Source: a virus (taxonomy: Duplodnaviria; Caudoviricetes). From it: 43,361 bases of DNA. Below the pieces are notes generated by a model. It made no database searches. It was not told where the DNA came from and saw only the letters and a list, made by a program, of their open reading frames with translations. Below, in pieces: positions 1-43,361 of this stretch; position 1 is the first letter of the stretch; every line of letters starts with the position of its first letter. Location: IMG/VR virus record IMGVR_UViG_3300030376_001139, positions 1 through 43,361 of that record; one strand, written 5' to 3'. The position numbers and the translations under genes are program-made.

Positions 1-98
1 CAAGCACAAGTATCTACAAGAGGACTTGGTGCTGCAAATACATTAGGTGAAAGTAGTGATGATGGATTTATATCACCTGACCCTATGAATCCTGATAA
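1..98 (+). repeat. Terminal direct repeat, left copy (circular-assembly overlap)
   Basis: Bases 1-98 are identical to 43263-43360; the next base differs (a99 vs g43361). Confidence 0.95.
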
Positions 99-1584
99 AG
101 ATGTGTTTGTTTATCCATTTGGTGGCTTTATGTCTAACTTACTATTTGATGATGAAATGTTTTCTGATAGTGATAGAAAAGTACAAATGTCACCTAAAGC
201 TTCATTACAAGGTGTTAACTTATTAGCACAAGGTTTTGTTCCTGGTCCTAACTCTATGGTAGCTTTTGGACTTAGTAAATTAATACCTAAAGCTGAATCA
301 GCTACATCTGCTGTTGGTATTAAAAGTGGTTGGGGTAATGAACTAGAAACATTTATATTTGGAGAATTTCCTCCACCAGAAAAAATAAGTGATGCATTTA
401 GAGAATCACCAGTATATAGAAAACTTGGTGCTGCTATGTTAGATGAAGATGAGTTTGAAAGAATAACTGATGGTTCAGGACAACTTGCAAGGATGCGTGC
501 TAAAAGTACTATTGAATTATTTAGATGGGGTGTAGCTGCTGGTGAATCTCAGAGATTGTATAAAGCTGGTAAGTTAGATAAATATATACCACAGTTATAT
601 CCAGAATTTGATAAGAATGAATTAAATAAAGGTCAAATAGATAATCTTTATTTAGAGTATGCAAAAGAAAAATCAGGTACATTATTTGCATTTCAATTTA
701 TTTATCAGTTCTTTGGTCCTGCTGGATTTAAACCAGAGTTCTTTATTGAAGATGACCAAGGACAAATGTGGGGACAAGCTGTTCTTTATGAAGAATATGT
801 TCGTATTAGAGAACAAGAAGGTGGTAATGATTTAAGAACATATACTGCTTTCTTTGAGGAATTTGGAGTAGAACATCCATATCTATTAAGTCCTAGAACA
901 CAAGCAGAAGGTGGTAAACAAAATTACAGTGTTAGAGTACAAAACCATCAAAAAGATAATCCTGAAATATATGGTAACTTAGAAGTAAGTGGTTATTACT
1001 TAAACATAGATAATCCTTATGAAGAAAAAAATTATAGAGATATTCTAGATTATAAAAATGAATTAAGTCCTGACCAATATCGTAGAGCTATTAATGATAC
1101 TATAGGTTTCTTTAGATATAAAAAATATTCACAAAAGGTTGACAATTTTGAATATATGGATAGTACAAGAAAGACTATTCTTAAAAGACATTATAGAAAT
1201 GAATTAAAATTAGCATTACCTGGTTTCCAATCAGAAGAATATGGTATGGTAAATCCTCCATCTGTTAATGATATTTTTGATGAAATGAAAGAAAGATGGT
1301 TACCTAATCAAGCAATTATGGGAACAGAAGTTGGTAAAGGTTTTGGTGAAATAATGAAGTATTGGACAATTGCAGAATCATTATCTATGCAATATAATAC
1401 ATCAGGAAATCCTGATTGGTGGCTAACATCTAGTGACCCTAAAGCTAAAATGTTAAGAGTATATGTATATAATGGTGCTAATGAAATAATGGAACAATAC
1501 CCTGAGTTTTGGGGTGTATGGAACGGAGTTCTGGTAAAGTTATATAGAGATGACCAAGAAGTATTGGACTATTTTGAAAGATAA
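1..1584 (+). CDS. C-terminal part of a ~1940-aa putative internal virion/ejection protein that starts at 39024
   Basis: The frame is open from base 1 and in frame with ATG 39024 across the terminal overlap, so ATG 85 is internal. Function inferred from size and position between portal and capsid. Confidence 0.75.
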   Translation, partial: QAQVSTRGLGAANTLGESSDDGFISPDPMNPDKDVFVYPFGGFMSNLLFDDEMFSDSDRKVQMSPKASLQGVNLLAQGFVPGPNSMVAFGLSKLIPKAESATSAVGIKSGWGNELETFIFGEFPPPEKISDAFRESPVYRKLGAAMLDEDEFERITDGSGQLARMRAKSTIELFRWGVAAGESQRLYKAGKLDKYIPQLYPEFDKNELNKGQIDNLYLEYAKEKSGTLFAFQFIYQFFGPAGFKPEFFIEDDQGQMWGQAVLYEEYVRIREQEGGNDLRTYTAFFEEFGVEHPYLLSPRTQAEGGKQNYSVRVQNHQKDNPEIYGNLEVSGYYLNIDNPYEEKNYRDILDYKNELSPDQYRRAINDTIGFFRYKKYSQKVDNFEYMDSTRKTILKRHYRNELKLALPGFQSEEYGMVNPPSVNDIFDEMKERWLPNQAIMGTEVGKGFGEIMKYWTIAESLSMQYNTSGNPDWWLTSSDPKAKMLRVYVYNGANEIMEQYPEFWGVWNGVLVKLYRDDQEVLDYFER

Positions 1585-1586
1585 TT

Positions 1587-3011
1587 ATGGATAAAGTAAA
1601 AGCAGCCTGGCGTAAATTTGAATCATGGTTTGAAGCTATTGGACCTGAAAGAGGTTCTGCTTTACAATTTTTTCGTAAAGCTGATAAATGGGTGAATGAA
1701 AATATTCTACCTAATTTAGGTCCAGAAGAACAAAGTGAGTTCGAAAAAGAATTTTATAATTGGTGGAATACTGAAGTAGCTGAAACAGAAGCAGAAATGA
1801 TTGGCGATGAAGATGATGCACCTTTTGATGATACAGACCCTGAAACAGGTTTACCATCTAGAAGTATACCTAGCGATAGGGACCCAGATTTAACAAGTAA
1901 GTCTATACCTGGTAAAGAAGATTATGAAGGTTCTGGTTTACCTGGAGACGAAACATATGGTATTTCTAATAAAAACTTTAATAAATTTTCTCAAAAATAT
2001 GGGTACAATGTTGACCCAGATTTAATTAATGATGAAATACTTAGATTACAATCTGAAGAAGGTGTTGATAATTCTATAGAAATAAGTGAATTATTAGAGT
2101 ATCAAGCACTTATGCAAAGTGATGCTTTAGTTAGACCTGCATACGAAGATAGTGGTAAACCTATTCTTGATGCTAATGGTAATCAATATTTCTTACCGTT
2201 CCAATCACATTTCGATGGTATCAAAGTATCAGACATTATAGATAGTAATGCTTCAGCACAAGAAATAGAAGATTGGCAAAGCTATCTTATTAGACACAAT
2301 ATAGTACCTGATGATTACTTTATTGAAAGTCAAGGAGTAATGTCAGAAAAATTACGTGCATCTATTAAATACGTAATGAATTGGCTAGACCAAAACAGAC
2401 ACGTTGTAAAAGGTACAGATGTATACGCTAATGAAATAGAAGGACAAGATGCTATATTCTTTACATCTTATTCTTCTATGTATGAAGATGCAGATTATCA
2501 TAGAAACTTAATTGGCTATGCATTAAAAGAAATGGCAGGTGAACGTGTTCAACTTGATAAAGCTGAAGATGCAAAGATTGCAGAACAATTAGCTAAAGAA
2601 TACATACCTCCTCGTAAAGAAAACTTAGAAGAAATGGTAGAGGCATACTTTGAACAAAAATTAAATCGTAAACCTACTCAACAAGAACTAGACCAATGGT
2701 CTGGTACATTTGCTGAGAGTTATAATGCCGCTTATGCACAAGCTTTATCAAAAGCACAACAAATAGCTGACCATAATTGGATGGAAGAAAATCCTCAATA
2801 TTTTGAAATGAATTCACAAAGAGAACAATTTGCAAAAGATTATCCTGGAATAGGATATACAGATTTATCACAGTTTAGTAAAAGTAGTCCAGAAGATATT
2901 ATGCAAGACCAATTAGATGCAGAGTTTGGTGAGCAAGAAGATGATGTAGAACGTGGTAAAGCTATTAGACAAATGCAATCTGATTTAATTACGTATATGT
3001 TTGGAGGATAA
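1587..3011 (+). CDS. Acidic putative internal virion protein
   Basis: 474-aa ORF tightly packed in the structural operon (TAATG overlap with next gene); no family recognised. Confidence 0.55.
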   Translation: MDKVKAAWRKFESWFEAIGPERGSALQFFRKADKWVNENILPNLGPEEQSEFEKEFYNWWNTEVAETEAEMIGDEDDAPFDDTDPETGLPSRSIPSDRDPDLTSKSIPGKEDYEGSGLPGDETYGISNKNFNKFSQKYGYNVDPDLINDEILRLQSEEGVDNSIEISELLEYQALMQSDALVRPAYEDSGKPILDANGNQYFLPFQSHFDGIKVSDIIDSNASAQEIEDWQSYLIRHNIVPDDYFIESQGVMSEKLRASIKYVMNWLDQNRHVVKGTDVYANEIEGQDAIFFTSYSSMYEDADYHRNLIGYALKEMAGERVQLDKAEDAKIAEQLAKEYIPPRKENLEEMVEAYFEQKLNRKPTQQELDQWSGTFAESYNAAYAQALSKAQQIADHNWMEENPQYFEMNSQREQFAKDYPGIGYTDLSQFSKSSPEDIMQDQLDAEFGEQEDDVERGKAIRQMQSDLITYMFGG

Positions 3012-5572
3012 TGTTAGGTCTTACAAGTAAGATAGCTGATGATTCTTTAAATTTTATATATAGTGACAAGATAAATCCAGAAAGTCCTCTTTATAAAGAA
3101 TATATAGATTTACTTGAAATCCGAAGCAATTATGAAAAACGTCTTAATAGAATGGAAAGAAGTTGGAAAGCTGGAGATGGCACTTATATAAGTGAACAAC
3201 AATATAATGATATTATTAATCCACTTAAAGAAAAATTAAATTCAACTATCAATCGTATACAACAAATTACAGGAGATGCTGGAAGTAATCAAGCTATGAA
3301 AGTTATAGGTTATAGCTCTGCTAATGACCCTAAAGCTGAAGATTTCAAACCTAAACCTAAAGCAGATTTAGGTGATGCAAATATAGTATTAGCAGACTCT
3401 AGATGGGGACAACTTAGTAACTTAGCTGACCATACATTTACTTATGATGGTAGAGAATATAGAAGTGTTGAGCATGCATATCAAGCTAATAAATCTGGTA
3501 AGTTTCACGAACCTACTTATAGAGCATACTTTGATAGACCTGAAGCTAGAAAAATAAATACAGGACCTCCTGCAAATAAAAAAACAAATATAAAACTTAT
3601 GGAAGATTTATATAGACAAATGTTATCTGAAAATCCAGATATGGTCGACTTGTTAAAAGAAACTGAAGGATTTAATATTACACATCAATTAAAGAAAAAT
3701 GATATATGGACAACTGAAATGCCTAAGATATTAATAAAACTTAGAGATGAATTTGCAACTGGAACTCCTGAACTTAAAACTGTAGGTTGGATAGATGAAT
3801 TAGCTGATAATGAAATATTTGTTTTTGGAAGTAACAAAAAAGGAATACATGGTGCAAATGCTGCATTACAAGCTAAGAATCAATTTGGTGCAGAAATAGG
3901 TGTTGGTGAAGGATTAACTGGACAAACATATGCTTTACCTACAAAATCTACTCCTTATAAAAGTTTAACTGTAGATGAAGTTAGTAAAAATATAGATACG
4001 TTTTTAGAAGTTGCTAAAAATAATCCAGATAAAATTTTTAAAATGACACCTATAGGAACTAATCTAGCTGGATTTGAAGCACAAGAAATAGCAGATTTAT
4101 TATTTAGTAAAGATATACCTAGTAATGTACATGTACCTGAAAGTTTATTTAAATTAAAAGGTGGTACAGGTATTACACCTTCTCCAACTAAAATGATTGA
4201 AGTAGAAGGTGATTTTGGTGGACCCGGAGATGCTTACAGAGCAAGAACCGGTAGAACTGGTGGTACAGTAGGAGATATTACTATTGATTTTGTAACTCAA
4301 GCTACTTATGACAGAGGTGCAGGTAGCGGAGCAACTAAAGGAAGTACACAATCTGGTAAAAAACCTTATCAACCAATTGTTGTTAAAGATGATGGAACAA
4401 TGAAAGGTGGACAAATAGATGAACTAGCACAGATAATTGCAGACAATTTAACTACTGGTAAAACAGTTAACATTGCTGGACATGGTGCTTATGTATCTCC
4501 TGGGAGTAGAACTGGATTTAAACAACCAATGGACCAAGAAGTATTTAATAATGAACTAAATAAAGTATTTGATAAAGTTTTAGAAATTATAGGAGACCAA
4601 CCTATTACAGGTAAAGTTATAACTGGTGGACAATCTGGATACGATTTAGCTGGTTCACGTGCTGCAGCAAGTCATGGTATACCGAATGAAGCATATTACA
4701 GTAGTACAAAAGCAGAAGGCGGTGCATTATTTAGAAACCCAGATGGTCAAGATGTAGATAACCTTGAAGAATTTAGAAAAAGATTTAATAGATTTGGTCC
4801 TGGTGGTATGCCACCTATAGATACACCAGAGTTTGGAGAATGGTATGAAAAAGAAATAGAAGCTAAAAATTCAAAAGAAATAATAAATGATATTGCTAAA
4901 AATGTAGATGTAGAACCTAGTAGGTTAAGGAAAGTTATGGGAGAAGTACCAGGTTTTCTTGTCGTTCCTTTAGAAGCAGCAATAGAAGTAGGGTTAAGAT
5001 ATGGAAGAATGGCTAAAGCTCATCCTAATCTAGCTAAAAATGCTAGAAGATTTATTATGTACGAATTAGCTATGTTTGCTGGAGCTGTAGTTACTGGTCT
5101 TTCTAGTTATTATTCTGCTAAATATGATGCTACCAATGAATTTGGATATAGTAGTAAAGATTTATATTCATCATATAGCTATGACCGTACATCAGAAGAT
5201 AACGTAAGAAGAATGGAAGAATCTGTAGCTTATAATAAAGAAATTACAGAATTGTATGAGTTATATCCTGAATTAAAAGAATACAATGAAACTATGGCTC
5301 ATCAATTTGCAATGCAAGAAGCATCAGAAAATATGGATTTCTTTATTAAAAAAATGCCTACTTATTACATAGATGAAATTTTATTTGAATATGTTCCTGT
5401 ACTTAAAGAAGCTAGAGAAGAATATATAGACAAAAAGTTTTTTAGTGAAGGTGGTTGGAGAGCAGCACTTGCACAACCTCAGCTTGTAGAAAAAGGAATT
5501 GAATGGACAATTGATGCTATACTAGGAAACAAACGAGTCGAAAAGGAAGCTTGGTCTTATGACAACAGGTGA
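3011..5572 (+). CDS. Multidomain protein: NADAR + A1S_2505-type macro-like domain + permuted YpsA/SLOG domain, with a C-terminal hydrophobic helix
   Basis: NADAR: LSNL...YDGREYRSVEHAYQANK...DIW...LIKLRDEF. A1S_2505-type: IFVFGSN.KG.HG..AA..A...FGA..G.GEG..GQTYALPTK...TPIG..LAGF. SLOG: YRART...VNIAG...ITGGQSGYD.AG. Confidence 0.75.
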   Translation: MLGLTSKIADDSLNFIYSDKINPESPLYKEYIDLLEIRSNYEKRLNRMERSWKAGDGTYISEQQYNDIINPLKEKLNSTINRIQQITGDAGSNQAMKVIGYSSANDPKAEDFKPKPKADLGDANIVLADSRWGQLSNLADHTFTYDGREYRSVEHAYQANKSGKFHEPTYRAYFDRPEARKINTGPPANKKTNIKLMEDLYRQMLSENPDMVDLLKETEGFNITHQLKKNDIWTTEMPKILIKLRDEFATGTPELKTVGWIDELADNEIFVFGSNKKGIHGANAALQAKNQFGAEIGVGEGLTGQTYALPTKSTPYKSLTVDEVSKNIDTFLEVAKNNPDKIFKMTPIGTNLAGFEAQEIADLLFSKDIPSNVHVPESLFKLKGGTGITPSPTKMIEVEGDFGGPGDAYRARTGRTGGTVGDITIDFVTQATYDRGAGSGATKGSTQSGKKPYQPIVVKDDGTMKGGQIDELAQIIADNLTTGKTVNIAGHGAYVSPGSRTGFKQPMDQEVFNNELNKVFDKVLEIIGDQPITGKVITGGQSGYDLAGSRAAASHGIPNEAYYSSTKAEGGALFRNPDGQDVDNLEEFRKRFNRFGPGGMPPIDTPEFGEWYEKEIEAKNSKEIINDIAKNVDVEPSRLRKVMGEVPGFLVVPLEAAIEVGLRYGRMAKAHPNLAKNARRFIMYELAMFAGAVVTGLSSYYSAKYDATNEFGYSSKDLYSSYSYDRTSEDNVRRMEESVAYNKEITELYELYPELKEYNETMAHQFAMQEASENMDFFIKKMPTYYIDEILFEYVPVLKEAREEYIDKKFFSEGGWRAALAQPQLVEKGIEWTIDAILGNKRVEKEAWSYDNR

Positions 5573-6884
5573 AGAAAATAATAATAATACAGAATTAACA
5601 GTTGGTACTGCTGGTGGTGTTATATCAGAAGTACAGGAAAATAGAAAAGATAATCCTGAAAATTGGCAAAGTAATTATCCTGATGCAGATATTGTCTATG
5701 TTGTGGGTGAAGGATATAAAATAGTTGTACATGACCCACCTTATCAATACTATATGGATTTACCAGATGATTATGTATTACAAGATATAACTAACATTCC
5801 TAAAAGAGATATTCCTGCAGATGATGATATAGAAGCAGGACACCGTAAAACTATGGGAATACCTGAATTAAGTAAAGATGCATATGATTCAGGTTTTCTT
5901 GACCCATATACAGTACCAGTACCTGTAGGTATATTAGATTTACAAAAAGGTTCTGATTATAAAGAACTAGCATCAAGATTTAACGAAGCTGTTGAAAATA
6001 ATAAAGGCCGTATAACTTCTACATTAATGAATGACCCAGAATATGTAGGGTTGTTAACTGCTGAAATGTATGCAACAGGTGGTGATGTAGCTAAAGCTAT
6101 AACTAATCTAGAAGCAACAGATGCTTATGGTGGTGTTCTTAAAAGATTAAACCTTAAACAAAGCCAAATAGATAATGAAAGATTACAGTTTACAGATAAT
6201 TTACAATGGCAAGAAAACTATGCTAACTATGTAGCTTATTTTAAAGATTTATCAATAGCTAATTATGGTGTAGAACTACCAGAAGAAGTAGCAACTGGAT
6301 TAGCAGAGTTAGTTAATACTGGATACTTTACTACTGCTTCAGCTAATAATCAATTAAATGCAATATTAGATAGTCAATCAACTACAGAGTTAGATTCTAA
6401 AGTATTAAACATATTAGAAGGACAAACTGTTACACAAACTGTATATGGTGAACAAAGAGTACGTGATTTAATGGATACTTATTTACCAGATAGTTTACAT
6501 AACTCAGCAGATTTTGATGTAAAGAAACTTGCAGGAGATTTACGTAAAGCAGGTGTTAATAGCAAAGATGCTGAAGATGCAATTATTGCTAAAATGAAAA
6601 AAACTAGATTTCAATTTTATGATATGTATGATGAAGATATACCTTGGGCAACTATATTGTCAAGCAAACAATCATCTGCTAAAAATATACTAGGTGTTGA
6701 CTTGTCAAGTAATGACCCATTGTTAGATGAGATAATTAAAATGAATGATGTTAGTAAAGAACAACAAAGATTAAGAGAATACGGTTTAAGTAATGGTATG
6801 CAAAAAACTAAAAATGATTTAGCATTAAGTATTATGCAATCATTTGGTACAGGTGTAGTTCCACAACAGAGTTTTAGAGGATAG
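5559..6884 (+). CDS. Putative internal virion protein
   Basis: 441-aa ORF overlapping the upstream gene; function from context only. Confidence 0.5.
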   Translation: MTTGEENNNNTELTVGTAGGVISEVQENRKDNPENWQSNYPDADIVYVVGEGYKIVVHDPPYQYYMDLPDDYVLQDITNIPKRDIPADDDIEAGHRKTMGIPELSKDAYDSGFLDPYTVPVPVGILDLQKGSDYKELASRFNEAVENNKGRITSTLMNDPEYVGLLTAEMYATGGDVAKAITNLEATDAYGGVLKRLNLKQSQIDNERLQFTDNLQWQENYANYVAYFKDLSIANYGVELPEEVATGLAELVNTGYFTTASANNQLNAILDSQSTTELDSKVLNILEGQTVTQTVYGEQRVRDLMDTYLPDSLHNSADFDVKKLAGDLRKAGVNSKDAEDAIIAKMKKTRFQFYDMYDEDIPWATILSSKQSSAKNILGVDLSSNDPLLDEIIKMNDVSKEQQRLREYGLSNGMQKTKNDLALSIMQSFGTGVVPQQSFRG

Positions 6885-6885
6885 T

Positions 6886-7839
6886 ATGGCTGATTTTTTA
6901 GAAGGTGAAGTAAGTAGACAAGTTAAAATACAAAAGAATGGTCAAGTTAAATTTGCTCAATCTGGTAAACGTGAAGGTGAAGATAAATCTGAACTAGAAC
7001 TTATGGAAGAACAAGGGTGGGTACAAACATCTGCATATGACGAAGGTGTAGATATGGCCTCAGCTTATGCTGCATTTTTACCTGAAGATATAGTAGGTAA
7101 GTATGCTGAATCTTGGGCTAAAAGTGGAGATGCTAACATTGCTTTAGCAGCAACTAGAGAAACTAAAGAATGGAAAGATGAATTTGCATACCTACAACGT
7201 AAAGATGGTTCATTAGTTGTAGATGAACTTACTGCTTTATCTACAAAAGCTAGTTATAAAGAAACATTATCTGAAGTAGGTGTTACTAATTTTGAAGACT
7301 TTGAACCATTCTTTAATGACATGATAGGTGGTGGTGAAGAAGAAGACCCAGTATCTGCAGTTGAATTTCAAGATAGAGTAGACATTGTATACGCTGGTGT
7401 TAAAGATAAAATACCTGAAGTAGAAAAATTATTTAGAGATAGATATGGTTTAGATGTTGATAGTGGAAGTATTTTTGCTGCATTAGTTAATCCAACGATT
7501 GAAGATAAGATGTTAGCTGGTGATATATCAACACTTAACTTACAAGCACAAGCTAAATCAAAAGGTTTTAGTTCAACATTTAATAGATTTGAACAGTTAA
7601 GAAAACTTGGAATGACTGAAGAACAAGCTAAATCATTGTATGGTACTGCTGGTAGTGTAATGTCTAGTGCTAGAGCTGCAGGTAGAGATTTAAATATAGG
7701 AACATTAGAAGGTTCAGTAACAGGTGATATGACAGCTACACAAAAGCTAGACAGAATACAAGGAAATATTAGTTCTCAAATGGGATATACATTAGGTGCT
7801 GCAAAAAAAGATGGCAAAGTTACTGGACTAATTGAATAA
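6886..7839 (+). CDS. Putative internal virion protein
   Basis: 317-aa ORF with upstream AGAGGA; last gene before the head-assembly promoter. Confidence 0.5.
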   Translation: MADFLEGEVSRQVKIQKNGQVKFAQSGKREGEDKSELELMEEQGWVQTSAYDEGVDMASAYAAFLPEDIVGKYAESWAKSGDANIALAATRETKEWKDEFAYLQRKDGSLVVDELTALSTKASYKETLSEVGVTNFEDFEPFFNDMIGGGEEEDPVSAVEFQDRVDIVYAGVKDKIPEVEKLFRDRYGLDVDSGSIFAALVNPTIEDKMLAGDISTLNLQAQAKSKGFSSTFNRFEQLRKLGMTEEQAKSLYGTAGSVMSSARAAGRDLNIGTLEGSVTGDMTATQKLDRIQGNISSQMGYTLGAAKKDGKVTGLIE

Positions 7840-7841
7840 CC

Positions 7842-7850
7842 TGCTATAAT
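7842..7850 (+). promoter_or_regulatory. Extended -10 promoter TGCTATAAT
   Basis: Perfect TGnTATAAT just after a stop codon; the same motif recurs at other operon boundaries. Confidence 0.75.
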
Positions 7851-7863
7851 ATAGTTTATGCGT

Positions 7864-8031
7864 TGCGTGGTCCGCTTAATAGACCTGCACTCAGCTTTCG
7901 AAGCCTACGTTGAAAGCTCGTATTAAAACCGTAGAGTAATGGACTTATAACTAAAGCTACCAGGGGATAAGTCAAGTGTTTAAGGTAGCACCCCGGCAAG
8001 ATGCCTATGGTCTTGTCTGATAGGTTAACAC
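7864..8031 (+). ncRNA. Candidate multi-pseudoknot structured RNA / 5' leader of the scaffold-capsid operon
   Basis: GC-richer non-coding stretch with five stems and five loop-to-downstream pairings found by hand; G-U pairs favour the + strand. Confidence 0.65.
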
Positions 8032-8047
8032 ATAGTGGAGGTACAAA

Positions 8048-8515
8048 ATGGAAGAATTTGATGCACCGCAAGAACATGGTGTAAAACAAATGAGAGAAAC
8101 AATTGATAGAAAAGATGATGCTATCAAAAAACTTGAGGCAGAATTAGCTTCTTTTAAAGAAAAAGAAATAGATAATGTCTTTGGTAAATTAGGATTATCT
8201 ACTGACAAGGGTTTCGGCAAAGCGTTAAAACAAGTGTATGATGGACCGATTGATACAGAGTCTATCTCACAGTTTGCTAAAGAAGAGTATGGTTATGAAT
8301 CAACTGGTCAAGTACAGGAAGTAACACAACCCGTATCTGAACCAATAGTTCAAGACGATGCTAGGTCTAGAGTAGCTGCACTTGATGCAAATTCAGTTTC
8401 AGACGTACCTTTAAGTACCAATGAAGAATTAGCCAAAGCTTTACAAGGTGCTTCAGTAAAAGATTCACTTAGAGCTAGGTTAGCAATCATGGAACAAGAC
8501 AAACAGAATAAGTAA
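8048..8515 (+). CDS. Capsid scaffolding protein (putative)
   Basis: 155 aa, acidic, N-terminal coiled coil, GGAGG RBS, immediately upstream of the capsid gene. Confidence 0.6.
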   Translation: MEEFDAPQEHGVKQMRETIDRKDDAIKKLEAELASFKEKEIDNVFGKLGLSTDKGFGKALKQVYDGPIDTESISQFAKEEYGYESTGQVQEVTQPVSEPIVQDDARSRVAALDANSVSDVPLSTNEELAKALQGASVKDSLRARLAIMEQDKQNK

Positions 8516-8549
8516 AAGAATTTAATACGACAACATACGGAGGTATATC

Positions 8550-9689
8550 ATGGCAGCAATAACGCTGACAGGTGACACACTTTACTCCCAAAAGATTAAC
8601 AACTTTACGGGGGAGCTATTCCGTGTAGGTGGTCAAAGAACTCCTTTCTTATCTGCAACAGGTGGCTTGAACGGAGGTAAGGTTTTACAATCTACCTTCT
8701 GGCAAATACAAGCTGCTGACTCACACACAGTATCTTCTGAGCCTACTAAGGCAAAAGAAGGTGACGCACCAACTGAATATCTTGGAAGAGATAGAGTTGC
8801 GTACACAGGTGTGACGCAGATATTCCATAAAGGTGTCAAGATGACTTACACAGCTATGGCAACATTTCAAAATCAGAATCCATTTTCTGTTAATGCAGCT
8901 GGCGGTCCAATAAATACCGTAGCTTCATCTGATGGTGATGGAACAACTACTGCAGGAACCTTATTAGGACTTGCTGGTGGTAACCCAATAGTAGATGAAT
9001 TTGCAGAGCAAATGTCTTTAGCTCTTGAAAAAGTAGCTAGAGAAGTAGAATGGTTTGCATTTAACGGTGGTTACGCAGACGGTGCACACGCTACACCTGG
9101 TTCAGGAACCAGAGAAATGCGTGGTATTTCTGAGTACTGCTCACTAAATGCTAACGCTGATAACACAGTTGCTCCTACATATGTAGGCGGAAACGTTTAT
9201 TGGAACGGTACTACTGGTAACGGTGCTACAGGTACAAACCAAGTACTTTCTTGGGATGCTATCGCTAACTCTCTTAAGAGATTGTATGATGCACATGCTC
9301 CAATGATTCAGCCAGTACTTTGTATAAGTCCACAAATGCTTTTGGACCTTAACAAAGAACTACTAGCTGGTACTGTTGGAATTACAGGTGCTATCCTACC
9401 TAGAGATAGAAACCTTGCTGGTATCGATATTGACGTAATTGTTACTCCATTCGGACAGATTGGAATGATGGTTATTGACCCTAATATCTTACCTGACAAC
9501 ACTGCATTTATTTTAGACTTCGCTTTTATACAGCCAGTCTTTACAAATATCCCTGGATACGGAACAGTATTCGTAAGAGATATTGACCAAAATGCAGATG
9601 CAAAAGTCGCTAAAGGTATCTACATGGAAATGGGGTACGACTTCGGTCCTCCTTCATACCATTTGAAGATAGCTAAAGTAAAAGACTAA
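8550..9689 (+). CDS. Major capsid protein (DUF5309/SU10-like, HK97 fold)
   Basis: TPFLS, TQIF.K, EFAEQMSLALEKVAREVEWFAFNG, TREMRGI and TPFG motifs; strong GGAGG RBS; followed by a terminator. Confidence 0.85.
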   Translation: MAAITLTGDTLYSQKINNFTGELFRVGGQRTPFLSATGGLNGGKVLQSTFWQIQAADSHTVSSEPTKAKEGDAPTEYLGRDRVAYTGVTQIFHKGVKMTYTAMATFQNQNPFSVNAAGGPINTVASSDGDGTTTAGTLLGLAGGNPIVDEFAEQMSLALEKVAREVEWFAFNGGYADGAHATPGSGTREMRGISEYCSLNANADNTVAPTYVGGNVYWNGTTGNGATGTNQVLSWDAIANSLKRLYDAHAPMIQPVLCISPQMLLDLNKELLAGTVGITGAILPRDRNLAGIDIDVIVTPFGQIGMMVIDPNILPDNTAFILDFAFIQPVFTNIPGYGTVFVRDIDQNADAKVAKGIYMEMGYDFGPPSYHLKIAKVKD

Positions 9690-9703
9690 CAAATTTGAAG
9701 ATT

Positions 9704-9738
9704 TGGGGGGAATCCACCTTCCTCCCATTTCTTCTGTT
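9704..9738 (+). terminator. Intrinsic terminator after the capsid gene
   Basis: TGGGGGGAA / TTCCTCCCA stem followed by TTTCTTCTGTT. Confidence 0.6.
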
Positions 9739-9743
9739 ATAGT
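9735..9743 (+). promoter_or_regulatory. Extended -10-like promoter TGTTATAGT
   Basis: One mismatch to TGnTATAAT, 9 nt before ATG 9753. Confidence 0.45.
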
Positions 9744-9752
9744 AAGGAAGAT

Positions 9753-10085
9753 ATGCAATTACAAAAAGAAGTTTTAATCGACATTTCAGATAATGCTGTA
9801 AACTCATCCGCTGCACAGTGTGATGGTTTATTGCTATCAGGTATTGTATTTCCAGCAGCAATGACTGGTTCTACAGTAACATTTGATTTTTCATTTGATG
9901 GAAGTACCTGGGTAGATGTAGTAGAGACAGATGGTACTGAAGTATCATACTCAGTTTCAGCAGGAAACGTAGTAAGAGTAGACCCTAGTGGTTGGGCTTT
10001 TGCTTCTCCTGGATTTTTAAGAGTAACATCTAGTAACTCTGAAGCAGCCGATAGAACATTAAATTTAATATTTAAACAAAGTTAG
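9753..10085 (+). CDS. Small beta-rich virion structural protein
   Basis: 110 aa with beta-sandwich-like patterning, directly after the capsid gene. Confidence 0.55.
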   Translation: MQLQKEVLIDISDNAVNSSAAQCDGLLLSGIVFPAAMTGSTVTFDFSFDGSTWVDVVETDGTEVSYSVSAGNVVRVDPSGWAFASPGFLRVTSSNSEAADRTLNLIFKQS

Positions 10086-10093
10086 GAGTCGTT

Positions 10094-11101
10094 GTGAGTG
10101 ACACAATAGGCGACCTAGTCGATAGGGTATATAGAGAATACCTAGAACCTGTAGATAAAGTAGAATCATATTCCTATTTATCATCTGGTATTAATGATTC
10201 TGTTGATTCAATTACCTATGATGGTAACTTATTTTCAATTGAAGAAGAAGATGCATTAGATGCTGGTGCAATTGTAGAAGTAGGACAAGAACTTATGTAC
10301 ACAACAGCTCTTGATGCTTCAGCTAATACTATTACTGTTAAAAGAGGTCAAAGAGGTACTACTGCTGCTGCACATTCAGCAGGAGATTTAATTAAAATAG
10401 CACCTGCATTTCCTCGTAAAAATGTATATGAAGCTATAGTTGACCAAATTAAAAACCTATACCCTACATTATTTGCAACAGAAACAATAGAGCTTACTGC
10501 TAGTACAGGTTATAAACTTTTAGGTACATACGGTAGTAATGTAGATACTTATAATTATTTAATAACACCTCTTAAAGCTATATCACAATATACAGATTGG
10601 CAAGCAGGTTCAGACCAAACAGGACTTAAATACAATGGTGTAGCTATAGAGATGATTGACCTACCTAATCCTTTTGTATACACAGATGACACATCAACAG
10701 AAAGAACTAAAACATATACAACAGGACCTGATGTTGTACACGCAGTACAATTTGTAAATATATCAGCAGGACATACTGTGTATGTAACATTTAAAAAGAA
10801 GTTTGTTACACCTACAGCAGAAACTACAACTTTAGCTTCAGTAGGTTTAGAAACAGAATATGAACCAATTGTTATGACAGGTACAGCTGCACAACTAATA
10901 GCAGGTAAAGATATATCTAAACTTAATGCATCTTATATAACAGAACAATTAGAAACAACTGTAAATCCTATAGGTAGTTCTAGTAGTGTTGGAAATAGTT
11001 TATTAAGATATCAGCAATTGTTAATACAACAAGCTCGTAGTAATTTAAGGTCTAAATTCCCTGAACCAGTACAACTTAATAGCATACTTTATCCAACCTA
11101 A
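10094..11101 (+). CDS. Putative head-tail adaptor / tail tubular protein
   Basis: GTG start with AGGAG RBS; contains the VGQELM...TVKRGQRGTTAAAH.AG virion-protein module; position before the nozzle-like gene. Confidence 0.55.
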   Translation: MSDTIGDLVDRVYREYLEPVDKVESYSYLSSGINDSVDSITYDGNLFSIEEEDALDAGAIVEVGQELMYTTALDASANTITVKRGQRGTTAAAHSAGDLIKIAPAFPRKNVYEAIVDQIKNLYPTLFATETIELTASTGYKLLGTYGSNVDTYNYLITPLKAISQYTDWQAGSDQTGLKYNGVAIEMIDLPNPFVYTDDTSTERTKTYTTGPDVVHAVQFVNISAGHTVYVTFKKKFVTPTAETTTLASVGLETEYEPIVMTGTAAQLIAGKDISKLNASYITEQLETTVNPIGSSSSVGNSLLRYQQLLIQQARSNLRSKFPEPVQLNSILYPT

Positions 11102-11241
11102 TGCCAGGTCCTTACAGTAATTCCAAAAGCATAGCTCATATTATGCCTGTATGGCAGGATAGAAATCGTAAAAATATGGGAACAAAATTAGATTCACCTG
11201 TGCATAAAGGACATCCTTTGAAAGTAGTTAAAGATGCCTAG
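11101..11241 (+). CDS. 46-aa peptide carrying the WQDRNxxNxGTKLD motif (absent from ORF track)
   Basis: MPGPYSNSKSIAHIMPVWQDRNRKNMGTKLDSPVHKGHPLKVVKDA; TAATG-coupled upstream and overlaps the next ATG; motif shared with two other ORFs. Confidence 0.75.
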   Translation: MPGPYSNSKSIAHIMPVWQDRNRKNMGTKLDSPVHKGHPLKVVKDA

Positions 11242-13201
11242 GATACCTACTACTGAGTTTATAGATAATCCTAAAAGATATGGATATGACGTACGTATAG
11301 ATAAATTGTTATTACGTGCAGCTATAAATCCTAATAATCCTATGACTATACAATCATCTGATGTACAAGCAGGACAAAATGTAAATGTTAAACAAAACCC
11401 TGAAGATTTTACATCTAACTTAGGTCGTATATATTCAAGAACTAATTTCTCATCAGGACAAGGACTTGATACTGCACATAGAACTAACGCTCAACCAGAC
11501 GATAACAATAGATTTTGGGATAGTAAAGGTATAGATGTATTTCATGGAGATGATGAAGTATCTTATAATATACATTTACTACATACAACATTGACACAAA
11601 ACAAATCTTTAGGTGGTGGTAATAATTATATGACACAAACTACTAATGGTGATATCTATGTAACTGATACTACAAACATACATAAGTATGATGGTACAAA
11701 CTGGACAACAATAGCTGCTGGTACATCTGGTGCTTCACATAACTTTACTGGTATAGCTGCATTTGGTAATGGTTTATATGCTACAACTAAAAATGGAACT
11801 TCTGGTTCACAATTAATTAAATTTGATGGTAGTTCTTGGAGTACATTAACTACTGCACAATCTAGTTCTGGTGGTTTAACAGGTGTATGGTATGTAAAGA
11901 ATAGATTATGGATATCAGGTAACGATGGAACAGCTGAGTATTTATGGGAAAGAAGTCCATTTGATGCATGGAATACAGGTTGGTTAGCTGATGCAGATAG
12001 TGTAGTAGAAATAGAACCTACACATAGTATTACTGGTGTTGTTGATGGTGGAGCTGCAGTATTAGCTTCAAGTACAGATGGTACTGTATATTCATTTAAA
12101 TTATCATCTACTACATCTGTATTTGTTAATCAAGGTCAAACAAAAATACCTTATGAGGAAGTACATTCAATAGCTGCTGCAGAAGGAATAATATTTATAG
12201 GTACTAAAGAAGTATCTAGAAATGTAGGACGTTTATATAAACTACAACTTGTTGCTGCTGATAATTTATATGTATTATCTGAAAGACAGTTAATAAAAGA
12301 ATGGGTAACAGCTGTAGATACAACACCTAAGTCAATGTTTGTGTCAAGAGATAGTGTTTATATAGGAATAAAAGAAGCAACTAATGAAACAAATTTGTGG
12401 CGATACTACCTACCTACAGGTGGTTTGGCTAGAGATTTGCAAACAGCTGGTAATGGTTTTGTAACTGGAATTGTACAAAGTAGTGGTAAATTTGTTATAT
12501 GTGTAGCAGGTTCTGATGTATATATAGAAACATCTACATACGAAACTACAGGTTATCTTATAACATCTGCAGCAGATTTCTTTACAGCTGAGTCAAAACA
12601 GTTTGTTGGTGCAGAAGTATCTACAAAAGAATTACCAGATAACACATCAGTAGAATTATTATTTAGTAATAACTTTGAAGATTTAGATACTCCAGGTAGT
12701 GCTAATTATGAAAGAGCTATTAACCAAGTGTCTGGTACAGGTGATACTGAAGTACAAATTAAACCGGTAGCAAGATATATTATTGGAAAATTAGTTTTAA
12801 ATTCTGATGGAGTGGATACACCTAAAGTTAAATCTTTACAGTTTAGAGCATTGGCTAGACCAGAACTTGTAGTTGCACAAATACCTATAAACATTAGTGA
12901 TAGAGTAGAAAGACCTGGTAGAACACCTATTAAGGTTAAAGAACTAGGAGATGCTTTATATAACGAACTTAGATTATTAGAAGGTGATGCTGTAACATTA
13001 GAAATATTTGACCCTAATGAAGTAATTAGAGGTGTTGTAGAATCTATTAGTTATCCTGTAATATCTAATACTGAACGTGGTTCAGTTACACAAATAGCAT
13101 TATTAACTGTACGTGGTACTAGACAAGCAACAGTGACACAACCTACAAGTGTTCATTTATTTGGTGGAGAAGTATTAGGTAGAATAAGATTTGGTGGATA
13201 A
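11234..13201 (+). CDS. Putative podoviral tail nozzle (beta-propeller) protein
   Basis: 655 aa with propeller-blade-like repeats (KYDGTNW, KFDGSSW); size and position typical of short-tail nozzles. Confidence 0.6.
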   Translation: MPRIPTTEFIDNPKRYGYDVRIDKLLLRAAINPNNPMTIQSSDVQAGQNVNVKQNPEDFTSNLGRIYSRTNFSSGQGLDTAHRTNAQPDDNNRFWDSKGIDVFHGDDEVSYNIHLLHTTLTQNKSLGGGNNYMTQTTNGDIYVTDTTNIHKYDGTNWTTIAAGTSGASHNFTGIAAFGNGLYATTKNGTSGSQLIKFDGSSWSTLTTAQSSSGGLTGVWYVKNRLWISGNDGTAEYLWERSPFDAWNTGWLADADSVVEIEPTHSITGVVDGGAAVLASSTDGTVYSFKLSSTTSVFVNQGQTKIPYEEVHSIAAAEGIIFIGTKEVSRNVGRLYKLQLVAADNLYVLSERQLIKEWVTAVDTTPKSMFVSRDSVYIGIKEATNETNLWRYYLPTGGLARDLQTAGNGFVTGIVQSSGKFVICVAGSDVYIETSTYETTGYLITSAADFFTAESKQFVGAEVSTKELPDNTSVELLFSNNFEDLDTPGSANYERAINQVSGTGDTEVQIKPVARYIIGKLVLNSDGVDTPKVKSLQFRALARPELVVAQIPINISDRVERPGRTPIKVKELGDALYNELRLLEGDAVTLEIFDPNEVIRGVVESISYPVISNTERGSVTQIALLTVRGTRQATVTQPTSVHLFGGEVLGRIRFGG

Positions 13202-13225
13202 AAAAAATATGCTAGGATATAAATT

Positions 13226-13405
13226 ATGTCAATATTGATAATGCTTAAAGAAGGTGGTAGTCTAGACATAGATACTATTGGTAACTTACCTATAGATGAA
13301 GATTTAGATTTTACTGACGATGTTGAATATTCTGCTATAATCGGACTAGCAAGTTTTGGATTTTCAACTCTTGGTAAAACAGTTAACACGGAGAAAATAG
13401 CTTAA
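13226..13405 (+). CDS. 59-aa small tail-module protein (absent from ORF track)
   Basis: MSILIMLKEGGSLDIDTIGNLPIDEDLDF...GLASFGFSTLGKTVNTEKIA; fills the gap and is TAATG-coupled to 13405; TGCTAGGAT lies 7 nt upstream. Confidence 0.65.
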   Translation: MSILIMLKEGGSLDIDTIGNLPIDEDLDFTDDVEYSAIIGLASFGFSTLGKTVNTEKIA

Positions 13406-14382
13406 TGACATTACAAATAGCAAAATATAGTAACTTTTTTGAAACAACATTAGATGGTGCAGTAGGTGCATCAGACACACAATTAGATTTATCAGCAGCT
13501 CCAACAGATGGAGCTTCAGCTATAGCAGCTCCTTTTTATTTAGTTGTTAACCCTGATAGTACTTCTAAAAGAGAAGTTATATTAGTAACTGCACTTTCTG
13601 GTACTAATATGCAAACAGTAACTAGAGATGTAGAAGGTAGACATTCACCAAACCCTACACATGATGATGGTGCAACAGTACGTATGGCTGTAGTTGGTGA
13701 GATGTTTGAAGACTTACACGATAGAATTAATGACGTAGCTTTAACAGGTGACGTTACGGGTACATTAGCATCAGCTACACAAGATGTAGCTACAACAATC
13801 GCTGCAGGTGCAGTAGATTTTGCTATGATAAATCAAGGTGATTTAATTACACAATCAGAAACTATTACATCAAATGATAGTGATACAAAGATACCTACAA
13901 CAGCAGCAGTTAAAAACTATGCAGATGCAGAAACAGCTACCCTTACAAATAAAACATTAGGTGCTGTTACTTTATCAGGTGCTGTGACAGGTGGCGACCA
14001 AACAATAGCAGCAGTGGCATTAAAAGATTATGCTGAAACAGACCAAGATGTAACATCTCAGGCAGAATTAGCAATTAATTTAGCTAATGGTAATACAGGT
14101 TCAGTTACATTAGCACATTCTGTTACTGATATAGATTTTACAAATGTACCAGCTGCAGGAATATCAACTTTTACTTTAATCGTTACACAAGATGGCACAG
14201 GTTCTAGAACTATGGCTATTAACAAAACAACTGTAAATGGTCAAGCTGAAACTGCGGGTAAAACACCCAATGCAGGTGGATTAACATTAAGTACAGCTGC
14301 AGGTTCAATAGATGTTGTTACATTTATATTTCAAGATGCAGGCACAAGAGTTCTTATAATTCCACAACTAGCATTCGGGTAA
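13405..14382 (+). CDS. Tail fibre protein
   Basis: N-terminal ETTL...EVILVT...VTRDVEG module, LTGDVTG repeat, C-terminal TLIVTQDGTGSRT...TLSTAAGSIDVVTF domain common in phage fibres. Confidence 0.7.
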   Translation: MTLQIAKYSNFFETTLDGAVGASDTQLDLSAAPTDGASAIAAPFYLVVNPDSTSKREVILVTALSGTNMQTVTRDVEGRHSPNPTHDDGATVRMAVVGEMFEDLHDRINDVALTGDVTGTLASATQDVATTIAAGAVDFAMINQGDLITQSETITSNDSDTKIPTTAAVKNYADAETATLTNKTLGAVTLSGAVTGGDQTIAAVALKDYAETDQDVTSQAELAINLANGNTGSVTLAHSVTDIDFTNVPAAGISTFTLIVTQDGTGSRTMAINKTTVNGQAETAGKTPNAGGLTLSTAAGSIDVVTFIFQDAGTRVLIIPQLAFG

Positions 14383-14385
14383 CAC

Positions 14386-15534
14386 ATGGCACCATTAGGA
14401 ATTGCTAGAAGCTTAATCACTTCAGGTGGAGAGCTACCTTACGAAGGTAATACTACTTCTGCTGATTTGTTATGGCACATGAAAAAATATGAACATGGTA
14501 CTTCTACTGCAAATGTATCTGGTGGTTTTAATGTTAATGGTGTAACACTTGTTATGGAAGGTTCAAGAGTAGATGGTGATACTACATTAACAGGTAACTT
14601 AAATGTTAACTCTGGTACTGCAGATAGTCTTGGTACAGCTGTTACATACAATGGTAATTTAACTATTAATGCAGGTGCTACTTTATCTACATCTGCTAGA
14701 AAAAGAGGATTATATATTTTTGTTGATGGAAATTTAACTGTTAATGGTTCTATATCAATGCAACATAGAGGTGCTGATAATCAAGCTAATCAAAATATAC
14801 AAATTAATAATGGTTCAGGTTTACATAAAGTAGGAGGAAGTACAACAATAGCAACTGCTGGTTCTGCTGCAGGTGGTGCTAGTGGTAACACTGGTGGTGC
14901 TGGAAGTAACACTACAACTGCATTAACTGCAGGTGGTGGTGGAGCAGGTGGTAATGGTTGTACATCTGGTGGTTCAGGTGCAAGTGGTTCTAGCTTTACA
15001 GGAGGTTCTGGTGGTGGAGGACACGGAAGGTCTAACTATGGTTGTGGTTCTGGTGGAGGTTCTGCAGGAACTTTAGGTAATGCTGGTGGTAATGGTGGTA
15101 ATGGACATAATGCTGACTGGTCACAATCAACAGGTGGTTCTGGTGGTGCAGGTAATCCTGGTGGTAGCGGTGGTAGTGGTTATCAAAATGCTTATTCACA
15201 TGGTGCAAGTGGAGGAAATGGTACTGGTGGATTACTCGTTGTGTATGCAACAGGAAATCTTACAGTAGCTTCTGGTGGAAGTATTACAACAGTTGGACAA
15301 CAAGGTGGAACTGGAGATAGAACTTGTAACAATGGTGCAGGTAACTGTGATGGCGGTGGTGGAGGTGCTTCTGGTGGAGGTATCTTAGTAGCTATATGTG
15401 GAGGTACTTATTCTAATAGTGGTACTGTAACATCAGCTGGTGGTGCTCAATCAGGTGCAGGAAGCTCTTGCTCAGGTTGTTATGGTAGAGCTGGTGGTGC
15501 TGGAGGATTACTCGTTGGAGGAGGATATAAATAA
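14386..15534 (+). CDS. Glycine-rich fibre tip / receptor-binding adhesin
   Basis: Extensive GxG/GGxGG tracts flanked by NLTV beta strands; follows the fibre gene. Confidence 0.7.
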   Translation: MAPLGIARSLITSGGELPYEGNTTSADLLWHMKKYEHGTSTANVSGGFNVNGVTLVMEGSRVDGDTTLTGNLNVNSGTADSLGTAVTYNGNLTINAGATLSTSARKRGLYIFVDGNLTVNGSISMQHRGADNQANQNIQINNGSGLHKVGGSTTIATAGSAAGGASGNTGGAGSNTTTALTAGGGGAGGNGCTSGGSGASGSSFTGGSGGGGHGRSNYGCGSGGGSAGTLGNAGGNGGNGHNADWSQSTGGSGGAGNPGGSGGSGYQNAYSHGASGGNGTGGLLVVYATGNLTVASGGSITTVGQQGGTGDRTCNNGAGNCDGGGGGASGGGILVAICGGTYSNSGTVTSAGGAQSGAGSSCSGCYGRAGGAGGLLVGGGYK

Positions 15535-16112
15535 TGAAATTAATTTATGATACAAATAATGAAGAACATAGAAATTATGCTGCTGCTCAATTAACAGAAG
15601 CAGATACAAGTGTAAATGAAATTTTACCACAACCTGTATGGGAGTTTGATGCTCCAGCTTTTTCTTTTAATCATGTTATTACTTCTTCTATACCTACACA
15701 CCCAGATGATGTTGGTTCAGATACACAAGTTTGGTTACCGAACACTGATGATACTATTACTAATGAACAAGCATTCGCTACTTATTGTGTAAGAAATGGT
15801 GGACAAGTTTTAAGCAATGTCTCTAATTTAGTAGAAGGTACATATAGTGATTGTAGTGTGTATGGAATAGACAAACCTACATGGGCAGAAGTACAAACAG
15901 AAAAAACATATCTTGAATCTGTTGTTACTGCAAAGAATGGAGATGGTGACATATCATCAGTAGATAAAACTATAACTGTTCCTCATAATGTAAATGCACA
16001 TACTGCAAGAAAGTATTTTGAAGATAGAGATGGTGCTGTTGCTTTTCAAACAAATTTAGATAATGCTGATGCACCAATAGAAAATCCTTATATAACTTTA
16101 GACAGCTACTAA
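15534..16112 (+). CDS. Hypothetical protein, possible fibre-associated/assembly factor
   Basis: 192 aa, coupled to the adhesin gene; KPTWAEV segment resembles fibre-chaperone motifs. Confidence 0.45.
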   Translation: MKLIYDTNNEEHRNYAAAQLTEADTSVNEILPQPVWEFDAPAFSFNHVITSSIPTHPDDVGSDTQVWLPNTDDTITNEQAFATYCVRNGGQVLSNVSNLVEGTYSDCSVYGIDKPTWAEVQTEKTYLESVVTAKNGDGDISSVDKTITVPHNVNAHTARKYFEDRDGAVAFQTNLDNADAPIENPYITLDSY

Positions 16113-16121
16113 ACTAAGGCT

Positions 16122-17264
16122 ATGACCTTAGATGTTGAATATCGTAATGAGTTAGTTACTTTTTTACCTAAAATACCTAAGATATCAATTATTGGTAAAG
16201 GAACTGCAGGTTTATTAACAGCTGTACATTTTCTTAGATTCTATGATTTATATAATTGTAAGTTAGAAATTATATATGACCCTGATACCAATCATTTATT
16301 AGATATAGGTGAAAGTGTTAATGCTGCTGTACCTGCTCAGTTGTGGGGTATAGGTATTGATATGAGTTATGCTGATAAATTAGGCTTTACTCCTAAGTTT
16401 GGTATTAAATATAATGACTTTGGTAATAAAAATTTTATACATCCATTCCCTACTAATGTAACATCATTACATATTGATAGTCATTTGTTTACTAAAGAGT
16501 TATTAAAGATACTAGAACAAAGAGGTGTAGAAATAACTGAAAAGAAAGTTACAAATTACAATGACATAGATGCTGATTATGTTATTGATTGCAGTGGCTT
16601 TCCTAAAGATAAAGAAAATATAACTTATACTCCGTATATACCTGTTAATGCTGCAGTTATAACTTCTGAAAATACTATTAGTAATGATTATTATACTCAT
16701 CATACAGCTATGCCTTATGGTTGGAAGTGGCAGATACCTTTGTTAGATAGAATTTCTTATGGTCATTTGTATAACAAAGACATAGATACACCAGATATAC
16801 AAGGAAAAGTAATAGAGTTTGATAGTTATTACAGAGAAGAAATGTTTGATGGAAGAGTATTGCACAATGGATTAAATGGTTTCTTTTTAGAACCTATGGA
16901 AGGTACAGCTTTAACTGTCACAGAAAATATTAATAGACATCTTATGGACCATATAATATATAAATTACCTGTACAAGAAGTTAATGAAAATATTGTTAAA
17001 CATATTAAAGAAGTAGAAACAACTGTAGTAATGCATTACCTTAAAGGTAGTAAATACAATACTCCATTCTGGAACTTAGCTCAAGATATAGCAGTATCTA
17101 ACTTTAAAACAATTGGTGATGAATTAAAGAATGCAATTATGTCACACTATATTGATGATTGTAAATGTAATGATAAACAAGATGCTTACAACTATGGTTT
17201 ATGGGATTACAATAGTATAAGATATAATGTAGAAGGATTAGAAATAACCCTATCTGATATTTAA
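16122..17264 (+). CDS. Tryptophan-halogenase-like flavoprotein (PrnA family)
   Basis: GxGxAG (GKGTAG), IGES, PKFGI (catalytic-Lys position), IDCSGF, GWKWQIP (WxWxIP) and FLEPME motifs. Confidence 0.85.
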   Translation: MTLDVEYRNELVTFLPKIPKISIIGKGTAGLLTAVHFLRFYDLYNCKLEIIYDPDTNHLLDIGESVNAAVPAQLWGIGIDMSYADKLGFTPKFGIKYNDFGNKNFIHPFPTNVTSLHIDSHLFTKELLKILEQRGVEITEKKVTNYNDIDADYVIDCSGFPKDKENITYTPYIPVNAAVITSENTISNDYYTHHTAMPYGWKWQIPLLDRISYGHLYNKDIDTPDIQGKVIEFDSYYREEMFDGRVLHNGLNGFFLEPMEGTALTVTENINRHLMDHIIYKLPVQEVNENIVKHIKEVETTVVMHYLKGSKYNTPFWNLAQDIAVSNFKTIGDELKNAIMSHYIDDCKCNDKQDAYNYGLWDYNSIRYNVEGLEITLSDI

Positions 17265-17266
17265 TA

Positions 17267-17275
17267 TGCTATAAT
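17267..17275 (+). promoter_or_regulatory. Extended -10 promoter TGCTATAAT (leaderless configuration)
   Basis: Perfect motif, 7 nt before ATG 17283, no RBS in between. Confidence 0.7.
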
Positions 17276-17282
17276 CCGATTT

Positions 17283-17393
17283 ATGGATTATATAGTAGGA
17301 TTTTTATTAGGTTATTTTGTAAAAGAAATAATTATAATTCTAAAACAATTAAGTAACAATAATCATTCAAATGAATGGGAATGGGATAAATGA
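17283..17393 (+). CDS. 36-aa membrane peptide (absent from ORF track)
   Basis: MDYIVGFLLGYFVKEIIIILKQLSNNNHSNEWEWDK; ATGA overlap with 17390. Confidence 0.55.
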   Translation: MDYIVGFLLGYFVKEIIIILKQLSNNNHSNEWEWDK

Positions 17394-17602
17394 AACAACA
17401 AGTTAATCTAGGTCAAGTACTGCAAGGTGGATTAGCTGCATTGGTGGGATGGTTATTTAAAACAGTCAATGACTTACAACAAGAAGTAGCTGTACTTATG
17501 GTACAGATAACAGATGCTAAAGATGATTTAATATCTTTAGCTATTAGAGAACAAGAAATAAATTCAGCAATAACAGAGATATTAATTAAGTTAGGTGGAT
17601 AG
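17390..17602 (+). CDS. Membrane-anchored coiled-coil protein (lysis region)
   Basis: N-terminal hydrophobic helix followed by heptad pattern. Confidence 0.55.
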   Translation: MKQQVNLGQVLQGGLAALVGWLFKTVNDLQQEVAVLMVQITDAKDDLISLAIREQEINSAITEILIKLGG

Positions 17603-18135
17603 TGCTTGACAAGTTACGAAAAAACATTGGTTTGGTTCTGGGTGTTTTTACTATGTTGGGTGCTCTTGCTGGAGGGATTAACACGGCTGGTAGAATGGTT
17701 GATACCTTATCTACTATCGATGAACGAGTATCTAATCTCGAAAATATAATAGCTGAAAATCAAGTAGAAGCACAGATATCTGTGTTGTATGAAAAGATAT
17801 ATCAATTAGAACAATCTACTTATGATAGTCAATACTTAGAAGATAGAGTATTAATACTAGAACAACAAGTATATGATTTAGATACAAAATTATATGACGT
17901 AGAGTATATAGAAGATAGACTTACCTTTTTAGAAGCTAATCAAAGTAATCATTATCACGATACACAAGACAATAATAGTGTAGATTCGTGGGAGTTTGAC
18001 CAACTTAAAGATAGAGTATTAATATTAGAGACACAATTTAATGACAAATGGTGGAAGTTTGATGATTTTGATTATAGAATAGACGATATAAGAAATCAAG
18101 TAGATGACTTATGGTCGTATACACACGGTCATTAA
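17602..18135 (+). CDS. Membrane-anchored coiled-coil protein with internal repeats
   Basis: N-terminal TM helix; repeats LEDRVLILE / IEDRLTFLE / LKDRVLILE. Confidence 0.6.
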   Translation: MLDKLRKNIGLVLGVFTMLGALAGGINTAGRMVDTLSTIDERVSNLENIIAENQVEAQISVLYEKIYQLEQSTYDSQYLEDRVLILEQQVYDLDTKLYDVEYIEDRLTFLEANQSNHYHDTQDNNSVDSWEFDQLKDRVLILETQFNDKWWKFDDFDYRIDDIRNQVDDLWSYTHGH

Positions 18136-18141
18136 TGATAA

Positions 18142-18276
18142 ATGAAAGAGAAGATGGTAGCTTTATTAAGATTTGTAATTGCAAGTATGGCGATATTAGC
18201 TGTTCTTGTGAATTGGTTAATGGCACCTTTGACAGTATACTTAGTACGTAAAGAAAGCAAGATTGAGAAAGTATAA
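18142..18276 (+). CDS. 44-aa transmembrane peptide (absent from ORF track)
   Basis: MKEKMVALLRFVIASMAILAVLVNWLMAPLTVYLVRKESKIEKV; TAATG-coupled to 18276; an alternative frame 18135-18251 also exists. Confidence 0.4.
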   Translation: MKEKMVALLRFVIASMAILAVLVNWLMAPLTVYLVRKESKIEKV

Positions 18277-18428
18277 TGGCGTTACCTGGAGCTTATGTTG
18301 CAAGAAGTAATACAACTGGTGAGTATTGTGGTAATTGCAAACATTATCTTAATAACTATTGCATTAAATTCGAAGAACAAGTAGCACCCGGAGGATGGTG
18401 TGCTGTATGGGAGCCATATGAAATTTGA
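18276..18428 (+). CDS. 50-aa HiPIP-like (4Fe-4S signature) protein (absent from ORF track)
   Basis: MALPGAYVARSNTTGEYCGNCKHYLNNYCIKFEEQVAPGGWCAVWEPYEI: CxxC, then C-x6-V-x3-G-W-C-x2-W. Confidence 0.75.
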   Translation: MALPGAYVARSNTTGEYCGNCKHYLNNYCIKFEEQVAPGGWCAVWEPYEI

Positions 18429-18993
18429 AGTATTAAGATTTAGTAGTCAAAAAGACTCGACATCTGGGATATTGTTTGATGTTAGTAATAATAAACGTAC
18501 ATTTATGTGCTACACATTAGAAGATGAACAACGTGATGTTAAAGTTTGGGGTGAAACACGTATACCTGCTGGTACATATAAGCTTAAACTACGTACTGAA
18601 GGCGGATTTCATAGTAGATATGTAGCTAAATATAGTAAAGATTTTCACAAAGGTATGATATGGGTACAAGATGTACCAGGATTTGAGTACATACTATGGC
18701 ATACAGGTAATACTGATGAGCATACAGCAGGTTGTTTAATAATGGGTAACACACAGACAAGTAATATTATACAGAAAGACGGCTTTGTAGGCTCTAGTGT
18801 TGATGCATATAAACTTGTATATCCACGTGTTGCTGAAGCTATAGAGTCTGGACAGGAAGTAACAGTAACTTATATAGATTATGATGGTGATTTAAAAGAT
18901 AAACCAGCTGAAGATGTTATGGAAAAACTTGAAGAGATAAGTGGTGAAGTTCAAACTTTGTCTGCTAAACTAGACGGCAGGAGAATTACATGA
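18418..18993 (+). CDS. DUF5675 L,D-transpeptidase-like protein, probable endolysin
   Basis: STSG.L...CYTLED...TRIPAGTY...VPGFEYILWHTGNT...TAGCLIMG with the His/Cys pair; ATG 18418 preferred over 18400. Confidence 0.8.
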   Translation: MKFEVLRFSSQKDSTSGILFDVSNNKRTFMCYTLEDEQRDVKVWGETRIPAGTYKLKLRTEGGFHSRYVAKYSKDFHKGMIWVQDVPGFEYILWHTGNTDEHTAGCLIMGNTQTSNIIQKDGFVGSSVDAYKLVYPRVAEAIESGQEVTVTYIDYDGDLKDKPAEDVMEKLEEISGEVQTLSAKLDGRRIT

Positions 18994-21494
18994 GAGAATT
19001 AATGCCTTTTGTAAAAGGTAAAAAGTTTGGTGAAGAAACAGGAAGTGACCTTACACCTAAACCAGGGCTACCTGAAAATACAGTTATAACTGGTAACTTA
19101 GCTGGTGAAATAATTGGAGAATCAAGTGGTTCAAGTCCAGAAAATAAAATTAAAAAAATATTAGATGAAGTTACTGAGTATACTCCTACACAATTCCTTA
19201 AAAGATATAGTCAAAAAGATTATAATTTAATGGCAGGTATGTTAGAAGATGCAGGATTCGGTGTAACTACTAAAACTAAAACAGGAGATGTTACAAACTT
19301 TATATTAAATGAACAATTTAAAGGTGAAGGTATCGGTGGAACAAGAGCAAATTTAGGTCAAGGTATTGGTGGACCTAGAATAAAATCATTAAATAAATTT
19401 GATATGCCATCTGAGTTACAAGGTGTAGGAAGTATGAACTGGGAAAGATATGCAGAACCAACAGAGAAATATATACCAGGTGTAACAGATAAAACAATAA
19501 CTGTTGATAATGCAATTATATCTACAGACTCTGGAATATTTGCTGAAGGTAATCAAAAACTACATTCAGCTCAACTAATGGATGATATTAAAGTATTAGA
19601 AGATACTATTTCAGGTTTTAGTGATGATGATTATAGTAGACCTTTATCTGCTGCTGACCAAACAACTACTGATGCAGAGAGGTTAGTACGTCAAAACAAA
19701 GCTAGAATGCGTTCAGGATTAGACCCTATAGTTAAACCTACAACATTAATAAATCCTGCTTTAGATGAGTTTGCTGGTATGTCTATTGGTGATTACTACA
19801 CTAATCAATTGATAGCTAAGAAAGCAGAACTAGAAGAACTTAAAATAAGTATGGGTCCTGGTTCAGAAGAACTTAGATTACAAAATTTATTAGATTCAGC
19901 ATCAGGAAATTTATCGTTTGGTGAACTGAAATCAACTACAGAACCTGTAAATAAACCTGCAATTACTACAGAAAATCCAATAACAGGAGTTAAAGATTCA
20001 ACAGATATAACTAAGAATAAAATTGTAGGTAGTGAGTCTGGTATGGTTGGTCCAGATTATGCAATAGGTGGTAAGAGCGAAGGAAAAAATATATTTAGTT
20101 ATCAATCAAAAGGTAAGTCAAGTATAGGAGGAATTGTATCTAATGACCCTGGTGCTATAAAAGGTATACAACAAATAGATGCATACTTTGCTAAAAGATG
20201 GGCAAAAGGTGAACCTTCTCAAGCTTTATTAATTGCAACAAAAGATTATGAAAATATTAAAGCAGGACATAGAGAAGCTGGTGTAGCTGCTGGTGTTCCT
20301 GATGTTCAACTAGATGATTATGTTTCAGGTAAAACTTGGGATGACATTGTAGCTAATGTAGATAAAAAAGATTGGATGGGTACTGGTTTAAATAAGAATG
20401 CTCAACACACAACAACACCTTATATCTCTGACATAATTGAAGAATCAGAAAGAGCTGGACAAGTATCTAAAATAAAAGGTTCTTTTACTGGTCTATCATA
20501 TGAAATGACTGATGACATGGAAGTTCAAAGAATATTAGACCAAATAAAAATGAATAGATTAGGAGAAGCTGGAGCAAGTCCAACACAAGTTGCTAAACAA
20601 TTACATCCTGATGTAGCCACAGAATTACATTTAAAAAAAGATGCAGAAACTGGTAACTATAAAGTTGATAAATCTGTTACAACAGGTAATATAAGTGACT
20701 CAGGTCCTGTAGTAAGAGATTTAAATTATGGTGTTAGAGACAGTGATTTTAGTGCAAGTCGTACAGCTGAATTAGATTTTACTGGTGTAGAACCAGAAGG
20801 TTATTCTAAAATGAATACAACAAATTTATTACCTGGAGAGAGTTCAATACAAGGAGCTAGAAGAAATGCAGTACTTGCTAAAATATCTGGCTGGGATTTT
20901 GAATCAGGAGCTTGGAAAAATAATACTGATATTAATGTATATGAAGGAAGACAACAATCATTAAGAACATATGTTCAGCAAGGTTCAATTAATCCTAATG
21001 ACATAGCTTGGAATGCAATTGCAACTGATATAGATGCAGGAACATTTGATAGTAGTAATATTAAAAAATATCTTAAGCTTAGTGGTGCAACTGATACAGC
21101 TGCATCTGCGTTAAAGACATCTGTTAATATTAAGTCAACAAGTAGAAAAGGTACATCTGTAACAATAGGTTCTAGCAAAGTTCCAGTAATTAAAACTGCA
21201 AAAGAAATGGCACCTGAAGCACCTGCACCTAAAACAGCAGACGTTGCATCTGCAGGAACAACAAAGTTTAGTGTTGATTCTTTAACTGATGCAGAGATAC
21301 AGATGTTACCTGCATATAAAGAGTTAAGACAATCATTAAGTGTATCTCCAGAATTAAAAAACTTAAGACCTGAAGCATTAGACAATATAACATTGACACG
21401 TACACGTAGTATATTAAAAGAGTTATCAAAACAAGATAAAGCAGCTACTAAAGGTTTTTCAAAAATGATAGAAACAATTATTAAATCCAGATAG
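18990..21494 (+). CDS. Large hypothetical protein (834 aa), possible virion cargo
   Basis: Long ORF with AGGAG RBS; no family recognised. Confidence 0.5.
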   Translation: MRELMPFVKGKKFGEETGSDLTPKPGLPENTVITGNLAGEIIGESSGSSPENKIKKILDEVTEYTPTQFLKRYSQKDYNLMAGMLEDAGFGVTTKTKTGDVTNFILNEQFKGEGIGGTRANLGQGIGGPRIKSLNKFDMPSELQGVGSMNWERYAEPTEKYIPGVTDKTITVDNAIISTDSGIFAEGNQKLHSAQLMDDIKVLEDTISGFSDDDYSRPLSAADQTTTDAERLVRQNKARMRSGLDPIVKPTTLINPALDEFAGMSIGDYYTNQLIAKKAELEELKISMGPGSEELRLQNLLDSASGNLSFGELKSTTEPVNKPAITTENPITGVKDSTDITKNKIVGSESGMVGPDYAIGGKSEGKNIFSYQSKGKSSIGGIVSNDPGAIKGIQQIDAYFAKRWAKGEPSQALLIATKDYENIKAGHREAGVAAGVPDVQLDDYVSGKTWDDIVANVDKKDWMGTGLNKNAQHTTTPYISDIIEESERAGQVSKIKGSFTGLSYEMTDDMEVQRILDQIKMNRLGEAGASPTQVAKQLHPDVATELHLKKDAETGNYKVDKSVTTGNISDSGPVVRDLNYGVRDSDFSASRTAELDFTGVEPEGYSKMNTTNLLPGESSIQGARRNAVLAKISGWDFESGAWKNNTDINVYEGRQQSLRTYVQQGSINPNDIAWNAIATDIDAGTFDSSNIKKYLKLSGATDTAASALKTSVNIKSTSRKGTSVTIGSSKVPVIKTAKEMAPEAPAPKTADVASAGTTKFSVDSLTDAEIQMLPAYKELRQSLSVSPELKNLRPEALDNITLTRTRSILKELSKQDKAATKGFSKMIETIIKSR

Positions 21495-21497
21495 TTG

Positions 21498-21506
21498 TGT
21501 TATAAT
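21498..21506 (+). promoter_or_regulatory. Extended -10 promoter TGTTATAAT
   Basis: Perfect motif in a short intergenic gap, followed by AGGAG and ATG 21517. Confidence 0.7.
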
Positions 21507-21516
21507 AGGAGACAAT

Positions 21517-21705
21517 ATGAGTAAAGAATATAAAGATATATTAGAAAAAACAGTATGGACATTTGTTGAAGCTTTCATAGGTGCGTTAACAGTAGCACCT
21601 TTAGTAGGTGTAGATGCTAACGCATTACAACTTGCTGCTTTGTCAGGTGCTGGTGCTGCGTTAGTAGTAATCAAAGAATTTGCTAAAAAACAATTGGCAA
21701 AGTAA
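21517..21705 (+). CDS. Holin, r1t-like
   Basis: KDILEKTVWTFVEAFIGAL start, two hydrophobic helices, basic C-terminus. Confidence 0.75.
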   Translation: MSKEYKDILEKTVWTFVEAFIGALTVAPLVGVDANALQLAALSGAGAALVVIKEFAKKQLAK

Positions 21706-22373
21706 TGGCTAAGTCTGACCCGAAAAAACTTAAAGCTGGTCTTGATTATCTAGACGATATAATAAGAACTGCTTATGGTACTCATAAGTGGAGTATTGAT
21801 GCGTTTACTAAATATACATCAGCTGACGCTATAAAGCATTCAAGACAAGGTATATCTAAACTTGGTATACAAAGTGGTGCTAGAGAAGGTATTGGAAAAA
21901 CTGTAAATATTATTAATGAAGCTGCTGAAGGTTACATTAGAGATAGTGTAACTGGTAACCCTACAAAAACAAGTGGTAGCTACATACATGTTGATGATGT
22001 TAAAGCTGCAATTCAAGCACAAGTAGATGAAGCTCTTTCATTTGCTAAATCACAAAAAAAAGTTGGTTTAGAAATAGGTGAAACAATAGGTAGAATTGCA
22101 GGAGCACAAGTTGCTAAGACAGCTGCTGCTGATGCTGCTCCAGGTTTAATTAAACAAGGAGTTAAAGTAGGTTTAAAACAGGGTGCTAAAGCTATGTTTG
22201 GTCCTGCTGCTATAGGTGGTATGGTTGCATGGGAAGCTGCAAGTAAAGGTTACGACAGAGCTACAAGTCCAGGTGGTAAAGAGTTTCACACTGGTGGTGG
22301 TGTACCATACTGGGAAGACAGAAATAAAAATAACAATGGTACAAAATTAAATCCATATTTAGGAAATTCATAA
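21705..22373 (+). CDS. Hypothetical protein with C-terminal WEDRNKNNNGTKLN motif
   Basis: 222 aa, TAATG-coupled; Gly/Ala-rich hydrophobic helix precedes the motif. Confidence 0.6.
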   Translation: MAKSDPKKLKAGLDYLDDIIRTAYGTHKWSIDAFTKYTSADAIKHSRQGISKLGIQSGAREGIGKTVNIINEAAEGYIRDSVTGNPTKTSGSYIHVDDVKAAIQAQVDEALSFAKSQKKVGLEIGETIGRIAGAQVAKTAAADAAPGLIKQGVKVGLKQGAKAMFGPAAIGGMVAWEAASKGYDRATSPGGKEFHTGGGVPYWEDRNKNNNGTKLNPYLGNS

Positions 22374-22777
22374 TGGCTAATACTAAAAAAATCGAGGGTG
22401 GTGGCGAAGAGTTTATCCTTGATATGATACACCCTAGTAATTACATAGGAGGTACATGGCATGACCCTTATGGTTCAGGTATAAAAAGAACTCCCGAACA
22501 AGTTAAAGAATGGAATAAAAAGTTATCTCAAAATCATGTAGATATGTTGCGTATACAAGGTCAACATTTTAAAACTTGGCAAGATAGAAATTCTGCTAAT
22601 GATGGAACAAAGTTAAACGGTCCTATGATGGTAGTGCCTCAAAATCCAGGGCCTGAATTCTATGAGGAAGCTCGTAAAACATTCGAATGGTATGGAAAAG
22701 TACAGAAAGACCGAGCTGTTCTAAAGAAAATGGATGAATATGATAAACAAATTTTTAAAGCTAGGCCAGGTCGCTAA
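22373..22777 (+). CDS. Hypothetical protein with internal WQDRNSANDGTKLN motif
   Basis: 134 aa, TAATG-coupled on both sides. Confidence 0.6.
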   Translation: MANTKKIEGGGEEFILDMIHPSNYIGGTWHDPYGSGIKRTPEQVKEWNKKLSQNHVDMLRIQGQHFKTWQDRNSANDGTKLNGPMMVVPQNPGPEFYEEARKTFEWYGKVQKDRAVLKKMDEYDKQIFKARPGR

Positions 22778-23253
22778 TGGCTAACAAACCTAGACGTTCA
22801 AAAAGAAAACCAAATATTAACCAAGGTGTATATAATAAGCTTGATGTTGCAGACCAAAAAGCTTATAAAGATTCAGCTGGTTTACCTTATATAAAAAGAT
22901 ATAGAGAAACTATTGGTGGCAAACCAGGAACAAAAGAAAGACCACCTGGCCCAAGACAACTGCCTGATACAGGAGGAAGTAAAAAAATTAATACACCTGA
23001 CTCTAATGGATTTATAGGTGCAGGATTAACTGGATTAGGTAGAAACGAATTACAAAGACGTGTTCAGCAACACAATGCACTAGCACAAAAAGCATTTGAA
23101 TCAGCAGGTGGTGGTAAAAAAGAAGCATTAACTGCAGCTGATGTAGCTAATGTATATCGTGGTTTAAGATTTCAAAATCGTGCAAAGGTTATGAAAACTA
23201 TGGCTGAATATGAAAAGATTGGTAAAGATTATTACCCTAAGAATAAAAAATAA
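22777..23253 (+). CDS. Basic hypothetical protein, possibly DNA-binding
   Basis: 158 aa, K/R-rich; last gene of the rightward arm. Confidence 0.55.
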   Translation: MANKPRRSKRKPNINQGVYNKLDVADQKAYKDSAGLPYIKRYRETIGGKPGTKERPPGPRQLPDTGGSKKINTPDSNGFIGAGLTGLGRNELQRRVQQHNALAQKAFESAGGGKKEALTAADVANVYRGLRFQNRAKVMKTMAEYEKIGKDYYPKNKK

Positions 23254-23266
23254 TCTGCGTCAATTG

Positions 23267-23542
23267 TTAGAAGCGATTACTTTCTCTTTTTAAAAAACCT
23301 TTTAATAAATCTCTGTATGCCACTGAAGTTCCTACCCTCTGTCTTCCATCATATATATCGTGATGATACTTACATAATATCGCTACATTATTAATGTCAA
23401 ACTTTCTTTTCTTATTACCGCCCATACCTATACCTTGTATGTGTGCTAACTCCAGCCATTTGTTGTCGTTACAATAAGCCCACTCACAGCGTCCCCCTGC
23501 ACGCTGCATGGCTTCTTCACGCAGCTCTGATAAACTATCCAT
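23267..23542 (-). CDS. HNH endonuclease
   Basis: RAGGRCEWAYC...LELAHI...NNVAILCKYHH. Confidence 0.8.
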   Translation of the reverse strand: MDSLSELREEAMQRAGGRCEWAYCNDNKWLELAHIQGIGMGGNKKRKFDINNVAILCKYHHDIYDGRQRVGTSVAYRDLLKGFLKRESNRF

Positions 23543-24092
23543 CTATTGTAAAGTACATACCCTGAGGTAAGTCCCATCCTTGTTTAATATCCATCCATCT
23601 TACTTTGCCTGGTTCATGTGAACCACTGTATATGCAATTAGATATATACATAAACATTAGAGTTGTAACTTGTTTGTTCTCACGATAATAATCTAATGAA
23701 GATTTTTCTATAAGTTTTAATATGTAATCTATTGTACGTTGTGTTACTTCACCGTGGTCTTTCTTTGTCTTAGGACGCATAGCATGTTCTATGTTAATAG
23801 TGTCATTTAACCCGGCAGTTACTTTACGTGGACATAACTTAGCTTTACGTATAGCGTCTTCTGTATGTGTAAGACTTACCTTTATATCTAAAGTATCTCT
23901 ATCAAATTTATATTTGACATATATAGGTATGTCTTTATCAGTAAGACCTAGTAATCTTTTACCACCAAATGTTTCAATAGTCTTAGCTAATTCTATTTTT
24001 TCTTTTACCCACTCCCTACGTCTAGCTCTAGCACTGACGTCTGTAGTGTGGTCACGTTCTTCTCTTGTTGTGAATGATTTAAAGTTATTCAT
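23535..24092 (-). CDS. Hypothetical protein
   Basis: 185-aa ORF, GAGGAGG RBS, coupled to neighbours. Confidence 0.6.
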   Translation of the reverse strand: MNNFKSFTTREERDHTTDVSARARRREWVKEKIELAKTIETFGGKRLLGLTDKDIPIYVKYKFDRDTLDIKVSLTHTEDAIRKAKLCPRKVTAGLNDTINIEHAMRPKTKKDHGEVTQRTIDYILKLIEKSSLDYYRENKQVTTLMFMYISNCIYSGSHEPGKVRWMDIKQGWDLPQGMYFTIDG

Positions 24093-24301
24093 TATTCCTC
24101 CTCTAATTGTCCTAAGTGATAGTTATAATCTATTACAAATTTATCCATTAAGAACCTAAGCTTTTTCATATCAGGTCCTACATTAAATGTGTCACTACCA
24201 CATGCTTTATTAAACTGTTGTGCCCATACTTTCATATACTTTGGATGTGTAAATATATTCACATCATTAATGTCAAATGGTTTCTTACCCATATGTTTCA
24301 T
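24092..24301 (-). CDS. Hypothetical protein
   Basis: 66-69 aa (start 24301 or 24292), in the operon chain. Confidence 0.55.
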   Translation of the reverse strand: MKHMGKKPFDINDVNIFTHPKYMKVWAQQFNKACGSDTFNVGPDMKKLRFLMDKFVIDYNYHLGQLEEE

Positions 24302-24443
24302 CTCCTAATCTTTGTATACATTCACCGCACCAATCTGTAATTATTTCATCTGTAAAAAAATTTTCCTTACATACCATACAGATTAAATTTTGTGTGTGAT
24401 GTATTTGTCGTCTGAAGTTTTTAAAGACATTAGATAAACTCAT
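24285..24443 (-). CDS. 52-aa zinc-ribbon protein (absent from ORF track)
   Basis: MSLSNVFKNF...CMVC...WCGEC...; fills the gap with overlaps on both sides. Confidence 0.55.
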   Translation of the reverse strand: MSLSNVFKNFRRQIHHTQNLICMVCKENFFTDEIITDWCGECIQRLGDETYG

Positions 24444-24534
24444 CTATATGTCCCCATACTTTTTCACAGTAATCACAATAAACTTGGTCAGTTATTGGAC
24501 ATACTATTGATAATTTTATACCACAACATTTCAT
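24430..24534 (-). CDS. Possible 34-aa Cys-rich peptide (absent from ORF track)
   Basis: MKCCGIKLSIVCPITDQVYCDYCEKVWGHIDEFI; overlaps the end of the transglycosylase gene. Confidence 0.35.
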   Translation of the reverse strand: MKCCGIKLSIVCPITDQVYCDYCEKVWGHIDEFI

Positions 24535-24940
24535 TGTCATACCCTTTCCAACAGTGTTTACTACTATTCCAATGATGCCAACCGTCATTGTATACTAACC
24601 AAGAAGCCACTGCTGTAGATACTTCTGGATTAAATCTATTGTTTATTATACCAAGCTTAGGTGTTAACCAAGCCCAAGTATCATCATTGAATTGCCAGAG
24701 TCCAACATCTTGCGTCCCATTTGTATTATTACCAACTGCACGTGTGCGGCCACGGCTTTCACAGTAAATAATATTAAGTGATTGCAAGATGTCTTCCTCC
24801 TTAAAATACCTGGATACTATGTCTGTGTGTCTAGATACAACTACTATTTTATTTTGTACTTGTAAACATTCTTTGTATTCAGGTAAGTTGTTAGGTGTAA
24901 GTAACATAGGAAACAAACACCCAACAATTATTTCTATCAT
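24488..24940 (-). CDS. Lytic transglycosylase (SLT/Rpf-like lysozyme fold)
   Basis: CES catalytic Glu, GLWQFNDDTW, GWHHW; hydrophobic N-terminus. Confidence 0.8.
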   Translation of the reverse strand: MIEIIVGCLFPMLLTPNNLPEYKECLQVQNKIVVVSRHTDIVSRYFKEEDILQSLNIIYCESRGRTRAVGNNTNGTQDVGLWQFNDDTWAWLTPKLGIINNRFNPEVSTAVASWLVYNDGWHHWNSSKHCWKGYDNEMLWYKIINSMSNN

Positions 24941-25215
24941 TAGCTAATGGCAGCTTTTGTTGGTAGTTCAGTACAATAATAATGTACTAAGCCACGCTTT
25001 TTACTCGGTAAAGTTGTTATCTTATAACCTTCCTGCCTAAGGTTATGTATAATACCACCAAATCTATGGCAATATAATTCAGCTACAAACTCCCAGTTAC
25101 TTATAGGACTTTCTCCCATATATCTAGTAAGTATATAAGCTACAAGTTGTGTCTTACTTTTAATGTAGGCTGGTATATCTTCACCTCTAAATGATTCAGG
25201 TATCATACTCCCCAC
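24940..25215 (-). CDS. Winged helix-turn-helix protein
   Basis: ISNWEF...RFGGIIHNLRQEGYKITT pattern; the start may be 25206. Confidence 0.65.
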   Translation of the reverse strand: MGSMIPESFRGEDIPAYIKSKTQLVAYILTRYMGESPISNWEFVAELYCHRFGGIIHNLRQEGYKITTLPSKKRGLVHYYCTELPTKAAIS

Positions 25216-25742
25216 TCTTCTGGTATATCACTGTTATCTAACCACCATGACTTACGCCATTTACCTGTGTGTCCACCACATATAACAGGGTCATCTTTAC
25301 TACATGTAAAGTCTGGACTTTTATCTGACTTTTTACTGTTACGATTATCGTATACCATTGACTGACAATAAGGACATTTTAAATCCTTACGATACTTTGC
25401 TTGTTCTGACATTTTATTTATGACCTCTCCGACTATACCACTAGAGTCTTGAAGACCTGGTGTTATGTCTGTACTGTCTAATCCTACCGCTTTTAATTTC
25501 TCTTGTATATCCATACTTTCAAAATCAATATCACTATATTCTACAGGCATATCAACTAACTTTTCAATCATATTGAAATACTTTGTTAACTGTTCGTCTG
25601 TCCAATCTGTCTTTAGCTTAGGAAATTTCATGGTACGTGCATAGTCGTTAGCAAGTCCCATAATCTTATGTAATGTCTCTGTATTCTTTACATCAGTCGT
25701 CATGCTTTGTATAGTCTTAGCTATAAATTCTAAGTCCTGCAT
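25203..25742 (-). CDS. Protein with C-terminal zinc finger, partner of the annealase
   Basis: CPYC...DNR...PDFTC...C...W; TAATG-coupled to the Rad52-like gene. Confidence 0.6.
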   Translation of the reverse strand: MQDLEFIAKTIQSMTTDVKNTETLHKIMGLANDYARTMKFPKLKTDWTDEQLTKYFNMIEKLVDMPVEYSDIDFESMDIQEKLKAVGLDSTDITPGLQDSSGIVGEVINKMSEQAKYRKDLKCPYCQSMVYDNRNSKKSDKSPDFTCSKDDPVICGGHTGKWRKSWWLDNSDIPEEWGV

Positions 25743-26305
25743 TAGAATGGTGGTTCTTCTGGTGTATCATCAGCTGCATCGCTGCTATCTTCACCTATAA
25801 TACTATCCATAATATCATTCATACGTTGGACATCTTCCTTAGTAGGTTTGTTTTCTTTCTTACGCATGTCAACCTTAGTAACTTCTACATTATCTTCAGG
25901 TTCAGAATCAGCGGTAGCTTCTTCTTCTGACTGTTTGCTGCCTGACCATAGCTCTACGCCAAGTCCAAACCTCATACATGCACGTTTAAATGCGTCAGAT
26001 TCTGCGTCTTTTAAGTTAGTGCCATCGTTAAACTTATCGTTGTTTAACTTGAATGTATCTATATCACCAAAGCCATCGTAACTTCCCATGTCTTCAATAG
26101 TTATAGTACCTTTAGCACCTACTATTCTGTTCTCACTGTTATGTGTACCATAGATAGGTTCACAATGCCAGGTGTATTTAACTCCACTGTCCCGTAGTCG
26201 TTCAACATAATGTGCGTGTGGCACATAGTCACCGAACTTACCTGCGGGTGCTTTTCTTACTAACTCCTGTGGAAAAGGGGATAGCAAGTCAACGTTATTG
26301 CTCAT
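25742..26305 (-). CDS. Rad52/Sak-like single-strand annealing protein
   Basis: LLSPFP...YVPHAHYVERL...KDAESDAFKRACMRFGLGVELW; acidic tail ending EEPPF. Confidence 0.8.
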   Translation of the reverse strand: MSNNVDLLSPFPQELVRKAPAGKFGDYVPHAHYVERLRDSGVKYTWHCEPIYGTHNSENRIVGAKGTITIEDMGSYDGFGDIDTFKLNNDKFNDGTNLKDAESDAFKRACMRFGLGVELWSGSKQSEEEATADSEPEDNVEVTKVDMRKKENKPTKEDVQRMNDIMDSIIGEDSSDAADDTPEEPPF

Positions 26306-26318
26306 AACATTCCTTCCT

Positions 26319-26363
26319 GTATTTTTATGTACGATTACATAAGTAGTGAGTACATAAAAATAC
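26319..26363. promoter_or_regulatory. Conserved-loop hairpin, copy 1
   Basis: 14-bp perfect stem; loop GATTACATAAGTAGTGA. Confidence 0.75.
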
Positions 26364-26365
26364 TT

Positions 26366-26572
26366 CTATTCAATTTCTAAGTCTAATAGCTTTCTTAAAT
26401 TATGTATACCACGTTCTATTGGTACCATTTTAAAATCGCCTTCGTCATTCATTAGTATAAAGTGTGGCTTATCACCTAAACCACTGTACTCTATACTTTG
26501 TAAATGCCATTTAGACTTGACATTATTAATAGTCATATTAGTATTATATCTTTTTTTATTCGTTATTGCCAA
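26366..26572 (-). CDS. Hypothetical protein
   Basis: 68-aa ORF in the operon chain. Confidence 0.55.
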   Translation of the reverse strand: MAITNKKRYNTNMTINNVKSKWHLQSIEYSGLGDKPHFILMNDEGDFKMVPIERGIHNLRKLLDLEIE

Positions 26573-27620
26573 GCTTAACTAAGTATTCAGCTGTTACACC
26601 TAAACCTGGTTTAGCAAACAACAACCATTGACATGGTCTACCCATGCTAGCTAATTGTTCTAAGGCATATGTGTTGTAGCTTTCAGTACTTCCATTAACC
26701 CATAACCTTACGTCATTAACATACATCGTTGTAGGTGTATGAAAATGTCCAGCAATTGCATAGTCAAAGTCTGGCATCAGACCTCTAGATGCTAATGCTT
26801 TCCAACCTAATAGCTTCTTACCAAAGCCATACCAAGGGAAACCACTGTGTCCTCTTACATTGTCACCATGCCATACAAAGAACTTACATTCTTCTCCTAC
26901 ATCTGCAATGTCGAACCAATGGTTATCACCTGTGCTATCAGGGATAGTCCATGACATTCTTTTTTCATTACGATATATCATTGACATAATCTTTCCAAGC
27001 ATTCTATCTGCATTGGAATCTGGATGGTAGTCTTTACGTGCTCTACCACCAAGGCTGCCATGATTACCTATTACCCAATGAACTTCTACTTCGTTAAAGT
27101 TTGCTAGTAATATGTCAAAGAACTTTGTCAATATTCTAGGTCCATCTATTGTCACTTGGTTATATAAACTAGCGTCAATAAGATGTGTTTGACCTGGGAA
27201 TATAAGCTCACCTTCTACTATATCTCCTGCAGCTAACACTACGCATTTGTTAACTGGGTGTGCAGAACGTTGTACATTAGTAAGCTCTACTATCTTATTA
27301 GCATATTCAACAACACGTTCTTCTGCTACTTCTGTATTGTAGTCAGGTGTTACCTTTGCTAATTGTATATCTGATAGTACTGCTACTGCTACCTCTTCGT
27401 TCTTAGTTCGCTTATGTAACTTAGGCTTTGGTATCCTAGGTTTGTCCCACGTCCTTAGGTTTGTAGATACTGCGTCATACACAGCGTCAACCATGTCAGC
27501 TTTTTTGTTCTTAGCTTTCTCTAACTTTCGTAAGAGTTTTAGATTGTCAGCTTTTAACTCGGCTATCTTGGATGACTCTGCTTCTGCTAGCAGTTTTTCT
27601 ATATTAACTTTCTTTGACAT
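26556..27620 (-). CDS. Calcineurin-like metallophosphoesterase with N-terminal coiled coil
   Basis: SDIQ, GD, GNHG, WHGD and GHFH motifs; ATG 27620 preferred. Confidence 0.85.
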   Translation of the reverse strand: MSKKVNIEKLLAEAESSKIAELKADNLKLLRKLEKAKNKKADMVDAVYDAVSTNLRTWDKPRIPKPKLHKRTKNEEVAVAVLSDIQLAKVTPDYNTEVAEERVVEYANKIVELTNVQRSAHPVNKCVVLAAGDIVEGELIFPGQTHLIDASLYNQVTIDGPRILTKFFDILLANFNEVEVHWVIGNHGSLGGRARKDYHPDSNADRMLGKIMSMIYRNEKRMSWTIPDSTGDNHWFDIADVGEECKFFVWHGDNVRGHSGFPWYGFGKKLLGWKALASRGLMPDFDYAIAGHFHTPTTMYVNDVRLWVNGSTESYNTYALEQLASMGRPCQWLLFAKPGLGVTAEYLVKLGNNE

Positions 27621-27846
27621 TAGCGTCAACTATATTCTGAAAGTGATGCCTAACTGCAGTCTCACTTATCTTTATATTATAATGTTGTTTTAATAGTCTT
27701 GATACAACGAAGGGTTTGACTGGTCGTCCAGCTTTTACTCTGTCTTCAAGGCCATCCCAAAAAGGTTTCGCCTCGTCAGTTATTCGACTAAGTATAGCAG
27801 TTCTCTTACCATTCTCTGCTTCGTCAAGTAATTCATTTATATCCAT
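27604..27846 (-). CDS. Small HTH-like protein
   Basis: VSRLLKQHYNIKISETAVRHH; directly follows a leaderless-type promoter. Confidence 0.6.
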   Translation of the reverse strand: MDINELLDEAENGKRTAILSRITDEAKPFWDGLEDRVKAGRPVKPFVVSRLLKQHYNIKISETAVRHHFQNIVDANVKES

Positions 27847-27852
27847 GTGTTC

Positions 27853-27861
27853 ATTATAACA
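27853..27861 (-). promoter_or_regulatory. Extended -10 promoter TGTTATAAT (leaderless configuration)
   Basis: Perfect motif on the - strand, 6 nt before ATG 27846. Confidence 0.7.
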
Positions 27862-27899
27862 GTTTTATTTAGTATGCAATTAACTAAGTAATTAATTCC

Positions 27900-28375
27900 A
27901 AACTAAATAACATTCATTACGAATATATGTACTAAGCACCTACATACTGGCTCAATCCAATCCATTCTATACCTACGTAAAGAATTGGTGTCTAGTATCA
28001 GGTAAGTAGCACCGATAATGCTAGTGGTTACCTTCAATCTATTGGACGTTTATTCATAAGACGCAATAATAGTTATATAGTTCTTGATTGACTATGGCAT
28101 AATCTCCTTTTCATTTCCTCGATATCGGTTCCTTACTGACACGAACTACTCACCTCGTACGTGGAACGATAGCCACGAACTCGTCTCGTAGTTCTTCGTC
28201 AACAGGAACCTCTCTACTGGGTATGCGTAGCAGTGTTCACTATGGGTTGATTGTTGACTCTAAGATGTAAACCTGTTGCAAGCTCTCCTTGCACTCTATT
28301 CTGCTACTCACATAGCTTTGATAAGCGGAAAGGAACACCTACTGTCTTGCGACATTACTATGTGTACCGTTTATC
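27900..28375. ncRNA. Candidate large structured non-coding element
   Basis: ~480 nt without a credible ORF, GC-richer, many stems; strand unresolved. Confidence 0.45.
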
Positions 28376-28378
28376 TTA

Positions 28379-29803
28379 CTATGTATTTAGTTTTAATGCG
28401 TATTCTTTTACTTCATCTATATCTTTTAAGTTAATAATTTTATTCTTAGTACATAGGTCATAACATTCTTTAAGTAAATTAAATCCTGATGTATCACCGT
28501 GTGCACCAAAGACATACATATCTGACACCCAGATTCTTCTAGCTGGCATAGTAGATAACCATTGTAATGCTGGTCCGTCTACTACATTACCTCCACCTGA
28601 ATGTTGGTCTAGGTATTTATCTGTAACACGCTTACCATTCCTAGCAATAATTCTTAAGTCACCTGTTCTATAGCTACCGTTATACATAGCTATATTAACT
28701 GCGGGTAACATCTTCATTATCTCTAGTATGTCTTCACTATTAAACATCATAGAACCTGATGCGTCTATTAGTATGGTGCCTCCTTTAACATTAAGTTTTT
28801 GTTTGAATATCTTTCTATCAATACAAAATCTATTAATGTATTTAGGATTGTAACCATAATCCATAGGTCTATATTGTCTGCTACCTTTAAGCAATGCTTG
28901 TAAGTTAACAGATAATGGTGGGTTATGTGTAGTCATCTCTCCCCATTTACCAATACCGGAACCTGTTTTGTATGTCATTTGTTGTAATAGTTCTGTACGC
29001 ATACGATTTTCTAATGACTTAACTGTACCGTCTAGTGTATCTTCATCTGATTCTTCGGACTCATCACCTTCTTCACCTTCGCCACCTTGTTCCTGACTTG
29101 GTGGTTGATATGGTTCGGGTGGTTCCATAAATAATTCTAAATACTGAGACAATTCATCTGCCATTCTTTGTGTCTTTCTATAGCTAGGTGATTGCCCGGC
29201 ACGATTGTTACGCATCTTATATATAAATCTATTTATAATATCTTTACATAATGATAGTTCTGCTTTACGAAATGGTGATACATCTTCCCATGTATCTATA
29301 GCACTATCAATTGTACTCATAAATTTTGTATGTTGTTCTGATAATTCTATTGAATTATAACCATGCTCCTTATCGTTATACATAGTTGCAAGTTCAATAC
29401 CTGTTAGTATCACATCTGCACCAGGTGATTGATATATCATTTGTTTAGTTCTATGTTGTAACATATCTAAACACATAAATGATTGTTCAATACCTAGTTC
29501 GTTTCGTGCTAATAGAAAATACATACGCAATGACTCTATAGTATCCATAGCTTCCTTGCGTGTACCTGGTTTAAGTTTACCTCTAGTAGCTGGCGACCAT
29601 TTAGCGTGTGCTATTTGTTTACGCCTTATCATACGACTGTGATTTACATTACATAATGTACAATGTCTATCCATAGGTACATACATTTTCTTATTTAAGT
29701 TATCTGTATCTGCGTCTGGTTTATTGTCGGTTGTTTCAAACACATCCCAGGTATCCCCAGTTACTATCTGGGGATAAGGGTATGCTTTCTGTTGACTGTA
29801 CAT
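28379..29803 (-). CDS. vWA-domain protein (MoxR partner)
   Basis: ILIDASGSM MIDAS motif, acidic linker, WVSD; coupled to the AAA gene. Confidence 0.8.
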   Translation of the reverse strand: MYSQQKAYPYPQIVTGDTWDVFETTDNKPDADTDNLNKKMYVPMDRHCTLCNVNHSRMIRRKQIAHAKWSPATRGKLKPGTRKEAMDTIESLRMYFLLARNELGIEQSFMCLDMLQHRTKQMIYQSPGADVILTGIELATMYNDKEHGYNSIELSEQHTKFMSTIDSAIDTWEDVSPFRKAELSLCKDIINRFIYKMRNNRAGQSPSYRKTQRMADELSQYLELFMEPPEPYQPPSQEQGGEGEEGDESEESDEDTLDGTVKSLENRMRTELLQQMTYKTGSGIGKWGEMTTHNPPLSVNLQALLKGSRQYRPMDYGYNPKYINRFCIDRKIFKQKLNVKGGTILIDASGSMMFNSEDILEIMKMLPAVNIAMYNGSYRTGDLRIIARNGKRVTDKYLDQHSGGGNVVDGPALQWLSTMPARRIWVSDMYVFGAHGDTSGFNLLKECYDLCTKNKIINLKDIDEVKEYALKLNT

Positions 29804-30513
29804 TATGCTTTAGATAATATAATTGCGTCTACTAATTCTTCTGCTTTTTCACCGAACACTAATCTACCTGCTGTTTCTGGTGTAAATCCTTTATCTTGTA
29901 AGTCAAAGAATTCTTTCCAAGCACGTACTGATACACGGTCTTCCGGGTCATCAATAAGTGTGGTGTCGTTAATAACATCATGCCATTCCTTAGGGAACTG
30001 TGCTAATGCACTTGGATGTATGCTATTAACATAGATTTTAACTGGAAACCTATCCTTTAATGCAAGTGGTAGACTCTCCGGTGGGCTGTTAGTTGTAGCT
30101 ACAACTTGAAAGCCTTCGGCTGGTCTAACTGTTTCCTTTGTGTCATTGTTAAGTGTTAACATAGCAATGTCTTGGTCATCTAATATAGCATGCAAGAATG
30201 TCATTGCGTCTGGTGATGCGTGGTCTATCTCATTGATGACTAACCTACCGCCATTACGCCATGCTTGTATTGCAATACCATCATGCCATTCAAATGTACC
30301 TGTACTTGAAGGCTTATAGAAACCTTCTAAGTTTGCAGAAGCTGTGTCTTCTGTCATAGTAATTTGAAATACATTAGCAAGTCCGTCCATAGTTAATGGT
30401 GTACCTTGCTTAACTGCACTGTATGTTTTACCTGTACCTGGTGGCCCGTATAATAATACACGCCTTGATTTACCTAATACCTGTTGTATTAGTTTCCAAC
30501 AATCGTTTTCCAT
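29803..30513 (-). CDS. MoxR/CobS-like AAA+ ATPase
   Basis: Walker A GPPGTGKT, Walker B LVINEID, ATTN, ALKDRF; ATG 30513 has a GGAAGGA RBS. Confidence 0.85.
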   Translation of the reverse strand: MENDCWKLIQQVLGKSRRVLLYGPPGTGKTYSAVKQGTPLTMDGLANVFQITMTEDTASANLEGFYKPSSTGTFEWHDGIAIQAWRNGGRLVINEIDHASPDAMTFLHAILDDQDIAMLTLNNDTKETVRPAEGFQVVATTNSPPESLPLALKDRFPVKIYVNSIHPSALAQFPKEWHDVINDTTLIDDPEDRVSVRAWKEFFDLQDKGFTPETAGRLVFGEKAEELVDAIILSKA

Positions 30514-30526
30514 ATTGTTATCCTTC

Positions 30527-30841
30527 CTATTCTTCTTCAAGATAATCGTTAGGTATCCATTTAGCATAGATATCTATACAATTATCTGCTCTATTTCTTC
30601 TTTGACATACAATAAACTTACCTAAACCTTCTAGGTGTTCTATGTTTTTTTGTATGAATTTCATTATGTTTCTAGCTGTACCTGATATCCACCTTGGTGA
30701 TGTACCAATAACAAACCAAGTATCTGGTGTAGCTAATAACACTTTAACTTTCTCATCACTAAGTAACTTAGCTGTATTACCTCTGCCTGCAGTATCCGGT
30801 TTACCCGGTGTAGATGCATACATACCTGTAGGTAATGTCAT
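30527..30841 (-). CDS. Hypothetical protein
   Basis: 104 aa, ATGA-coupled. Confidence 0.55.
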   Translation of the reverse strand: MTLPTGMYASTPGKPDTAGRGNTAKLLSDEKVKVLLATPDTWFVIGTSPRWISGTARNIMKFIQKNIEHLEGLGKFIVCQRRNRADNCIDIYAKWIPNDYLEEE

Positions 30842-31314
30842 TCTTCACTTCCTTTCAAGTAATCCTCAACATCATCTGCAATCTTGTCACCTGATGTTAT
30901 GAATTCTATATTATTCTTTGTCATATTAAACAAATTATCTGTGTCTTCTGTTAAATGACACTGTATAGTTGTAGGTTCTATAGATAACCAAGCTTTAAAT
31001 ACACCACGGTCTTCACTTGATTGTCTTATTGCCTCTATCTCATCTATAGTATAAGCTTTATCATTACCGTCACCATCTATTAAAGGGTGCATAGACATAA
31101 AGTCTGTCATAATTTCTGCTCTACGCTGTGTTACTACACTAACTGCTTGGACTATAGCTTGTACATTTGTTACTGCGTCAATGTGTACTTCAAATACTTC
31201 TGGTTCATCATATGAATCATGTATCTTATCATCATGACTATCAAATCCTGCATAAGCTACCGTAACTGTATAACTCTTAACTCTACCTGCATTGCTATGT
31301 TCAATGTGTGGCAT
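30838..31314 (-). CDS. Hypothetical acidic protein
   Basis: 158 aa, GAGGA RBS, TAATG-coupled. Confidence 0.6.
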   Translation of the reverse strand: MPHIEHSNAGRVKSYTVTVAYAGFDSHDDKIHDSYDEPEVFEVHIDAVTNVQAIVQAVSVVTQRRAEIMTDFMSMHPLIDGDGNDKAYTIDEIEAIRQSSEDRGVFKAWLSIEPTTIQCHLTEDTDNLFNMTKNNIEFITSGDKIADDVEDYLKGSEE

Positions 31315-31544
31315 TATTCTTCCTCACTTTCATACCAACTATCGTTGGCTTTATATGCTTTACTTACTTGGTATATCACTGCTTCGTTAAGCATTGCACA
31401 CCAACCTTTTATTTTTGCGTCAAGCTTTTGGTAATTGCTTGATGTAGCTGCGTTAGATAAATCATTAATAGTCCATTTAATTATTTGTTTTAATTGGTCA
31501 TTACTTAATGTATCTAACATCTCTTCTATATTTGGTTCGGCCAT
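31314..31544 (-). CDS. Hypothetical protein
   Basis: Start reassigned to ATG 31544 (AGAGGA RBS); the longer start runs through a hairpin. Confidence 0.55.
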   Translation of the reverse strand: MAEPNIEEMLDTLSNDQLKQIIKWTINDLSNAATSSNYQKLDAKIKGWCAMLNEAVIYQVSKAYKANDSWYESEEE

Positions 31545-31553
31545 ATACATTCC

Positions 31554-31596
31554 TCTCTTGTCGGCTGATTTCGAAAGTGATGAAGCCGACAAGAGA
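31554..31596. promoter_or_regulatory. Conserved-loop hairpin, copy 2
   Basis: 13-bp perfect stem; loop GATTTCGAAAGTGATGA. Confidence 0.75.
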
Positions 31597-31653
31597 AGGG
31601 CATTTCTTTTGCCGGCAACAACACTGTATTCGTTAAGCGTTACTCGGTATGAA

Positions 31654-31785
31654 TAACTTGTAACCTACCTCCACCTATTCACAGCACGCTATGACGTACA
31701 GTTCCTGATAGATTACAAGTTACTCACACTATGGACATCACTTGCGTGACGGCTAGTCAAAGGGGCACTAGCAGTGTGAGTAACT
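31654..31785 (-). ncRNA. Candidate structured intercistronic RNA (two overlapping domains)
   Basis: 13-bp stem closing a three-way junction with a GCAA tetraloop, plus a 10-16 bp stem; G-U pairs favour the - strand. Confidence 0.5.
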
Positions 31786-31792
31786 GTGCATT

Positions 31793-31969
31793 TCAAGTAA
31801 GTGTTTCCGTACTTGAACTGTCTTGACTTATAGATAGTTTCTCTTCTAATATCCTTTGTTCTATATCAAAATCTAATTGACATTCTTCACATACATGTTT
31901 ACTATTTCTTAAGCAAGTTCCGTATGGACAACTTAAGTCTATATTTGAATCAACATTCACAACATTCAT
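31793..31969 (-). CDS. 58-aa Cys-rich protein (absent from ORF track)
   Basis: MNVVNVDSNIDLSCPYGTC...HVCEEC...; fills the gap. Confidence 0.45.
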   Translation of the reverse strand: MNVVNVDSNIDLSCPYGTCLRNSKHVCEECQLDFDIEQRILEEKLSISQDSSSTETLT

Positions 31970-32195
31970 CACAATCTGCGTCTATTATATCTGTTAATGT
32001 AAAGACAGCAACATTCTTTTCACATCGTCTACACCATAGTTGTATGTGCATACCATCTTTAGTTAAACCTACATCTAATATTCCCCAATCTCTTGGTGGC
32101 ATACCTTCTGGTCTATGGTCTAAACAACTGTTACATTGTGCATATAATTCTATTATATTCTTTTGTGCTAGGTTATCATTCGGTGATGTCGCCAT
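31950..32195 (-). CDS. Zinc-binding hypothetical protein
   Basis: CNSC...LDVGLT..G..IQLWCRRC; AAGGAG RBS. Confidence 0.6.
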   Translation of the reverse strand: MATSPNDNLAQKNIIELYAQCNSCLDHRPEGMPPRDWGILDVGLTKDGMHIQLWCRRCEKNVAVFTLTDIIDADCDECCEC

Positions 32196-32784
32196 TGATT
32201 GCTCCTTTAATAGTATCGTGCATAGCTGCAGTACTTTCTATTGCTTCCTTTGTATCCTCATCTGACCAAGGATAGTCGGACATACCTGAACCATTATCTA
32301 ATTCAATCGTCCAACTGTTAGTGATATGTAAATCATATTCTCTAGCTATGTGATTAAGTAATAAGAATGGTTCTCCCCAGGCAGAATCAAACTTGATTGT
32401 AAGTTTACCTCGGTCATTCTTATATTCTGTGTCTAATATTTTAGTATCACAATCGCCCCACTTGGTTCCCCAGTTACGATACTGCCAATCAACTGGCTCA
32501 TATGTACCGTGTTCTTTAATGATATCTTCTTTAACTATATCCATTAGTGGTCGTGGTCCATCGGGGTCTTCATACCATACATTGTAACGAACACCGTCAA
32601 TAGTTCTTGCACCTTGTGTAAGTCCTTCGAATACACTAGGCATAGGCATACAATTAGTTAATTCTACTAATGTAAACTGACCTTCGTCCTCTGTAAAGTA
32701 ATCGCTTTCTATTTTATTTATTAATGCTTTGACATCTGTCTCTGCACCTGTAATTACTGCTGTATTGTATGTCCAATTTGGCAT
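32176..32784 (-). CDS. DUF1281/YubB ferredoxin-like protein
   Basis: MPNW.YN start, DWQYRNWGTKW, FDSAW.EP; ATG 32784 preferred. Confidence 0.8.
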   Translation of the reverse strand: MPNWTYNTAVITGAETDVKALINKIESDYFTEDEGQFTLVELTNCMPMPSVFEGLTQGARTIDGVRYNVWYEDPDGPRPLMDIVKEDIIKEHGTYEPVDWQYRNWGTKWGDCDTKILDTEYKNDRGKLTIKFDSAWGEPFLLLNHIAREYDLHITNSWTIELDNGSGMSDYPWSDEDTKEAIESTAAMHDTIKGAINGDITE

Positions 32785-32785
32785 A

Positions 32786-32902
32786 TCATTTATCCTTTCC
32801 AAGATTAAATACTTTTTGTTCTAGTTGATACACTCTTTCGTGCATAGATTGTAATGCTTTATTAATAGTTAATAATACCTTAATTAATTCTTCGTTATTC
32901 AT
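32786..32902 (-). CDS. 38-aa coiled-coil peptide (absent from ORF track)
   Basis: MNNEELIKVLLTINKALQSMHERVYQLEQKVFNLGKDK; fills the gap between flanking genes. Confidence 0.5.
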   Translation of the reverse strand: MNNEELIKVLLTINKALQSMHERVYQLEQKVFNLGKDK

Positions 32903-33197
32903 CAATGCCCTGCTCTTTCATCCGTGTAATAGCGTCTTGAATTAGTTCATTCATTTCTAACATATTGAATTTAGTATCATCGTCACCGTGTTTGTTAACA
33001 TACTGTGTAAAGTCATCACGGAAACCATCATCTGTTAATGTACCTACCATAAGATTACGCATCAATTCATTAGGTTGATTACCTACTAACCTATCACTTG
33101 ATGTTAAGTAATCCATCATCGTCATTTGTATCATTGATAGTAATTTAATTTTATCGTGTAATGTATTCAACATCTCTGTTAATATTTTAGTATCCAT
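32895..33197 (-). CDS. Hypothetical protein
   Basis: 100 aa, GGAGGAGG RBS. Confidence 0.6.
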   Translation of the reverse strand: MDTKILTEMLNTLHDKIKLLSMIQMTMMDYLTSSDRLVGNQPNELMRNLMVGTLTDDGFRDDFTQYVNKHGDDDTKFNMLEMNELIQDAITRMKEQGIDE

Positions 33198-33430
33198 TAC
33201 TCCTCCTCCTTGAATGTATCAAAACATTCATCGTGTGTACCTGTTATTAATAGTTCTCTATCACCGATTGATAACTCGGGAAAGCATTCTTGTATTAGCT
33301 TACCTTGGTTGTACCAAAAGACTCCTTGTGTAGGTATAGTAACATTGCTTATCTTGTTACATACAATACAAGGTTGTGTCTCTACTTCATATGTATCTGT
33401 GTTATAATCTCTGCTTACTACTGTAAACAT
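33197..33430 (-). CDS. Small zinc-binding phage protein
   Basis: CIVC...IQECFPELS...RELLITGTHDEC; GGAGG RBS. Confidence 0.65.
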   Translation of the reverse strand: MFTVVSRDYNTDTYEVETQPCIVCNKISNVTIPTQGVFWYNQGKLIQECFPELSIGDRELLITGTHDECFDTFKEEE

Positions 33431-33452
33431 ATTGTCCTCCCTTTGTTAATAT

Positions 33453-33499
33453 ATATATCTGTCTCTCGATTACAATAGTTGTGAGAGAGACAGATATAT
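33453..33499. promoter_or_regulatory. Conserved-loop hairpin, copy 3
   Basis: 15-bp perfect stem; loop GATTACAATAGTTGTGA. Confidence 0.75.
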
Positions 33500-33507
33500 T
33501 TAAGATA

Positions 33508-33762
33508 TTAGAATGGTATAGTATCATCCTCATAATCGCTTTGGTTTGGTTCAACCTCGATGAAGTCATCATCTTGTATACCAAGATAATCTAAGTCACT
33601 CTTAACTCTTGAGTTCATTTGTTTATCTTGTTGGTTCTTAATTGCATACGCAATCATATTCTCTAGAGTTGTTACTTGACTTGCGTCAAATACACTCTCT
33701 AGTACCTCCATAGCTTTATACATAGCTACTATGTCATACTTTACTGGCGTGTTGTCAGCCAT
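33508..33762 (-). CDS. 84-aa protein with an SSB-like acidic tail (EDDTIPF)
   Basis: AAAGGA RBS; helical body; C-terminus resembles the DDDIPF tail. Confidence 0.6.
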   Translation of the reverse strand: MADNTPVKYDIVAMYKAMEVLESVFDASQVTTLENMIAYAIKNQQDKQMNSRVKSDLDYLGIQDDDFIEVEPNQSDYEDDTIPF

Positions 33763-33841
33763 ATCTTATCCTTTCTTCGTTAGTTGTATAGTTGTTACCA
33801 GGCAACAACCCGGTAAAAAAAACTTTTTTAACCAAGTGCTA

Positions 33842-33857
33842 GGGGGCTTTCGCCCCC
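33842..33857 (-). other. GC-rich GNRA-loop hairpin after stop codon (stabiliser or weak terminator)
   Basis: GGGGGC-GAAA-GCCCCC on the - strand; no immediate U-tract. Confidence 0.5.
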
Positions 33858-33869
33858 CAACATTCCTTG

Positions 33870-34208
33870 TTACTCTTGGGGAAGTATCCCTTCAAGTACA
33901 TCAACTTCAACACCTTGTTGTGCCGGTGTGGACACTGCAGCCTTGACAGCACTGCTAACTGTTAACCCTTTATTAGCCGGGTTATTGCTAGGATGTGTTG
34001 GCGATTGTTTAGATAACTGCCAAGCACCTTCCTTGGATAGGTGGGTAGGTACATCTTTGTACTTCCCGGTTTCTTTATCCTTCACGGATAGCCAAACCAT
34101 TTGGGAATACAGCGTGTATTCTAGCCCGGTGACTACACACACTCTTGGTGTAGGCATTATGTTTTTGTTGCGTTTTGGGACTGCAACAGTCTCTGTTACT
34201 TCACTCAT
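33870..34208 (-). CDS. Hypothetical protein, first gene of the leftward arm
   Basis: 112 aa, AAAGGA RBS. Confidence 0.6.
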   Translation of the reverse strand: MSEVTETVAVPKRNKNIMPTPRVCVVTGLEYTLYSQMVWLSVKDKETGKYKDVPTHLSKEGAWQLSKQSPTHPSNNPANKGLTVSSAVKAAVSTPAQQGVEVDVLEGILPQE

Positions 34209-34233
34209 TATGTTTCCTTTCTTGAGTTACTAT

Positions 34234-34498
34234 TTATCGGATTGTCTTTCCGACTTCCTTTGTCGGAAGGAAAGACAATACGATAATTGTAAGTTAGTTA
34301 TTAGCTTTATGTTATCACTATGAATATGTCTACGCATAATGGAACTTAAAACAACTACATACTCTTTCATTTTAATCTATTATCCTTCTTTCCGACTTCT
34401 CCTGTCGGAAGGAAAGAAGGATTATAGATTACAAGAGTATATAGTGTTTAAGTTACCAAGATATGCTTGACATATCGGGTATGACTACCATATGTCAA
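34234..34498. repeat. Twin long inverted repeats with near-identical 31-nt tips
   Basis: TCTTTCCGACTTCnnnTGTCGGAAGGAAAGA at 34245-34275 and 34387-34417, capping hairpins 34234-34286 and 34324-34475. Confidence 0.8.
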
Positions 34499-34763
34499 CC
34501 GAAGGTTGTTCTTTATAGTACGTAAGGTCTAAAAAATATACTGGTAATCTTTACAGTATGTTGCTATTAAGTCAGTAAGGAGTTGCCTTTTTGAGCATGA
34601 GCGGGCATATACAGTATTGATTCTGATTAAACCTTTTCTTAATGTCCTTGGGTACTGCCTTTGTCTTTCTAGTTTACACTCTCACGTGTCAGCAGCTTTT
34701 GATGTCCCGGTCACCGCTTTACCTGTAACAAATTACTTGTGTTTAATGTTTGTAATAAATCAA

Positions 34764-34772
34764 ACTATAGCA
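34764..34772 (-). promoter_or_regulatory. Possible leftward extended -10 promoter TGCTATAGT
   Basis: One mismatch to consensus; abuts a rightward TATAAT at 34773-34778. Confidence 0.4.
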
Positions 34773-34814
34773 TATAATTCTCACTATACAAACATCTACA
34801 GAAAGTTAGTGAAT

Positions 34815-36728
34815 ATGTCCACAAATCTCATCTGCATAGCTGAAGGTTGCAGAAAGAAATTGAAGGGTAGACAAAAGAAATTCTGCTCAGGGACGTGCCA
34901 GAAGCGTCAATTTGCTCGTGACAAGCGACATAATGATAAAGTGGACCCGAAGCCCATCAATAAAGAGTATAATGCTGATACAGGGGATTACGCCTCTGTA
35001 CGTAGAGGGCAGTATTACCGAGCTTTCGTAAGCGAAGGTATAGCTGAAACAGTTGCAACTGGTGGGATATCAGTAGCTGAAGCAGCTTCCCTCCTTGGTT
35101 GTACTTCAGCTACGGTGTCCCGCATGCTCGCTGCCTACAAGATAGATAGTAGAAACGAAGTAGCAGCAGAAGATTGGGAACTATCAGAAGATGCAAGAGA
35201 CTCATTAGAAAATTTTTCCGACTTCCGACACAAATACTTTAGAACAGAACTAGGAAAACATTATGACACCGCAGATTTTCATAGTAACTGGATTAATAAC
35301 ATTATTGATAGTATAGAAAACGGTAAAGAGTTATTGATACTGTCACCCCCAAGACATGGAAAGACTGAACTACTAATACACTTTGCTGTATATCAGATAT
35401 GTAAGAACCCCAATACAAGAATTATGTGGGTTGGTGGTAACGAAGACATTGCAAAGAACGCATTATCTGCTGTACTTGATGTATTAGATACCAATGAAGA
35501 GTTAAGAGAAGACTTTTGTCCACCTGGACAATCTTTTAAACCTGATAACCGTTCAGGAAAGAACTGGTCACAGAATCAATTTACTGTAGGTACTAGAACA
35601 GTACCAGGTATTAAATCACCTACTATGGTTGCTGTAGGTAAAGGTGGAAAAATTCTTTCAAGAGACTGTGATATTATTATTGCTGATGACATTGAGGACC
35701 ATCAAACTACAATGCAACCTGGTGCAAGAGAATCTACAAGACAATGGTGGACAACAACTCTTTCATCAAGAAAAGAGGAACATACTGCTGTAGTTGTAAT
35801 TGGTTCAAGACAGCACCCTGATGATTTATATAATCACTTACTTGAATCAGATAACTTTACAAGCATAGTTGAAACAGCACATCAAATAGATTGTCCAATA
35901 CCAGAACATCTTATAGAAGAACATATTGATTGTATGTTATGGCCAGGTAAAAGAACTTTTAAATGGTTGCAATCTAGATTGAATTCTGCTGAATCAACAG
36001 GTGGTAGGCAAACTTTCGAAATGGTTTATTACAATCAAGCATATGTAGAAGGTACGCAAATATTTACTATGAACATGATTGACCAATGTATGCGACCTGA
36101 TTTAGTACTAGGACAAGTATATAAAAACTTACATCTTGTAGCTGGACTTGACCCTGCATCAAGTGGTTATCAAGCCAGTGTGTTATGGGGTATAGATACA
36201 TACAGAGGTGAGTTGTATTTAGTTGACCTAGAAAATAAACGTGGTGGTGGTATTAGAGCTGCACTAGACCAAATGTCTGATTGGTTACATAGATATGATT
36301 GTAGACATTGGATAGTAGAAGAGAATGGATTTCAATCTGCTATTAGGCAAGATACAGGAATAAAAGAATTTACATTACGTTCTGGTATACAAGTACAAGG
36401 ACACATGACAGGTAAAAACAAACACGACCCACTCTATGGTGTTGGAGCTATGGCTGATTTGTTTGAAAATAGGAAAATTCATCTACCTACTGGTGATGGA
36501 GAATCTAATGCAAAAGTACAGAAATATAGACAACAATTGTTATACTTTGATGGTAAGCCTGTTTCTAAGCGAAACAAGGAAAAAACTGATATAGTTATGG
36601 CTAGTTGGTTTCCTATGAAAGTTTTTAGGCGGCTACAAAAAGAACACGCTGCTGATATAGGTTTAGATTATAACCCTAGTTATGGAGAGTACAAAATGAC
36701 GGAGGCAAACGAAGCACCATGGGCATAG
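34815..36728 (+). CDS. terL: Terminase large subunit with N-terminal Zn-finger and HTH
   Basis: PPRHGKT Walker A, IIIADD Walker B, GSRQHPDD, GLDPA nuclease Asp, D.VMA; ATG 34815 preferred over the TTG start. Confidence 0.92.
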   Translation: MSTNLICIAEGCRKKLKGRQKKFCSGTCQKRQFARDKRHNDKVDPKPINKEYNADTGDYASVRRGQYYRAFVSEGIAETVATGGISVAEAASLLGCTSATVSRMLAAYKIDSRNEVAAEDWELSEDARDSLENFSDFRHKYFRTELGKHYDTADFHSNWINNIIDSIENGKELLILSPPRHGKTELLIHFAVYQICKNPNTRIMWVGGNEDIAKNALSAVLDVLDTNEELREDFCPPGQSFKPDNRSGKNWSQNQFTVGTRTVPGIKSPTMVAVGKGGKILSRDCDIIIADDIEDHQTTMQPGARESTRQWWTTTLSSRKEEHTAVVVIGSRQHPDDLYNHLLESDNFTSIVETAHQIDCPIPEHLIEEHIDCMLWPGKRTFKWLQSRLNSAESTGGRQTFEMVYYNQAYVEGTQIFTMNMIDQCMRPDLVLGQVYKNLHLVAGLDPASSGYQASVLWGIDTYRGELYLVDLENKRGGGIRAALDQMSDWLHRYDCRHWIVEENGFQSAIRQDTGIKEFTLRSGIQVQGHMTGKNKHDPLYGVGAMADLFENRKIHLPTGDGESNAKVQKYRQQLLYFDGKPVSKRNKEKTDIVMASWFPMKVFRRLQKEHAADIGLDYNPSYGEYKMTEANEAPWA

Positions 36729-38491
36729 AGAATTTAGATATTAAAAACTATCAAGAGATAGTTAAGAATGCTGCTGAACTTACATCAGGTAAGTTAGTAC
36801 AAGAAAGACAAGTACAGAAAGCTAGAATCAAAGCAATTCTTAATGGTGGTGCTGATGGTATTAAAGCTTTACTAGGTAACACAATGGAAACAAGTGATGC
36901 TGATTTATTACCAGCTCCGAACATGTTACAGTCTGGTATTGACAGACTTGCACAAAAGATTTCAGGAATACCTCAAGTTAGAGTAGATGTACCTAATGAT
37001 AAAGATTCAACTAGAAGTAAAATGCGTGCAGAGAAATTAGAACGTATTGTTACTAACTATGATGATAAGCAAGGTATGCTTGACCAATTACAACAAGCTG
37101 CTAGATGGCTACCTGGTTACGGTTTTGCTGCTTGGGTTATAACTACAAAAGTAGATACTAACGGATATCTATATCCTAGTGCTGAACTAAGAGACCCTTA
37201 TGATACATTCCCAGGTAACTTTGGTCCTGACCAACAACCTAGAGAAATGGCAGTACTAAGACGTGTACCTAGATATAAACTAGCTCAAATCTATCCTGAG
37301 TTTGCAAAAGAGATTTTAAAACAAGATGAAGATAAAGGTGAATCACAAACTGATACTGCATCACCATTTATGTCTTATGAAAATAACAGAGAACAAGGTT
37401 GGGAAGATAATACATACTCAGGTGTAAGAATTATTGAATACTATGACATGGGTGGTACTTATGTAGTATTTCCTGAAAAGAATATGATTCTTGATTTTAT
37501 ACCTAACGTGTTATCTACACCACCATTTGTATTTATGAAGAGAGTTTCCTTTGACCAACTTAAAGGTCAATACGACCACGTAATAGGACTAATGGCAATG
37601 ATGGCAAAGATTAACATTATGTCTGCAATTGCGATGGAAGATTCTGTGTTTACAGAAACTAACATATCAGGAGAGATAGAATCCGGACAATACAGAAAAG
37701 GCAGATTTGCGGTAAACTATCTCGCTCCTGGTACACAAGTTTCTAAACCAATGAACAATATGCCATATCAATTGTTCCAACAAATAGATAGGTTGGAAAG
37801 ACAATTACGTATGGTAGGTGGTTATCCAGTTACTGATGACTCACAGTCACCTAACTCTTTTGTTACTGGTGCTGGATTATCAGAATTGAATAGCACAATG
37901 TCATTAATGATATCTGAATATAGAGATGTCATTAAAGGTGCATTAGTACGTATGGACCAAAAAAGATTAGAACTAGATGTAGTGTTATCTTACTCACAAG
38001 GTATAACTAAAAAACCTATGTCTGGTTATCTTGCTGGCTCTGCATTTTCTGAAAACTATTTTCCACTTGCTGATATTGGTGGGGATTTTAAAACTAGACG
38101 TATCTATGGTGTTATGGCTGGTTTTGATGAACCACAAAAGATTGTAACTGGTTTGCAATTATTACAAGCAGGTGTTATAGACGTAGAGACATTACAAGAT
38201 AACATTGATGGTTTAGAAAATATTGCAAAAGTACAAGAACGTATTAGAAAAAATAAAGCAGAGAGTGTTTTATTTGATTCAATACTTGCTAGGTCAGCAC
38301 AAGGTGACCCTGCAGCTACAATGGCTGCAATAGCTATTTACGAGTATCCAAATGCTATAACAGATATAATGAAACAATTCTATACTCCACAAGAGCCACA
38401 GATGTCACCTGAAGAAGAAATGATGATACAGCAACAAATGATGATGGGTGGTGGGGATGTTCCAGGAATGGCACAAGCTTTTGGAGTATAA
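36719..38491 (+). CDS. Portal protein
   Basis: 590 aa, directly after terL, PNML...ID..A N-terminal motif, Q/M-rich tail typical of podoviral portals. Confidence 0.78.
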   Translation: MGIENLDIKNYQEIVKNAAELTSGKLVQERQVQKARIKAILNGGADGIKALLGNTMETSDADLLPAPNMLQSGIDRLAQKISGIPQVRVDVPNDKDSTRSKMRAEKLERIVTNYDDKQGMLDQLQQAARWLPGYGFAAWVITTKVDTNGYLYPSAELRDPYDTFPGNFGPDQQPREMAVLRRVPRYKLAQIYPEFAKEILKQDEDKGESQTDTASPFMSYENNREQGWEDNTYSGVRIIEYYDMGGTYVVFPEKNMILDFIPNVLSTPPFVFMKRVSFDQLKGQYDHVIGLMAMMAKINIMSAIAMEDSVFTETNISGEIESGQYRKGRFAVNYLAPGTQVSKPMNNMPYQLFQQIDRLERQLRMVGGYPVTDDSQSPNSFVTGAGLSELNSTMSLMISEYRDVIKGALVRMDQKRLELDVVLSYSQGITKKPMSGYLAGSAFSENYFPLADIGGDFKTRRIYGVMAGFDEPQKIVTGLQLLQAGVIDVETLQDNIDGLENIAKVQERIRKNKAESVLFDSILARSAQGDPAATMAAIAIYEYPNAITDIMKQFYTPQEPQMSPEEEMMIQQQMMMGGGDVPGMAQAFGV

Positions 38492-38495
38492 TAAA

Positions 38496-38660
38496 ATGCA
38501 ACATTATTTTGATAGAGAGTTTTGGGATTTAGTATATGAAGAATATGGTGTAACAGACGAGTTAGATATACTAAGTGAAAATGTATTAGAAATTATAACT
38601 CCTATGCCTGGAGTAATAGTTTTAATAACAAAGGAATTTAATAATGGCGAAGAATCGTAG
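38496..38660 (+). CDS. 54-aa acidic hypothetical protein
   Basis: ATG 38496 with GGAG RBS. Confidence 0.5.
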   Translation: MQHYFDREFWDLVYEEYGVTDELDILSENVLEIITPMPGVIVLITKEFNNGEES

Positions 38661-39024
38661 AGGTGGATACAGACAACCAGCTAAACCCGCAGCTGTAGCT
38701 ACACCACAAGGTGGGCAAAGAACAGATGGTGGACCTGGTAGTAGTAAGCAACCGTTAAGAAGATTACCTGATGCTGACTATGGTCAAAATAAAGCATTTG
38801 TTGAACAACAACAAGCTGCACCATTACCTAAACAAGAAAGACTTAATCCTAATATATTTGCTCCTACTGAGTATCCTGGTCAACCTATTACTGAAGGATT
38901 ACCTATAGGACCTGGTAGTGGACCTGCTGTAATGCCTGATAATATAGATACTATATTACAAGCAATGCATCAGATGAATCCTTCACCATTAGTCGCAGAT
39001 ATGATTAATAACAGGGTTAATTAA
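38644..39024 (+). CDS. Pro/Gly-rich post-portal virion protein
   Basis: RGGYRQP..PA...G..RTDGGPG...YGQ...P+T.GLP.GPG.G motifs; AAGGA RBS. Confidence 0.6.
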   Translation: MAKNRRGGYRQPAKPAAVATPQGGQRTDGGPGSSKQPLRRLPDADYGQNKAFVEQQQAAPLPKQERLNPNIFAPTEYPGQPITEGLPIGPGSGPAVMPDNIDTILQAMHQMNPSPLVADMINNRVN

Positions 39025-42000
39025 TGGGTTTTTATTTACATGACAAAAATGAATTTGAGGATTTACTAAAAGCTAATAGTAGATTTGATTTAAAAGTTAA
39101 TCAGATGTCAGATATGTTAACTACTGCTGACCCTATGCAGATTTTAGAAAACTATAGTAAGTATCAACAAGAAATGCCTGAGATAGGTTCACCAGATGCT
39201 ATGTCATTAGCACAACTTAATGTACCTACAAACTATGAATCTTCAAGAGCTATTGCACAAGCATCAGCTAACAAAAGAATTTACGATGAAGCTAGATTAT
39301 GGACTGAACTACAAGCTGAGTTTGGTGATGATTCTATAGCTGACAATATGAAAATGACTGCTGCTGATGTATGGACATTAGGATTTGCACCAGGTGGAGC
39401 TAAACCTTTTCAAACACAAGCAGGTGTATGGGCATTTGCTGGATTAGATTGGTTATTTCAAACTTTAGGACCCGGTGGTTCAGGTAAATGGTCTGTAGGT
39501 TCACAAGCAATTAATGCAATGTTGCCTGGACAACCTATGGCTGTAGGACGTTCTGTAGCATATTTAAGAGATTTAAGAGAATACGATAAATTATTAAAGA
39601 ATGGATATTCAAAAGTTCAAGCACAAAGAAAACTATCTATTGATTTAAGTGGTACAAGAATACAAGGATTAGGTGAAAACTTAGGTCCTGTAGAAGAAAT
39701 TAAACAACAAATTGATATGATTGCTGAAGCTCACAAGATGGGTGGAGAACCTGTAATAACTTCTATGTATAGAGCTGTACTAGAAGGTAAGCCTATTAAC
39801 TTTGATAGAAGTAGATGGTTTATAACAGAAAGTGTTAAAGCAGAAAAAAGTCCTCATTATATTAAACTTACACAAGATTATGGTATGTCACCTGATGACG
39901 CTAGAGATTTTATATATAAAAACATTGGTACTCCATTAAGAGGTAGCTTTGACCCTAAGACTGGTAAAACTAATTATGCTTTTGATGGTGAAGGTGGTAA
40001 CCTATACTACACATCATTCGATAATCCAAACAAAATTAACTTTTATGCAGGTAGACATAGGCAAAAATACTTTTATGCTGGTATAGACAGACAAGATTAC
40101 TTTAGACCTGAATGGGCAAATAAAGATATTTTAATGGAATACTCACCAGGTAAAGTACAATCAGCTGAATTCTTTGAACCAGGTACTACTGCATTTAAAA
40201 ATATGTCAGGTTTAATAGATGCAGCACATCAAATTGTTCCAGAGATATTTTTAGGTAAAGGTATTAAAGGTGTTAGAAATGTTTCTAGAGGTTTAAGAAG
40301 TGTTAACGGTGCATATGAAATGGTTAATCAAGGTAAACTTGTTAAACGAGGACTTGTTAAAAACTATATAGTTACACCTAGAAAATTAGCTGACAATATA
40401 TTAGAAGAAGTAGGACCAAGAATTGATGGTGCTGTTGGTACTGGTAAAATTGATGACTTAGTAGATAGTGGATATCAATTACTTACTAATAAAAATATTA
40501 CAGCTGATACTGCTAACCAAAGAAAATGGCTTAAAAAGATGAGAAAAGAAGAAACATTATTTGGTTATGTACCAAGGTTCTTTCAATTAACACAAGATGA
40601 AATATTAAATCAACCAATTAACATAAGATTCTTTAAAGCTGTAGCTGAAGAAGATAACTTAATGATTATGGGTAGTAACAACATAATTAAAGATATGCCT
40701 GCACAAGTACAAAAAGCTTTAGTAGAAGCAGATGATTGGAAAGATGTACAAAATATATTTAGTCAAATGATTGATACAGGATATAAAATACAAAACAAGT
40801 ATGGAGAAATGGTTCCTTATACTTTACCAGGAAAAACATTACCTAAAACTGGTTCTATGGTGCTTAATAGAATGCTACAAAAAACTGGTATAGATAGGTC
40901 ATATAGAACATTTGGAAGCTTTGCTGGTGAAAACATACGTAAAGTAAAAGATACTGTTATGCCGTTTATGCCGTTTAGACGTAATCCAAGTAAGTTAACT
41001 AGAGTAGAAAACACAGATGCTGTGGTAATTGACAAAGCAGAAGATATTGCTAATAAGATATCTGAATTAGCTAAAACAGAAAACTCTCCTATGATTTATA
41101 AGTTTCAAGAAATGAGACAACGTAAACTACCTGAGTTTGAAAAGTATCTTGGATTCTCATCTAATTACAATTCAACATACAATCCTTATTACAGAAAGTT
41201 ATTGAGTGTTGTACCTGAAATGGGTATACCATTGAATAACTTAGATTCAGGATATAGACAATTAATGGGTCATTTGCAAGTTAATCAATATGATGATATT
41301 GAAGCTAATAAAATATTAAAAGAATTTTTAGATATAGACCCTAATCAAAAATTCAAATACAGAGACTTTGCACACCAACAAGCTTTAAGAGATGTCAAAA
41401 TGATTAAATCAAGAGGTGGTAACTGGGAATATGTTGCATCAGTTGCTGATGAAATGTTTGAAGGTATGCAAAAATCTAAGATATATGCTACTGATAAGAA
41501 TGGTCAAATGCTACCAAGCATTGGTACAAACTACAAAGGACAAGAAATAAATCATGTTGGTAATGCTGTAGATGAATTTGGTAACGTAACAACTAATGTA
41601 ACAGCTTCTATGTTGTCAGAAATGCAAGATAACATAGCACCTCTATTAGATTATAGATTAATTGAACGTGCATTAGGTCCTTTGTTTAAAGCTTACCCAG
41701 AAGGTCAATATGTTCGTACATCATTTTTAGGTGATGTAAAAGCATATGGTAAATATAAATCACAAAATAAATGGTGGGGTAAAACTGGAGATGATTTACC
41801 TAATCCATTTGATGATGGTATTTTAAATGTTAAAAGATTAGAAGATAACTTTTTAAGTAACACACTGCAGTTTTATACAAGGAATATATTCAAACCTCTT
41901 GTATTAATGAGATTTGCTTTCTTCACACGTGTATTTATGGAAGAACAAGCACGTATGGCTATGAAAGGTATATCTAATGTTTATAGTAAACCTTATGAAT

Positions 42001-43361
42001 ATTTAACTTGGTTAGCTTCACATAATCCTAATTCTAAAGTAGGTTCAGTATTAGAAAACTTACCTTTTACAAAAAATTATCAAAAAGCTAAATACAGTGA
42101 TGATGCTGTTAATTTCTTAATGGAAGAAGAAATTATGGAAGCTATGCAAAAAAGTATGAGGTATGAAGATATTACAGGTACAAGTATTAAAGCAAGAAAT
42201 AGACATACAGAATATGTAGCTAAACGTACTGAAGAATTAAAGCAAGATGAAATTAACTTAGCTGTTTATCACGAACTTAGATTATTAAAAGGAGATGAAA
42301 TAAATAAAGCTGTTGCTAAATATGGATATGGTAGTAATGAATTAGCTGAATGGATAGTCTCAGATGCTGGTAAAAAAGCAAGATTAGAATTAGTAAGATA
42401 TGGTGGTGCTGGACATGCTGATTTAATAGATGAAACATCTAGAGCATTAGACCAACATTTACAAATGATTGAATCAAGAATACGTAAAATAGCTGGTGGT
42501 GATTTAGATTTAGCATTAGATGCAGTAAAAAATAAAAATGGTAGATATACATACGCACTTAGGTCTGATGTCAATGTTGGAGAATCATCTATACGTAATT
42601 TAATTGCTGAAGGTAAATTACTTAGAAAAGGTAAAACAGGTACAAAAAGTTCTGATTATGTAGATTTTATGTCTAATGAAAAGTTTTTCAAAAAATACGA
42701 TAAAAACAAAATGATGAATGAACTTGGTTATTGGTATAGCAAAGAAGATGGAATTAATCCAGGTGTATTAAATAAAGTAAGAGATGTTAATCCTAGTGAA
42801 GGTGTTAACAACTACTTAGGAACAGTAGAAGAAATGATGGACCATTTCTTTGATACAGTATTTACAAAATTAATGACTAAACCAATTGGTGTACTTAACC
42901 GTTCTACTACATTTAAACAATTTAGATGGATGTATATTTCTGAACGATTCAAAGATATGGATAAAAGTGTAAGAGCTAAATTTATAAAAGAAGGTATAGA
43001 AGCAGGTATTCCAAAGAATGTAATTCAAGAACTTAAAGGTCAAAATAGTTTATATAAATCAGGTCCTATCAAAGATTTTCAAGTTATGGATATAGAATCT
43101 AAAGCTTATGGTCTTGCTGGTGTAAAAGAATTATTATATGATACAAGAAAACGACATACAGTATCTGACAAACTTGTAAATGTATTTCCATTTATTGAAG
43201 TATGGTTTGAAGTATTTCAAACTTGGGGACAGTTACTTGCAGAAAAACCATATGCTTTAAGACAAGCACAAGTATCTACAAGAGGACTTGGTGCTGCAAA
43301 TACATTAGGTGAAAGTAGTGATGATGGATTTATATCACCTGACCCTATGAATCCTGATAAG
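39024..43361 (+). CDS. N-terminal part of the ~1940-aa putative internal virion/ejection protein (absent from ORF track)
   Basis: TAATG-coupled ATG 39024 (MGFYLHDKNEFEDLL...); no stop reported before the window end; in frame with 1-1584. Confidence 0.8.
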   Translation, partial: MGFYLHDKNEFEDLLKANSRFDLKVNQMSDMLTTADPMQILENYSKYQQEMPEIGSPDAMSLAQLNVPTNYESSRAIAQASANKRIYDEARLWTELQAEFGDDSIADNMKMTAADVWTLGFAPGGAKPFQTQAGVWAFAGLDWLFQTLGPGGSGKWSVGSQAINAMLPGQPMAVGRSVAYLRDLREYDKLLKNGYSKVQAQRKLSIDLSGTRIQGLGENLGPVEEIKQQIDMIAEAHKMGGEPVITSMYRAVLEGKPINFDRSRWFITESVKAEKSPHYIKLTQDYGMSPDDARDFIYKNIGTPLRGSFDPKTGKTNYAFDGEGGNLYYTSFDNPNKINFYAGRHRQKYFYAGIDRQDYFRPEWANKDILMEYSPGKVQSAEFFEPGTTAFKNMSGLIDAAHQIVPEIFLGKGIKGVRNVSRGLRSVNGAYEMVNQGKLVKRGLVKNYIVTPRKLADNILEEVGPRIDGAVGTGKIDDLVDSGYQLLTNKNITADTANQRKWLKKMRKEETLFGYVPRFFQLTQDEILNQPINIRFFKAVAEEDNLMIMGSNNIIKDMPAQVQKALVEADDWKDVQNIFSQMIDTGYKIQNKYGEMVPYTLPGKTLPKTGSMVLNRMLQKTGIDRSYRTFGSFAGENIRKVKDTVMPFMPFRRNPSKLTRVENTDAVVIDKAEDIANKISELAKTENSPMIYKFQEMRQRKLPEFEKYLGFSSNYNSTYNPYYRKLLSVVPEMGIPLNNLDSGYRQLMGHLQVNQYDDIEANKILKEFLDIDPNQKFKYRDFAHQQALRDVKMIKSRGGNWEYVASVADEMFEGMQKSKIYATDKNGQMLPSIGTNYKGQEINHVGNAVDEFGNVTTNVTASMLSEMQDNIAPLLDYRLIERALGPLFKAYPEGQYVRTSFLGDVKAYGKYKSQNKWWGKTGDDLPNPFDDGILNVKRLEDNFLSNTLQFYTRNIFKPLVLMRFAFFTRVFMEEQARMAMKGISNVYSKPYEYLTWLASHNPNSKVGSVLENLPFTKNYQKAKYSDDAVNFLMEEEIMEAMQKSMRYEDITGTSIKARNRHTEYVAKRTEELKQDEINLAVYHELRLLKGDEINKAVAKYGYGSNELAEWIVSDAGKKARLELVRYGGAGHADLIDETSRALDQHLQMIESRIRKIAGGDLDLALDAVKNKNGRYTYALRSDVNVGESSIRNLIAEGKLLRKGKTGTKSSDYVDFMSNEKFFKKYDKNKMMNELGYWYSKEDGINPGVLNKVRDVNPSEGVNNYLGTVEEMMDHFFDTVFTKLMTKPIGVLNRSTTFKQFRWMYISERFKDMDKSVRAKFIKEGIEAGIPKNVIQELKGQNSLYKSGPIKDFQVMDIESKAYGLAGVKELLYDTRKRHTVSDKLVNVFPFIEVWFEVFQTWGQLLAEKPYALRQAQVSTRGLGAANTLGESSDDGFISPDPMNPDK
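43263..43360 (+). repeat. Terminal direct repeat, right copy
   Basis: Identical to 1-98. Confidence 0.95.

What the first reader, a model, noticed from the sequence alone, without database searches (positions are those of the whole stretch)
7864..8031. Densely pseudoknotted ~170-nt RNA filling the leader of the scaffold-capsid operon
Stems seen: P1 TGCG-GGTC 7864-72 / GACC-TGCA 7882-89; P2 AGCTTTC 7893-99 / GAAAGCT 7912-18; P3 GACTTAT 7942-48 / ATAAGTC 7967-73; P4 GTGTT 7976-80 / AACAC 8027-31; P5 GGCAAGA 7995-8001 / TCTTGTC 8011-17. Every hairpin loop has a downstream complement: TTAATA 7876-81 / TATTAA 7921-26; CTACG 7905-09 / CGTAG 7930-34; GCTACC 7956-61 / GGTAGC 7984-89; GGGG 7963-66 / CCCC 7991-94; GCCTAT 8003-08 / ATAGGT 8020-25. 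The element starts just after TGCTATAAT and ends just before the GGAGG RBS. I cannot map it to HDV, twister, hammerhead or a riboswitch I know. Inference: an uncharacterised compact RNA (regulator of head-gene translation, ribozyme, nuclease-resistant RNA or assembly RNA).
Basis: partly seen in the sequence, partly recalled or inferred. Interest (0 to 1): 0.82.

Follow-up and report, generated by a model that had tools for sequence, protein, structure and literature searches.

The report
Four-pseudoknot leader of phage head mRNA
The 180 bases in front of this marine phage's scaffold and capsid genes carry the pairing pattern of four RNA pseudoknots in a row, kept by matched mutations in relatives and absent from Rfam; a shorter version lies before the scaffold gene of cultured Streptomyces phages, and the element likely shields the message from decay and likely damps scaffold translation.

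Summary
All ten complementarities exist, but homologues support only six. Adding three missed helices gives four serial H-type pseudoknots (7860-8037): 98.2% of cells paired, 25 of 50 pairs compensated (59 homologues). All 145 distinct leaders read before this marine scaffold family fall into five types with 3-4 pseudoknots, built on a repeated module with invariant C/G flanks. No Rfam match. Metatranscriptome contigs cover the leader and run into the scaffold gene. The nearest cultured phages, Streptomyces Beephvirinae podoviruses, have a homologous scaffold. Their two-pseudoknot leader starts at a tRNA 3' end, and its last knot pairs with the Shine-Dalgarno (59 of 61 leaders). Best reading (0.5): a 5' decay shield plus a brake on scaffold translation, setting the capsid:scaffold ratio. 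Main rival (0.25): feedback by free scaffold protein, as in P22. Ribozyme, riboswitch and packaging RNA are unlikely. Function is untested.

The parts
6886..7839 (+). Upstream 317-aa gene (PHROG 8424, unknown function; probably a virion protein by position); it stops 3 nt before the promoter
7842..7850 (+). Extended -10 promoter-like box (TGn-TATAAT); predicted transcription start about 7856-7858
   Evidence: a -10-like hexamer lies 7-10 nt before the first stem in most leaders of all five types
7860..7889 (+). Pseudoknot M1 (5' cap knot): S1 7860-62/7873-75; S2 7864-66 plus 7869-72 with 7882-85 plus 7887-89; variable A/U loop 7876-81
   Evidence: S1 100%, S2 97% paired; same knot with other sequences in types D and E
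7892..7936 (+). Pseudoknot M2, first copy of the repeated module: S1 7893-99/7912-18; S2 7905-09/7930-34; flanking C7892/G7920 (C or U; G invariant) and invariant C7904/G7936, each G one base beyond the helix; invariant GUA 7920-22
7942..7989 (+). Pseudoknot M3 (type-A specific): S1 7942-48/7967-73; S2 7956-61/7984-89; invariant 7973-78
7990..8037 (+). Pseudoknot M4, second copy of the module: S0 7990-92/8023-25; S1 7995-8001/8011-17; S2 8005-09/8031-35; invariant C7994/G8019 and C8004/G8037 (G8037 is the first G of the Shine-Dalgarno)
8037..8042 (+). Shine-Dalgarno of the scaffold gene
   Evidence: invariant in 59 of 59
8048..8515 (+). Head scaffolding protein, 155 aa: predicted long N-terminal helix starting with K-x-x-R and C-terminal helix pair; homologous to Beephvirinae proteins annotated as scaffolding protein
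   Evidence: low-confidence model, pLDDT 63; HHalign 95.7%, E 8.6e-9
8539..8543 (+). Separate GGAGG ribosome site of the capsid gene, in an A/U-rich spacer
8550..9689 (+). Major capsid protein (PHROG 1328; Pfam PF17236 SU10_MCP)
9704..9737 (+). Terminator-like hairpin plus U-run, closing a unit of about 1.87 kb (leader, scaffold, capsid)

Best explanation
The stretch is the conserved 5' leader of the scaffold-capsid message and carries the covarying pairing pattern of four pseudoknots in series; it likely works as a decay shield at the front and likely as a brake on scaffold translation at the back. Shown: the pairings, their conservation, one copy per genome, the position between a -10-like box and the scaffold ribosome site, and RNA contigs across it. 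Inferred step 1 (shield): M1 begins 0-3 bases after the predicted start, and the knots leave no unpaired linker longer than 11 nt. This would deny RppH, RNase J and RNase E the single-stranded 5' end and A/U-rich sites they need, and stabilise the two-gene message. In the soil relatives the first knot starts at a tRNA 3' end, where processing would leave a decay-prone monophosphate. Inferred step 2 (brake): the last knot always ends 9-20 nt before the start codon, within the expected reach of the 30S subunit. It touches the first G of the Shine-Dalgarno here and pairs with it outright in the soil family. It would therefore lower scaffold initiation while the capsid gene keeps its own open ribosome site, giving more capsid than scaffold from one stable mRNA. 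In this reading the brake needs no protein.
For: Covariation in four independent alignments: type A 98.2% paired, D 95.1%, E 94.4%, soil 84.4%; 0-1 of 500 shuffles reached the count of compensated pairs in the marine sets and 2 of 500 in the soil set. All 145 distinct marine leaders fall in five structured types. First stem 7-10 nt after the -10 box in most leaders. Last module ends 9-20 nt before ATG in 141 of 145 (4 not parsed). Soil family: 59 of 61 leaders have a terminal knot whose 3' strand is the Shine-Dalgarno, against 19 of 610 shuffles; 43 of the 46 with a detected tRNA have it ending 105-130 nt before the start. Knot number (2-4) and stem letters vary while position is fixed, as expected of a physical barrier. 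RppH and RNase E need single-stranded 5' ends, which explains 5' structure stabilisers (PMC3997798, passages). Pseudoknot xrRNAs block bacterial RNase J1 (10.1101/262683, passages). Terminator after the capsid gene, none in the leader. RNA contigs bridge leader and scaffold, two of them starting at 7862 in one run.
Against: No direct data on half-life, translation or folding. Invariant unpaired or bulged bases (C/G flanks, GUA, 7973-78) and an invariant M2 in type E look more like a protein- or ligand-binding surface than a passive barrier. In marine types B-E the last knot ends several bases before the Shine-Dalgarno, so a protein-free brake is weaker there. One 5' hairpin would suffice as a shield. 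The host, and so its RNase set, is not established (no WhiB in 40 of 40 genomes). The type-A covariance model does not detect type D or soil leaders, so their kinship rests on synteny, scaffold homology and the shared module.
Confidence: 0.5

Rival explanations
1. Autogenous operator: free scaffold protein binds the repeated module (two sites per leader), stabilises the last knot over or beside the ribosome site, and shuts off its own synthesis when not consumed by head assembly, as P22 scaffold does.
For: [quoted passage not shown] Eight candidate RNA motifs lie upstream of GP20 genes (PMC10690425 section 10). T4 gp32 binds a leader pseudoknot (PMC3014915). The module has invariant flanks. 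An early K-x-x-R match occurs in 106 of 110 marine and 55 of 61 soil scaffolds; in 4 type-D rows it lies at another place. Leader type follows the scaffold tree (4 changes, the minimum) but not the capsid tree (15). The module is shared with soil phages whose capsid protein gives no tblastn hit to this one.
Against: The upstream gene's tree fits leader type equally well (4 changes), so the congruence is explained by linkage. There is no T4-like unstructured tract for cooperative binding. K-x-x-R may be structural and had no background control. Binding could not be tested. Unchecked scan notes report tandem knots before capsid genes in other phage families.
Confidence: 0.25
2. Translation enhancer: the knots are a landing pad for ribosomal protein S1 or the 30S subunit, or keep the ribosome site from mispairing, and so raise head-protein output.
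For: S1 binds pseudoknots (recalled, no call). In marine types B-E the Shine-Dalgarno lies outside the last knot. Nested folding without knots buries the Shine-Dalgarno in this window, so the knots may keep it free.
Against: In 59 of 61 soil leaders the homologous knot pairs with the Shine-Dalgarno itself. The scaffold gene already has a perfect GGAGG.
Confidence: 0.1
3. Metabolite- or ion-sensing riboswitch: the module's bulged C-G ends form a pocket, and ligand binding locks the last knot over the ribosome site.
For: Invariant bases flank variable stems. A Shine-Dalgarno-pairing H-type knot in the soil family has the layout of small translational riboswitches (recalled).
Against: The controlled genes are virion genes. 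No Rfam aptamer matches. The only alternative anti-SD helix in type A (7871-76/8034-39) is 87% paired with no compensatory change. Few invariant bases are shared across types.
Confidence: 0.07
4. Self-cleaving ribozyme, or a released assembly or packaging RNA in the manner of phi29 pRNA.
For: Size about 180 nt, dense structure, adjacent to head genes.
Against: The knots are serial, with variable number and sequence and no shared catalytic core. No ribozyme or pRNA hit in Rfam. No terminator in the leader. Contigs run from leader into scaffold. The phage has an ordinary terminase large subunit and portal.
Confidence: 0.05

Closest known systems
GP20-a (RF02991), GP20-b (RF03003) and six further GP20-upstream candidates (PMC10690425 section 10, read in full)
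   Same: Conserved structured RNA directly upstream of a phage gene of the scaffold kind. The nearest named Atlas clusters for this protein are DUF4355 and PF06810 Phage_scaffold (leads only; that PF06810 is the former Phage_GP20 is recalled).
   Different: No cmscan match. The scaffold here has no Pfam hit. This is 2-4 tandem pseudoknots of one module.
P22 gene 8 (scaffolding protein) translational autoregulation
   Same: Scaffold gene directly before the coat gene; a plausible need to limit scaffold.
   Different: Binding is not shown here. I saw one passage and a reference title only, so the P22 operator structure was not compared.
T4/T2/RB69 gene 32 leader pseudoknot (PMC3014915, passages)
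   Same: H-type pseudoknot in a phage 5' leader; that message is unusually stable and translationally controlled.
   Different: Gene 32 has one knot 67 nt upstream plus an unstructured A/U tract and encodes an ssDNA-binding protein. Here four knots reach the ribosome site, with no linker over 11 nt.
Dianthovirus and flavivirus xrRNAs (10.1101/262683, passages)
   Same: An apical loop pairs with a downstream segment. M4 has the stem, internal loop, stem, loop-pseudoknot layout. Those RNAs block RNase J1 in vitro.
   Different: They come from eukaryotic RNA-virus 3' UTRs and make subgenomic RNAs. The defining ring around the 5' end cannot be judged here, and no sequence kinship was found (no Rfam hit).

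Membership tests
Any Rfam 15 family | cmscan score at or above the gathering threshold | tested here: not met
   0 hits in the window; only E>1.5 noise in 7700-8200; 0 in 20 loci of types A-E; only tRNAs in 12 soil loci
GP20-a / GP20-b | Match to RF02991 or RF03003 | tested here: not met
GP20-a / GP20-b | Downstream gene belongs to the GP20 (PF06810) family | tested here: inconclusive
   no Pfam hit; Atlas feature score 0.89 to a PF06810 cluster, a lead only
P22-type scaffold autoregulatory operator | Regulated gene encodes the head scaffolding protein | tested here: met
   position, predicted helical layout, HHalign to an annotated Beephvirinae scaffold
P22-type scaffold autoregulatory operator | Free scaffold binds the leader and represses its own translation | not testable with these tools
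   indirect tree test not specific
T4 gene 32 operator | H-type pseudoknot in the 5' leader | tested here: met
T4 gene 32 operator | Unstructured A+U-rich tract from the knot across the ribosome site | tested here: not met
   longest unpaired linker is 11 nt and the last knot abuts the Shine-Dalgarno
T4 gene 32 operator | Downstream gene encodes an ssDNA-binding protein | tested here: not met
xrRNA | Apical loop pairs with a downstream segment | tested here: met
   all four knots
xrRNA | [quoted passage not shown] | not testable with these tools
   needs a 3D structure and an RNase J or Xrn1 assay
HDV-like / twister / pistol ribozymes | Nested multi-pseudoknot core with conserved catalytic bases (definition recalled) | tested here: not met
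   knots are serial, interchangeable between types, no Rfam hit
Translational riboswitch | Conserved alternative helix that switches the Shine-Dalgarno | tested here: inconclusive
   marine alternative helix shows no compensation; the soil terminal knot does pair with the Shine-Dalgarno
Translational riboswitch | Ligand-dependent conformational change | not testable with these tools
   needs in-line probing
phi29 pRNA | Free-standing transcript with its own 3' end | tested here: not met
   no terminator in the leader; contigs bridge leader and scaffold (weak, contigs only)

The most novel reading that the evidence does not exclude
The C/G-flanked pseudoknot is a previously undescribed RNA module that the scaffolding proteins of a whole lineage of actinobacterial-type podophages recognise. 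Free scaffold locks the last copy onto the ribosome site while upstream copies act as bacterial xrRNAs. That would be a pseudoknot sensor of procapsid assembly conserved from ocean phages to cultured Streptomyces phages, and a prokaryotic exonuclease-blocking fold that can be tested in laboratory strains.
Probability: 0.2. Interest if true: 0.82.

Novelty: new variant of a known kind. Interest (0 to 1): 0.58.

Why it matters
How phages make far more capsid than scaffold from one message, and how scaffold synthesis is limited, is known from few cases (P22). Candidate RNAs before scaffold genes (the GP20 motifs) have no mechanism. A 2010 review states that T4 gene 32 may be the only viral pseudoknot used in translational autoregulation (PMC3014915). 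This is a strongly covarying modular pseudoknot family in more than 200 distinct leaders. It has cultured carriers on harmless laboratory hosts (Manuel on Streptomyces lividans, Immanuel3 on S. griseus), so the shield, brake and scaffold-feedback models can be told apart at the bench. A portable 45-nt stabiliser or translation-tuning part for actinobacteria would be a practical by-product.

Tried and rejected
Nested MFE folding does not show the element (z 0.25).

An anti-SD switch helix was first counted one base out of register (disregard) and then correctly: 87% paired, no compensation, rejected as a conserved switch. The C-G pairs beyond a bulge never vary on both sides, so pair versus triple versus contact is open.

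A DNA-operator reading is rejected: the spacers vary in length and G-U pairs are tolerated.

Pattern scan of cellular genomes: 120 loci returned, about half the collection scanned. Three passed the stem-1 filter; one is a phage contig inside a MAG (L630) and two lack the second knot, so no cellular copy was found. Loose patterns returned many chance loci.

Host: WhiB absent in 1 of 1 and 39 of 39 genomes; the terminase homologue list named no host. The Mycobacterium phage Mendokysei leader gave no model hit. blastn of the leader against 50,697 phage records gave one 45-nt chance hit.

RNA data are contigs only. Lack of cover on the upstream gene is not evidence, because relatives diverge there. 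The two contigs starting at 7862 come from one run, and the run that continues upstream (X23) is of unrecorded kind. Run X2 did not cover the leader. Depth cannot rank leader against genes.

The tree test could not single out scaffold. A likeness of the first bases to a NAD-binding riboswitch class and to type III antitoxin repeats was recalled and dropped: no Rfam hit, different topology, no toxin gene alongside.

Literature searches found no description of this element. The Fremin 2023 alignment and position files (mmc1-5) and the Weinberg 2017 supplement could not be read, so a fragment may be listed there; mmc6-9 gave no hit. No protein-complex job was run.

Full report
CONTEXT. The window is a 43,361-nt virus record, 34.6% GC. 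It encodes a terminase large subunit (34617-36728), a portal (36719-38491), very large putative virion proteins, and a major capsid protein at 8550-9689 (PHROG 1328, Pfam SU10_MCP). The finding fills the gap between a 317-aa gene ending at 7839 and a 155-aa gene starting at 8048. That gene is a scaffold: it lies before the capsid gene, its low-confidence model has a long N-terminal helix and a C-terminal helix pair, and its alignment matches a Streptomyces phage protein annotated as scaffolding protein in several records (HHalign 95.7%, E 8.6e-9). A terminator-like hairpin follows the capsid gene and none lies in the leader. The nearest cultured phages by terminase (29 of 66 records, including the top hits) and portal (29 of 31) are Streptomyces Beephvirinae at 22-27% identity. 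By capsid they are Mycobacterium, Propionibacterium and Bifidobacterium phages (16 of 18 records). An actinobacterial host is therefore likely but not shown; WhiB is absent from 40 of 40 genomes searched.

OBSERVATION. All ten complementarities are present as stated. Nested folding is no better than shuffles (z 0.25), but three strong H-type pseudoknots in 185 nt were reached by 0 of 2000 shuffles. I aligned the window with 58 representatives (under 97.5% identical, mean 79%) of 91 distinct full-length homologues. A corrected model of four serial pseudoknots is 98.2% paired, with 25 of 50 pairs changed on both sides; 0 of 500 column shuffles reach this, and slid controls give 31-41%. The shuffle ignores relatedness, so the weight rests on the slid control and on the repeat of the result in other types.

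ANATOMY. M1 (7860-7889) has a 3-bp first stem and a long, bulged second stem. M2 (7892-7936) and M4 (7990-8037) are copies of one module: C, stem 1, short loop, C, 5-bp stem 2, 1-2 nt, stem 1', one base, G, A/U-rich linker, stem 2', one base, G. Three of the four C/G flanks are invariant in 59 of 59 and the fourth is C or U opposite an invariant G; whether they pair is not shown. M3 (7942-7989) is specific to this type. The last G of M4 is the first G of the Shine-Dalgarno. One hundred of 178 bases are paired and no unpaired linker exceeds 11 nt.

FAMILY IN MARINE PHAGES. Scans with the capsid, scaffold and leader motifs (the protein scans return only the best 80, of up to 399 relatives) gave 512 loci and 145 distinct leaders. 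All fall into five types: A 94, B 5, C 3, D 24, E 19. Types B, D and E have three knots; A and C have four. Type D (21 of 24 aligned; two mis-trimmed and one near-duplicate left out) is 95.1% paired with 20 of 40 pairs compensated. Type E (18 of 19) is 94.4% paired with 8 of 36 compensated and an invariant M2. A descriptor of the module finds two or more copies in 93 of 94 A, 5 of 5 B, 3 of 3 C and 19 of 19 E leaders, but only one in 17 of 24 D and none in 7; 2 of 435 shuffles give one and none give two. Over the whole window it gives 6 hits, 2 in the leader and 4 weaker scattered ones. A covariance model of type A finds one copy in the window and in each of 11 of 20 genomes; 8 of the 9 misses carry type D or E leaders. 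It reaches B and C (E 1e-13 to 3e-8), E weakly, and D and the soil leaders not at all. In most leaders the first stem lies 7-10 nt after a -10-like hexamer, and the last module ends 9-20 nt before ATG (141 of 145).

EXTENSION TO CULTURED PHAGES. In Immanuel3, Manuel and FlowerPower the matching slot holds an array of 19-22 tRNA genes and then about 115 nt before the scaffold start. Among 88 loci from named records and a viral scan, 85 gave a scaffold start and 61 distinct leaders. They carry two pseudoknots. The first starts at the tRNA 3' end (43 of the 46 with a detected tRNA). The second has a loop that pairs with the Shine-Dalgarno (59 of 61, against 19 of 610 shuffles). On 38 of the 61 chosen as alignable, 84.4% of cells pair and 24 of 31 pairs are compensated. 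The marine descriptor, written before I saw these leaders, hits 13 of 61, all at the ribosome site, against 0 of 305 shuffles; a relaxed post hoc version hits 30 of 61 against 10 of 305. The two groups share synteny and scaffold homology, but their capsid proteins give no tblastn hit to each other. Kinship of the leaders is therefore inferred, not shown by alignment.

EXPRESSION. Eight runs were laid, seven on record as RNA, all kept as contigs. Six of the seven RNA runs cover part of the leader, and contigs bridge it into the scaffold gene. One contig matches this phage with 1 difference in 1076 nt (7920-8995), and two in one run begin at 7862. This fits a 5' leader transcribed from the 7842-7850 promoter, but contigs cannot fix ends, strand or level.

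MECHANISM. The fixed features are positional: a knot at the very 5' end (after a promoter or a tRNA end) and a knot at the scaffold ribosome site. The variable features are knot number and stem sequence. RppH and RNase E need single-stranded 5' ends (PMC3997798, passages), and pseudoknot xrRNAs stop RNase J1 (10.1101/262683, passages), which supports a shield. The terminal knot on or beside the Shine-Dalgarno, with a separate open site for the capsid gene, supports a brake that biases output to capsid; this ratio wording was prompted by an earlier scan note. I put shield plus passive brake at 0.5. Scaffold feedback is the main rival at 0.25, given P22 (one passage; reference title), GP20-upstream motifs (PMC10690425 section 10), T4 gene 32 (PMC3014915, passages), the invariant module bases and a conserved K-x-x-R. 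On 110 loci, leader type needs 4 changes on the scaffold tree, 15 on the capsid tree and 4 on the upstream-gene tree (FastTree). This argues against capsid protein as a type-specific ligand but gives no specific support for scaffold. The alternative anti-SD helix shows no compensation.

NOVELTY. No Rfam 15 match for any type. Ten searches of the open-access library (listings seen) gave no description. I read passages of PMC10690425, PMC5737381 and PMC11536984 (Abafar: podovirus, 15 tRNAs, no mention of scaffold). The alignment supplements of the two motif surveys could not be read, so a fragment may be catalogued there. The scan's own notes describe four- and three-pseudoknot scaffold leaders in marine phages, probably this family, and tandem knots before capsid genes elsewhere. 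My four-knot model predates that look-up, and those notes are not independent support. A word search found no note on the Streptomyces link. Verdict: a real, new tandem-pseudoknot variant of the phage head-gene leader RNA; function inferred; interest 0.58.

Noticed in passing
L901:16040-17988, L902:16464-18329, L903:15986-18057: Beephvirinae place an array of 19-22 tRNA genes where the marine phages have only a promoter; the scaffold leader begins at the last tRNA's 3' end, so tRNA processing would create the head-gene mRNA.
   Followed up: partly
window 8550-9689 and 110 related loci: The capsid gene is mosaic: leader type, scaffold and upstream gene stay together (4 changes) while capsid genes are exchanged (15 changes) between lineages whose scaffolds are only about 30% identical.
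   Followed up: partly
window 34245-34271 and 34382-34422: Two related long hairpins (z -2.1 and -3.4) in the divergent intergenic region before the terminase; possibly an operator, packaging or origin signal.
   Followed up: partly
window 27847-28378: A 530-nt, relatively GC-rich gap among minus-strand genes, with no Rfam hit; it could hold another structured RNA or small genes.
   Followed up: partly
window 39024-43361 and 85-1584: An open frame of 1446 aa runs off the end and probably continues into the first ORF (circularly permuted assembly), giving a very large virion protein like the roughly 1640-aa Beephvirinae gene at the same position.
   Followed up: no
window 3011-5572: The 853-aa putative virion protein carries inserted domains (PHROG 2072, PHROG 1017, weak NADAR) that shorter counterparts in relatives appear to lack.
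   Followed up: no
L947 leader: One soil leader has an extra stem of about 60 nt inserted in the terminal knot's linker, and L949 has a hairpin between the two knots, so the module tolerates insertions.
   Followed up: no
L630: A type-A phage contig is binned in an Acidiferrobacteraceae MAG; probably misbinned, and not used as host evidence.
   Followed up: partly
window 16122-17264 and 24488-24940: A tryptophan-halogenase-like gene (PF04820) and a lytic transglycosylase with a weak PF06737 hit.
   Followed up: no
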